Program-made: the position numbers and the translations under genes
Shown here: one piece after another, positions 1 through 64,000 of the stretch
Numbering within the stretch: the first letter of the stretch is position 1
How the letters are laid out: each line of letters begins with the position of its first letter
Notes under the pieces: model-generated
The model's database searches: none
What the model was told of the DNA's origin: nothing
What the model saw: the letters and a program-made list of their open reading frames with translations, nothing else
Assembly: GCA_000708835.1 (NCBI GenBank)
Contig: DF237226.1
Location: forward strand, 1-64,000
Length of the DNA: 64,000 bases
Direction of reading: 5' to 3'
DNA from: Klebsormidium nitens
Lineage: Eukaryota > Plantae > Klebsormidiophyceae

Positions 1-989
1 AGGCGGGCTGAGAAGCTTCGCATGGTTTCCGCACATGTGAAGTAGACAGGCAGCGTGTGACCCTGTCCAACCGTCACAAACCATGCCTTTATGCATATGC
101 ACATACTCAACATAAATTAGCAACTAATTTATTTTGAGCTAGTCGACATACGGTTCCTGATTGCATGCATCGGTGTTACTAACTTTGTTATAAATCTGTT
201 GAGTCATCAATCGAAATGAATCTCAGCATGCGTATGCATATTATGCCGGGTGACCGGAGTTGATTCCAGCTTAGATGTAAAGTCTGAGGAACTTATCGCT
301 GATGTCGATTTATAAACCTAAAGGTGGCCCCCATGCACCGTACCAAGTAAAACTATAGTTTTGATTGTAAACATGTCCAAATTTATGTTTGAACGTCCGT
401 CGGACATGGCGAGCGGGCGACCGGACGGTCGGGACGGTCGCCTGCCTCAACTAGCCAAGGCGCAATTCCCACGAGTATGAGTTCACATGCATAACTTAGT
501 GACAATTGGCGCAACAGTCCTATGATTTGTCATCCGAGTGTTGGTTGCTGGCAAGGTCACTCATGGCGGACTCACGACTCAGAGCGCAAATCGACACGCT
601 TTGTCACGGAAGAACTCTCGCCGGGATATCCAAAGGGCAGCCGGCCGGGCCGAATCCTTGGAGGGTTTGTCAAGGCCCTCCAGTGTTTGTTGACTTCGAT
701 TGGGGGCTAGCACTTCAAATGCGCTGCTCCAAGGTAACACTCAGCTCGTGACACACCACTTTTCGCCTTCTGAACCGACATTCAGAGCTGATTGTCGAAG
801 ATTGTAACATCATGCCTAGAAGCTATTCAAGTCGTTTCAAGCCACTGAGGCAAATTTTACAAAGGAACTCGGGTTTGGCATTATTATTGGCAACAGAAAG
901 CTGATTATTGCTGAAACGACAAGGTTGTCTGCTTTTGAAAGGAGCCAATTGACATTTTTGACGTCGCCAGAGGAGGTCGACGTTTCAAG

Positions 990-3900
990 CAAAACGCTCT
1001 ATCACCGCCGCCTTCACTTTCGACAGAAGCCCTTGGGGTTCAGGCGTAACCTGTAGGAAATTCCCAATGGTAAAAATAAGGCTAAGCCCGACCTAACCGT
1101 CTGGACTTTTCTTCTTGTTCTCAATGGTACGGCCCCTTGCGAAGCCGTACGCCCAGCCACGCCGCCTATCTTGAGCTTCTTGGTGGATTAATTTGCGGAG
1201 TTCTTTGAGCCAATCAGGCTCTTACCGGGCTCTTACCTTTCAGAACATTATCGGAATACTCACGGTTGCTAAATTTATCCTCAAGCAAGCACAAGCACTT
1301 TTTTGGCACAAAGGGTTTAGTCCATCGGAGTAATCGGAGAGGTAAATCCGACAATTTTTGCGCCAAGCAAAGTCACCGGTTACAAAGCTCGCACCGGCTG
1401 CCAAGCCCAGAAGATCAAACAACGTCATGCCGAAGGACCATTAGAACGTAATTCTCGTTTGGAAGGGTCCCTTCAGACGTATGCGAATTTTGCTACAACT
1501 GCTCTTAGCGGTTCATTCGACTTTTCATAGAGATAAGGACGCAAGATATCAGCATGATCCAGCCCAAAGTAGTGCTCGCTACGATTGCACGAAGGGCGCA
1601 AAAGGCTCGCTCCCTCACCATCTCGTATCCGTCGCCAGCGAGCCGCCATTTCTTCCCGCACGTGTGGACACGTGGCGTCCTGCTGGGCTCGTCTGAAGCG
1701 GGGGCGCTCCCCTTCTCTTCGTCGTATGAGCTCACCAGAGGATAACCCGCATGGGTCTGCACAGACGTTTCGTGACGTAATATATGATTGGCGGTAGTTT
1801 ACGTGTTATGAAGGGACGTCGACATATCAAAGCAAACCGCTGCTTGAAGACTACGAACATGCGTGCTGCCTATCGTGGAGACCTGGTGGCCCCCATTGGT
1901 TGCCAGGCCGATTTGACTAGAATCCTAAGTGCGACTCGGTGGGGTGTCCTGGGAAACGGGAGTCAGGTGACGAGAAGCTAGGACTGGGCCCAACGGGAGT
2001 CAGGTGACGAGAAGCTAGGACTGGGAAACGGGTGTCAGGTGACGAGAAGCTAGGACAAAACTTGCGGTAGCAGATTTCGCTGAGGGCATTACTAGGCACA
2101 CGGGAAAAATGGATTTTCTAACCGTGGAAGGGCATCCTCAAGGCATCAACGAATTTCATTTCTGTCAAATAGCAAGAAAACGGACTTCCGGGATAACGGG
2201 CTTGGATGTAGCGACGTTCTTGCATGATCCCGCCTATCTTGGGTAGCGCCTTACCCACATGAGGATGCTCCCGATCAAGTTTGACGCATCGAAGCCTTCT
2301 TTTCGCAGGCTCTCCGCATACTTGCCGCTTCGGTACCCAATTGTGCTGTGGAGAAAGAAATTGACAGTCAACGAAAAAGCAACGAGGAGATAAGTAACAG
2401 CCGCATAACACCGCCATTAGGCGAGACGCGGGCATTTCAATATGAAAAGTGACGAGTACTTTGGCAAGCAAGTCTCTCGTTGCAGTCGAGTAGTGCCCTG
2501 CCAGCAGCAATATCTTCATCAGGGTGTTGAGCACCCTCAACTCTCACCAGAATAATCAAAGCAGGATATACCATCGTTAACCAGGAACCGTACGCCGGGA
2601 CTGGAAAGAATGAGGAAGCGATTGACTGGGTAAAAGGCTGAGGGAATACTTTTCAAGCAGGAGCAAAGAGGTACTGCGCTCACCAGTAGCTGACAACTTG
2701 ATGGTCTCGGTAAGCGGACTTCCTCTTCTCGAAGTCAGCCTGCTTTAGCGTCCCATCCGGAATCATAGATACCTGGATTGAAGTAGAGGACTTCAGAACG
2801 TAATATTCTGCTCGGTCAAATAGTGTACCTCTTTCATTTCTCACCTGGTGACAGATGCCGGAGAGTGAACGTCAATGCGCATCTCTGGTTTTCGGATGAC
2901 GCATTAGAGAAGGCCGGCTTTTCAGCGAGCTGCTTTGTCTATGTACCAATCAGCAAGAATATCCAAGCTCATAAATTTCATAAATTTGCGATTAAGAGCA
3001 CAGGGCACAACCGAAAAGACTCATAAGATTGCCAAAACATTGGTGAGCCTGTATGTCGGCCACATTTGTACAAAGAACCATGTCACTGCAGGATTTGATC
3101 CATCATAAGAATCGGAGAGTCTCCGTATCTTTTCTGGTGATTCCTCGTCCTCTTTGTAGTCTATCTGTAATACCTTAGTCTTCGTCCGCCCACCATAAAC
3201 TGACACTACTCATTGAACTCGTGGCGACCTTCAAGCAACGCATCAGCGCATTTTGTCAGCTTAGCCTGTTTGTGACCACGGTCAAAACACCAGGTAGATC
3301 TTCCTAGTCTACACAGAGAAGTGGGAGAAACCAAGCTAGATGAAATGATGAAACGTACGCTCTGCTCGTCCGCTCCTCTAACGTCCACCACCACCACCTT
3401 GGCATCACTGCACATGGCACACACTTTGTGAGATTGCCATCAGGAATTGTAAGCGATCGCACGCTCGGGCTCTCTTTCCACCCCTCTCTGGGAACTCGTT
3501 CCAGACGCTTTCACAGCATCATTTTACAGGGACCATCATGGTGGTCTTGCACTTATGTTTCAAACACGTGGAGCTCATTCGATTCTGCTGTTGAGAGGAT
3601 AAGAACTTGTCAGGTGTTTTAGCTCCGTACTCCAACTCGCAGCCAGGGTGAAAGATATTTCCTGTCCAGATCAGATAGAACTGGAATTGGACGCAAAACT
3701 GCGAAGAATCTAGAGTAGAGGCGTTGCTACAAAGTTGATCACCAAAATTTGAGTCCTCGCCGACTTGCTCGCCCGCCAGAACAATCAATAACCGTATCCC
3801 TCTCTCTCAAAGGCCGAAAGCTCCGCAGAGATGAGATACTGCTCACCCCGCTTCTCGTTTCTCCAGCAGCTCGTGCAGGTTGGCTGGGCTGATCTCAGGT

Positions 3901-4972
3901 ACCTGCGGAAAATAGCTGAAGGGTTTCAGCTCAAGTTGCCCAGCTTCTTCGATGATGCATGAGATGCATTTACCATCAAGCGTATTCAACAGTAACGAGC
4001 CTACAACAACACCAAGATTAGACGCACCTTCATTATGTCTCTTGGAACCAGTTTGATCAACCATAGAGACCGGCGCTGGACAAGCGTCACTAGATTGTGT
4101 ACAAGCAGCCTCAAGTATCTCAGAGACCCCACGCTACATCTGCAATGCTGCCAAGGTGGGATGCAATTAACATTTGCAGCTCTGCTTCCTCACCTCAGGA
4201 AAGTGTTTCTTGTACCCCTCATACATCTGCAGTGCAGCTTGCTTCCGTTCTTCGGCCGTCTGCTCCATTGCTGTTCCTGATAAGTCAAGGGTCACTGCCT
4301 TTGGATGCAATCTAGAGTTTTTGATGGAATTTTCACCTATCGAATTGCATCAGCTTTTCAGCAGCTGGACCCTGCTGGCAGCATCATACAAGAGTAATCT
4401 ATGCGCAAAGGCGGGGATTGTTGCAGCCTTGCAATAATGACCACGAAGGCATGGAAGAGTAGGAAGGGCAAGAGGATTTTCGAGGCCTGCTTGTCCTGGG
4501 CTCAGGACGGCTTGCCTTTCGCAGCTGGGTGAGGTTAGAAATGGACAGATCAATGTCACCTGTACAGAGAGCAACACAGGGGCAACACTCTAGCTGTAGC
4601 CGAGCCTAGCTCGTTTGAAAGCTGATATTGCGAAGCTCGAGATGCTGGCAAAGGCGGAAGACAAAGCCTAAGGCTAAGGGAAGACAGCGCCTTATTCTAG
4701 AAGGAGATGTACTTGTCGAGTGAGAAACGGCAGCGCACGGGAGGTATTGCCATGTCTGTTTGAGCATTCAAAGAGTCCTGCGTACCCAGAAGCTCACATG
4801 AAGCCGGTCTGACCGGGTGACGGTTCTCAAACCGGGGCTGTTTGTGAGTGCAGCTTTTTTTGAACCACGTAAAACTTTCCACGTACCGATCTTTCAGAGC
4901 ATCCAGCCTTCTGTTCAGAAGTTCAACTTCAGGAGAGAAGAAAGGTGGGGCGCTTTGAAGTTTGAACTTCAA
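990..4972 (-). pseudogene. Possible multi-exon gene or decayed gene of unknown product; exon chain not resolved
   Basis: Several protein-like minus-strand segments: 4697-4972, 3847-4064 (ends at a GTGAG donor), 3206-3424, 3021-3206, about 2684-2830 (GTLFDRAEYYVLKSS...VVSYW, then GTGAG) and 2118-2540. I could not join them with consistent phases, and several end in stops. Confidence 0.3.
1949..2056. repeat. Three tandem copies of a 35-37 bp unit (TGGG[A/CCC]AACGGGAGTCAGGTGACGAGAAGCTAGGAC)
   Basis: Read directly. Copies are adjacent, near-identical and have no unique spacers. Confidence 0.95.
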
Positions 4973-5085
4973 CAGGTCTGCCGTTCATTCCACATTGAAA
5001 GTTGCAATTGGGGCCTGAGATTTTCTTAATTTTTGGACCGTCAGGATTTTCTCCTGCTCCTCCCATTCTTAGAAAGACGCCAACC

Positions 5086-8000
5086 ATGGCCGCAACGTCG
5101 ACGCTTCCCGCAACAAGGTTACCTTCTGCTCAAACACCCTGGCGCTCCGACAGGAAGCAACTTCTAAACACAAACTCTCTGTTGAGTCCCCAACAAAGGC
5201 AAGGGGTCCAAGTCCGGTGCCCTCCCTCCTGCTCTTACACCACTCCTCCATCAAAGAGCCGGAATGTGGCCGCTTCAGCAGTGGCCTCCGAAACCTCGCC
5301 TAGGCCTAGAGGCAAGAAAGTGCAAAAGGAACGGGGTAACTTCCTGTCGCTGGATATGAATGTGGATAGGCCGCTGACGGAAGAGGAGAGGCAGCAGGAG
5401 CGGCGGAAGGAGGTGTCCAGGAAGATCAAGCAGCTGGGCAGGAATGGGCAGGCGTCGGCGGTGAGGATGTTGGAACTGTAGGGTTCCGTCTACTTTCGGT
5501 AATGGTTTTCTAAGTGCTGTGGTTGTGGTGTTTTTGTCAGACTTGGCACTTCTGTTTGAGTGGTGGTATGCAGCTTTGCCCAGTGCAATGCAATGCATTG
5601 CTGCAAGAGTTCAGGGCGGCATGCTTGCACCTCCATGGCCAAGTACTCAGCAGGCTGGTGAAAATTAGGGTTTGCGGTTTGACCTAGCTGAGAAGGGGAT
5701 CATGCTGTGACGTCCTGGTGGTACACGTCCTGGTTGATTTGGGTGCCCTTATCCAATCAAGACCCTTGGATGTTTCTTTCAGGCTGGTCAATTACCTCCA
5801 ATTCCATATAGTTTGAGCTGATTCGATTTCGCTTCCAATTTTGGGTATCACCCGCCAGCCAACGCCATCGGCATCTGGCATTGGGAGTCCGTCACCGAGA
5901 ATCTTTGGACCCTCACCCATCGCAGTCCACCTGTCCAAGCTTTTCTTATTATATTCGAACACAGATACTCAAATGTCTGCTGTAGGCACTCAGCAACTGA
6001 TGGTTTTCAGGGAGAAGGCATCTCATGTTGCGCAAGTCAAGTTCCAAGGTCCACCACTTTGGATGCACTCTACTTTTTGTGTGACACCAAAAACTGAACG
6101 GCCTTTGCTCCTTTTTCGTTTCTTCAAGAATGTGGGGTCATGCAACATTGAGGTTTCAGTGGAATTCAGCAGCAAGTCTTCTTGCAGGCGTTACAGGAGA
6201 CGGTGGCTATGATGGAGGAGGGCATCTTTTCAAATGTGACGCCAATCCGGCCTGAAGTTCTTGAAAGCTGAACAATCTACTTTGCATTCTACTGCAAGAC
6301 ACCAAAGAGTGAAGGGCCAACAATCAGTCTGCAGGCCGTACAAGAGATGATTTTCAGAATGGAAAGACGGCGTCTCCCTAGGTATGGTGCTCATCAGGTC
6401 TACAAGCCCCAAGGCCGACAAGCAAATCACCTTGCTTTCCACCTTTTGAAGAATCAAGGGGTTAATTGCCAAAAACTCACTTTACAGGCAGTACAGGAGA
6501 TGGTGATTATGTTGGAGGAGGATGTCTTACGAAAACATGACACGAATGAGGCCACCGTCTGGTACCGCTATCGGGGAGATCTCGATCACTCAAGATACAC
6601 TGTGCTCGTTCCGTTCGCAGGAGGGCGCCACCGGAACGGAGATCGTGCTGGACGGCTGCGCCATCAGGCTCCAGGCCTTTAAAGCACACATTACTGAAAG
6701 CCCTCGATTTTGAGACACCGAAGGATGAATGCCAAACACGAATTGCTCTGCAGGCGGTACAGGAGACGGTGGTTATGATGGAGGAGGGCATCTTATCGAA
6801 ACGCCAATCAGGCCTAAAGCGCTAAAAGCCCATAAGATTTTAACTACGTTCCACTGTACAACACCAAATAATGAACAATCAACACCTCATTTTGCAGGCG
6901 GTACAGGAGATGGTGCTTATGATGGAGGAGGGCATCATGCCCGATCGCGTGGCGGCCACATCGCTCGTGCAGGCGTGCATCGAGGCGGGCGACACAAAGC
7001 GTGCAGAGTCCATCTTTGACCGGTTCTTTGGGAAGGATGGCGCGGTAAGTTCCTTGATTACCCCCCGCAATCTTTCGGCAATCACTCTCATCCTGGTCTT
7101 CTGCTTCTTGCTTTGGTTCTTGTCTCACGATTTGATGTCTTCACCCTGGCACCTGCCTATGTCGATCGATGCGTCCGTTTGCATTCTGTTGTTTGGACTA
7201 AGTACTGAGACCATGCTCGGTGGGTTTTTTTGAGCTCTTCTGCGATTTACTAGTGGCTCGTCCTTCGTGAAGTGAGTGTAGGAAGCCCGCTCGTAGGCTT
7301 TGAAAAAATGTCCAAAGTTGGTTCAATCGTATGATGGGATTGATAGGAATGCGCAGGTGCCTCAAATCAGTATTTTGCCGTTTGAAAGCTCTCCCCACGA
7401 TAAGCCTTTGCTATTCATGAAGTCGACTGTTTTCGCGGCAGAAGACATTCTGGGGCAGTCGGGCTCCAACTTTGACGATCTTTTGCAGACTCTCCTATCC
7501 TGTGTCAGTCCGTAATTTTCAGCGCCCGGCAAGCTTCTTCTGTTGTCCAGTTGCTCGTCACTCGATTGCCTCCCTATGCTGACCCCAATTCTGAAGCGCC
7601 TTTTTTCAGACACTGGACAACTCTTACTGCTAAAACCATTTTTTGGTTCTGATAGCTTTTCTGATCGCTGTTAATATTTTGGCTAACTTAGACGTAGATT
7701 TGAAACAGCCTATCGATGTCTTGCAGTTGGTAGCGGACACTGTTGCGATGGGCACGCTTCTACGGACGTACGCAGCGAACAAGCCCCCGCGATGGCCCAA
7801 GATCATGGCGCTGGTGGCCTCTATGGAAGCGTGAGTCCTGAAACCGCTCGACAGGTGTCGCCTTCCTGGCTAGAATATGCAAGTGTCCGGGTAGGTGCGC
7901 AACGACCGGCTTGGCTGCATCTGCAAAGGGTCCCAATCCATTGAAAGATTGTCTTAGGAAGAGGGTGTGCCTCGACTCGTAGTTGCTTTAGAGGGAAAGG

Positions 8001-9331
8001 AAGAAGACTTCGCAACTGACGTCCTAGTAACGGGCACGTGCTGACAAGAGAACAGATCAAATTGCCTTTCGACCGTAAAGCTCTAAAGTCACCCGGATTG
8101 TGCGCCTCGAATCCAGTCGACTTTGCGTCTGTCCGAACTACGTTGTCGCCGAACAAGCAGCCAGATGCGATGGCAGCCGCTGTTAATTTTTGACCGAGAC
8201 AAACATTTGTGTGTGAGCTTGCGGAGCGACTTTTGAAACAGCATCAGCGGCTTTTTTCTTTGCTTGACCCCTGGCAGTCACGATATTCAAATTGCAATTG
8301 AGGAGTCGACTTCTCGACCTAATGAAACACGGCAGTCGAGTGCACTTAGGAGGACAGCAGTAGTTTAACAAGTAGGTCAAAGTTTTGAGTGCACCACAAG
8401 ACGGAAAAGGCGGAGAGTGGACTCGTACCGTGCTGTGACGGCCCACTCGATCTGTGCAAAGAGCAGAATGGGTTGCGTTGTGCAAACCTGATTGTTGTTC
8501 TGATACTCAGCTTTCTCGTCTCACAGGGAGTATAGGATCAAGCCCACAGCCGGAATATACAACATCCTGCTCGGGGTTTGTGCAGTAACCAATGATACTG
8601 GTGAGTTTCAGTATCCCGCCCACGCTAGCCGGTGTTTTCCGTGTATGCTCAAGCCAGACCATAGCTAGCGCGTCCCAATCTAGGCTACTCTCAATTTCTG
8701 CTACGAGGTTTGTTGCTTTTACCAGAAGGTGCTTTCTCGCTATGCGATTGGACTCGGCGTTTTCTTGGCTCTCAGAGTTTTAGGGTAGTTTTAAAGCCCC
8801 AAAAACCTCCTCCCTGTTATTCTTGGACTCTATGTGCAAAAGTTGACTTAGAGAAATTTAGCTATCAGAATTTTTATTTTGGATGACGGGCAAGATACCA
8901 ACCAGGCCTTTCGTCATTGAACTGGGAAAGCCTCGGCCTTTTGCCCTTTTTTTTGGAAGTTGTCTGAAGGCCCGTGATTGTTTGCCTCCGCTGTGGTTGC
9001 AGTTTAGCATGTCCACTTTGTCTCGAGTGCGGCGCCTGCACCTGTACGTAAGGAGACATCTCCGCTCTTATTTGACCGATGTTTGTCCAATAATAACATT
9101 TGTCTGGAAGCTTTACGTGGAGCGTCGTCAGCTCAGTGCCGTTGTTTGACACGAGCAGTGAAAGGATTGTGTTTTTGTGCAGAGCGGGCGGTCGATCTGA
9201 TGCAGAAGATGGAGTCGGAGGATATTGGTCCGGACATGTTGACTTACGATGCTATTAGGAGGCGACGAGTGTTGCGGAACCAGTACAGGACGGTCTTTGC
9301 ACGCTTTCTAAATGACGAAGGTGACTCCTAG
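5086..9331 (+). CDS. Pentatricopeptide repeat (PPR) protein, 282 aa, with a probable organelle transit peptide
   Basis: Exons 5086-5460, 6898-7044, 7727-7830, 8527-8600 and 9183-9331 (849 nt), all GT-AG and phase-consistent. The spliced product has PPR-like units: MMEEGIMPDRVAATSLVQACIEAGDTKRAESIF, YRIKPTAGIYNILLGVCAVTNDTERAVDLMQKM and ESEDIGPDMLTY. The N-terminus is Ser/Thr/Arg/Pro-rich. Confidence 0.9.
5960..6940 (+). repeat. Degenerate tandem array (about 133-153 bp period) copying the 3' splice site and first ~40 nt of PPR exon 2, inside intron 1
   Basis: The true site is tttgcag|GCGGTACAGGAGATGGTGCTTATGATGGAGGAGGGCATC at 6898. Related copies start at 6754, 6488, 6335 and 6188, with weaker ones at about 6621 and 5986. 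The flanks also share a CACCAAA..TGAA motif. Confidence 0.9.
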
Positions 9332-10605
9332 CTGCGCCGATCGAACATGCGGCTATTTTTTCTAACTTGTCGAACTCCTCGGAATGAGGCTTGGGGCCTG
9401 CTTATCCGACAACGTGTTGACTCTTAGACCGAAGCTTGTTGACTTTGAAAGAGCAAGCCAGATTGGCTATCCACTTGCAGCTAGACGTGTTGTGGATCCG
9501 TAAGTTCGACAACTGAAAGCAAAGTTCGGTGCGCTACTGCGCACGGCCGTGATGTCACCATATACTGCAGCAGTGTAGGGTGTGCGGTTTATCATTACGT
9601 TGGTTTAAGCTGCTATAGTACGTGACACAAGTGACCGCGGCCCGGCGACTTGCATGATCAGTCATGCAAATGCATGTGCCGGTGTTCGTTGAACGGTAGC
9701 CCGCCTACCGTACAGATTGGGCTGCTTACCGTCGGTGGATATCGGACAGTACAAGTGGACTCGGAGGTGTCTCTCTAGCGCGGCTTGCCGCCTGGCAGGT
9801 TGTTACAACATCGCGATCCATGCATCATAGGTATGACAATATACGCCGAGCATGGCCGGGACGGTCGCTGTGAACGACCATAAATCTTTTCAGTTACCGC
9901 GGCTGGCGTATTCGAGCCTTTAAGCAGGGTTGCGCATAATTAATGTGACCGGACCCGGCCTGGCATATGCGCTCATGCACTGTGGCATGATGATGCTAGC
10001 AAAAGTTTTTGAAGTTACTTAATTTGAAACGTTAACTACTTTTTCAAGTTTGCATTGTATTGGATGCAAATGCGCGCGTGCGTGCATCAATCATCCCATG
10101 TACGTAATGCGGCGGCATGCACGCGGCCTGGGCGGCCGGGCCATGGGCTCTCCGGTGTGCCGGCTGTATGCTGCAGACTGGCATATATACATACCGTATG
10201 CAAGTGTCTCAGCTGCTTTCGATTGCGGCTGACAGCACCATGGTTTATGTTTAGTAGACGTACGTTTACCGTACAAACCCTAGAGTATCTTCTTTCTATA
10301 CGGTCATGAAAGTGCAAAATGCGGGCCCGGCCTTAAAAGCTTGGTTGAAGCGGTCAGGGTGGTTTGATTGAGAGTGGTCGCTATACAGATTGGTCAAAAT
10401 AAATGCTTTCGATCGGCGGCACCCCTTGGCTTTCGGTCAGCTCTAGAGGACAACGTGTAAAGGGCCGGTGCCAGAAGACCAGAAACTGAAGCTTGTATAT
10501 CAAAACAGGTGCTGCCGTTCAAACAGGAATCAAGTCACAGAATGACAGTCTGTCCGATGTTCTGCTTTTGTCTATTTTCAAAAATGAACAGTTTTCAATA
10601 TGTAT

Positions 10606-13500
10606 TCACGGATTCACAAAGGCCAGCTCCGCATCCGCCACGCGCAACAGCTGCCCCTTCGTGTTCGACGCGACGCAACTCTCCAACAAATACTGTCCCA
10701 AAACTCGGTGGGAATACCCCCCGGATCCGGTCGCTTCTGCGTGGCGCTTGATCCAGCTTCGGATGCGAAACTCGTTAATCCTTGGATACGACTTGTCCGC
10801 ATACTCAACTTGGATGCAGTCGATGACGCAGAAAAGCGCGCCCACCTGCGCTCGAATCATGCTGGCGTCGACGTTGAACAGCTGTTCGCCTGCGGATAAG
10901 AAGCATGCGTCCCCTTTCTTTCTCGGGGTCTTTCAACTCATTCTCGTTGAATCTTAACGACTCGGCAGGCACTCAAGGGTGGATTCTGTGGTCGAGCAGA
11001 CTCCTCGAAAGTAAGGGCGGAAGGACGGGATGACGCTTTCTGCCATCAGGCATCGGAAAATTTTCAGTTCAAAAGTGACGTCCTCTATCATCTGTTGTTT
11101 TGTCCTTCGTGGAGGTCGCGAATCTTGCCAGGTCTTAAAACCTTGACGCTGAGTACAGTCTTCGAGCCAGTACGCGGTCAGACCTTTCGCTTCTTACCGG
11201 ATGCATTGGCACGTATTCGACCTACGCGATTCTTTTCCAGCCGCGCCTCAATTGAAACCCCAGGTCAGTACCAGATTCGTACAAATTGGACGAATTTCTC
11301 AGAAGCTACAACTAACTATAAATGTGTCATTGTGGTACGGTTTCAGGTACGACGCATGACCTGAGTGTGATCGGGCAAATTGCTGGGCTGTACACCTTCC
11401 TCACTTTGGAAGTTGTCTCCGAACCAAGGAGGCACTGAATAGAAAGTTCCAGACTGCGACTCACCTCCCGAGCCGGTGATAAATGTGAAGGAGCTCTCGG
11501 GCGCCGCTTTAAGGAGAGGGACGAAAACCTTGGCCATGATGAAGTGCGACATCACGTACGTCTGGTATTGCGTCAGCATCTCGTCACAGCTGTCGTGCAG
11601 TCCCGCAAACTGCAGAAGGGGCCCCTGCAATGATAAGGGAAAGCGGCTCAGGCTTCAAACGAAGCATGTCTCCAAGACTGTGTAATTCACCAAAGGTCTA
11701 TGATCGGCATTACACGTGCATCTACATTAAGTGGGCACAACAATGTCAGACTTTTTCCAAGGTCTGCCCTCCGAAGCTGAAAGCCGACTTGCGTGGGCCT
11801 TTGCACCACTGCCCAAAAACGCACCTTTCATTCGCTATAACGTATATGACCGAGTGGACTGAGCATTTTGGAAGGGACGCGCTGCCACTCATGCAGTAAT
11901 CTGATGTGCGTGACTATCCTCTCTCCAGATTAAAACCCACAAGGAGGTAAACATTTCGAGAGTTATGGGGTAACCTTAGCCATCCCACGCGGCTTAAGGC
12001 TCTTCATGAGTTGGTTGTTCCTTTCAAGCTAAGACAGATCCATCCAGGCGTTTACGAAGAGTCAGGGGACGTTCAGTCGTTCACGTTTTTCGAGCGTCAA
12101 CAAACTGAGATTTGAGTTGCGTCTCCAGCTCGAGCCGTGCACAATTGGCCTACGAACACGTTTTGTAGCCTCTCGATGGCATCCCCACTAACAGTCGGAT
12201 TCCCAAGAAGTGTCCAGGACCAAACCAGATAGTAAAACGAACCAGAAGCAGAGACCTACTTTCTGCCATCAGTCGCGTGAGGTTTTTTAGCTGCCTGTCA
12301 ATGAGAATGAAGTTGCATCACCACCCTGAGCCATGCCCTTTCCTCCTACGAGAAGGTTTTGAGTCCCTTTTTATTAGCATTCTCAACCTGCATCCGAGCA
12401 TCATGCAGTACCAAATCCGATTTTGAAACTGTCTATAACCCTGAATTTGAGAATCATCCAGGACAAAACCCGATTTTAAAATCCTCGATAACCCTTGCAT
12501 TCAAGCATCATTCTGATTCATCCAGGACCAGATCCGATTTCTGGCGCAAAGACCCACTTTTTGCCACCAACTCCCAACCGCCGTCACCACATGGTCCACG
12601 GTGCCATACTTCGTCTTGACCTCGTTTCCCAAAGCTTCAACGCTCTTGGCGTCTGACACGTCTGCAAGCGGGGTCTCGAGATTGGCTGTGGACGGAAGGC
12701 TCTCTAGCTCGGACAGAAGGCTCTGCTTTCCCCTTTCATTCCTGCAGCAAATGTGGCGGTGTCAGACGCCATAAAATCTCCAATATGAAGTCTGGTCAGC
12801 GGAATGTTGCTTGTCTTTCTCTAGATACCCAGAATTCAACAAAGTCAATAGAGTTTCTGAGCTGCTGGTGAAAGATCAGAATGGTGCGAAAGCGGCATCG
12901 TGAGGAGGAGCCCTTGAGAAGCCCTACACGTTTGTTTGAGTGTTCTACGTGCTCAAATAAAGGGCCAGTTCCCTCTAAGAAGTAGAGTCTTCAGCACTGC
13001 AACCCAGCATTAATAAGCCAGCAGCGCAATGGTGCACATTAAGAACCTAAAACTGTGTGCAAGCGATTACAGAGAGCACCTGACATCGCAGCTCCCAGCA
13101 TTGCACACTTCTGCCCTTCCTCACTGTCCCTCAGAACTGAGGACCAGTGCTCTGCTCCTTTCACAAGCAATTACGAGCAATTGCTGTCTTGGCCAAACCG
13201 CCCAATTGGCCAGCGATTCAGCTGCTGAAGGCATGACGACAGACCCTTCCCTTGCAAGTGCAGCAAATATCGCAGGGCCCTTACTTCAGACAGACTCGGA
13301 TACAGGAAATCCTAAGAAGCCCCATGGGTCAGATGATTGAATGGTTACAATGGCTGAAAGAAGAAGCGGCTCTGCTCTGCTTCTCACCTGACAGGAGCAA
13401 TGACCTTGGCGCCCGCTTTCAACAGCTGGTAGATGATGCCGGATCCCACCGTGCCTGACCCGCCAGTGACCACCGCCACCTTGTTAGCTAGGCTTGCCAT
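10606..13500 (-). CDS. Short-chain dehydrogenase/reductase (SDR)-fold protein, 246 aa, atypical
   Basis: Exons 13500-13388, 12741-12558, 11624-11465 and 10889-10606 (741 nt), phase-consistent. Motifs: Rossmann VAVVTGGSGTVGSG, DVSD, VDHVVTAVGSWWQKGPL, FTFITGSGG and RINEFRI. Confidence 0.9.
12405..12545. repeat. Degenerate ~60 bp tandem repeats in SDR intron 2
   Basis: Recurring CCGATTT..., ATAACCCT... and ATCCAGGAC... blocks next to the exon 2 donor. Confidence 0.7.
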
Positions 13501-15550
13501 GCTGACTAGTATGTGGGCAGTTTGGTTACCTCTGTTAGAAGCAGGAGACAAAAGGTTCCAGAAAAGGCAAGTTTGTGTCGTTCTGCAATGCATACAGCAG
13601 ACTGCGTGAAGGCCGGTAGTCGCTATCGCATGTAATGCAGGTCTTTGTCAAGAGAGAAGGTTCCTGACTAGCGGTAAGCAGGCTGCAGAGCTCAGATCTG
13701 TGCATAAGCGTCTGTCAAGGAATACGCAGCTCAAAAGGTGTTGCACCGATTGCGTTAGTTGGCCCTTTTGATCCTGTCAGTGGCGTAAGCACCTTTGCTT
13801 CAGAAGGAAAAGAGTGTCCCTTCCAAGCGGATGCAAAACTTAAAGCGTTTTCCCCGGATGAGAGCACCGCAGCATTCTCAGAGGACTGTTCACAGTCATC
13901 TGCGCAGCTAGCACCATTTTTTGCTGGCAGAAGCTACATCCGGCTAGCATCTAGCATGACGCGATGTTCTGGTCCAGCCCATGGCCGAAGCTTCCGACCT
14001 GCGCCTGCAGGCTGCCGGTTCTTGTCGATGTGCCGGTTTCGAGGCGACCTAGAATTCTGTACGGCACGGCTCTGTTTCCCCGGTTTATCTAGCCATTACC
14101 AGTCGGGTTCAACGATCGGTCCGATCCAGAGCCTGGTCAACCATTACCACTTTGAGAATCGGATGATCCCTTTCAATAGATCCGCCGCCCTCCGGCGGGA
14201 GTCGATCGGCAGCGCCCGGCCGGGCCGCCAGCTGGCATGCGGGGCGGCCGCGCATGGAGCGCGACGAGCCTGAAAGCGGCCGTCTTGGCAGCCTTCCGCC
14301 ACTAAAGCTCAAGTCCAGTCGGTGTGTCTGATGTTCCCCATAAGACCATATTGCATTGCAGACGTTTGTTGCAACATCGCGTCGCTGGGACGTGTTTAGA
14401 TGGCTCCGCTTGCTTGGCTAGGATACGGCTAGTCCAATCAAAGAACTCGTATGAGCGGCACGTGCTGGCCCAGAGGTCTTATACCCTGAGTGAATGGAGC
14501 AGGTAGGCTCCAAGAAACTGGATGTAAGATATGATGGAGCCGTAAATGGAAAGCTGGCCGGCGAAAAGTGAAGAAGTTCTTGGGTCCGACTTAAACTGTT
14601 ACCTTGACACGGGCGTGACGTCTCTTAGTCTCTAAATTCCTACGTAGCAACATGGGTTTTGCATATTATTCGTTCCAAGTCTATCAGCAGCGCCGGAAAG
14701 CTTTAGCTAGGGCCCGAGGTCTTCGTCGGTCTGCGAGGTGCCAGGAGTATTGGCACCATAGTTGATACAGCTGCCCCCTTATGCGCCTCGGGTGGGCCTC
14801 TATCAAGCGCTGCGCATGATCTTTACTTACAAGACATCAATTGTCGACTAAAGTAAGGAGTGGGCTTGCTGCTGGTGTGCTGGACTGCCCACGATCGCAA
14901 ATAAAATGTCCAAGCTCCTTTGCGTCCGGTGGCGTGTGGGGAAAAAGAGTGAGAAAAGAGAATGAAGCACGACATGCGCTTGAAAGATCGAAAACCTCGT
15001 CGTAGTGAAGGATTCTCCAGTCAAAGTAGAGCGTTCGCCGTAAATCAACGGGGGAAACGTTCCCCCAACACATGAGTTGGAATGTTATGCATCCGTTTCT
15101 TATTCTTCTGACTAAATTAAACAAGGAAACGCGCGCTTCATCCGTGATTCGTATTCTTGCTCCAAGTTGTGGTGGTACGCTTTCGAACAGGCAGGTCGAC
15201 CTGATCAACGTCAAAATGATTATTGCAACCGTCTGCTCGTCACCAAATTTTCCACTCCTTCTGCTCGTCAAAACTTTCCGTTACTGCTAGCAGATTATTC
15301 CGGCACCTACAGTTGCTCGGCAGCCTGCTGACGATCAACTTCACAATCGTGACGATATGGCTTGACGCTTACGCGGGATGGACATGGCGTGCATACGTTT
15401 TCTTCTCCACAATCTGCACAAATAGAAGCCACCACGCGCTCTTTGACGCCATATTCTTGTTTTCAACACCTGGCTAACTCTACTTAGACACCCAATCTTC
15501 TTTCTTTGGCGACCAGTCCCTTCCCTGTCAATCTTCCTCACAATTTGCCA

Positions 15551-18500
15551 CTAACAGCCCGTCGAACTAGGCATGGTGCCACAGTTGGGCAGGCACTGTC
15601 CGGTGAAGATCTGCACGGTGATAGTCACCGGGGGCGCAGCTGCGCCACAGCCGCCCGCGCAATTGTACCCCGGGGGGCAGTCGGCGTCCCGGTTGCAGCC
15701 CCGGTTGCATGCGGCGCACTGCACGTTGGCCTGGCAAACGGTCGGGGTTGTGATAGTGATGTTTCCCCCAATGTAAGCACCGCAGGCGCAATTGGCGGCG
15801 CACTCGACGCTCCGGCCGAGGCCGATGTTGTTGCAGGCTGTCAGGTTGCCAGGTGGCGGACCTGCGACGGATTGAGAACAGAGATAACGCGTTGAGTCGA
15901 GTAACGGGCAAGGAGCAGGACTAGAAGCGGGAAGAAACAAGAAAGGGTCTCCAGATGTATCTACATGCGAGCCTTGTGTGTCTGCGACTTGATAGCTCTT
16001 GAGAAATGATTCGCCGGCTGGTACAATTGCGAATGAAGTTGATATGAAACCCATTCGTATCTGACGATCGCAAAACACGTACTCTTACTTCTGGGCTAGG
16101 ATACGGAGAGACATCGACTCGTCAACTTAGATAATGCGATATTGGGAAGGGCAGTTGTCGAATAGCTTTTGAAAACAGGGCGCGCTGCACACAAAGGACG
16201 TTTTGAAAGTTTCAATAAAGCATGCTATTAACGCGTAAAGAGCTGGGCACCTGATTATAAGGCTCTCGTGTCGTTTTCGCTGACGTCTATTGGGAATTTG
16301 TGAATCTGACCCAGAGAAGGCCGTTTTGAGATCTGGAGGGGCGGAGGTGTGAAGATATAAAGAGGGTCTCTTTTTTAGAAGGGCTTCGTAGACCACCGAA
16401 GGAAGATACAGTCAACGAAACCCTTCTGTGGAATGACGCCAATGACGTATGGCTAAAGGGATCGCTGGCGGCTGGACCCAATAATTGCTGCGTAGTAAAT
16501 TTTGAACACAGCCCAGTTGACGGACTAGCCATGCACGGGGGAGCTTTTGCAAGCAGTAGCAGCATACATATTCTTACCAAAAAAAGAAGCTAAGTGCTTT
16601 TAATAAGAGAAGCTGGTTATTTCCCCTTTCCTCACATTGTTAAAAGCCCCTTCTCGTCCATTTTACGACAAAGGAAAAGCAGGAGCACACAAACAAAGCA
16701 GGGGCCGCATCGAAGAAGCACAAGGCCGGATGACACAGAACAAAGAGGGGACTATTACTTGGGGGAGGGACTGGTGCCGCGGTAACTGCAGGCAGCGTCC
16801 CTACCGGTAGCAGCGTGGGCTGCGCAACGCAGTAAACCGCGACCTGTGGAAACAAACGGCGTTAGGTACCTGTAAATGCGAGAACCTGCATACTGCAGAC
16901 GCCCGCTCACAGAATTGAATCAGACGAACTCGTTTCAGCGTACGTGCAGCGAAGCGTGGTATGACAACAGCGGGTCCATGGATGATGCACTCCATCGAAA
17001 CGGGTAATTTTGAAGGTTGCAAGGGTCGCGCATCTTGGAAGCGTTCACCAGTCACTTGAATGCCTCTGGTCAGGACCTTAAGTTTAGTACACAGGGCAAT
17101 AGAACCTGGTGAAGCGGTTGTCAAGAGTTGCTTCAAACATGGTGTGGGAGTCAAGATACAACGTGGCATTCATGTTGCAGGAAAGCCGGGCCCAAAACAC
17201 GTCACAAGTTCCTCCGTAGTTCTTCTGAAGATCTTTTCGGTGACCATCAAAATAGAAACAACCTGCCGACGCCCTCTTTCACCCAACCCGGCAGACTTAC
17301 CGCAACCTCCACGGGAGCCACCGTGAATTCGGGGCTGCTGGTCGCGACCGGGTTGAGGATGAAGCTCCCCGGACCGCCCGAAAAGACGGAGATGTTGGGC
17401 GTAGTGAAACTGTTCCGGACGCTGCGGATGACGATGTTATCCAGCCCGGTAGGACTAACCAGGGCAACAGGGCCGACGGCCGCGGTCGCACCGATGAAGC
17501 CGCTGCGAACTGGGAGCTGCGTGACGGGACAAAGCAACTTGTTTAGTGCTTATGGACTCTTTCGAGTTCCTGAATCCGGTGCCTTTATTGATTTGGAGGG
17601 GAGCGTTACACGGCAGGAGTTGCTCTGGACTAAGGTGTACGTTACATCCCTCTGGAACGACGACGTTCTCTCGGACACATGCACAATACTCTGATTTGAA
17701 GCTTTGTGTATTAGTAAGAAGGGCGATTCGCTCAGGTGCTTGACTCGCATGCGATTCGTCGGCCTGAAACCCTTCTCGAATATCTCTCAGGAGAGGCTTC
17801 TCACCGCTAGGGCCGGGTTGATGTTAACCAGGAGCAGGTTCTCCCGCGATCCGCCGACCGGAATGTCAAACGTGGACGGAGCCGAAGTGGTCGTATTGGT
17901 GGTGGTGTTGAGAACTTGCCAGAGGTCATTGTTGGCTTGGTTGCTGCTCAGTACGATCCTCACAGGCGTCGAACACATGTTAGTGATGTTAACCCGGGCG
18001 GTTTGTGGCGGCGGGACTGGAGGGGGACCTGTCAGGGAGTGGTTGAACACTTAATCAACCTGGTTAGTGCTTCGTTAGTCGCGATCCGCACCCGGCGCTG
18101 TGGCAGGTGAAATGTTTAGACGACCACTTGATCTTCGAACAACTTACGCTGAACTAGACTACTAGGTTCTTCCAGAACTTTGCGAGTGCGAGTGTGCGAT
18201 GAGCAGGAAAAGCTCTGTCAGTACGAGCTGAGAGGAAGAAAAGGCCGCATCTCTGGGGTTGGTTGACAAGGATACAAAGTTGGGAAAGCCGTCCAGCAAC
18301 TCAAAGATGGTAGTATTTGCGCGACTTTCTGACGGGCACTCCGATAATTCAGGGATTGGATACAGGAACACAAGGGTTTGCTACGAAGATATGTGTGGAA
18401 AACAAGTGTTGCGTGATGCATCTGTAATCCATTGGACATAAGGGCCTGATTTCAAGTTAAAACGATTCGGCAGAGGATTTTGCGGTTGCGCAAAACCTTC

Positions 18501-19862
18501 AGGAAAGCAATTCGCCGGACACGAATTTTCAAGGAATTGTGACCAGAGCTTGACCAGAGCTCAATGAAGCCTGTTGGGTTGTATAGGTATACCTGGCGGA
18601 GGGGGCGGAGTACAGCTGATGCGGATGATGAGCTCCGCTGGAGCCGCAATCGAAGTTGGGTCCCACGTGTTGACAATCGATTGGATGAAGAAACGGCCGC
18701 CCCCGCTTGCACGGTAGGTGGTATCGGGGGGAAGGACGTAACTGCCAAGCAGGCTCAGATTATCTTCGGCGAAGGTCGGGAAGGGAGCACCGGTGGGGGC
18801 GACGTAAATGGTGCCCTCGTACTGGAAGGGGCCCACCTGCAGCAATAAAAACCGTTTTTGTCGACCCGAAGGTTTGTGAAGGGTCAAGTACCCTGGGTTA
18901 ATTGCCTTTGCAGTATCATAGGATCTGATCTCTGGAAAAGGAAAAGCGGGGAACCAGAAAAGGTCTTCGCAGCACATGATGAAGAGATAGAGCCTGCGTA
19001 TAACACGTTACTGTTGGAGATTGTCTTTTCAAATTCTACAGAGCTACCGGAAACTACTACAAAAGGAATTCTGGGAAGAGGGTTGTCACACAAGCTTCCC
19101 CACTCAAGGACACCGTGTCTTACCTGATTGGTGTTGTTGTCAGTCAGAATGAGCCTCGGAATCGTCTCCCCAGCGGGCAGAATGAACGGGTTGCTCGGAA
19201 GGGGCTCCTCAACCGTGAGTAGAGTCTCCAGCGCCGGATCAAAAACATTGACGATCCGGCGGATGTTATACTGCTCCCACAGATTCTCGCCCCCCAGGTA
19301 GACTTGGACGTCTGTCGGGCACACGTTCTGCAGAATCACCCGCACCTGTGGACGTCCGAAGAGTATGGGGCCCTGTGCAAGCGTGCCTGCGAGTAATCAG
19401 CACGAGCCGTTAAAGTTAGGAGAGGGGATGAAGAAGAAAGCTGATGGGGTTTTAATTCAGAGTGCAAATGATCTGGATAAGGGCATGGCCTGAATCATTC
19501 CGACCGGGCAGATTATCGTGAATCGGGTCTGCCCAGGATCCAATGTTTTGGCACTTCTGAGAAGCAACGACCACTTTCCTCACAAAACTATCAGACCTGC
19601 TCAATATTGAGATCAATATCGTGATAAGCAAGTGGGCACGAGCAAAAACTTCTGGTGGTTTGAATCCAGCCCAATGGAAAGTTTCGAAAAGCAAGCCCGC
19701 ATTCATTCGTCTGATGCTAACAAACCCCATACTGATAATCTGCATAAAGTGCCACGGTAATCTCGGCTTACCTGTAGCCAGCGTTCCTACCAGCACCAGC
19801 AAGACGAGGGTCGACGCCAGAGACTTGCCGCTGGTGAGCGATCGACAAACGCCCCTTGCCAT
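15551..19862 (-). CDS. Secreted or cell-wall-type protein, 477 aa: signal peptide, two homologous beta-rich domains, Pro-rich linkers and a 14-Cys C-terminal module
   Basis: Exons 19862-19772, 19386-19124, 18836-18593, 18028-17805, 17516-17301, 16843-16759 and 15861-15551 (1434 nt), all phases consistent. Signal-like LASTLVLLVLVGTLATGTLA|QG. The domains start RVILQNVCPTDVQVYL and RVNITNMCSTPVRIVL. Confidence 0.85.
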
Positions 19863-21874
19863 CTTTCACCAGAAGAGGCAGCAAAATCCTCAGAAACAAG
19901 CAGAAGAGAAGGGAAAGGTCGCCTTTGCTCTCGATGGTGACTTTAGCTCTTGAAGTGATCGAGCTCTTTCGACTGCGGGCACAGAAGGAGAGCTGGCAAG
20001 AGTCTGGAAGACGGAGCGGACATATTCGTAATCCTGCTGTATCTTACATCCTGCTCGCTCCCTTTAAGCCCAGTGTTCGCCAGTCTACAGGCAGGGTTTG
20101 GCAGTGCCTCGCTGGCCTAAAAAGCTGTTTTTCAATCTGTTACTTGGCTGCAATCCGTTATCGGTTAGCGAGGAACTCGTATAGTCACAACATTGGTCCA
20201 CAAATTCCTAGGCGGAATATGGAGTCGGCAACACCAACACCGCTCGTTTTCTGACCCGAGGCGTTCACCATGTCGTGAGAAGATCCATTTTGCTACATTG
20301 GGATTCCATGTGCAAAGCACTCTCTGGCTGTTCTGCGCCTTCGAATCTTGAGCTCAAAATGATACATCCGTCTCTGAGGAGGAAATTGCATCGCTCGCGC
20401 CGAGAAGACCCGATTCTATGATTACCGAGACTCGCAGAAAGTCTCGTGAAGCGTGCTAGCTTCCGAGAAACACCTTCTGGCAACAAGGTTGGACAGACTT
20501 AGGTTGTATCTGTCGCGAGCCGTCAACGCACGGACTCACACGGACTCGACGCAACGGTAGCGGCTCCAATGATCAGGAATCACGTCATCGGACCGGCTCC
20601 CCGGGCCCTCACTCGTGTTCCCACAACGATATTTATTTTTTAGATCTCTACTTCTCTTCTCTCTGATTGCAGTAACTTGCGACGGAAGCGCGCGTCAGAT
20701 CAGAGAATCGAAACTGGCTGGTGAATGGAACTTCAGTGTGCGAGGTACGTACTCATTTTCGCACACGGCTCAGGAAGGCGCCGGGGCGAACAGTTCAAGT
20801 TTACCAACCGTGAGGGAGACTTACACGTTAGAGACTGAGCTGTTTCGGTCGGCCCTTCGTACAACGTCTTGATGTTGATTCTGCGACGTTGGGGCCGGAA
20901 TTGAAGGTGCGCCTTGCTGGTTTTAGATAGGCACGTGGGGCCTAAATCTGGATTTCGGGTATCTCTAGGGCAATTACTTCTTCTGGGCAGATACCGACGG
21001 CGGGCGCCGCACGCTGCTTGACGCAAGCAACTTTTAGTACTGGCAAGAACCTGGGGCGCCATTCCCACAGTGGCCGCGGAGCCCTGCAGCACCTCAAGCC
21101 CCCTTAATTGCCTAAGCCTTCAAGTTATCATGCGCTCGGCATGGATAATTGCAACATGATATTGCCATGTGGCTGCGGCATTTTATCCGATCATTCGTTA
21201 TGATCCTCAGTGATATAGCATGATCCATTAAGCTCGATCTGGCTCATTGAGCGCACCGCCGGCCGCGGGCGGCCTCGATATATCCTCCAAAGACAGCGCG
21301 CAATACTGCTGCAGTGACACCAACGTGTAGGATATCACGTTGCCTTCTGACAACCTGTCTTCTAATCAGTTTCAAAGCATATGATAAAGAATGTGATTTC
21401 CTTCATGATCAGTAACGCAGCCCGCCCCCCATGCGGCCATGGCACGAATGCACATGCATGCTAGCGCGCTCGGCTAATTCGTAGTATACGTTTTTGCAGG
21501 GCTGCGGCGCCGTCATTGCTTATACTAAGCTCCCGGTCCCGACCGGCAGCCTACTAGGCTACTACACATAACGTTCATATAGCCCATGCAATGATACCGC
21601 GTCCGACCCCTAAGTTCTGAATTTTGAAGCAGTTCGGACACCGAGCAAACTTTTAAAAGTCAGCTTAATAGCCTGAAGTCCATCTATAAGGTTCCAGTCG
21701 TTCCTCAGCACACAGGCAACTTTATTTCATGCAAGAAACAGCAAGTCAACGTAGCGTCAACAGTGTATGTTCCGTCTACTCAAGACCGTGTGCCCGTCGC
21801 AAAGGTCGGAGTCCACTCACGGACAATTGTTCTCGTAATCATCAAAGTAAACCTGTACACCATGTAGATTCCAC

Positions 21875-24800
21875 TTAAACACCTGTGATGATTGAAGGCT
21901 TCTTGCATTGTTCCTTGTGCTCCTTCTTCCAGTGGACAAGCTGCGCATGGAAAGCGGAACGAAATTACTCTGCCATACTACATCGTTTCCCGGGTAGATC
22001 CAGCTACAGACGCAGATTGCAAGGAGAAAGGCTCTTGTGTTTTAAACCATGCGGCCTGCAAATGGCTCCGCTCGTAAGAGACCTTCGCGTGCCCCGCCCC
22101 CTCTGAAAGTGGTACGATATCCAAACCTCAAACGGACAACTCGAATGCATTGGGCCTTCATCTAAAAGAAACCCGCAAGCGGGTCGAGGCAAACGTGCGC
22201 AAGACTCAGTGTCGATCGCGTTCCGAGCAATACGTCAAAACGATCCGGGTTGTTTGTATGAAACTTGCCTGGCAGTTTTTCGTGCAGTATTGGACGTTTC
22301 CGCATACGCTGCACTTCTTGAACGTCTTTTTCCTCGACTCGATGACCTCGATTGCGCATGCCTGTACATGGAATTGCGAGGCGTGAGAGCTCCGCAGGTT
22401 TTGCAGTGACTGAGTTATGCAGGCAAAATGCAAACCCAGCAAGTTCTGGAAGAGTACATCTTTTTCTGGTGTTCCCGATTGATGACCCCTCAGTACCGCA
22501 GTATGCCCGGCAGGCAACAGTACAAAGCAGGCGCAGATATTCTTCTAAAACAAACAGAAGTAACACCAGTGAAAATATTCAGAAGACATTCGTTGGTCAA
22601 ATAACATAGAGAGGAGCGGGCGACAGGAGTAAGAATGCATATGGAGACTTGTGAGTTCTCAACTGCGGAAAAGTCAGACGAGTCTGAGGGCACCTTACAC
22701 GCTTCGCCAGTGTTGGAAAAAAGGACGGAAGCTCACCGCATTGCTGCACGCTTTCAGTTCGAAAGGGAGGGCAATCTTGTCCCACAGCTCCTTGACGAGA
22801 TTCTCCAGCCGCGCCGCCAAAGAGGACTGCCCGGGCGCCCGATAGGGGGGCTCTAAGAACACCGGAAGAGCTGTCCCTGCCGCCCTAACCCTCCTCATGA
22901 CGCCTCTGCATAGGCCAAGTGCTTTGCCGCGGGCGACTACCTGAATGAAGCTCTCCCGGTCGACTTCCGAGCTTTCGAGGCACTGTTTCACGATCGACGA
23001 GAGGGCAGAGCACAGGTCGGCCAACTGCTCGGCAAGGATCCGTTCCATTGGGTTCCGCGGAGGTCCGCCAGACGCCCCTGCTAACTTGGAGTACGCTTGC
23101 TCGAGCAGCTCTACAATCAGATCCGTCTCTTTGAGCACAGAAGCCGTTAGAAGCTTCGGACTGTCGCGGCAAAGGCGCTCAAGGACGAGCGCCGCGCTGC
23201 TGGGGTAGGTTCCGGGCATCTCAAAAGAGAAGCCCAACTGCCGAAATGCCCGGAGAGCCAAGCGCGCGAGCTTGCTCCCCTGGCCGTTGATCTCCTCGTT
23301 CGACGTACGGACGGGCCGGTGCCTTGCTCGGAACTGGGCGCCGTATTTCAGAAGGTAAAGCGGCGCAGGGCCTTCCCCGACGGCAAACCCTGACGTCCTG
23401 AACTGCGGTATCGCGCCGCCCAGAACCGCGAGGAACTGCCAGCCGATGACGCCGGCAAGTCTCTCCGGGACGTCCGTGTCCAAGCACTTTATGACCACCC
23501 TTGCCACCTCGGCCCGCTTCTCTTGCAGCGCATCACCCGAGTTGAAGCAGTACACGAAAGCCTCTAAAAGATGGTTTGGCGAAGACCGCACCAACTGATT
23601 CTCCAACACACGGTCAGCGCAGCTCAAAAGGCTGAAGCCTATGGGGTCAAACCCGACGGGGCTGGAGCTCAAATCCGCAATTCCAAGGAACAGCGACACC
23701 ATGTTCAGGATGTTCTGAAGGCCCTCCGACGGTACCGCGCTCTCTAACCCCGTGCGCAGCGCATGGTGAATCCGTCGGACTTCGTCGCAATGTTGCAGAA
23801 CGGCCACGTGGTCAAACACCGTCCTCCCCTCCATCTCGGCCCGGAAAAGCAACACCAGCTCGCCGAGGGCGCGACCCGAGCTCCCCTCAATCTGCCGTAA
23901 AAGCTGCCGCATTGCTGTGAAGTCGGTTAGTGGTAATTTAGGGCCTAGCGTGAGTTCCGACTCCATTTTGAGTTGGCTGATCCTAAGTAGCGCGTTGCTC
24001 CCTTGCGCATTGGCCTCCGGATGATTTGCCAAGCTCGGCAGCAGGTCTTGCACAGCTTTCTCGATGGAAGGCCCAACGCCCGAGTGGGAGAACGCTCGCA
24101 ATAGCTCCGGTTGTTGCAGGAGATGAAGTAGCAACCCGGCGCACTCGTGCGCGCCCGTCGTCGCCTCCCGCTCCCCACGGTTCGCCAGTAGGCGTGCCAT
24201 TTGCCCCACCTCGCCAAGGAGAGCCACCAACCATGCCCCTAGCGTTTTGACGGGAACCATGCCCAGAAGCTTCCTGATGTTGTCCTCCCCGTTCATAGGG
24301 AGTCTCAGCGCTTGAATCAAGCATTGCAAGCTGGACCAGTCCGGGTAGCTCGTGTCGGTACTTGAGAGCCGACAACTCTCGACCCCACGGGAATGACGCC
24401 ACAAGTTGCTGGGGCAAGCGCTGCTCAAAGACTTCCTGGACAAAAGGCGCGCTTGCTCGTTGGAGGTGACCAAGGAGAAAGAGATAAGTGACCAGAGTCT
24501 CAAAGGGTATCGACTCGGGTCCGTGCATTGCTCGGTACGGGCTGGAAGAGAGTGGGGCGAGGATCCACTCGCCAGCCTGGCGCAGAACTTTTGCAGCAGT
24601 CCCACACGATGCCACCTGCACACGTGATGGATAGATGGACGGCTGTTACCGGACATCTCCGCAAGACTGCTTTTGCACGGTCTTTGGATGACTGCGAAAT
24701 TCGAGCAAGAGAGAAGCTTCCTTTACAAGTTGCCAGATTGAAAACCGATCGCGCATTAGCAAGATCAGATGGTCAAATGGGAATCGAAGAGGGTTGGATT

Positions 24801-25863
24801 GGTGGACTGACTGTACAATATCCGAATCGAATACCCCGCTCCACACTTTCCCCACTGGTGTGGCAGTCAGTTCATTCAGTTAAATCTCAATGCTAAGCAC
24901 AAGAGTGCGCAAGGGGTTTCTAAGGGACGCCAGCCTGCTTGTCTGCGGGAGAAGCGCCGTGCAATCAGATTTGCTGAGCACCCACTATCACAAAGGGAAA
25001 CGTATCTGTTCTACCAAAGGGCGAGCACTGTACTCCGCTTGTTGAGCTAACCCAAATGTTGTCAGAACAAACAGTACTCCACTGGCGCTGATGCGACAGA
25101 AAGAGTGAGGGCGCTCCTTGGCTTACCTTCAGAGCAAAGCAATTTTGGGCACAAGCCGCAATGTAACCAAGGCTGTGCATGACTTGGACCGCGTTCCGAG
25201 GGCTTCGGGTGAGGATTGAGAGCACGCCCCGGACCACCTCTTGATTCTCCATGAGCTTTGACATCTGGCACGCAACAAAAAATGGACTTTAGCAGACAGT
25301 GGCAGAGGCGTAACTGTTTGATGTCCGTGCGAGGCTTCGACCTGAGCCACAAGCGCAGGGCGTCAGCGGACTACTCCTGTGCCAAAGTTGCATTCAACCT
25401 AGTTACGGTGGGGGGAATGAAAGCAGACGGTCATCACTAGTGGCGACCAAGCCACTGGAGTGAGAGGCTACTGCTGATGTAAAGCTGGTTCTAGAATAGT
25501 GACTTGCATATGGTCCGCATATGTCTCTGTTGAATCACCTGCTGAAGCTGCCTTTATGCCACTGAGCCTTACCTGCAGTGCAGGCTTGCTTTACATTGTT
25601 TGCAAATTCCTGGGATGCAGGGAGTTCTCCACAAAAACGTCCTGTGAAGCCATAAGTACTCTGGACTGAGTGAAACATTCAAGCTGTCTCACCTTCTTGA
25701 AAGCCTTGTTTGACCGGAGCCGCAGCTCTTGTTCCTTTCCAGGCTCGAGGCCGGCCGCTTTGCAACCCTCCACCAGCTTTTCGAACTCGTCTGCAACTCG
25801 GCCCCACTTCTCCTTCTGAATTAGGTCCAGGAAGTTGGGGACGGGGTCCCGACCAGCATTCGC
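21875..25863 (-). CDS. MYND-type zinc-finger protein with a long helical (TPR/ARM-like) N-terminal region; 5' end unresolved, with one internal frame switch
   Basis: Exons 25863-25693, 25264-25127, 24615-22737 (frame switch near 24300-24370), 22361-22269 and 21940-21875. The spliced C-terminus CSNAAC...KCSVCGNVQYCTKNCQLVHWKKEHKEQC matches the MYND pattern. Confidence 0.78.
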
Positions 25864-27350
25864 CTGTGTTGATCGCAAGGGTAGGATTGATACGGAAGAC
25901 CCTATGATTTTGGTAATACATACAGACACATGAGTCAATATAGATTGCCTAGAGTGCGCAGGCTGAAGCATCCCTCTGAGGAACTGCTTCCGGCGTTCAG
26001 TTTGTCTTGGGTCTCTTCCAGACTTCAACTATGATTGAGTACAAGGCACATTGAAGATGACCATTTTTTGTGACGGCTGATCTTTATCATCTTTGCGCAT
26101 ATCTCCATTTCAGAAGAGGCAGTCCTAATCTGTTCAGATGACAGCTGCACATTTCACAAAAGAGGCAGGGGCATCAGAAGGGAGTCACGTTCATCATAGC
26201 GGTACCATGACAAGCAAAGCATCTGCTGGCAGCCAAGTCTTCGAGTGAGCTCATCACTTACCATCTTGATGGTGACACCCTTTAAGCGCTAGTCAAGCTC
26301 AGCTTAAAAGCACGAGCTTCTTCACGAAAAGGTCTCGACGGACCAACTGCTCATGTTAGATCTTTTATGATTGGTGACCGCAGCTCCTTTTGCCAGAAGA
26401 GCAGCAGAAGAGGTCTAACTCTGAGTTTGAGTCTTGCATTGACATTGAGAGGAAAAACTTTGACAATGTTCAGTTCTTCAGGGTAACTAATTAAGAAGTA
26501 CTATAGTACTGAAAATGAGCACTCCCCCTCCAACTTGTAAGTTTGGACGATCAAGACGTGGAAAGCACGTGGTAAACCCGTAATTTCAAACCGTCCGATG
26601 CTCCATCGTGGTACCATCGAGCGTCATACACCAGTGTTGCTCGTTCACGTGGTTTGCCAAATCTGATTGCTCCTGAAGCCCCCCCTAAACTTTGAGTTTC
26701 GGTTGACCAATTCACGTTCATGCAGAATGGATGCAGACTGCTGAAGCCTGAGGAACAACAGAAGCCGCCCACAGCCCCTCTTTTCAAACCTCTTACATGC
26801 TCACCATATCTTAAGTTTGCAAGCTTGCCTTACTAAAGACGGCAGCATTGCTGCGGCAGGGATCAACCCTGTATCCAGAGCCCCAGTGTTCCTTCGACGG
26901 GCTTTGTATGTAGAGCACGCTGCAGCACGGCGGCTGACTGAGACTTCATTGTTGAGGTTTACAAAAGATCTGCTGGCGCAGTATTGAGCGCGCACTTGCG
27001 TGACAAGACACTGCACATCAACCTTGCAAAGCTCTCAGAAGACGGGTATCCATGTCAAGAAGGGACGTGTCCTTGTAAGCACCGCTGCCCCACCTTTTGT
27101 TTGACTTTCCATTGATAGGCGCGATTCCCCTGTGAATATTGTGCAGAAAGGATGACTGTTGCAGCCGCACTGAGGCCTAATGGAACTTTTGAAGCCAGTA
27201 ATTGCATCACCTATGATAGTGACATTTTTTGGCTGCCTCATTGCTTCCCTGTCTGAGTGCCGCTCCTGAGGTTCAGTACGCATCTCCGCCTTCTCCACTG
27301 ACAGACTCTGTAACAGATTTGTGTGAAGTGCTGATGCATGTGCACTGGAG

Positions 27351-28921
27351 TCAGATTTCAGGAAGACATGCAGAAAGGCAGCACAACCGAGCAATGATGC
27401 AAAGAACATGTGTGCAGGAACCTGGCGTTGAACGACCACCAGCTGCGGTATGGGGACCACTAGTTTCTGGATGGATGTCCCCGGCATTGAATGCAACCAG
27501 CCACTTGGTGAAAGTCACCAAAGCTGCAACCACGAACACAATATGTGAGAAAGCGCACCCCCCTGTCGCATTTGCAGATGGTGGCAGGGAGACCTCGCAG
27601 CCTGAAGAGATTTGCCATCTAACTTGAACAATCTGGGGCTCGCTGCACCAGAGTCTCTGTCTTGCCGCAAGTGTCATAGACCTTCTTGAAACGTTGTGCA
27701 CGATTTGCATTGACTTGGGTTCTTGTTTCTATGTGTACGAATGTGTCAGCTTGGTGTAGCACTCAGTCAACTTCTTTGGGGATGATTGCTCAAACCCTTC
27801 GTCTACCAAGGTCTGCTGCTTGTCTTGAATGGCCTCTGAAAGTTGCTGCAAAGGAGTGTTTCTGCACAGTTTGAGAAAACTCCAAAGACAAGGCGTCTTA
27901 TTCGTTGCCTGTGAGGGAGTGTCATTGTTGCTCTTTGCCATACTTTGCTTGCTCGGACAGTTGGCAACTTCACCCATCTTAAGCAATTCTCGGTCTTGTC
28001 GCTTGTGTCCGTTTTTCCATGTTTTCAATGCCTTCAAGAACGTCCGAGCACAGACAGCTGTCCTACAATTGATATCAATTGCTGTCATGGCTCTTGAACG
28101 AGGCGTCGCCAGCTTGAGCCCACTCTATGTCTCTCTTGCCACCTGTCGTAACTCTCTCTGCAGTGCTTCCTCTGAAGCGCCAGGTTGCATGGGGTCGAAC
28201 CGCCAGCTGGCGGTCGGCGAGGCTGTTGGTGCGGTTGGAAACGAGAACGTCCCTGCTGGGTTGGGGTCCCAGACCGTAAGGTGGGATTGCCTGCGCAATA
28301 AGGAATGGAACACAAATGTGTTGCTGGCTGAGGAACACTCGCATGGGCGAACACTAAGAGTCTCCATGATTGCAATACTGTATGGGGAGCGCTGAGTATC
28401 TTCCAAATGATTTGAGGGACGAATACCGCTGTGACCACCAGCAGGCTCTTATACTTTCTGCGCGACTGTGCGCCATTTGCGTTTGTTTTTGCTCGATTCA
28501 AAAACATCATCAAGCGCCATTCTCCTGGCGTCTGGGTCACTCTTTCGAGCAAAGATCTTGACCCATGCCAGCTGGCAACATCCCAAGATTCTAATGATCA
28601 TGCTAGCATGCCTTCCAAGCTTTCGCTGAGTCTATCTGTCAAATATTCAGCACGGGGTTTTGTGTGCCTCGCATCTGCCATGCTCCGGCAATCCACATGG
28701 ACTTTCGGTATTCGATCCTGCTGCAACGCTTCATGGGCCTTTCGTAAAGGTTTGTGTGCGGAGCCTTTGAAACGCCTAGGGACAGCTGTTTGACAGCTGT
28801 TCGACAGCTGTTTTGACTGGGACACATCCAACTTCTCGGTTTTTCGAACAGCTGAGAGCTGGCAAAGACCAGGACACAGGATATCGCAGTTGAACGCCAG
28901 CAGCTTTTGGAACTGTCTCAT
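27351..28921 (-). pseudogene. Relic intronless coding stretch of about 1.6 kb with in-frame stops and one frame change
   Basis: ORFs 28598-28921 and 28085-28552 share one frame with a single TGA between them. ORFs 28125-28406, 27729-28088 and 27351-27710 share a second frame with a single TAG between each pair. No family recognised. Confidence 0.4.
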
Positions 28922-29000
28922 ATGTTAACATATTACCAGATACTCCTCATCTTGCAGCACGGCAGGGCAAGCTGTCCACAACCTCTCCTCTCCCCAACCC

Positions 29001-32000
29001 ATGCAAGCCCCCACCAATCCCCTGAATAAACCCTCCTCCATCGCCCTCAGCTATGACTCCTCGCCGGCAGAGCCACAAACGGTCCTCAGGGAGCGCTCTT
29101 CCAACCTCCACGAGCAGACCGGGGGGTGGCTTTCTTCAAACACTTATAACCAGTCAGAGGCGGGTGAAACAGCAGCAGGAGCCAAGTGGAAAGGGGAAGC
29201 AGCTCGAGGGAGATATGCTGGGGCCATGACAGAAGAAGACACGCTGGCTGAGCAGGAGAATCGGATCCCCAGGGAACGCACAAGGTTTCAACCGCTGACA
29301 GCTCGCGAACTCAGGAGGCAGGCGCTCGAGTGGGACGAAAGTTTTGTTAAGGAAACGGGACGCAACGTAAGGACGGGGCCTGCGCAGAGCGCGAAGCAGG
29401 TCAGCCTGAAAGTCTTGGCATGTAGTACCGCTTGCTTGGTAATCACCGGTTTGTCTTGCAATTGGGGAGCAGGGAGGGCAGTGACTGCAGGAGATCATGA
29501 TGAATCGAAGGCTGGTGTCTGCAAAATCAGAAGAACAGATGTACACATCGAACGCCTCAAAATACGAGGCTCAAGACCAGGAGTACTAAAGCCCGGAACA
29601 AGTCATTTGACAAAGAACCGCTCGTGCTTCGACACCGCTAATGTCTTCTATGATGTTTCTGGCTGTCATAACCCGCACCGAGTAGCGCCTGACTTATCAA
29701 ACGTGCGCAGGTGGACCAGAGCAAGGGGCTCGATGCCATGAGGGAGGCTGTTGCGGCGCTGGATCTGAATGCGGGCTGCGACAAGGTTGGGAGCAGTGAG
29801 GAAAGGGCGACGGAAGGGCCGACATTTGGGTGGGAGAGGTCGCCGTTGGCCACGGTCAGGCTCACTGCACAAGCCGGGGTGCAAGGTGACGTGGGGGTGA
29901 TGAAGGTGCGTAACTCGATTCTGGCTGAAGGCACACGCTAGCCTGCGAATATAAGAAGGAAAGTGTTTACAGAATCCATGTAAAGCAGTCTGGAAGTCAT
30001 CTTGCCACGCCACGCTTACTCGATGTGCCACAAGAACTGGGTCGACTTTGTTGGGCAACAGGCGTACTTCGATATTGCCCGCCCTTTTGGGTTCAACCTG
30101 TGGAGATGGCGCCTTTTTGTGGGTTGACTTACCGAAGTAATCGTGGATCTCGATCGGCAAAAGCGGCTCGCTTTTGCTCCAGTGAGGAATTCGCTGTGTG
30201 GAAAACAGGCCAAAGTTACAGCTTAGCAATTCTCAGCAGCGCCCACTAGAGAGCACAACCGCCGTGGCGGTCTGCTTATCGCAATCGTCTTACGACGGCC
30301 GTCAACGTATTGCATAACAAAGCACATTCCCCATCCGCAGGTTGCTTGGGACTGGGCCTTGGCGGTGCTGAGGACTCTCGGCGACGGCGCGCTGAAAGGC
30401 GCGGACGGTCTGGACCGGGAAACGATCTGCGCCCTGACGGACGTTTGTGCATACGCTCTCCGTGTGCCTTTGCAGCAGGTGAGTCGCACGAGCAAGTGGA
30501 CCAATGAGGTCATTTTGACGTCATGGCTTGACCCATGGCTTGACCCATGCGACTGACGTCATATTGACTACATACAGTCATATTGACTACAGAAGCGTTG
30601 AAGGACTGGTTTTTGCATATGGACGAGTTGAGACGAGATGGCGCGATCTGAAGCAACGCATTCCGATATTCTGAGTTGCCATTCCGATATTCTGAGTTGC
30701 CAAGAACTGTTTGAGTTGGAGTTAGCGAGCTACTTGACAAAAGCGCCGCAGTTTCCAGCCATGCCCTTTGGAAGGGAAATTTAGTTCACAAAAACCCGTT
30801 TCGAGAAAGCGGCAGACGCGAGCAATTGGCTTTAAAGGAGCGCAGCGTGTCGATCCCCGTGTAGCACGGTAGCAAAAACTTAGAAAGAGTTTCGCGTGCT
30901 ACTCGCCCTAAGCAAGAGGTCCAGCACGTTGTTTTGGCGTCTGGCAGCTTGTATGCAAGCATGAAGCGAGGGAAGGAGCAGATCATTGCGGAGCAAGCGA
31001 ACGCATGTCACCCATTCCTTTCCGAAAAGGCATACGGACAGACTTCAGGCTTCCTGTTCCCAAATTCAAAATTGCGAATTTTTCCGTTAGCCGATCAATC
31101 TTCGTAAGCGCTCACATCTTCCGCGGCCCCTTTCTTCGCAGCGCTTGCGCATCTACCGTTCCCTAATCAGCGCCGGCCTCCTCGCCGCCGTCGCGGCCGC
31201 GCTGACGGCTGACGACGCGAAGCTCTGGGAGGCCGCCACGTGTATGCTGACGTGGACGCTCGTCCGCGATCCTCCGTCGCTGCGCGCGCACCTGCCCGCC
31301 GTCCGACGCCTGCTGCACCGCTTCCCGATCGTCGAAGCGACGCTCGCGGTGGGCGAAGGGCGCCTGCAGACCCGCCTGGCGAAACTGATGCACGGCCTGC
31401 TCAGTCTGACAAACGTAAGCATATCGTTGACAAATGCGGCCAGATTCTACCCTGCACTTTACCTGGTTTTTGGTGGCAAACGATCCGAGACGAGCTTCGA
31501 AACAAGTTGATCTGAAGGTCTGCCACTATTTGTCTCCGGTCTCGGTGTCGAGGTCTATGCCAAACGCAGGAAAGTTCGAGCCGCCCTGACCTTATATTAA
31601 GTTCGAAGGACGAAGACTGGCGCAACCCGTTTGTCAGTGTCAACACCGAGTTGAACCATAGAATCAAAGTGCCATAAGGTTCCGACTTTGCAGCCGAGCA
31701 CACCAGCAAGCGAATTCACAATACATCTCACTGATCGCCACGTGCCCCTTTTTCTGCGCAGACTGTGAATACCGCATGGCTGGACCCCCTGCTGGATGAC
31801 GTCATCCAGCAGGTTGTAGCGCTGATTGCGGCTGACGTCAGCGCTGCCAGCGGGGGTGCCTTTGACGAGCAGAGCGACGAGGCGGAGATGCGCAAGCTCA
31901 AGTACGCGTGCAACATGCTGACGAACTGCGTACGTCACTATGGCGCCAGCCTTGGGTAAGCCGGTCGAACGCCCTTCAATGTCCGGTTCTCACGGGTTTC

Positions 32001-33531
32001 CAAGTTTTTGTGAGGTGTTGACATCCAAGTCAGGCGTCCGATGACTCGGGAACGGCGCTGGGCTTGAAAAGTGATGTGCCTGTCCAAAGCCTTACTTCGT
32101 GAAAGTACTTTTTGGCTCCCTTTTTTACATCGCCCGGAAATGTCTAGCGTTCCCTTCCACATTTGCGGTGGGTTTTGGCGTTATTTTGGGGACTAATGAC
32201 ATCCTTTGAAGGGGCTCCTTTGTTGCTCGCCTCTTTCGAAATGCACTACCGAATTCGATCAAAAAGTTTCTTTTCTGCGCTGCCGAGGCCGCAACCGGTT
32301 GAATCACAACATGCATTTTGGGCAGTCTTTCTTTCTTTGAGGGCATCGACTGAACCTTCGATCAGCTGCGCCGACTGTACCACAGACACGTGGCACGACT
32401 AATGACGTGGAACAATTCGGTTTCTGGGCCGCTCCTTTAGGAAGGTTCTGCCAGCGAGCAGCGACTGTGATATTGCAGGGTGCGCTTCAACGTCAACTAT
32501 ATGCAAAATGCAATTACCTTAACTGAGAAAGAGAAACAGCAAAGGCGCAGGCAAAGCGGCACTACCTTCGTTTAATCAAGACACTTTTAATCATCTTATT
32601 GACGCTCCCTTCGATGAATTCCTCTTTTCTTTCGTCAGGCCGATCTTGCTCCGCCACCGAGCCCCGGAGGCGATCGCGTGTCTGGTCGCCTGCCGGCCGC
32701 AAGACTTCGCGGCCGCGGGCGCGCGCTTTCTGCGCATGTGCCTGGAGCGCCGGGACCCGGGGTACGTACCGCGGCTCGTTCGCGGCGACCTGTTCGCGCC
32801 CGTGCTCGCGGCGTATCCAGCCAACGCGGGAGCTGGCAACCCGATCGCGGTGGAGGTTCTCGCTCTCGTAAATTTTGTTGTGGAGGTACATACCGCCATC
32901 AATCTTAAGTTCAAAATGTTGGTGTTGATGTTGCGTTCGGTGGGTGATTCCAGTTTTACTGTGTCGCTTGACAGTCAGAGAACAGTAATTGCAGTACAAG
33001 GCCAGGGACATGGATATGTATGTCTGAGAGACTGGATTTGGGACCAGAAAGTGGACGCGAAGAGTCTCTTGTCGTTCTGGAGGCATGAGTGGAAACCACA
33101 ACCTAAAGGTCTGAAGACTTTTGTCGGCGTCTGAGAAAAGTTCGTTATCGGGCGCTTGCTCAGTCGGAGGCATGGCTCGGAGACAGTCTGCTCTGAGACT
33201 CCTCTGACCTGTTTTCTGACCCTGTTTTCCTGGAGGTTTTTGCTGACATGGGCTCCAGCAATCGCTGCTTGCCACTTCCCTTCGACAAATTCAGCCGATA
33301 ATATCCGTTTGTAAGGTCAGATATCAATTTGTGCCTCTTGGCAAGCCAAGCGATCCCAGTTTGTTGTACATAGCCTTACAAACGATCTTTACTTTCTGTT
33401 GGCAGGAGAACATCACCGATGTCGTGCGGTATCTGTGGGAGCAATTTGGCCACTTTTACTACATGGTGCGCCACGTTCCTACTTTCAGCAAGCTACGGAT
33501 CAAGTACGAAGAGATCATGACAACATATTGA
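29001..33531 (+). CDS. Divergent PP4R3/SMEK/Psy2-like protein (protein phosphatase 4 regulatory subunit 3 family, ARM/HEAT-type body)
   Basis: Phase-consistent exons 30341-30478, 31142-31414, 31762-31955, 32639-32885 and 33406-33531. 5' exons start at about 29001 and 29698, and one junction near 29990-30060 is unresolved. AGARFLRMCLERRDPGYVPRLVRGDLFAPVL, NPIAVEVLALVNFVVE|ENITDVVRYLWEQF and VPTFSKLRIKYEE line up with the PP4R3 C-terminal region as I recall it. Confidence 0.72.
30522..30705. repeat. Cluster of short perfect tandem duplications in an intron
   Basis: CATGGCTTGACC x2, GTCATATTGACTAC x2 and ATTCCGATATTCTGAGTTGCC x2. Confidence 0.85.
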
Positions 33532-35073
33532 GCTTATTGACTGTGGATGAAATGACAAAGATAGGACACTGCGTTTTCTAGAACTGTGCACGCTACTGAT
33601 TGTTGATTGATGATTAGTGATAGAGGGTTGCTTCAAGCATGCGAGTGTGTGGTGCGTCGGACTTTAGTTGAATGGACGGCCGGGGTAGAGTCACCGCGCA
33701 AGATCAGAAACAAGGGACAGGAATAAAAAAGGACGACACTTTGAAGTCCTCTGATTAAGAAAACCGCAGTGCAAGCGTCAACAATTGCTCAGATATAATG
33801 CAGTAGGCCAACGGCAGACGGCAGCTGCAAAGGCTAATTCAGAAAGGTACCAATAAGAGACAAGAGACAACCGAGAGATTTGGTAAAGCTCCCCGAAAAT
33901 GAATTGATAAGTGGACTTTCTTTGAACTTCGATCGTCATACTACCTTTGTAGCGTCCAGAAGTAGCTAGTTTAGCCAATGGAGATCACTGAGTGGTTCTT
34001 TCATTAGAAACAATGGAGCAGGCCCGCATTTGAGATCGGACTCACCTCAGATCGGCCGGCATGAATGCACTGCCAGCCTGAAAGGCGCCGGGAAGCCACT
34101 CTCACTACTGCGACCGTCGTCTTCAACGTAGACTACACTAGATAACAAGAATGTTTCTGTCTGACTTCAGCAGACCACTAGCTCATAAGCTAGTCGGACA
34201 TGAATAATTGTTCTAATTATATTCATTGCGCTGGAGCCGCCAGCCTGCGCGCCATGCGCCGGATTTGCATGTAGTATAGCTTAGTAGATGTCACCGATAG
34301 CTTTGAGGCGCCGCGACTGCCGACTGGTCGATCTCCAATATCCAATGCGAATGATTCATGGTACGCATACACGTAGCAAACTGACAGTGCCAAAGAGGAA
34401 TTGAATGCCGTGCCGCCGTACTTGATCTCATGCAAGCTTTAACGTGTCAGCGACGAACTGTAAAAAGCAGGCCGCGCCACGGATGGTCGAGTTTGGCATC
34501 ATTGGTACCGTACACTGACATGGGCCCTAGAGCTAGCTCATTGTCATGTGGCGGCCCGCGCCGCGGCGCGCCCAAACTGCAGTGCGGCTTTGACATTTCA
34601 CTGGGTACAGACTAGGCTGCTAGTCATATTAGTAAAGTCCATGCGACTACGGTGAATTGTCAGAGAGGGTCATTGGCTGCAGCGCACAAGGTGCTCCAGC
34701 CAAACCATAACGTGAAGCCTGTCGCAAGTCAAAGCTGTGCACGGCGGAAACTTTGACATGCAATGATGCGGCCTTTGACCAGCAGTTGAAACTCAAGCCA
34801 GTGGCCAGGGCTCTAGGTCAGGACGGATGCAAGGTGGTCACAACGGGCCCGGCTAATAGATGCACACTGACTCAGGTTGATGTTTCAAGCCCGGTTTACT
34901 AAGTCCAACCTATGCTTGACGATGTTAAGGCAAACCACTGAACAGGCAAGGCTAAGGGCGGCCCGCAGACTCATTTTGTTGCAAACCACTTGTTGACATC
35001 ACACGCAAATCGACTTCTAGCTATACGTACAGTCAAGTGCAATAAGAGTCCATTTGAATACTACACACACATC

Positions 35074-38000
35074 CTATCTACATCTGTACAGGCCTGATTC
35101 CGATGTAGTTGACCCGGACGCCGAAGGTCCAACTGAGCTGGTTGCGTCGTCAGTGCTCTCCTCAAAATCAGCAAGTGAGGCATCACTTGCTGTTGTCGAC
35201 CCCGTCGTAGGTCCCTCGGCAGGCCGCTGGAGAAAGAGCAACAACGGGTTAACGCCAAGATGGATGCGCATAAAACACATGCATCAGTTGACCGCGAGCG
35301 GCCCCTGATTCTACGGTCCAATGGTTCCTATCCTCAAGCACGCTCGAACTGAACGCCCTTTGAGAAGCTTCTTTCACGGCTTTGGGAGTAAAAGCTGAGT
35401 CGCGAATCCTAGAAAGACTTTCACCGCTTGTTGGCGTTTGACTCAAATACACAGGTATTGGATCCAGAATCAATGCTTTCATTCGGAAGCACGGAGCGGA
35501 TGCCACCAGAAAAGAACGATGGAAGACTGCCAGTATGTTCCCTCCTGCTGACATTAGATTCAACATGCAACACCTCTCGAGTCGACTATCGAAGATTGAG
35601 CATCAAAGAGCGCACAGCCCGTTCTCGAGGCACAGGCTACAACTTTGGGGTCACAGAGAGAACGTCAGACTTGCTACCATAACGAATTGCTGTGTGCAGC
35701 GTCATCCGAACAGCCAGCAATTTAAGTATAGAGCAGGAACGTGACCCACCTCATCTCGCTCCTAAGGACCCACTCGGCCTTAGCAGCTCCTCCAAAAGAG
35801 CCTGCATCAGAAACTTAGCTTGAGATAGTTCGCGATCCCAGTGCAATCATTGGACGTCTGAACATCTGAAGAGTGCTTGGCGAAGCAAGGATCCGGCTGA
35901 TCAGAAGTGTCTACCCATTCCAGAGTCGACGTGGCGGTCCGCTTTCAAAAGCAAATTAGCGTAATCCGTCGGCTCAATCGCTGATCGCCAAGATCCAGTC
36001 GGACCCCTTTGGCTTTGTTTGCAATCTAGAAGAGTGATGCTACAGAGCAGAGAAGAAGAGATGCGGAAATCGTGGTCACTTCCGCAAAGGCTCCACCTTC
36101 CACTGGATCGTCACTTCAGAAACACCAAGTCGTGGACTAAGATGCCTTACCCATACGATGGGTGGCTATCCACCGACCCAAGATCGAAAATGTCCCTTGA
36201 TCCTCGACACTGCTTTCTTGGCCCCCACCACCATCCGGCGGCGATGCCCTTGTTGGTACGCATCGGTCGGCATAATCCCAAAAGATCCACATAGGCTCCC
36301 TAATATCGCCGCGATCTCCTCCACAGGGGAATCCGAAGCGTCGGCCAATGCACAGGTGAGCCCAAAAGTTCCCGCCACGTGTGGGAAGTCGTTGAATACC
36401 GAGTCCGCCCAAACGAATTCCGACTCCGTGCTCCCAAAAGCCACTGGTCCGCCGATCGTCCTCGTTTCTGCTCTACGAGAACGAATCGCATCAAGCACGC
36501 CAAGGGCCACGTAGGCCAGCCCCGTCGTGTCGGGGCAGTGCCCCAGAGCGTGGGGGAGCGATTCAAGCAGCACGCTATTCGTGTTGCAACCCCAGAGGAG
36601 GCGAGCAATCTGATGCTCGACAAGGGGTGGATAAGGCTCGTGGCCACGCTGCAAAAGAGAGGAATCAAGCAACTCCATAAGTATTCCTGCTGGTTTGGTA
36701 CAACGGCGTCAAGCTCCTTCTTCCATTGAACAGAATTAAGCCCGACAAGCCCGACAAGCCCGAGTCGACTGTCTGAAATCGGAATACCCACAAGTTATGC
36801 TGAGTATGCTTGAAACCCGACTATGTGATCAAAGGACTCAAAATATGCTTTTCTAGGCTTTAGAGGTTTTAGGCATTCTAAGATTTGGAGCGTTTTCTAT
36901 TAAGCGTCAATATGCGATCCTTCTGACGACAGGATCTCTATGGTTTTGCCACAAAGCGACACCATAACCTGAGGTGACCCCCAAAGCTGAAGAGCACCTC
37001 AGTTCACATGCTTACTGGCTAGGACTGGAGAACTTCCTTGAAAAGAATCAGATGCGGTCAGGGCTCCAAGAATGTTTCGCAAGGGGTTCATGTTCTTACC
37101 GTAGGACTGAAGGATGCTTCCCTCAGGAACTCCAGAAAAGCAGCCTTTCCATGGGACGGCCTCCTTTGGAAGCACAAGGCTATTGTGCACAGCCCTTGCT
37201 GTTCTTCGTGGTCGAGCACCCCTCGAACACGCTGCTCTGTCTCAGATCTCAGATCTAGCAGGAGATTACAGTTTGAGGGTATCTCCTGGCCCACTCCGCA
37301 TCCTCCCTCTGCTGTGGCCAAACCACTGATCTGAGGCTGCCCCTGACGCTGTCTATCATCACCAAAACACCCCTCTAAACCACGTCTCCCTCCTTCTGCC
37401 TCTGGTTGCCTTTCTTCTCTTCCGGACTTCCACGTGTCTGCCTGCTTATGCGTCCCAGACCCCCCGCTGCTAAGATTTCTAGCACGACGCATGGCCTTGA
37501 GTGGGTCTATGTTCAGACGCCGCCACGGGCAGCCTGGCTCACGTGGATCGTCGTTGACATGGTCTTCAACAGCTGGCAAGAAGGAAGAGTCAGTACATGC
37601 CTCAGATGTCCTGGGAGGATGGGAGACCAGAAAGGTGAAGCCTTGGGCTTTCATTCGTACTCAAGAGATGGGAACTAATTCTTCCTTCTCCCTTTGAACT
37701 AGCAGTCCAGTCTACGTGACAATTTAATGATCGAAGAGGTTTTTGACCAGCTAACGCAGCTCGCGGTCACCCGATTTGGTTCTGCAATGCTCAGTTGGAA
37801 TGTCCTTGAGTTCAAAGTTCAGTGCTTTGCTGAGTTGTTGGGAGTCTGCTTTCTCTAGACTCCAGAGATCTTCATACGGTCAGCAAAACGCAGTATCTCA
37901 CGCAAGAACAGCATTTGGAATGTGCCATGGCCACTAATGTCGACAGGCGCCTATAATCAGAGAAAGTATGTTTCTCCTGCACGAGCACTTTGGAAAGGTC

Positions 38001-38806
38001 ACCTGCCTTGATTAGAATCCATAGTGAAAAGGCACAGATTGATAAATGTAGACAGGTGTCCAGCATTGAACTTGAGCGAACAATAGGTGAAAAGCGTTTT
38101 TGCAAAGCAGTGTGACTGAGCTGATCCCTGCTGCACGAATCTGAACCTTCGCATCTTTCATCTCATTGTCCCAACTTAGACCAACGTGCTCTCCAGGGTC
38201 ACAGACAGCAAGCAAACCATGGTACAGTTCTCAAGCTGCGACCAGGCCTGAAACAACAGCAAAACTGTAATATCGTGGATGAAGAGTATGAAAATCCTAC
38301 TGACCAAGGCAACACCTTTAATGGCCAATCATTGGAATTTGACGAGGTAGTCTGCTGGAACTGACATTTAGCATGTTAGACATAGAGTCTGCAAATCTAT
38401 GACAATCTTACATGCTTAAAAGGTGAAGAGGAGACACACCTGATGAAGATTGCCCTTCTTCACGAGGCTGGCAACCTTTCAGGAACTTCTCCTGATATTC
38501 CTCGGATACATGGCGGGGGTCGCTGACAGGACAGTCCCTTGGCAGGTGCAGGAGCTTTACCAAAGTCGCGCACTCGCAGGTTCTTGCACCCTGCTCAGGG
38601 GCTGCACAACAGACCGCCAGGTTCCGATAGAGTCTATCTCGGAGCTCCTGCCGGTGTTTGCCATCTCCCCGACAAACGGCCTCGTCAAGCAGCGTCTGGA
38701 AAGCCGCCACAGCAGGCTGTCGAGGCCGCGTTGTTGCATTCCCTGCATTCACCCCCATTCTGCGTGCTTTGGAGGGTTTGCTGCTGCCAGACTCGAGTGC
38801 TTGCAT
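35074..38806 (-). pseudogene. Degenerate or frameshifted helical-repeat gene, a probable distant paralog of the 21875-25863 gene
   Basis: ATG at 38806 with a protein-like first exon ending in a GTGTGT donor. Further coding-like segments at about 37100-37260 (GTAAGA donor), 36166-36690 (frame change at the G5 run 36552-36556) and a terminal exon at 35074-35226. No MYND finger found. Confidence 0.5.
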
Positions 38807-39371
38807 GTCAAAAGTTAAACTTGGCTGGCTAGAGCTGGGGTATGGGAACTGCTCTTTAGCACGACAGCTGTGCCAGACCTCCAGGGGAATCCAGGTGACT
38901 GCGGTGATTGTTGAAAGGTCCGAATTCTGCCATTGTGATGCTGAATAACATTGACAAGGTCGAGTGCGAATTCACCCCCGACCCGCCCACTACTTAACAG
39001 CTGTAACTGTAAAAGCACGAGCGCACCCTCAACCAGGGAGCGGCCGTTAAGGCTGTGGCATGTGCAACAACCTACTACAAGTGGCAGGGAGAGCAGAATG
39101 AGAGCGAGTGAGCACTAGAGACCCCCTGCCATTCTAGCCCGATGTTGCAACCAAAGCGGACAAGCTGGCTCGTAAATCCTTGGGGTTCAGGTTCTGCAAG
39201 TTAAGCCTTCAAATGTGCCTCATAAAGGAGTAGGCTTGGCACCCCGCCTGCAAGGACGAGATTGACCCAGCGTGCCTGCTCTGATCGGGCAGATTGTGAC
39301 AACAGCTAGGCAGAATGGGCAAATGGGCCGCCACAGCAATGACTTTGAGGCTCGAGCACAGCCGCTGCCAT

Positions 39372-39554
39372 GCAAGACGGGCAAGACGGGCAAGACAGTC
39401 CCCCAGGCTGCCAAGATGCAGGCCAAGATGGGCCAAGAATCAAGATGGGCAAGCTAGATGGGCAAGCTGGGCAAGATGGGCAAGCTGGGCAAGATGGGGC
39501 AAGCTGGCCGGGCAAGCTTAGAGCTAGATGGGCTAGATGGGCCAGATGGGCAAG
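39372..39554. repeat. Minisatellite of 9-10 bp units (GGGCAAGAT/GGGCAAGCT)
   Basis: Read directly. Irregular unit lengths break the frame. Confidence 0.9.
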
Positions 39555-40201
39555 CCATTGGCATGAGCAAGGGCGAGATGCCAGGTGGCAATTAGAATAC
39601 CGTATGCTGGCCCGGGGCCCCGCGCCGGAGGCGGCCGCCGAGCCTAGGCGGGCCCGGCCGTCATCCGACCGTGAAGACGGCTATTGCTCACTGTCAGCCG
39701 TCGATTCAAGATTCTGTATGACCCAAACGAGCACATCGAGCCCAACACGCCCGAGAAGGCCAGATGGTCCAGATGGACTTCATATGGACGTCAAAACTGC
39801 GCGGTAGCACTTGGCAGCTGGCTCAGTTAGCTGCAGCACTCCGGCCCTTCAGCTACTGCAGAACGCCGCACTGCACAAGTCGCAGATCACCTGGGCATAC
39901 GTGTGCTCTTTGATCTGATTCAGCTAGTACTAGGAGCTGAGCTGCCCGTGCTAGGTTGACCATGTATATTGTAGGTCGGACTGTGCTTCGTAGTTGCTAC
40001 AACCAGCTTGGGTGGAAAGCGTCCATTGAAAGGCTTACTTTTCAGCTGCAACTGGTGCGCAAACGCAAGATAGAGAAGCTAGCCGAGCGTCAGCGAAGAG
40101 TCCCTTGACCAGCTGTGATCAACTTCTGCGCCGCTCGATTGGAGGCACCTCGATCACTTCCTCGACTTCAAGACAGCAAATATCACCTTCCGTGCGCAAC
40201 A

Positions 40202-41068
40202 ATGGCTCAAAAACTGGGAAAGTTTAGAGGATATGTCTCCCGTGCTCGTACGGTTGAGCTGGAAAACCTACGTGCCAGGCTGAGATCCAAGGTTCTGAAG
40301 CAGGGAGCAGCTGCCGGGATTCTGTCCATCACCCTCGGTAAGCGATCTCACTCATTTCACGTTACTTGGGAAGAGTCAAAGTTCATATCAGCTGGATACT
40401 CCACTAGCTGACGCCCCTTCTGCACAATCTGGACATGCAGTGGACACCCAATTCACCTTAGAAATCGGAAAAACATTTCTCCGTGAGTCGCCATCTCTCT
40501 TCATCCGTGCGCAATCGCCAAACTCTGAAAGCTTTGGTTATACATCATTATCTCAGCTTCTAACCCAGACCTGGGAGGCGAGGGGTTTAAGGAGAAGTAC
40601 TGGTGAAAGACAGTCAAAGCCACTGGTAGGCTATTCCCTGATCTGGTGTGCCTTCCTGAATCTAAAGTACGCCTGCATTTTGGTCAGCAAAAGCACTCCA
40701 TAGCTGTACCTAACATGCCCTGTGTCCACTATCCAGGCAGTCTGATCCTGGTGTTGAGAACCAATCAGTCTCCTGACCTATGACTAGAAAGGCAGGTCAT
40801 CATTTTGATGCATACCACATTCTGGTTCCGATACTCAACAAGTTTTCACATGCTACCTTCTGCAGTTGGCACGGTGGCGGGACTGATTGTCGTTATCACA
40901 AGCGGGGCTGCGGTGCCGCTGATCATTTCAACTTCCACTCCCATCGCGGTGAAGTTTGCAGTGATCCTCAAGAACGTCCTGGGAGCAGGGCGCGCTCTCC
41001 GCCGGATCCAGATTGTGAGCTTATCTCCATCCCGACTATATCAGGGCTTCGGGCCTGGAGGAGTTTGA
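40202..41068 (+). CDS. Possible small membrane protein of unknown function; 3' end unresolved
   Basis: ATG 40202 (MAQKLGKFRGY...GILSITL), GTAAG donor after 40337, and a phase-compatible acceptor ctgcag at 40866 giving a hydrophobic VGTVAGLIVVITSGAAVPLII segment followed by a GTGAGC donor. Confidence 0.4.
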
Positions 41069-42626
41069 AGTTCAACGCAACCCATGTCATGAATAATGAT
41101 TGCAACCGACACAGAAGGTGCCTTGGCTCTTGGCTTGCACATACTCTCCTTGTATTAGTCACGCCTGCCCACTTTCAACTGTCATCGGGTTCGTGCCCGT
41201 ATTGCCACCCTTTTTTGACTGCCTCTATCGGGCGAGTCCTGGAAATCTCATCAAGCCAGTTGGAGTCCGTGTCACTGTTGCTGAGGCCTCCATTGAACTG
41301 TTTTTTCTTTGTGCCTTTGAGTTCTGCTCTGCTTCAAGATTCCCTTCGCAAGTCTCGAATCAAAGTTGGAGCTGTAGGACTCGCTGTTGTACATTGAGTT
41401 GCTGGGAATTGGACTTACGACGGGTGGAATGGCCTTACTTTTTGCGATCCGCCACCATCTGGCGCTCAGCAGTCCGGCGTCTACACTTTGAGGTGGACTG
41501 CAAAACCATTTTGTCACAAAGAGGTCTTGTTTTGCTCGCAGATTGAAGAGGAGTTGGCCCGCAGGAACAGTCACGCCAGCCATCTGACCGCCTGAATCAG
41601 TCGCCAGAGCGATCGAGCACGTCGTAGATAAGATCGTATAGCATGGCATGGAGCTTGCCCGCGCGGCCGTACTTGAATTCCCGTCGAGTGTACATTTGGT
41701 CCACATGTAAGAGAGTTGTAGTAAGCTACACGAAGATACGATGCATACGACGTAGTGTCAATTAATGCGAACAACTAGTCATATGAACTTGACATAGGGT
41801 GCTTTCTTTTGACCAGAGTTTGAGCTTCACAAATTCGCGACATTACAGCTCCTTCGGTCCATTGCTGCACTTGCGTATTGGAATGTGACGTCATGATGAC
41901 AATTATCATATTGAGATTGTTGGTCGTGTGCGACGCGCAGGTCTCGGCGCCGCGCGGCCGGCCGCTGCTGAGCGAGTCCGATCGAGGCTTATGTTACTTG
42001 GCTAATCATATACGCATTTGAATATATGGTTCGCGGCTGTGCCATGAAATAGAGCGGACAAAGCCTGTGCAATCCGATCGTGCTCGGCGACTCAGCAGGA
42101 TTTGGCCGCCTCTTACGCGGCTTGGACGAAACGCAAAAAAGCCTATCCTTGGGAGAGTTCGGCTTAAGCCAAGATTGTGATCACGTTCCCTCAGACGATA
42201 AGGGGAGAAGGCCCTCACTACCCGGGCTCGTCATGGTCAGAACAAATCAATGACAGCCTCAAACGCGGTATGATTTGAAGGACAACCGCGGGAGTGGTAG
42301 TTGAAACAACCTGCGGAAATTTGATACATGAGCCAAAGCGAGAGTCTACCTCAAAGTTGCCTATCAAAGGAGGCTACTACCTGGCCTAAAGCGCCGCTGA
42401 AGTCCTAGAAAAGACCTCTTTTTGCCTTCCTACTTTCTTTCCCCTACGGTCTATTCAACCGTCGAATCAATCAAAGAAACACCTCTGGTCGCGTTCGATC
42501 TGTGCTCAACCATTGGTTCAAATCCACACTATATCAAAATCCATCTCTCAAGAAGCCAAAATATCCTCACGCTCGCCGTAACTACGAAACTAGAACGTGT
42601 CTCAAACCGGTTCTTCCCGGGGGGAT

Positions 42627-45600
42627 CTACTGGTTTCCAGACCCCTGCTGGTCAGCGAGAGAGAAGGTCGCGCCGCCTTCTCCGCGGGCCGCAGCCTGCT
42701 TCCGGCGCGCGATCACAAAGGCCCCAATCGCGGCCAAAACGAGCGCACCTCCCACACCGAGACCCACGCCAAGCCCCACAGCGACACTATTGCTGCCCCC
42801 GGTCTTCACACCGGGAGAAGGGCTCGCCGGGGTACCGGGGGCCGGGGTACCGGGCGCCGGGGTACCAGCCGGGGGAGTCTTCGGGGCAGTGGTGGGCGTT
42901 GGCGTGGGCGGGTCCGCGGTCACGGTCGCCGTGTGCAGCAGGTAGATTCCGTTCCAGTGGGCGGAATCCGGGGTGTACGTGGCGACCCCACTGACCGGGT
43001 CGTACGTCACCGGGAGGTCTTTGGTGACGTTCCAGGTGCAGCCGAAAAACGCGGAAGCGTCGTTCGGGGGCATGGTCGGGGTACAATCGGTTGCCGTGTA
43101 GACGTCGACCACGTACTGGACCGTCGCGGCCGCGAGGAGCGCGCGTCGCTTGGCTAGAGTGGGAACGCTCTGGAAGGAGATGGATCCCGACCCCGGGGAG
43201 AAGGGCTCGGAGTCCTGAATGAGGTATAGAGCGACTGCGCCGACAACTTCAGTCTTGGGGAGGAGGTCATAAGCTATGGGGATCTGGTCGGCGGTCGGGA
43301 AAGTCACGCCGGTTGCTTCGATCGGGGCCGTTCCGGCGGACGCGAAGCTGAAGCTGGCGACGCTGCCCACTAATTGCGTAACCACCGGTTTAGTGGCCGG
43401 GTCAAAGGTGTTAACCTCGGTCGTAACCGGGGGAGGCGTTGCGGGTGCGGGCGGGGCGGCAGTCGCCGCGACCGCATACAGCACAAAGACTCCATTCCAC
43501 TGCGCCTGCGCCGGCGCAAACTGCGCGGTTTGGCTCTGGGTTACGTAGGTAACCGTGCGGGTTGGCGCGACGACAGTCCAGGTACAGCCCGCGTAGGCGT
43601 CGGCTGACGTGGGCGGCAGTGCGACGGAGCACCCCCTGACGTGGTACACGTCAACGACGTACGCCTTTCCGCTGGCCGGAGCCGGGATTCCGCTGAACAC
43701 GACGGAGCCCGAGAAAGGGTAGAAGGGCCCCGCTGCCGTTTTGCCCTGGGTGAAGAAGACGCCGGCAACAGCGACAGGGGTGATGGTATCTGGCAGGGTC
43801 GCCACGGGCTGGGAAGCGCCCTGGTAATTTACCGCCACTCCGGTGATTGGGTCGAACGCCGACGCCCCAGTCGGTGTGGCACCAACAACCGATGCCGAAA
43901 CGGCGACACTCCCGGGCACGGTAACGGCGAAAGTGGGGGCGGTTTTGGGGTTCGGTAGGGGGACCGTCTCCGAAGCGACGGTCACCAGGCTTGGCACGCT
44001 GATCGTGTGCAGGACGTAGACTCCGTTCCAGGCGGCAACGGACGCCGTTCCGGTCTTGGACGCCGGATCGACGGAAACGGAAACGTTGGCCGCCGCGGGG
44101 GACCATTGGCAGTTGGTGTAGCTGTTGCTGGAAGCGCTCCCCGGAAGTGCCCAGAGGTCGCAACCGGTCGCTTGATAGAGGTCGACTGCGTACTGGAGAC
44201 CGGTCGGTAGAGCGGCTAGGTTGGCGAAGGTGATAGTGGCCGGGGCGGATGTGTTGTAAGGGGCTGGGAAAGAAGAGAAAGAAGGAATATGAAAGTGTGG
44301 AACGACATTAAGATGATTTTGAAATAGCTGCCAGCTAGTGCGTCTTCAAGTAAACGATAGCGTGCGGTAAAATCAGTGAAACGAAGTGAGATGTCTCCCA
44401 AAGAAGGTTGCGAAAGAGCCTTACGTGATTCAGGTTTGAGAGCAGATATTCTACTCGGATGGAACCGATGCAGAAAGCACTTCGCTGCCTGCGTTTAGTT
44501 GAGGGGGTGGAGCACTTTCGTGCCTTCCAAAGTGAAACAGTGGAAGGGGCTGAACTCTGCGGCAGTTTCCTTGATTCAAGCAAGGTGACAAGCAGAGGCG
44601 AACAGTCGAAGTGAGGATATCGCAAACGTAGCAGAGGCCTGCCGACCATGGAAACTCGTTCAAACGCACTAACTTCGCTACAGCACGCAACCGCGGTACT
44701 TCGACAAAGCTGGCACCTGGCTATGAGATCGTCCTAGAAACGAACCAGATATCTTCACGGTTTCCTTTTGAAACTTTCGATTGCTGGCCCACCCTACGAT
44801 AAGAAGACTTACCATTGTTGGCGACGACGAACAGAGCTGCCGCCCGCGAGGACGCGCCCGCGGCCGACGCGGGCGCCCCCGGCACCACGGCCGCGTCCGC
44901 ATACGCTATGGCATAAGCTGTCGCGCTGCCGTCCGCCGGGACAGGCACGCTGAAGCCGAACGTTCCGGCCGTCGCGTGAACGGAACTGTCGTTGACGGCC
45001 GCCGGAATCGCCGCGCCTTGGAACGTCTTCCCGCCGAAGATGGTCGCCGTTCCGGGCGACGTAACCGTCGGGTCGTTGCCGTAAACCCGCGCGAGCAGCA
45101 CGGGCGCGAAGCGCGCGGCGTCGCCCCACCAGACGACCGGCAGCGCGGCCGCCTCGCAGTGCCGCGCGGCCGCGTTGAGGAGCCCGTCGGCCGCGGCGGT
45201 AAAGCACGCGTAGTTGTCGCACTCGGAGCTGGTGTTGCTGCAGGGTGACGTGGCGAGCCCGTATTGGGCGATGAGCTGGAGCTTGGGCAGGAACGTGTTG
45301 ATGGCGCTCTGGATCGCGGGCTGCGTCTCGGCGACCGTGGAGGAGAGCGTGGTATTCTCTCCGGTCGCCGGAATGAGGTAGAGCGGAACTTCGTCGGCGG
45401 CCGCGAGGAGCGCCGCGAGCGCACACGCGTGCTGGTTCGCGGTGGTCGCGCCGTCGCCGCTGTCCAAGCCTGCCGGAAACGGAACGAATGTAGATCAGCT
45501 TCAATCCACTTTTTGGAACGTCATATGGTTGAACTGGTTCTGCATGTTCACCTTAGCAGCTAGAGTTGGGGGTTTAGAAATGGATACTGACGAGGTGCCA

Positions 45601-48600
45601 GGTTCCTGTCTCTTGCCTTCGAAACCCAAATTCCAACTATGAGGCTCCAAGAAACGTAGTCTACGAACCCAGGACTCATTGCTTCTAAGGAAAGAAAAAT
45701 TGGAGATATTTTGTTCCCATGAAAACAATCGGCTGGGCTACTTGGGCCCTCCCTTGCTTATCTGCCTATGGGGACCCAAAACCGAGGAAGAAGGCAGTAA
45801 AAGGAAATCCCGGCGAAGTTTCGCCGAAGGCATTGGACATTTACTCTGGTGAATTAGAACCTCAGAAAACAAATCACACTTACCCGGAGAGTATGCAGGC
45901 GGGGCCGACTGGTCCAGCACGTTGATCATCTTGAGGACGTCCGCCTTCTCCGTCCGCATCATTCCGTTCCCGGTGGCGCAGCCCGTGTCGAGCGGAGCCG
46001 CCGGCGCATACGTGCTGCCCCACGTGATCGCCCACGTCAGCACGCCGAAGTAATCCGCTGTCTGGTACGCGGCCGGCAGGAAAATGTCCTGGTAGCTCCC
46101 GTCGGCCTCGGTGTAATTCACCGGGCTGGTTTGAAGCAGGGAACGGCCCCCGGCGATTTGCTCCGGGGAGGTTTCATCGTTTACGGAAAGCAGGCTGCGG
46201 CGCTTGGAGCCGGGGCTCGGGACGACGAACGGCTTAACGTCGTAACTGCAGACAGAAACCACGTTTTCTATCAGTCGTTGGGTTAAAAAGGTGTCGAAAA
46301 GTTTAAAACATAAGTAACAGTCGGAGCTTCGATCTTCCCCATAAAACACCAGGGATGAAGATGTATATTTGAATCGACTTGCAAATCGTGTTCAAAGAGG
46401 TAAAGGGACCTGCATAGTCCTTCCACTGAGACGAGCAGAACATTGCTGGACGGAAGTATCCTGGGCCGATTAGAAAAGGAGAGCCACCCTGGCGTCGAGG
46501 ATCCGAGAGAGGAGTAGATCCGGTCATTCTTAGCCTGCCTGAATCTTTCATGAGCTTTGCTACTCACAGGCGCTGCCCGTGTCCGCGAGAAGCGACCCCA
46601 GAAGAGTTTCCGCCCAAGTTTTCAAACCCTCATCTCTTAACCCCACAAAACTAAAGCACAATTAATAAACGAGCCCGGATCTAGTTGCGCCACTGACCGG
46701 TATCCGTTCGGCTGGTCGCCCGCCGCTGACGCTGGTGTGCCCGGGTTGCTGATGAAGACGCTGATTGCGATCGTGCCCGGGATAGGGCTCAGAGTGGCGA
46801 CGTTCGAAGCCCCGGTTGCGAGAACGTACTGCGAGCCCCCATTCACACCGTAACGGAACTGGTACTGCAGGGCACCGCTCGGGGCGTCGGCGCTCTTGAC
46901 CCAGTTGACGGCGCTGATCTTGAACTGGTAGCCGCCACCGGAAGTGTACTTCTGCAGGAGGAAAGCTTCGCGTCAGAGGCTGATTGCGTATGCCCAGAGA
47001 AGCGTTGCAGAGTGGCGAAACTTCTCCCCTAAAATCGCCACGACAACTCGAGTGGGTGCTGAAGAACGAACCGCCGAGCAAGATGCCGGTTGAGACCGAT
47101 TCTGCCCTGATTGCGCACTGTTGGTGCGGGAAGTCGTTTGAGCTCCCCTTTGTTTCGCGACAGCTCGTAAAATAGCCAGAGAACCAAAAGGCAAATCTAC
47201 AAAAACGATGATGTTTCGGTCCTGTCTTTCTTGTTTAAAGGCTTGGTTGACATTTATTCAGGTTCGCGGTTTTGCACCAGGGCAGACAGATCATCTCAAA
47301 GTGTTCGCAGTGGCCTAAAGCCCAAACTTTTTCAACTTTTTGAAAGCGTAAAAGTGGTTCGCAAGGGGGGGCTGCTTACGCTGGATGTGCTGACTGTCTG
47401 GACAGTCACGCTGCCCCCCGAGGGAAGGCCAAAGACCGGGAACTCCAGCGAAGCTTGCCCCGCTGACCCGATTCCCAGCGCGTCAGTCCCCTTGAGAGAC
47501 ACCCGGTAGGTTCCCCAGGGCGGAAGAGTGTTCGGTGCGATCGTGATCGATCTGCTGAGCGTGCCAGCCGTGAACGGGTACGACGCTGACGTGGCGACTG
47601 ACGTCACGGCCCACGTGTAGACGGTATTGGGCTCGTCGGAGGAGGCGGTCAGGAGCAGCTTCTTGGAGGACGCAATTCCGCCGGACACGTCGCCACCGGA
47701 AGCAGTGATCGACATTGTGATCGTCCGGGCGGTGGCGATCGTGATCTTGGCGGAGTTGACGACGTTTTTGCGGCCGGTGGAGAGGGGCTCCTTGGATGCC
47801 TGCAGAGTCAAAAAAGACGAATCGCTGGTGAGGATAGGCGCAGATTGCAGTATGGGGCTGAGGGTGGGCACGGGTGCGGAGAATAAACATTTGGGTTTGG
47901 ATTATCAGTGCTACGATAGCTTCGTTCTTATCATGACTTGAGAATATTGTCTAGGGCTTATTAAAAGGGAAGAAGATCCTACTGAGGGCGTCAAATGATC
48001 TTTAAACGCCTTGACGCCCCGAGCCCGCGGAGTTAGTCGTATTGATCGCCCAAGAAAAACTGAGAGATTCGAATTGCGCCGCCCGATCTTGTATCCCCTG
48101 AGATCTTAAGTATATTCTCTCAATCTTAACTCCTTGTAGGTTTTCTGAAGTTTGCTTTTTGGTCGCACCATTGGCCTTGTTCGGAGGCTGCAGTCTGCTC
48201 GCTTCGCCAATTTCTCCGACTCGGGTTAAGACAACGCCGACAAAGACCTTTCTTGCTTTGCACTTTGCCCGCCATCTCCTTCTTCAAGTTCTCCCCCCAC
48301 AGACCCAAAGCTTGGAAAAGACACTCACGCTGACAAAGAACTGGTAGATTCCGTCCGCGAGAGTACCCCCCGGAATGGTCACGAACTGCCCAAAGTTGTT
48401 TGTCGCGTCCGCCTGGTAAAGCGCATTTACTGCGCCGTCCGGAAGCGCCTGGGAGCACGTCCACGTGTACTGGAACGGGTACGGAGTTCCGTACAGGTCC
48501 GCTGAGTTGTCCGGGTCTTTGCTAACCGCCAGGAGGGTTAGGTCCTTGGCGGAGTTGGCTAGGCGGTCTCCGCCGGAAACGGAAACGGTGATCGGTTGTG

Positions 48601-51600
48601 GGGTGAGGCTGAGAGTGACCTGCCCGGTAGAGGCTTGGCCGAGGGAGCCGCCTTGGATGATTGCGACGGAAACCTGGAAAAAAAGGAGGAGCGCAGAATT
48701 AGCTCTCTCTTTGCCGAGAGTGCACCAGAGTGAAATGATGCGGGTTGTGCCCGGCTGTTACCGGTTGTGACTTCGTTCAACGTACTTCGAGGGCTGACAG
48801 AAGCAATATGGCGTAGAATACTGGAAACGAACTGGCAGCCTGTAGCCTGTCAATTGCAGATTTCCATGGAGCAAGTCTAGAGCCACTACTACCAGAGGAG
48901 ATACCAATCATGTTGTGTAAAGTTTCATCCGCACGTTATAGCTACAGCTGTCAGATACAGGTAAAGACTTTCCGGCTGCAGGTAAGGGAAACTTTTAGAA
49001 GCAATCACGTAACAGAGGGAGGCGCTGCGCCAATTCCCGCGAAATCTTCACCACAGAAAAGAAAGTGAAGGCTTTCTCATTCCGGGTGTCTCCTATTCTG
49101 AAAAACGTACTCGAAGCAATCAAAGGAAGACGCGCATTCTCATGAAATGTTGACCAGAGGGAAGGTATTCAAGGCCTTATGAAATCACCTGGAAGACGTA
49201 GTCGACTCCAAGGCGCATCGCGGAACCCGGAAGCAGCAGCGTAGGCGAAGAGAAGGACGCCGTGTACTTGGGCGATCCCAAATTGGTCGGGTCGATGATC
49301 GGCCCAGTCAGCTGCTGCCACGTGTAGCTCAGCGGGACGTCCCCGCCGCCCGGCACGCACTGCCCGGCGACCCAGATGAACTTCCCGGGCACTCTCCCGG
49401 ACGCCGTCACTGAGAAAATACTGCTGGAACGTCCGACGGTCCGGCGCTCCGCGCCAGTTCCGGGGGTGGTTACGACCGGAACCGCCTTGCTCTGCTTGTT
49501 GATAGTGACGGCGACGGAAGCGCTGGAGAGGCCCACGAAGTTGGTCGCCGTGACGGTGAAAATGTAGGACGTGCCCGGTTCCAGGTCCGTGGAACCCAGG
49601 GTGAGTGAGGAGCGGGAGCCCTCTGCGGTGTAGTCGGCAAGCTTGGCGGAAAGCGCGGCCGTGTAGTCGTTGTTCGGTCCCTGAGAATGGAAAAACGACT
49701 TGGTTAGTGTCGTGGGCTGTCAGGATTCGAACCGTCAAATGCGTATACTGCTTTCAGGAGCGCGTCAAATGCGTCTTTCCTTGCTTTGTTGAGCTGACGT
49801 GTCGAAGATCTCACGCGTCGAGAAGCGATCCACGCTGCTGACAGAAATGATTCGTCCGGAAACACAATATTGAACGACTTTGAACCGCACCTTGAGGGCT
49901 ACTCAACAAGCAATGCTCAACAAAAGTCTGCTGAATCAACAGAGATAAAATTTGCTTGATTGACATCTCCAAACGATCGAGATCAGAGACGTGCGCCCTT
50001 CAATCGCCCACCTGGACGAAATAGCTGAAGCGCAGCGGCCGGCCGCCGCCCCCGGTTGACTGCCCCGCATCCAGAGTGACCGGGTCGCACACCCCGACCG
50101 ACGTGGGCGCAGACAGGCTGACTACGGGCGTGGGGCCCACTTCCGGTCCGTCCAGCGGAACGGAACCGGACGCGTTGTACGAGTTCGACGCCGCGTTCCC
50201 GATCGTGTTCGGAAGGAGATGGATCGAGTCGGGGGACGCGCTTCCGACCGGTTGGATCGTCGCGTTGTAGCCAAACTGGACGGTTAGGGTCGCCTTGTTT
50301 TGCCAGACACACGTGTACCGCGCCTGCCCGAGCTTGGCGACCACGGTTGGGTCAAGAACGGTGGTGCACATCGCGGTTTGCGAGACGGAGATTTTGGGGT
50401 TAGTGGTGCCCATGTTGGTGTCCTGGTCGAAGGTGATGACCAGCGAGTTGAGCAGGTTAGAGAAGCGCGCGGCGACCAGCTTGGGCGCGGGCGCGGGGGA
50501 GATGTCCGCCGGGAAGGCGCCGATGACTGCGAATAAGCAATCGGTCGCGCGTAAGCCAGGCTGATTTTCTGAGATGATTTGTTTAGGCCCACAGGACCAG
50601 GTCGGGGTGCTTGTGCATTAGGGTGGGTAGGGATATGAGCACGTTCTTTTAAGGCTTACGATCTCCCATGTCGGTCGGAGCTTCTAAGTACTATATTCGT
50701 TTGTGTGGTCTTTCTTGGGTTTCATGAGAAACTGCCGGCGTCGGTGACGAGACTTCGCAGAAACGAAAAGGTTGTTCGAGAGAACGCTATTGAAACTTGA
50801 CAGGGAGCTGTCATTAAAGTAAGAGTCGGCAGAAACAAGGTTCCCGGGGGTTGACACGATCTTTGTCTCCGAGAAAGGTGTGAGATGGTGAAACCTGGAA
50901 CACTCTGCCATGCATTAGCAAGCTGCTTGAGTTCCGTATGATATAACTGTTTCCTTTCAGCGGAAGCCCTTACAACACAGCGCCAATGTCTTTTTGAGAA
51001 GTCAGCCCAGCCCCTTCGAAGAGGACGTCGCAGGACCGAGCCAACCATAGGCGACCAGAAATGCACCTTCCGGGCAAGATTTGTCGCCAAAAGCAGGTTG
51101 CAAACCGAAATATGGGCCGTTCAATCAAATAAGTCTCTCCGATGCTGCTGGTACGCTTTGAGATATGAGGCTCTTTTACCCGCCTGAAAGTTTTATTACC
51201 GACCGATTCCAGGTGCACAAACGCTTACCAGTGGGCCCGTAAGCCACGATGACGTTGACCGTCCCATACTTGACGGGCGTGTAAGTCACGGCCGCCTGGC
51301 AATCCGTACCGTCCGCCGCGCACCCTGTGAAGATGACGCGGACGCTGGCAGAATCGACTGCGTCACTCGGGGAGAAGGTGACCTTGGGCAGGAGGCTGAC
51401 GACATTCCCGGCGGCGTCGCGCGCGGTGACGGTAAAGGCCGCGGCAGTTCCGGCCGTTCCGACGGTGATTCCGTTGCCGGTGACGGAGCTGGTGTTCCCG
51501 GAGACGGCGCCCGGAACGACGATCACCTGCGGCGTAGGGCGCGTGAAGTCAGGTGACGTTTGGGATTATAGATGATGACGGCTTGCTCATGATTTGTGTC

Positions 51601-54600
51601 TTACAAGGTCAAGTTCTGATAAACACGAAGATATTCGCGCCGAATGTTGTTACACTAAGTGGTAAGCTGTCCTTATTGTCATTGCATAGTAAGAGAGATT
51701 TCATCTAAGTGGGGCAAGATCATTTCTGGTATTACCTGAAGTGAGCACCTCTCAATCACACGAGATGCGGACTGAAAGGAAGTCATAATACACGCAATGT
51801 CTGGTTTACTACATTCACAGGGGAGCATTTTAGATCAGCGTTCTTTCGACAATCAAAGAAAGCTTCCATCAGGTTTTGTAAGAAACAAAAAGCCTAAGGC
51901 TTCGCTCGCTCCTCACAGAAGTCAGACCGTGGAAATCCAAGCTCAACACTTGATGGCGAAGCACGCTGCTCTGCTTGAGAACTGCCCTGTTCCTTGGACC
52001 CGCACATCCTTGAGTTTCTAACCTAGTTGCAGGAAGCCCAAATCTCTCTTGACCATCAAAACCTTGGGGACGGGTGGGGGCAAGCAGAAAGGGCGGGCAC
52101 GGGTGTGGAGCAGGTGAGAGAATGCGTTTACCTTTATAATTTCAGTGAAGCTTATCTGACCATAAGTTGGCTACTCTGACGGAGCTGGCTTTTGAGCATT
52201 TTCAACAAAAGGAGAAGCTACGGAAGAAGGAATCTGCGCAGAAGCACCCCTCTCTCTCCCTGGTTACGATGCTCTGCAGTGCGTAAGCCCACCTGGAAAT
52301 TGAGCTGGTTATAGCCTTCCTAAGAACTTATGTGCACGATCATCAGCGGTGCGTAAACATACCTGGAATGGAGACCCCGGCACGACAGCGGAGGCGTCAA
52401 CGGCGTCTGCCACCGTGACCTGGTAAGTGCCCACGAGGCTAGCGGTGCAGGATGCTTGGAACTCAGAAGAGACGGCGCTTTCGGCGACCGAGCACTGGAG
52501 CGGGACCGGGCCCGCATTCATGATCACAAACGACTTGTCGCCGGTTTTGTAAGGGTTGCCGTACACGTCCCTGCAGAAGGTAACCTTGAAAGCGTAAGAG
52601 GAATTCCGATCACTGGGGCGGCATGGAAACAGAATTGACGGGGGTTGTGTCGCTGACATGGAGAGACTCGTGCTGTTGCGTGCAAAAAGACTTCAGAGTT
52701 CAAAGCACGAATCCGTAAGAAACGAAAACATTCCTGATGCAACGTGCAATGCACACCGCTGCTGAGTACTTTGTGCGATTCATGAGCGCTCGTCCAAACT
52801 TCAATACAAGACACAAGAAGGTGCCCGCACTTAAAGTCTCGTCCTTGCCAGCATTTTGACTCTGATACAATTCGATTTCAAAGAGCCCGTTCCGAAATGC
52901 CCATGAGTCTCGGCACATGAAACCTCCAAAACACGCCGTACTTGAAATCTGCAACCAAATAGAGCCTAAGTCTTTAAACCTTGAGATAGAAAGACTAGAG
53001 CCGGCGAAAACCCACTTGGCCACAACTGTGAAGGCGAGCGGCGTTCCGGAGAGAACCGTGGTCGCTGCCGCGGGCGCGGGCCGAATCGCGCACTGGGAAA
53101 TGTAGAAGTTGGTGTTGACGACCGTGATTAGCATCGGCTGCGGGTTAACAGCGGTCACGACATCCCCCTTTCGCAGCGACACTGTCAGGCTGTAGACGCC
53201 CGAGACGGTCGCCGTGTAGCGGAGCTCGTACGTCCCGTCTTGCTTGTTCACGAGCGCGGCTTGCACGGTGGCGGGGCCCGTTAACACCGCGGTGTAAACG
53301 TCCCCCCCGGTCACGGCGTTGTAGACCTGCGCGTTGCCATTGGCGTCATAGGACTTGACCAGGATGACGTCCTCCGTCCCGGCCACTCTGACGTCAGCCG
53401 GTGAGAAGGGGTCGGTTCCCCCGAGCTTCAGAAGCTTGGCGTCCTTGGCAGAAGTCGGCCCCGGGGAAACTTGAACCGTAACCGGGGAGTTTGCGAGCTG
53501 CTTGCTAGAATCGGCGTAGCTCTGCAGCTGGATTGAGAGGGATCCCGCGACGGGGGGAGTGAACGTGACCTGGTACCGCCCGGTTCCGTCGGAAAGGGCG
53601 ACCGGGGTCAGTACTCCTACATTGGGTACAATCGCCGAGAAAACGTTCGCTTCGCCGGTAGACTTGATGTCAAGCCCGTTCTCGTCGCTGGGCTGGATGA
53701 AGAACGAGGTTTCTGTTCCGACGGTTGCCTTGAGAGCGGAACTGAGCGGACTTCCGGTAGCGTCCACGGCCTTGGAGGTGGCCGGAGACACCGGCCCCGG
53801 CTGCTGCTTCAGGGCGACGCTGCTCGTGGCGACTGTGGTTCCGTCATACTTAACCGTGATGGTTAGGCCGTTCGGGTTAGCGTTAACCTGGGCGAGGGTC
53901 GGGGTGTAAGCTGCCCGGTAGACGCCGTTCCCGAGGCTCGTGACCCCCCCGGTGTTAAGATTGATGCCCGTAGGGGAGAAGGTTACGGTGAAGGCTTTCC
54001 CGGTTGGAACCGCCGGGACGATGTTATGTTGCGCATCGCGCGCGGTGATCAGGAAGCTAGCTTCGACACCGGAAGCCGCCCCCACGGTGAAACCGGATCC
54101 AACCACCAGGCAGTCGGTTGCGGAAACCGCGCCGGGGTTTACGGCGATCGAGAGGGGCTGCCCGGTCGCCTTGTCGAGAACCGCCACCTGGTTAACTTCT
54201 AACGAGAGCCTAACCAGCCCTGACGTCATCGGGGTCACGCTCACGGTGTAAATCCCCGTGGTTTGGTCCTGGGTTATGGTCGGGGTTAGGTCGGACGACG
54301 CCCCCGTCAGCCCGGAGACCGAGGTTAGTTGCAGGTTGGCCTGGCTGACGAGGTTGGTCAGGACCGGGTTAGCAAACTGGTCCACGAGCTGCACCGTGAA
54401 GGTGCCTGCCGCCCCGGCGGTTAAGGCAGAGGGGAACGTAACCACGGTAAGCTGGGGCGCGGGGGCCGCCGGCTGAACAGTGACGCTCTGGTTACCGGTC
54501 GCCGGGTAGAATTGCTGGCTGCCAAGGCTGGCGGCAAGCTGGTACGTACCGGCGACGTTCGTTAGGAGCGTGGCCTGGTACGTACCATCGCCGTTGTCGG

Positions 54601-57600
54601 TTACGTTAACGGGGGACTTGACCGCCCCCCGGGCAAACTGCACGGTGAAGCGGAGGCCGCCTCCCCAGAGCTGGTTGCTGTTTGCGTCCATTGCCGTGAA
54701 GACGACCGAAGCCGGTACGCCCGCCGTCATGGCCGGAAGAGCGGAAACCTGGATGTTGGCCGGACTGACCAGACCCGGAACGGTGGTCAGCGGAACCCGG
54801 CTGACGACCGTGTCCGTGCCGGAAGCTGACGTCAGCGCGACGGTCAGGAAGCTCTTCTGGTTGGTCGCGAGCAGGCACGGGTAGCTGAAGCTGTACCGCC
54901 CGGGGCTGGCCGGCGTCATCTGGCCGGAAACGGAGTCCGTTCCGGTGACGCTGACGGAGAAGGCGTCGCTGGTGGATGTCGCCGCGTTTGAGAGGGCGTC
55001 GTAGGCGGTGAGGGAGACGACACGTGTCCCCCCGGCGGTGCAGTTGGCGGTGGAAGCGGTGGAGAGGCGCGACGCGGCCGCGGAGGTCGCGCCTGGGAGG
55101 ACCACGACGGAGTAGGGGCCGCCGCCAAGAGGAGCGTTGGAGCGAACAATGGTCACCTGGTCCCAGAGAGCAAAGATTTTGCTTCAGAACCAAACAAATG
55201 GATTGGTATGAAACATAATCAAATGAAGGATTAATTTCTCTAAAAAGGGGTCGAGACCGTCATTTTGGAGATGCTTCTGCTTCAGTGCGCACCGAGCTGC
55301 CTGATCGGGGGAGTTGAAAAGTTGAAGGTCTTCCTGTACGAAGTGCCTGGTACCAAATTTATAGGCTGCCAAAGTGCATCAACCAGAATTCCGACACATA
55401 GCCCGAATCCAACAGCTTGTTTGACAACCACTGGCGCTTTCTTCCGCGCCTGTCAAGGCAGGCAAGCCTCGGATATCCGCCAAAGATATGAAAAGGCAAC
55501 GTTTTAGAACAACACTTTGGTTACGGAGCTTCCAGTCTCCAACTTGAGCGGCCCCATTTGTCTTGCAGGGCATCAGAAATGTCCAGACATCCTGTTTTCC
55601 TTCGAAAAGCAAAGTCTGCACGTTTGGACTCACCGTGTAATTTCCGGCCTGTTTGGGCGTGTAGTTCACTTCGTAATGGTCAGTCACAAAGCTTTGCGAG
55701 TCGATCGGCAAAGTCGTCCCGCGTCTGCCGTTGACAACTAGGTAGAGCTGCACCCCGAAGACAAGGTTGTCGTCTGACGCCGTGTTGAGGAAGCTGTCGC
55801 GCGCGTAGATTGAGAACGTGGCCTGCGCGCCCGCGGAAAGGGCCTGGGGCGAGGATACCGTTCCGATTCCGGTGCCGGTAGCGTAGCAAGCGGCAGTTTG
55901 GACGGCGCCTGGAAAGAACGCAGGGATCAGATCAGAGACAGCAGAGGTTTGATTTAAGGTGGCGCAACTTCAATAGAATCCGGTGTTGAGATGTTACCAG
56001 AATCAGACCCGTCCTCGCTTGCTTGTCTCGGTTCATTCGGTCCGCATCACACAAATTGAGAGCGAGAACAATAGCCAACTGGACATTACTCTGGTTGCTA
56101 ACGTCACGAGTGTGTGTGTGCAACCTGCGTCTGGTTCTTTCGCTGTCAGGTTCAGCAGTGTAGAACCAAAAACGTTCTTGAGAGTCAGTCACATCCAACC
56201 GTTGAAGAAAATCTCTGCCGAAACCTAAAACCCCAAAATCCTAAACATCCGTGCCGCTCACTCGCTCCTCCGCTCCTCTGCGGCAAACTTCAGCTTACCC
56301 GGAGTTGAAACCCTCAGCACCATAACAATTCCACTGAATTCTGTGCACTCATATTCCTGCCGTCCTTTTTGACGTATAGAAGCTGAAAAGCGCAACCGCT
56401 TACCGGACTTGACGGAGAGTCCATTGAAGCGCTGTGCCGTGTTCATCACAATGACGTCCAAGTAACTATCTCCGCCGGCAATTGCAGTGTAGGTTGCCAG
56501 ATAGAGAGATGTGCCGCCCGCCCCGGAGGAAAGGGCCATTGTGGCGTTCACAGTCATGCTGGAGTTCTGGGCGGAAGTGACGATCGCGGTCGGTGGGTTA
56601 GCCCGGAGGTCGGCAGCGCTAACCGGGTTGCCACCTAAGCCAAGCACAGAGAAGGAAAGTGGGTCAGAAGAGGTAATCCGGGATGCCACCTGTGCCAAGA
56701 ACAGATAAGGAAGGTGGGTTAGCCCGGAGGTCGGAAGCTAACCGATTTGCTACTCATGCCAAGCACAGAAAAGGAAGTTGGGTTAGTCCGAAAGTCGGAA
56801 GCCTTGAACGGTTTGCCAGCTGTGTCAAGGACAGAAAGTGAATGCTCTAGGAACGTGAAGGGACCGCCCACTTCTTTCCTTCATGACAATGCAAGGGATA
56901 AGGCTTTGTGGACTCTTGAACTGCGAAGCTGAGACAGGGATGCGACACTTCGAACTTTGTTCTTCGCCGTAATCTCCATACCGCGCAGCCAAGCTCTTCT
57001 GAGAGTCAATCGCTTTCTTCTCTGTTTGTAGACCTGAGAAAGCACTGTTGGATCGGCCTTTGCAGGTGCAGAATTGTATTTGCACCAGCTTGGCACAGAA
57101 AGAAGAGCGAACTGATACTTGAAAAACAAAAAGTACATGGAAAAGAGAACTACTTTTGTAGACACGAGGTAAAAGTACGCCGAAGCGCTCACCCGCATCC
57201 CTGAGGATGATCTGGAAGGTCGACTTGACGCCAGCCTGCGCTGACGTCACCCCCTGTCCCCGGAGCTCCGTCTGCATTGGGTCCGGCAGTCCGGTGGCCA
57301 CGCTGAAGGTGATGATGTTGGATGATCCCCCTACCACCGCCGCGCCGATCTCCGGGTGCTGGGGGTTTGAATACAAGACCTGGCACTTGTAACTCCCTGC
57401 CATGAACGGATTGTACCCGGCCGAAAAGACGGTGGTCCCGTTTGCCAAGATGGAAATGGGGTTTAGGGTCTCTGTGCTGAGGTCGGGGAGGGTTATGATA
57501 ACCGAGAACGAGTCCGCACCGGAAACCAGGTAGTCTTGCGCGTTCTTGTACTTGTCGCGCGGAGCAATCTGGACGGTGAGCGGGTTAGGGACGCGCCGAA

Positions 57601-60600
57601 CGGGGTTTTGGGGGAAGATGACTACGCTGGTGCCCATGACGTCAGTCACTGCCGACGCAACCGTCATCGCGAAGCCGGCCGGATATGTGGTCAGCACCTT
57701 GCCGTTAACCGACACGTTTATTGTGAACATACCACTGACGGTGGGCGTGAAGCTGGCGACAAACTGGCCGTTGTTGGCGTCGACGAAATTGAGGCTGAGC
57801 CCCGCTGACGTCACGCCGCCGGCTGACGTCACGCTGGCCGCCACCGTGGAGCTCTTCCCGTTCGACAGCGGCAGGCCGTTGGCGTCGATCAGGGTGAGCG
57901 TCAGCTTCGCCGCCTGCCCGGCGACAATGACGGAATTGATGCCGTCTCCGGTGACGGTCGTCTGGCCGGCGTCAGCCGCCCCCACGGCGGGGCGAACGTT
58001 GAGCGTCTGGGGCCCCACTGAAATGGCCTGGCCGTCGAAAGTGACGGTAATCTGCTGCGTTCCGGATGCGGATGCCGTGTAAGACACCACGCACTGAGCG
58101 GGGTTGTTCGCGTCCGGCTGCGGGCTTTGCGCGGTGATCGTCTGCGCGCCGGAAAAGGTCACCACAAACTTCGAGCACATCGCGGCCGCGGCCGCGCCCG
58201 CGGCCAGGACCGGGTTGTTGTTCGCGTCCTGGGGTGTAAGATAGATAAGCGCGGAGGTGCACCCGGTTCCGGTAAGACACGCCAGGGCGCCCTTCAGGCC
58301 GGAACCGGAAGCCAGGCAGTTGCTCGGGGAAGCAATCCCCGGGGTTACGAGCCCGGCGTAAGGGCTCCCCTGGAGGGCCGGACCGTCCGAAAAGCTGAGC
58401 GCGGTGATAAGCGTCCCGGCTTTGAGGGGCGTGTACGGAAGAATGATCTGCCCGGCACTTCCTACCGAGGGGCTTCCAACCGTCACCGCCTCCGCCCCCG
58501 AGAGAGTGACGAAGCTGCTGGAGCTTCCCACGCGCACCTGGAAGCTGGCGGTTAGCCTGCTAACCAGGCTGGTTAAGTCGTCCTGGGTCGGGTTACCGAA
58601 CTGGTCGCGTGCCTGGATGACGAGCTGCGTCGCCACGCCAGCTACTGTAGAGGCCGTTCCTATTCCGTTTCCGCTGGCGGAGAAGGCGGAGAGCTTCTTG
58701 GCGCCGGCCGGAACCTGGAAGTTTTGGAGCGTGGCGGAAGTGCCCGGGCTGCCCTTGACCGGGACACCGTTCACCCGGATCGTGACGTTATACGCGCCGG
58801 CCTGGGTGGTGGTTAGCGTTAACCCGTAGGTTCCGTCGTAGTTGTTAGCGACGGAGAACCCGGTTGAAAGGAGCCCGGCGCTCGGGGCGGTCTCCAACAG
58901 CCGGCGCATGACGCTGCCCTGCCCCTGCCCGCCGCCCAGCTGCGCGTTGGTGACGGCAGCACCGCTGACGTTGTAGTACGAACCGGGGACGTAAGCGCCC
59001 AGGTTGCCAAAGGCGTCCTTGGTGGTCAGCAGGAAGGATGACGTCAGCCCGGCGGCGCTCTCGGTGGTGCTGACGAGAGTGACGGTGGATGACGCGGCAT
59101 CTACCGAGGCGGGGGCGACTGCAATTTTGAAGGGGCTCCCGGCGATCGGCGCTGGTCCTCCGTCTCCGGTGTTGAGCGTGACGGCCAGGGAGTAAGCGAC
59201 CGGGGTAGGCAATCCGCTATCAGAGGAGGCCGCGGACTTGGTCGCCGAGAAGGAGATGACGTAAGATCCTGGAAGAAGCGGGTGGAGGAGGTTACAGAAA
59301 GAACGGAGAAGAACGAGTTGAGGAAAATGATGAAGAAGGAAGGAGTTCATTTCCACCCTGGTTTGTACTCACAACTCTCGAAGCTGGACGGCGCAGTTTC
59401 TGAAGGAAAATCTGATTCGGTGCTTGTTGTGCAAGGCCCGAAGACCTTCAAGAAAGTTCTTTCGTTTCTGCACAGTTCGATACTCCGGGGCAACAGACCT
59501 TGCTGCTCCTTAAAAGTGATTCATTTGTCTTGGTCAAAGGTGCATAAAGCAACTCAAATTTCTGCAACCATCAAAGGTTGCGAACTTTTGAACAATCGAG
59601 AATTGAGTTTTCACCACTGGACGCTTTTAACAGAAGGTCTCAGCAAGACTAAAACGCATAAACAGATCGACAGGGAGATCTGAATGAGCGTTCCCCAGTC
59701 CCATAACGGGTCACTTCCTCTGCACAAATCTCCCAGAACTATAAGGTAGCAGGAAGGACGCACACAAAGAAAGGCTCTACTCTTGAACAGCTCTGCCTCA
59801 GCGCACATGGAGCTCTTCGACTTTTCATATTCCTCACCGTTCGTGTTGACAAGGCTGTAGGTTGCTCCCGTCGTCTTCCCATCCATCGCAGTCGGAGGAT
59901 CGAACGTGACGGTAAACGTGTCGTCCGTCTTCGTCTGCAGCTTCCCATAGATGTCATACGTCGTCACGATCAGCTTCGTCGTCTGCCCCGCCACGATCGT
60001 TGTCTGCGCGCCGGCCGCGAGCGCGCCCGACGCGCCCGCGAGCCGCGCCGTCGTCTTCGCGGCGCTGGAAAGCGCTGCGCTGATCGTAACCGCGAAGGGC
60101 GCGCCAGACCCGATGACGGCCGTGCCGACGTATATGTATACCTTATGGGGTCCAGACACGACCGCCGTATAAGTCGCCGTCAGCGTCCCGTCGTTGTTGT
60201 TAACCACGGTCCCGGGGAACCGGGAGTTAGTCGCCGTGGTGACCACCTGGACTGAGACCGCGCCGGGGTTAAGGACCGGGTTACCGTAGGCGTCCTTGCA
60301 CGCGATGGTGAAGCTGGTCGGGACGCCGGCCTGGCCCCCGGTGGAAACCGCCGGGCCGGAGGCGCTGGACCGGGCGGCGCTCGGCGCGCCCGCGTTAACC
60401 AGAATTTGCTGCGGCTGGCCGATCGGTACAGAGACCCCGGGGAAGGCAGTCTGGTTGGCGGTCACGGTTAAGGTATACGTGCCCGCGGTTTGGAGTAACC
60501 CGATCGCGCTGTAGATGCGCTGCACGCCCTGGTAGCGCGCGCACGGGACGTCGAGAGTCGCGCCCCCGGAAGCAGTGAACGTGCCCTGGCAGGAGGCCCC

Positions 60601-63486
60601 GGTGTCCATCGGAACGTAGTTGCTGAAACTGTCGTAGAGGAAGACTTGGATCTCCTGGGCCTGACCGGCGGTCCAAAGGTTCGGGGTTTTGAGTGGCGCC
60701 GAGAAGGCGCCCGTCAGGAAACTAGAGGTGGCGCTCGCGAGGCCGGGGGTCACGGTAACAGTTGACGCCCCGGTCGCAATGGGCTGCCCGGCGAGGAGCA
60801 CCGACAGCTGGTAACTGCTCGCGGTATTAAGCGTTACCGAGGCCTGGTAGCTTTGGTTGACGAAAGCGACCGGGTAATCCCTGATCGCTCCCCCGGTCGG
60901 CATCACCCGCACCGAAAACGCGTCCGAAGCGGCGGGGTAGTTGTCGCCGTACGCAACCGGGTTGCTGTACGCGTCCGTCGGAACTATAACCGCCTGGACG
61001 CTCTGCCCGGCGGTGATCGCCGCGGGCGCGAACTTCGCCGCGAGGGTGGTCATGCCCGCTGCGGTGGGGCCCGGGAGGATGACGAGCGGCTGACGAGTCA
61101 GTGACGTCAGCGGCGTATCGCCCATGGAGACCGTCATCACGTACGAGCCCGCTTTGGTGTAAGAGTAGGAGACGGTATACGTGCCGTCTTTGTTGTCAAT
61201 TACGCTGGTCGTGAAGGCGCCCTGCGCGGCGCCCGCGGCGGGTGGCCACACTTTCATTTGGAAAGTCGCCCCCCCTTGGAACAGCCGGATGGCGTTTGAG
61301 TCCACGGCGGTGATGACGAACGTGGCGGTCGTCCCTGCGACTGCGCCGGCCAGGCCGACGCCGGAAGCTGACGTCTTGGTGACGTCAATCTTGCGGGTGG
61401 TGGTGGCGCTGAGGATGGAGAGCGTGACGGGGCTGCTGACGTTGGTCTGCGTCCCCACGTTCTGGCCGCCGAGCATGACTTGCATCTTGTACGTGCCCGC
61501 GTTCGCGAAGTTGTAGTTGACGCGGTACGTACCGTCGCCGTTGTCGCTGACGTAAGCGGAGCAGTTGGCGGGCGTGCAGGACGGGTCGAGCGCGCGCGCG
61601 TAGAAGGAGTCGCCACCGGTGGACTTGGCGTTGCCCAGCGAGTCGCTGATAAGATGAAGACATCAGAAGCTTCATTATTTGCTTCGTGGTCAGATTTCTG
61701 TGAAACAAGCAGGCTTGCGTTTTGGAAAGTTAAGAAAGCTTGTGGCTCAGCTTAACAGATCCGCATGATACTTACTATTTGAGACCACCTGTTCAAGCTC
61801 GCCCAATGAGATCGAAGCACTCTTTAACCATGCTGAAATTGTTGAGTATTTCTAACAAGTACGCGTAAGAACGGCTTCTTGAGAGCCAGCCAATGACGAG
61901 AATGGAGGATAGGAGTTTTCGTCACTCAGTGGAACTAGATTTCAAAGAATGATCTTTCATCCATCATGTCAAGGCTAGCCCGGAGAAAAGCCCAAAATTG
62001 TTCTGGTTGGTGCCTCAGTGCTGCACGCACAGAAGTAGTCTTGAAACCAACATGAGTCTCATCAACATAGAAATTCAAACACGGCTAAACGAAGATCAAT
62101 CTGCCAACAGAAACTGTGCAGATTTCAAATCAAAGCAGCTCACAAATAACGGAACACACCTCTTCTTGTGCTTATAGCGCTCTCAAGATTCCGAGATGGT
62201 CGTCAAATTCGGATGCATTAGGCAGAGAAGCACTTACACAGCGGTAACAGTGAAGCTGCTGCCTACGGCCGCGATGCTCCCCGCCAGCCCAGTTCCTCCC
62301 AACCGACACAGCGCCGCACTAGTTGGGCCGCTCGCAATCGTCCCCAGGAAAGGACCAGCAGCTTTGCCGTTAACCAGGATGGCTGTCGACAGAAGTCCGG
62401 GCGTGGCCGCGGTGTAAGTGATGACGTACTGGCTCGTATTCCCGTCAAAAGTGGGGCCTTGGAAGGGAACGGTTGCGACGCTTTTCGTCAGAGTGCCGCT
62501 CGTGACCGTCATGCTGACGGCCAGCGCGTCAGCCGTGGCGTTGCCGCTCGTGCGAAGGTTGTTGTACCTGCACAGAAATAGCGACCGGCTTCTGCTGGGG
62601 GAATGTCAAAAGCCTAGACAGGATTGGAATATCCGAGTGGAACGGATTGGACGTCAGCAGTTCTCGCGCTGAAGTTTTATCCGCTCATTGCGGAGGAAAA
62701 AATGGAAGTACATTTCAGGTCCGAGTTTTACAGGGTCGACGAACAAAGATTGAATGCGGCGCTAAGAAGATGCTTGTAAGGCCATAAGAGACCAAAGCTT
62801 GACGAAATATTCCTTCAAAGTCCAGGGAACGACACAAAAACGACAGGCACGGGCAGATCAACAGGCTTGAAGCGGGCTTTCAAAGCTTCCTCGTGACGTT
62901 TTCCTAGCCTCCTCACAACCGTGCCAGCTTTTTACGTCCGCTGAATGATCGAATCCACCGAAAAGGTTTGCTGCTCAGAGTGTCTGTAGTGTCTGTAGCC
63001 TCTTGACAATCTCATTCGGAAGTTCTCTAAAAGGAGAAGTCATCACATGAAGAAAGCTCTCTGACGGGGCCAGACGCCAGAACAGTTCGCGGCCTTCAAC
63101 GAGCGAGCGCACACAAGTCACCTCGAAAAACAAAGATCCTCAAAACTTACGCGTCGAAGACCTTGATGAAGAAGCTGCCCGGCACTCCCACGGTCCCAAA
63201 GTACATGCTCTCGCCCGACGCGGTTGCAAAGATAGGCGCGCCCGCCTGCACTTGCAGGCTGTTGACGTTGCCCGTGTCTTTGGACGCCACGTAGACGTGG
63301 ATGTCGTAACGGCCAGCCTTGGTTAGGGAGTAACCGAAGGTATAAAACCCGTTTCCATAGGAACCGGTTATGTAGAGGTTGGTTGAGCCGAACGAGAAGG
63401 AAGTTCCGTCGGACAGGGTGAGGCGCGTGCCGACGAAAAGCGACGCCGGCGGAACGGCGGAGCTGGCGGGATTGCCAAAACCGTCC
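42627..63486 (-). CDS. Giant single-pass membrane protein, 3' part (at least 4127 aa; start beyond the window): filamin-type Ig repeats, REJ/PKD-like region, helical region, three GAIN/GPS-like repeats, TM helix and short tail
   Basis: 17 exons: 63486-63151, 62567-62238, 61645-59838, 59268-57193, 56634-56404, 55908-55634, 55156-53016, 52570-52363, 51526-51229, 50526-50012, 49680-49189, 48673-48329, 47799-47380, 46951-46698, 46245-45884, 45469-44813 and 44263-42627. Total 12385 nt; all 16 internal introns are GT-AG with matching phases and no internal stop. Confidence 0.93.
42705..42790 (-). other. C-terminal transmembrane helix with GxxxG motifs, followed by the RRK stop-transfer and a 26-aa tail
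   Basis: VAVGLGVGLGVGGALVLAAIGAFVIA-RRKQAAARGEGGATFSLADQQGSGNQ*, preceded by a Pro/Thr stalk (PPTPTPTTAPKTPPAGTPAPGTPAPGTP). Confidence 0.9.
46698..50526 (-). other. REJ/PKD-like region (domain of the giant gene)
   Basis: VTLDAGQSTGGGGRPLRFSY, VSGGDRL...LTLLAVSKDPDN...FQYTWTC, ITIAPNTL and AVNWVKSADAP...LQYQFRY resemble REJ-module motifs of polycystin-1/REJ proteins, from recalled consensus. Confidence 0.7.
51229..63486 (-). other. Array of 23 filamin/ABP280-type Ig-like repeats (domain of the giant gene)
   Basis: Recurring S..G.G...AG....F.I...D..GN....GG..F.V......DN.DGTY...Y....G.Y...V...G....GSPF pattern. I counted 23 D-x-x-G/S-N-type hallmarks by eye. Confidence 0.9.
56590..56835 (-). 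repeat. Three degenerate intronic copies of the 3' splice site and exon start of giant-gene exon 56634-56404
   Basis: True site: TGTGCTTGGCTTAG|GTGGCAACCCGGTTAGCGCTGCCGACCTCCGGGCTAACCCAC. Copies: CTTGGCACAG|GTGGCATCCCGGATTAC (about 56690), TGTGCTTGGCATGAG|TAGCAAATCGGTTAGCTTCCGACCTCCGGGCTAACCCAC (about 56752) and CTTGACACAG|CTGGCAAACCGTT...CCGACTTTCGGACTAACCCAAC (about 56820). Confidence 0.88.
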
Positions 63487-64000
63487 CTGGGAAAGAAAGT
63501 GGAGTTGTGAGTTTATCGGCGCAGAAAATTCGAAGTTAGTTTTTGAAAATGGTTCCTGGGATAGAGGAGCGAAGTTCTGAGACTCAATGCTTCTTCACTG
63601 AAGATCCGACTCCTTTCAAGATAAAGACGGAAATTGTGTGGAGCACTGTAGCGAAGGCATACACCAAATTTCTCGAATGGCGACAGTCCAATAAAAAGAG
63701 AGCGGGACAGGCCATCTCGCCTTTAAAAGCCAACTGGCAGTAAGATCAAGAAGCTAGTTCCTTCAGCAGACAGACCGAAAGTCTCTGGAAATGTCTCTTC
63801 TTCTTAACATCACAATCTGGCAGCAACACATTTATTGGGAAGCCACAATACTTCATTCATAGATAATTGGCCTGATTATCAGAAGGCTCTATCTGAAAGT
63901 CTCATCAGACCAGAAACGCGAACCCAACAAGACACTCAGACGGCTGCCAGAATGGATCAATAGTTGGGCAAGTCGGAACCTACTTGAGCTGAACCCGGAA

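Follow-up and report, generated by a model that had tools for sequence, protein, structure and literature searches.

A giant single-pass membrane protein in Klebsormidium nitens with a predicted filamin-type Ig rod, a REJ region and three GAIN-B/ZU5-type repeats

Polycystin-1 and PKD1-like proteins, the sea-urchin REJ proteins and Ectocarpus Esi0130_0068 have in common a long Ig-like ectodomain, a REJ region, helices and a near-membrane GAIN-B sandwich. According to a 2025 survey, adhesion GPCRs and PKD1-like proteins are the only families known to have GAIN domains, which are cleaved at an HL|T/S triad before the last strand (PMC11697300). GAIN, ZU5 and Nup98 go back to a common ancestor (PMC10084454). 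The ZU5 domains of ankyrin, UNC5, PIDD and CARD8-NLRP1 (FIIND) are cytoplasmic and are followed by UPA or death domains. Fibrocystin/PKHD1, a single-pass protein of very large size, has TIG domains at its N-terminus, is processed by a proprotein convertase and is shed; its likeness to the protein described here lies in the TIG fold, and we know of no filamin rod, REJ or GAIN-like repeats in it. FUS1 and GEX2 are single-pass membrane proteins of the green lineage with extracellular Ig repeats of the filamin/invasin class.

The locus analysed here lies in a 64,000-nt stretch of Klebsormidium nitens contig DF237226.1 (the window) and resembles each of these systems in part. Its predicted order of parts resembles that of the polycystin-1/REJ group, but it has three tandem sandwiches where they have one, a single TM helix against 6-11, and filamin-type repeats rather than PKD repeats; the HL|T/S triad and any PLAT or channel domain are missing. 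Repeats 2 and 3 are predicted to fold like the GAIN domains of adhesion GPCRs (CD97, BAI3, CELSR1 and GPR126; Z 7.4-9.3, rmsd 3.2-4.0 Å over 130-147 residues) at ~10% identity, whereas a 7TM part and a GPS nucleophile are absent and a stalk keeps the last strand away from the membrane. The predicted fold is likewise that of the ZU5 domains, in tandem as in ankyrin ZU5-ZU5 and apparently non-cleaving like ankyrin, although here the repeats would be extracellular, disulfide-bearing and placed after REJ. Compared with FUS1/GEX2, the protein would be 6-8 times longer, with ~35 repeats instead of 7 and with TIG, cadherin-like, REJ and GAIN-like parts in addition. Cytoplasmic filamin begins with a calponin-homology (CH) actin-binding domain and has no TM helix; here a TM helix is present, and the N-terminus of an ortholog gives no CH match and has TIG and cadherin-like units instead. 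The protein is best read as a long adhesin that crosses the membrane once and has a neck of polycystin type, and it lacks some of the features by which FUS1/GEX2, PKD1 and cleavable GAIN proteins are defined.

Within K. nitens, the hypothetical proteins KFL_006850040 (GAQ90790.1), KFL_009430010 and KFL_004580045 contain the same ~175-aa repeat, in two copies in the first two, and KFL_006850040 also has a stalk, a TM helix and RRKLL. All three are uncharacterised, 21-28% identical and, as annotated, much shorter. Short Klebsormidium membrane proteins (L002:486-1739, L004:10001-12465, P0003, P0010 and P0051) have two ZU5/GAIN-B-type repeats, a Pro stalk and a TM helix, and some of them carry RR(K)LL in the second repeat. 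No description of the full architecture, or of green-algal REJ proteins, was found in the literature searched, which took in few subscription journals, with a homolog search that was length-limited.

Gene structure, transcripts and homologous loci

The minus-strand frame at 42627-63486 consists of 17 exons with matching phases (Table 1), totalling 12,385 nt or 4,127 codons plus a stop codon at 42629-42627. Introns are 331-836 nt long, 16/16 are GT-AG, and exon GC3 is 0.71-0.88 against an intron GC of 0.43-0.50. The first-pass annotation had proposed a phase-consistent 17-exon frame of at least 4127 aa, and the same exons were recovered here.

Logan transcript contigs were compared with the interval 45400-51390, where they cover the exons and skip all seven introns exactly. 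All junctions tested, the seven between exons 9 and 16, are spliced precisely in contigs of one run (X1) and several also in two others (X2 and X3); the filamin-to-REJ junction, 51229/50526, is among them. One contig runs from exon 9, which holds the last filamin repeat, to exon 12 in the REJ region, and a second starts in exon 12 and reaches exon 16. Because the contigs cover exons only and skip the introns exactly, the gene is spliced as modelled in exons 9-16; the other nine junctions (1-8 and 16) rest on phase and on homologous loci. In the interval 42627-48700 exons make up 3,675/6,074 nt (0.61), and four sequencing runs of one study contain a similar share, 46-57%, of its words; transcript contigs of the gene are present in 3/3 runs compared, all of the gene's own strain. 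The gene is real, spliced and conserved.

Homology searches were run exon by exon or on natural open frames. Relatives of the last exon are 84, 64, 57 and 43% identical and those of exon 7 are 90, 71, 60 and 59% identical, all on JGI or Logan contigs. Close relatives were found only as such contig loci and as K. nitens paralogs, the latter being weaker and of the C-terminal repeat. Two to three homologous loci show a matching exon series, and an ortholog on a JGI contig has the same exon chain 1-17 with one additional intron within exon 3. In every exon pN is well below pS, with dN at 0.2-0.8 and dS, which is near saturation, at ~0.7-2; all exons are under purifying selection. No downstream synteny was seen between the window and the homologous loci, and metagenome scans with exon 3 and with an exon-16 alignment, both pattern-based and weak, gave no match. 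Run SRR23617307 holds two divergent copies of the gene (L012/L009 and L008, with last exons at 43% and 57% identity), which are either paralogs or derived from two species.

Upstream of the part equivalent to the window, the ortholog has ~3,000 further codons in large high-GC3 exons, a count that may omit small exons. These encode three TIG-like units, of which two match Pfam, ~12 more filamin-class repeats, and several beta-sandwiches of cadherin-like type that match PF12733 (E 4e-21 and 9e-16). Because the ortholog adds ~3,000 aa upstream, the whole protein would measure about 7,100 aa, of which about 58% falls in the window. In the ortholog, the hydrophobic start of an ORF at L011:4510 is a candidate signal peptide with a putative splice link, and a further candidate for the N-terminus is an exon of 45 nt with which the first TIG strand becomes complete. 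An RRMLL at L011:6582-6630 lies in read-through just past the likely donor of the ortholog's first TIG exon and may be an alternative exon end or chance.

Other features of the window were recorded alongside. At 56590-56850, in intron 4 and the beginning of exon 5, the real acceptor and exon-5 start are closely preceded by three degenerate copies in tandem, with 42-49/76 nt identical and a period of 55-66 nt; they are possible cryptic acceptors. Outside the gene there are a 675-codon minus-strand open frame without a Pfam or NCBIfam match (22698-24722) and two exon-like plus-strand frames with weak Pfam matches, one to PP4R3 (32523-33131, E 3e-5) and one to the FANCL-type RING (40777-41394, E 2e-3).

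Table 1. Predicted features of the gene and their positions in the window.
Feature	Position	Strand	Remark
C-terminal ~58% of predicted giant type I membrane protein, 17 coding exons	42627..63486	-	5' end beyond 64000
Exons 1-6	63486-63151, 62567-62238, 61645-59838, 59268-57193, 56634-56404, 55908-55634	-	
Exons 7-12	55156-53016, 52570-52363, 51526-51229, 50526-50012, 49680-49189, 48673-48329	-	
Exons 13-17	47799-47380, 46951-46698, 46245-45884, 45469-44813, 44263-42627	-	
Rod of 23 filamin/ABP280-type Ig repeats, FUS1/GEX2/invasin class	51229..63486	-	exons 1-9
RRLL in insertion inside rod repeat 9	58895..58906	-	RKLL / RRLL in two orthologs
Cys-containing conserved beta module leading into first REJ module	50012..50526	-	exon 10
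REJ region, FnIII/PKD-like modules	46698..49680	-	exons 11-14; PF02010 collinear on exons 12-14 in homologs
Two tandem RxLL (KRRSLL, GRSLL)	46134..46199	-	between REJ and helical block
Helical block, position of GAIN subdomain A	45075..46082	-	exon 15 end and first 130 aa of exon 16
ZU5/GAIN-B-type repeat 1	43995..45020	-	repeat profile; split by intron 16
ZU5/GAIN-B-type repeat 2	43464..43985	-	GPS-equivalent strand WNGVF at 43485-43499
ZU5/GAIN-B-type repeat 3	42921..43427	-	WNGIY at 42942-42956
RRALL in low-pLDDT loop (371-376) of repeat 3	43134-43145	-	
Pro/Thr-rich stalk	42789..42914	-	15-nt tandem repeat at 42825-42866
Single transmembrane helix	42711..42785	-	GxxxG-like Gly spacing
Basic stop-transfer residues, 26-27 aa cytoplasmic tail, stop codon	42627..42710	-	

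From the rod to the cytoplasmic tail

A self-built repeat HMM, which is circular for scores but not for repeat count, was run exon by exon and placed 23 repeats in exons 1-9 at a spacing of ~110 aa, the number first proposed. Pfam Filamin (E to 2e-43) and Ig_GEX2_N match exons 3, 4, 6, 7 and 9. The mean pairwise identity among the rod repeats is ~22% and the duplications are therefore old. A profile of 16 rod repeats matches the Dictyostelium gelation factor at 1e-32, E. coli FdeC at 4e-18, filamin C at 1e-15 and FUS1 at 3.5e-13; for exon 7, the next proteins beyond the orthologs are bacterial adhesin/invasins (in a length-limited protein search). By these comparisons the rod repeats belong to the FUS1/GEX2 fold class and show no special closeness to FUS1/GEX2 themselves. 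The whole protein would have about 35 Ig repeats.

The module encoded by exon 10 is 61-71% identical in orthologs and matches no Pfam family; pattern-based and weak scans of prokaryotic and viral sequence with this exon gave no match. In the REJ region that follows, PF02010 matches the window weakly (exon 12, E 1.6e-4). At the homologous locus L008 it runs collinearly over exons 12, 13 and 14 (model positions 69-182, 186-321 and 326-384), with matches summing to ~70 bits against a cut-off of 25, and two further loci, L005 and L012, each have collinear matches on two exons. We accept the predicted REJ domain; the REJ-like modules of the first-pass annotation are thus faint in the window and collinear over consecutive exons at homologous loci. 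In the helical block, four to five helices are predicted before repeat 1 with low model confidence (pLDDT 39.5), and they precede repeat 1 only, repeats 2 and 3 having no helical subdomain. In GAIN domains, subdomain A has 2-6 helices and packs against subdomain B.

The C-terminal repeat is present in three copies of ~175 aa each; the C-terminal half of repeat 1 matches the repeat profile at iE 1.8e-17 and its N-terminal half weakly, at iE 0.23. Exon 17 was modelled from a 6-sequence alignment (five homologs added) with a mean pLDDT of 67 and values mostly of 70-90 in repeats 2 and 3. The best Foldseek match of this model is ankyrin ZU5-ZU5 (ZU5A-ZU5B, E 1.4e-4). A wide VIA structure search placed ankyrin ZU5, CD97 GAIN (Z 9.3, rmsd 3.4 Å, 133 residues), BAI3, CELSR1, CARD8 and GPR126 at the top. 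In a second structural comparison the first 13 rows were ZU5/GAIN/FIIND chains and one axonemal chain (Z 7.3-9.4), below which the scores dropped to Z 5.9 and unrelated sandwiches; a ZU5 match in this comparison had Z 8.1 and rmsd 3.1 Å over 125 residues. Z scores of 7-9 are each middling alone; the fold claim is made because two repeats and two programs agree on one superfamily. In these models, repeats 2 and 3 have the ZU5/GAIN-B fold, of the 12-14-strand subdomain B type. An Atlas fold search gave no clear match, with ZU5 as the nearest named cluster (a lead only) and one PLAT/GPS cluster at TM 0.28-0.31. By sequence, 13 repeat sequences matched none of Pfam GPS, GAIN and ZU5 (PF00791) at E<=5, the repeat profile matched no solved structure, and in a length-limited search it found one more K. 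nitens protein only. Axonemal doublet proteins of sperm, Chlamydomonas and Leishmania (PDB 9fqr_Hn, 8glv_AE and 9y6s_9f) also match the repeat fold at Z 6.6-7.8, hinting at further ZU5/GAIN-fold members.

At the GPS-equivalent position, all three repeats and their homologs read xWNG(V/I)(Y/F); the residues were matched to the GPS by the location of this motif, which precedes the last strand. Because the motif has no Ser, Thr or Cys, autoproteolysis is unexpected, and the three GAIN/ZU5-type repeats would have lost self-cleavage. An LHT that closes repeats 1 and 3 was considered as a GPS triad and rejected; its order is wrong and it follows the last strand. The GAIN-like ectodomain first proposed is borne out as a predicted fold but not as one cleavable GAIN, its place being taken by three tandem sandwiches.

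The remaining parts of the first proposal (helical block, three beta repeats, Pro/Thr stalk, one TM helix and short tail) are all present. The TM helix, with a hydropathy of 2.38, is the only peak above 1.8 in the window frame, and the stop codon follows 27 codons later. The N-terminus is predicted to be luminal because basic residues lie on the C-terminal side of the helix. The 28 N-glycosylation sequons of the protein and the paired Cys of the C-terminal repeats fit an extracellular location. The cytoplasmic tail is not conserved in two homologs (P0037 and P0038).

RxLL motifs, the proposed tether and its rivals

Arg makes up ~2% of the protein, yet four R-x-L-L motifs are present, against 0.38 in shuffles (0/2000 reach 4). 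An RxLL is kept at each site in most orthologs although the surrounding loops vary; KRRSLL is invariant in three loci, and P0038 is without the motif in repeat 3. We take RxLL to fit the S1P/SKI-1 consensus. In plant pectin methylesterases (PMEs), RRLL/RKLL-type motifs are processing sites (PMC11494411), and S1P-type SBT7 is found across Archaeplastida, SBT1-5 having arisen after Klebsormidium, from Coleochaetophyceae on (PMC6713707). The motifs suggest cutting by a site-1 protease instead of self-cleavage.

The best explanation, to which we give a probability of about 0.5, is that of a tether between the membrane and the wall, mucilage or substrate, which matures through cutting in its RxLL loops and can shed its ectodomain. 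It would be a type I plasma-membrane glycoprotein of ~7,100 aa, anchored in the membrane and extending into the cell wall or beyond it. Possible ligands of the TIG and cadherin-like sandwiches at the ortholog's N-terminus are polymers of the wall, mucilage, the substrate and adjacent cells; the Ig repeats would serve as a spacer of ~150 nm (estimated at 4-4.5 nm per repeat); and the neck of REJ, helices and triple GAIN-B/ZU5 would keep the rod off the membrane. An S1P/SKI-1 subtilase probably cuts at the RxLL loops in the secretory pathway. After a cut inside repeat 3, the ectodomain would stay on its membrane stub only via the folded sandwich, and load or turnover could then release it. Because the tail is short and variable, it suggests anchoring more than signalling. 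Of the "very long adhesion or mechanosensing receptor" in the first-pass annotation, the long adhesion protein remains the best reading, while "receptor" is weakened by that tail.

More tentatively, the protein may be a plant-lineage single-pass adhesion receptor whose REJ-GAIN module was triplicated to give tandem ZU5/GAIN-B sandwiches and no longer cuts itself; site-1-protease cuts at the RxLL loops would have restored a cleaved state that force can separate. This would be a convergent rip cord for wall or substrate attachment, like those of Notch and adhesion GPCRs, in an early terrestrial alga, and the protein would be the largest member of a small Klebsormidium family that shares the module.

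A mechanosensor resembling polycystin-1 or adhesion GPCRs, in which pull takes the cut GAIN-like sandwich apart and the stub then signals via the TM helix through a partner channel or kinase, seems unlikely. The succession of REJ, helices and GAIN-B fold is the PKD1 order, a conserved putative cut site lies inside the membrane-proximal sandwich, and the Gly-rich TM segment suits helix packing. However, there is a single TM helix with no PLAT, channel or 7TM part, the tail is unconserved in the two homologs, and tethered-agonist geometry is absent because a 40-aa Pro/Thr stalk parts the last strand from the membrane. Slightly less likely again is a stage-specific adhesin with which zoospores or germlings settle on surfaces and which is shed after attachment. 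Klebsormidium forms zoospores, the anatomy and the putatively sheddable ectodomain would be the same, and the Ig class includes bacterial invasin-type adhesins; transcript contigs in 3/3 runs of the study compared (P1) count weakly against it.

A relative of FUS1/GEX2 or of the sperm REJ proteins that serves cryptic gamete recognition, an option raised in the first-pass annotation, is improbable. In sea urchin, mammals and Ectocarpus, REJ proteins count among the gamete candidates (PMC4700764), and both the Ig_GEX2_N matches and the FUS1 match to the rod-repeat profile point the same way. Against this, the gelation factor, FdeC invasin and filamin C outscore FUS1, the FUS1/GEX2 ectodomains are made only of ~7 Ig domains (bioRxiv 2021.09.03.458930; PMC13601591), and sex is unknown in Klebsormidium (PMC6290024). 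No exon shows fast change (dS being near saturation), the gene is transcribed in every run compared, and a 150-nm spacer is poorly suited to pre-fusion contact, so that gamete recognition finds no support here. That the rod and the REJ/GAIN-like parts are wrongly joined separate genes, or form an intracellular filamin-like scaffold, is very improbable: neither the 5' end nor a signal peptide is seen in the window and SAP215, a green-algal filamin-like protein, is described as cytoplasmic (PMC4494055), but contigs link exon 9 to 12 and exon 12 to 16, independent loci have the same exon chain, and the TM helix with its C-terminal-side basic residues sets the N-terminus luminal.

If the models hold, REJ together with three extracellular GAIN-B/ZU5 sandwiches on a single-pass protein of a streptophyte alga would widen the range of GAIN and would connect cytoplasmic tandem ZU5 domains with extracellular GAIN domains. 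Its rod would also be a case of the FUS1/GEX2 Ig class in a role that is probably not gametic. For the question of how an early land-colonising alga attaches its membrane to wall or substrate, the protein offers a concrete, testable candidate.
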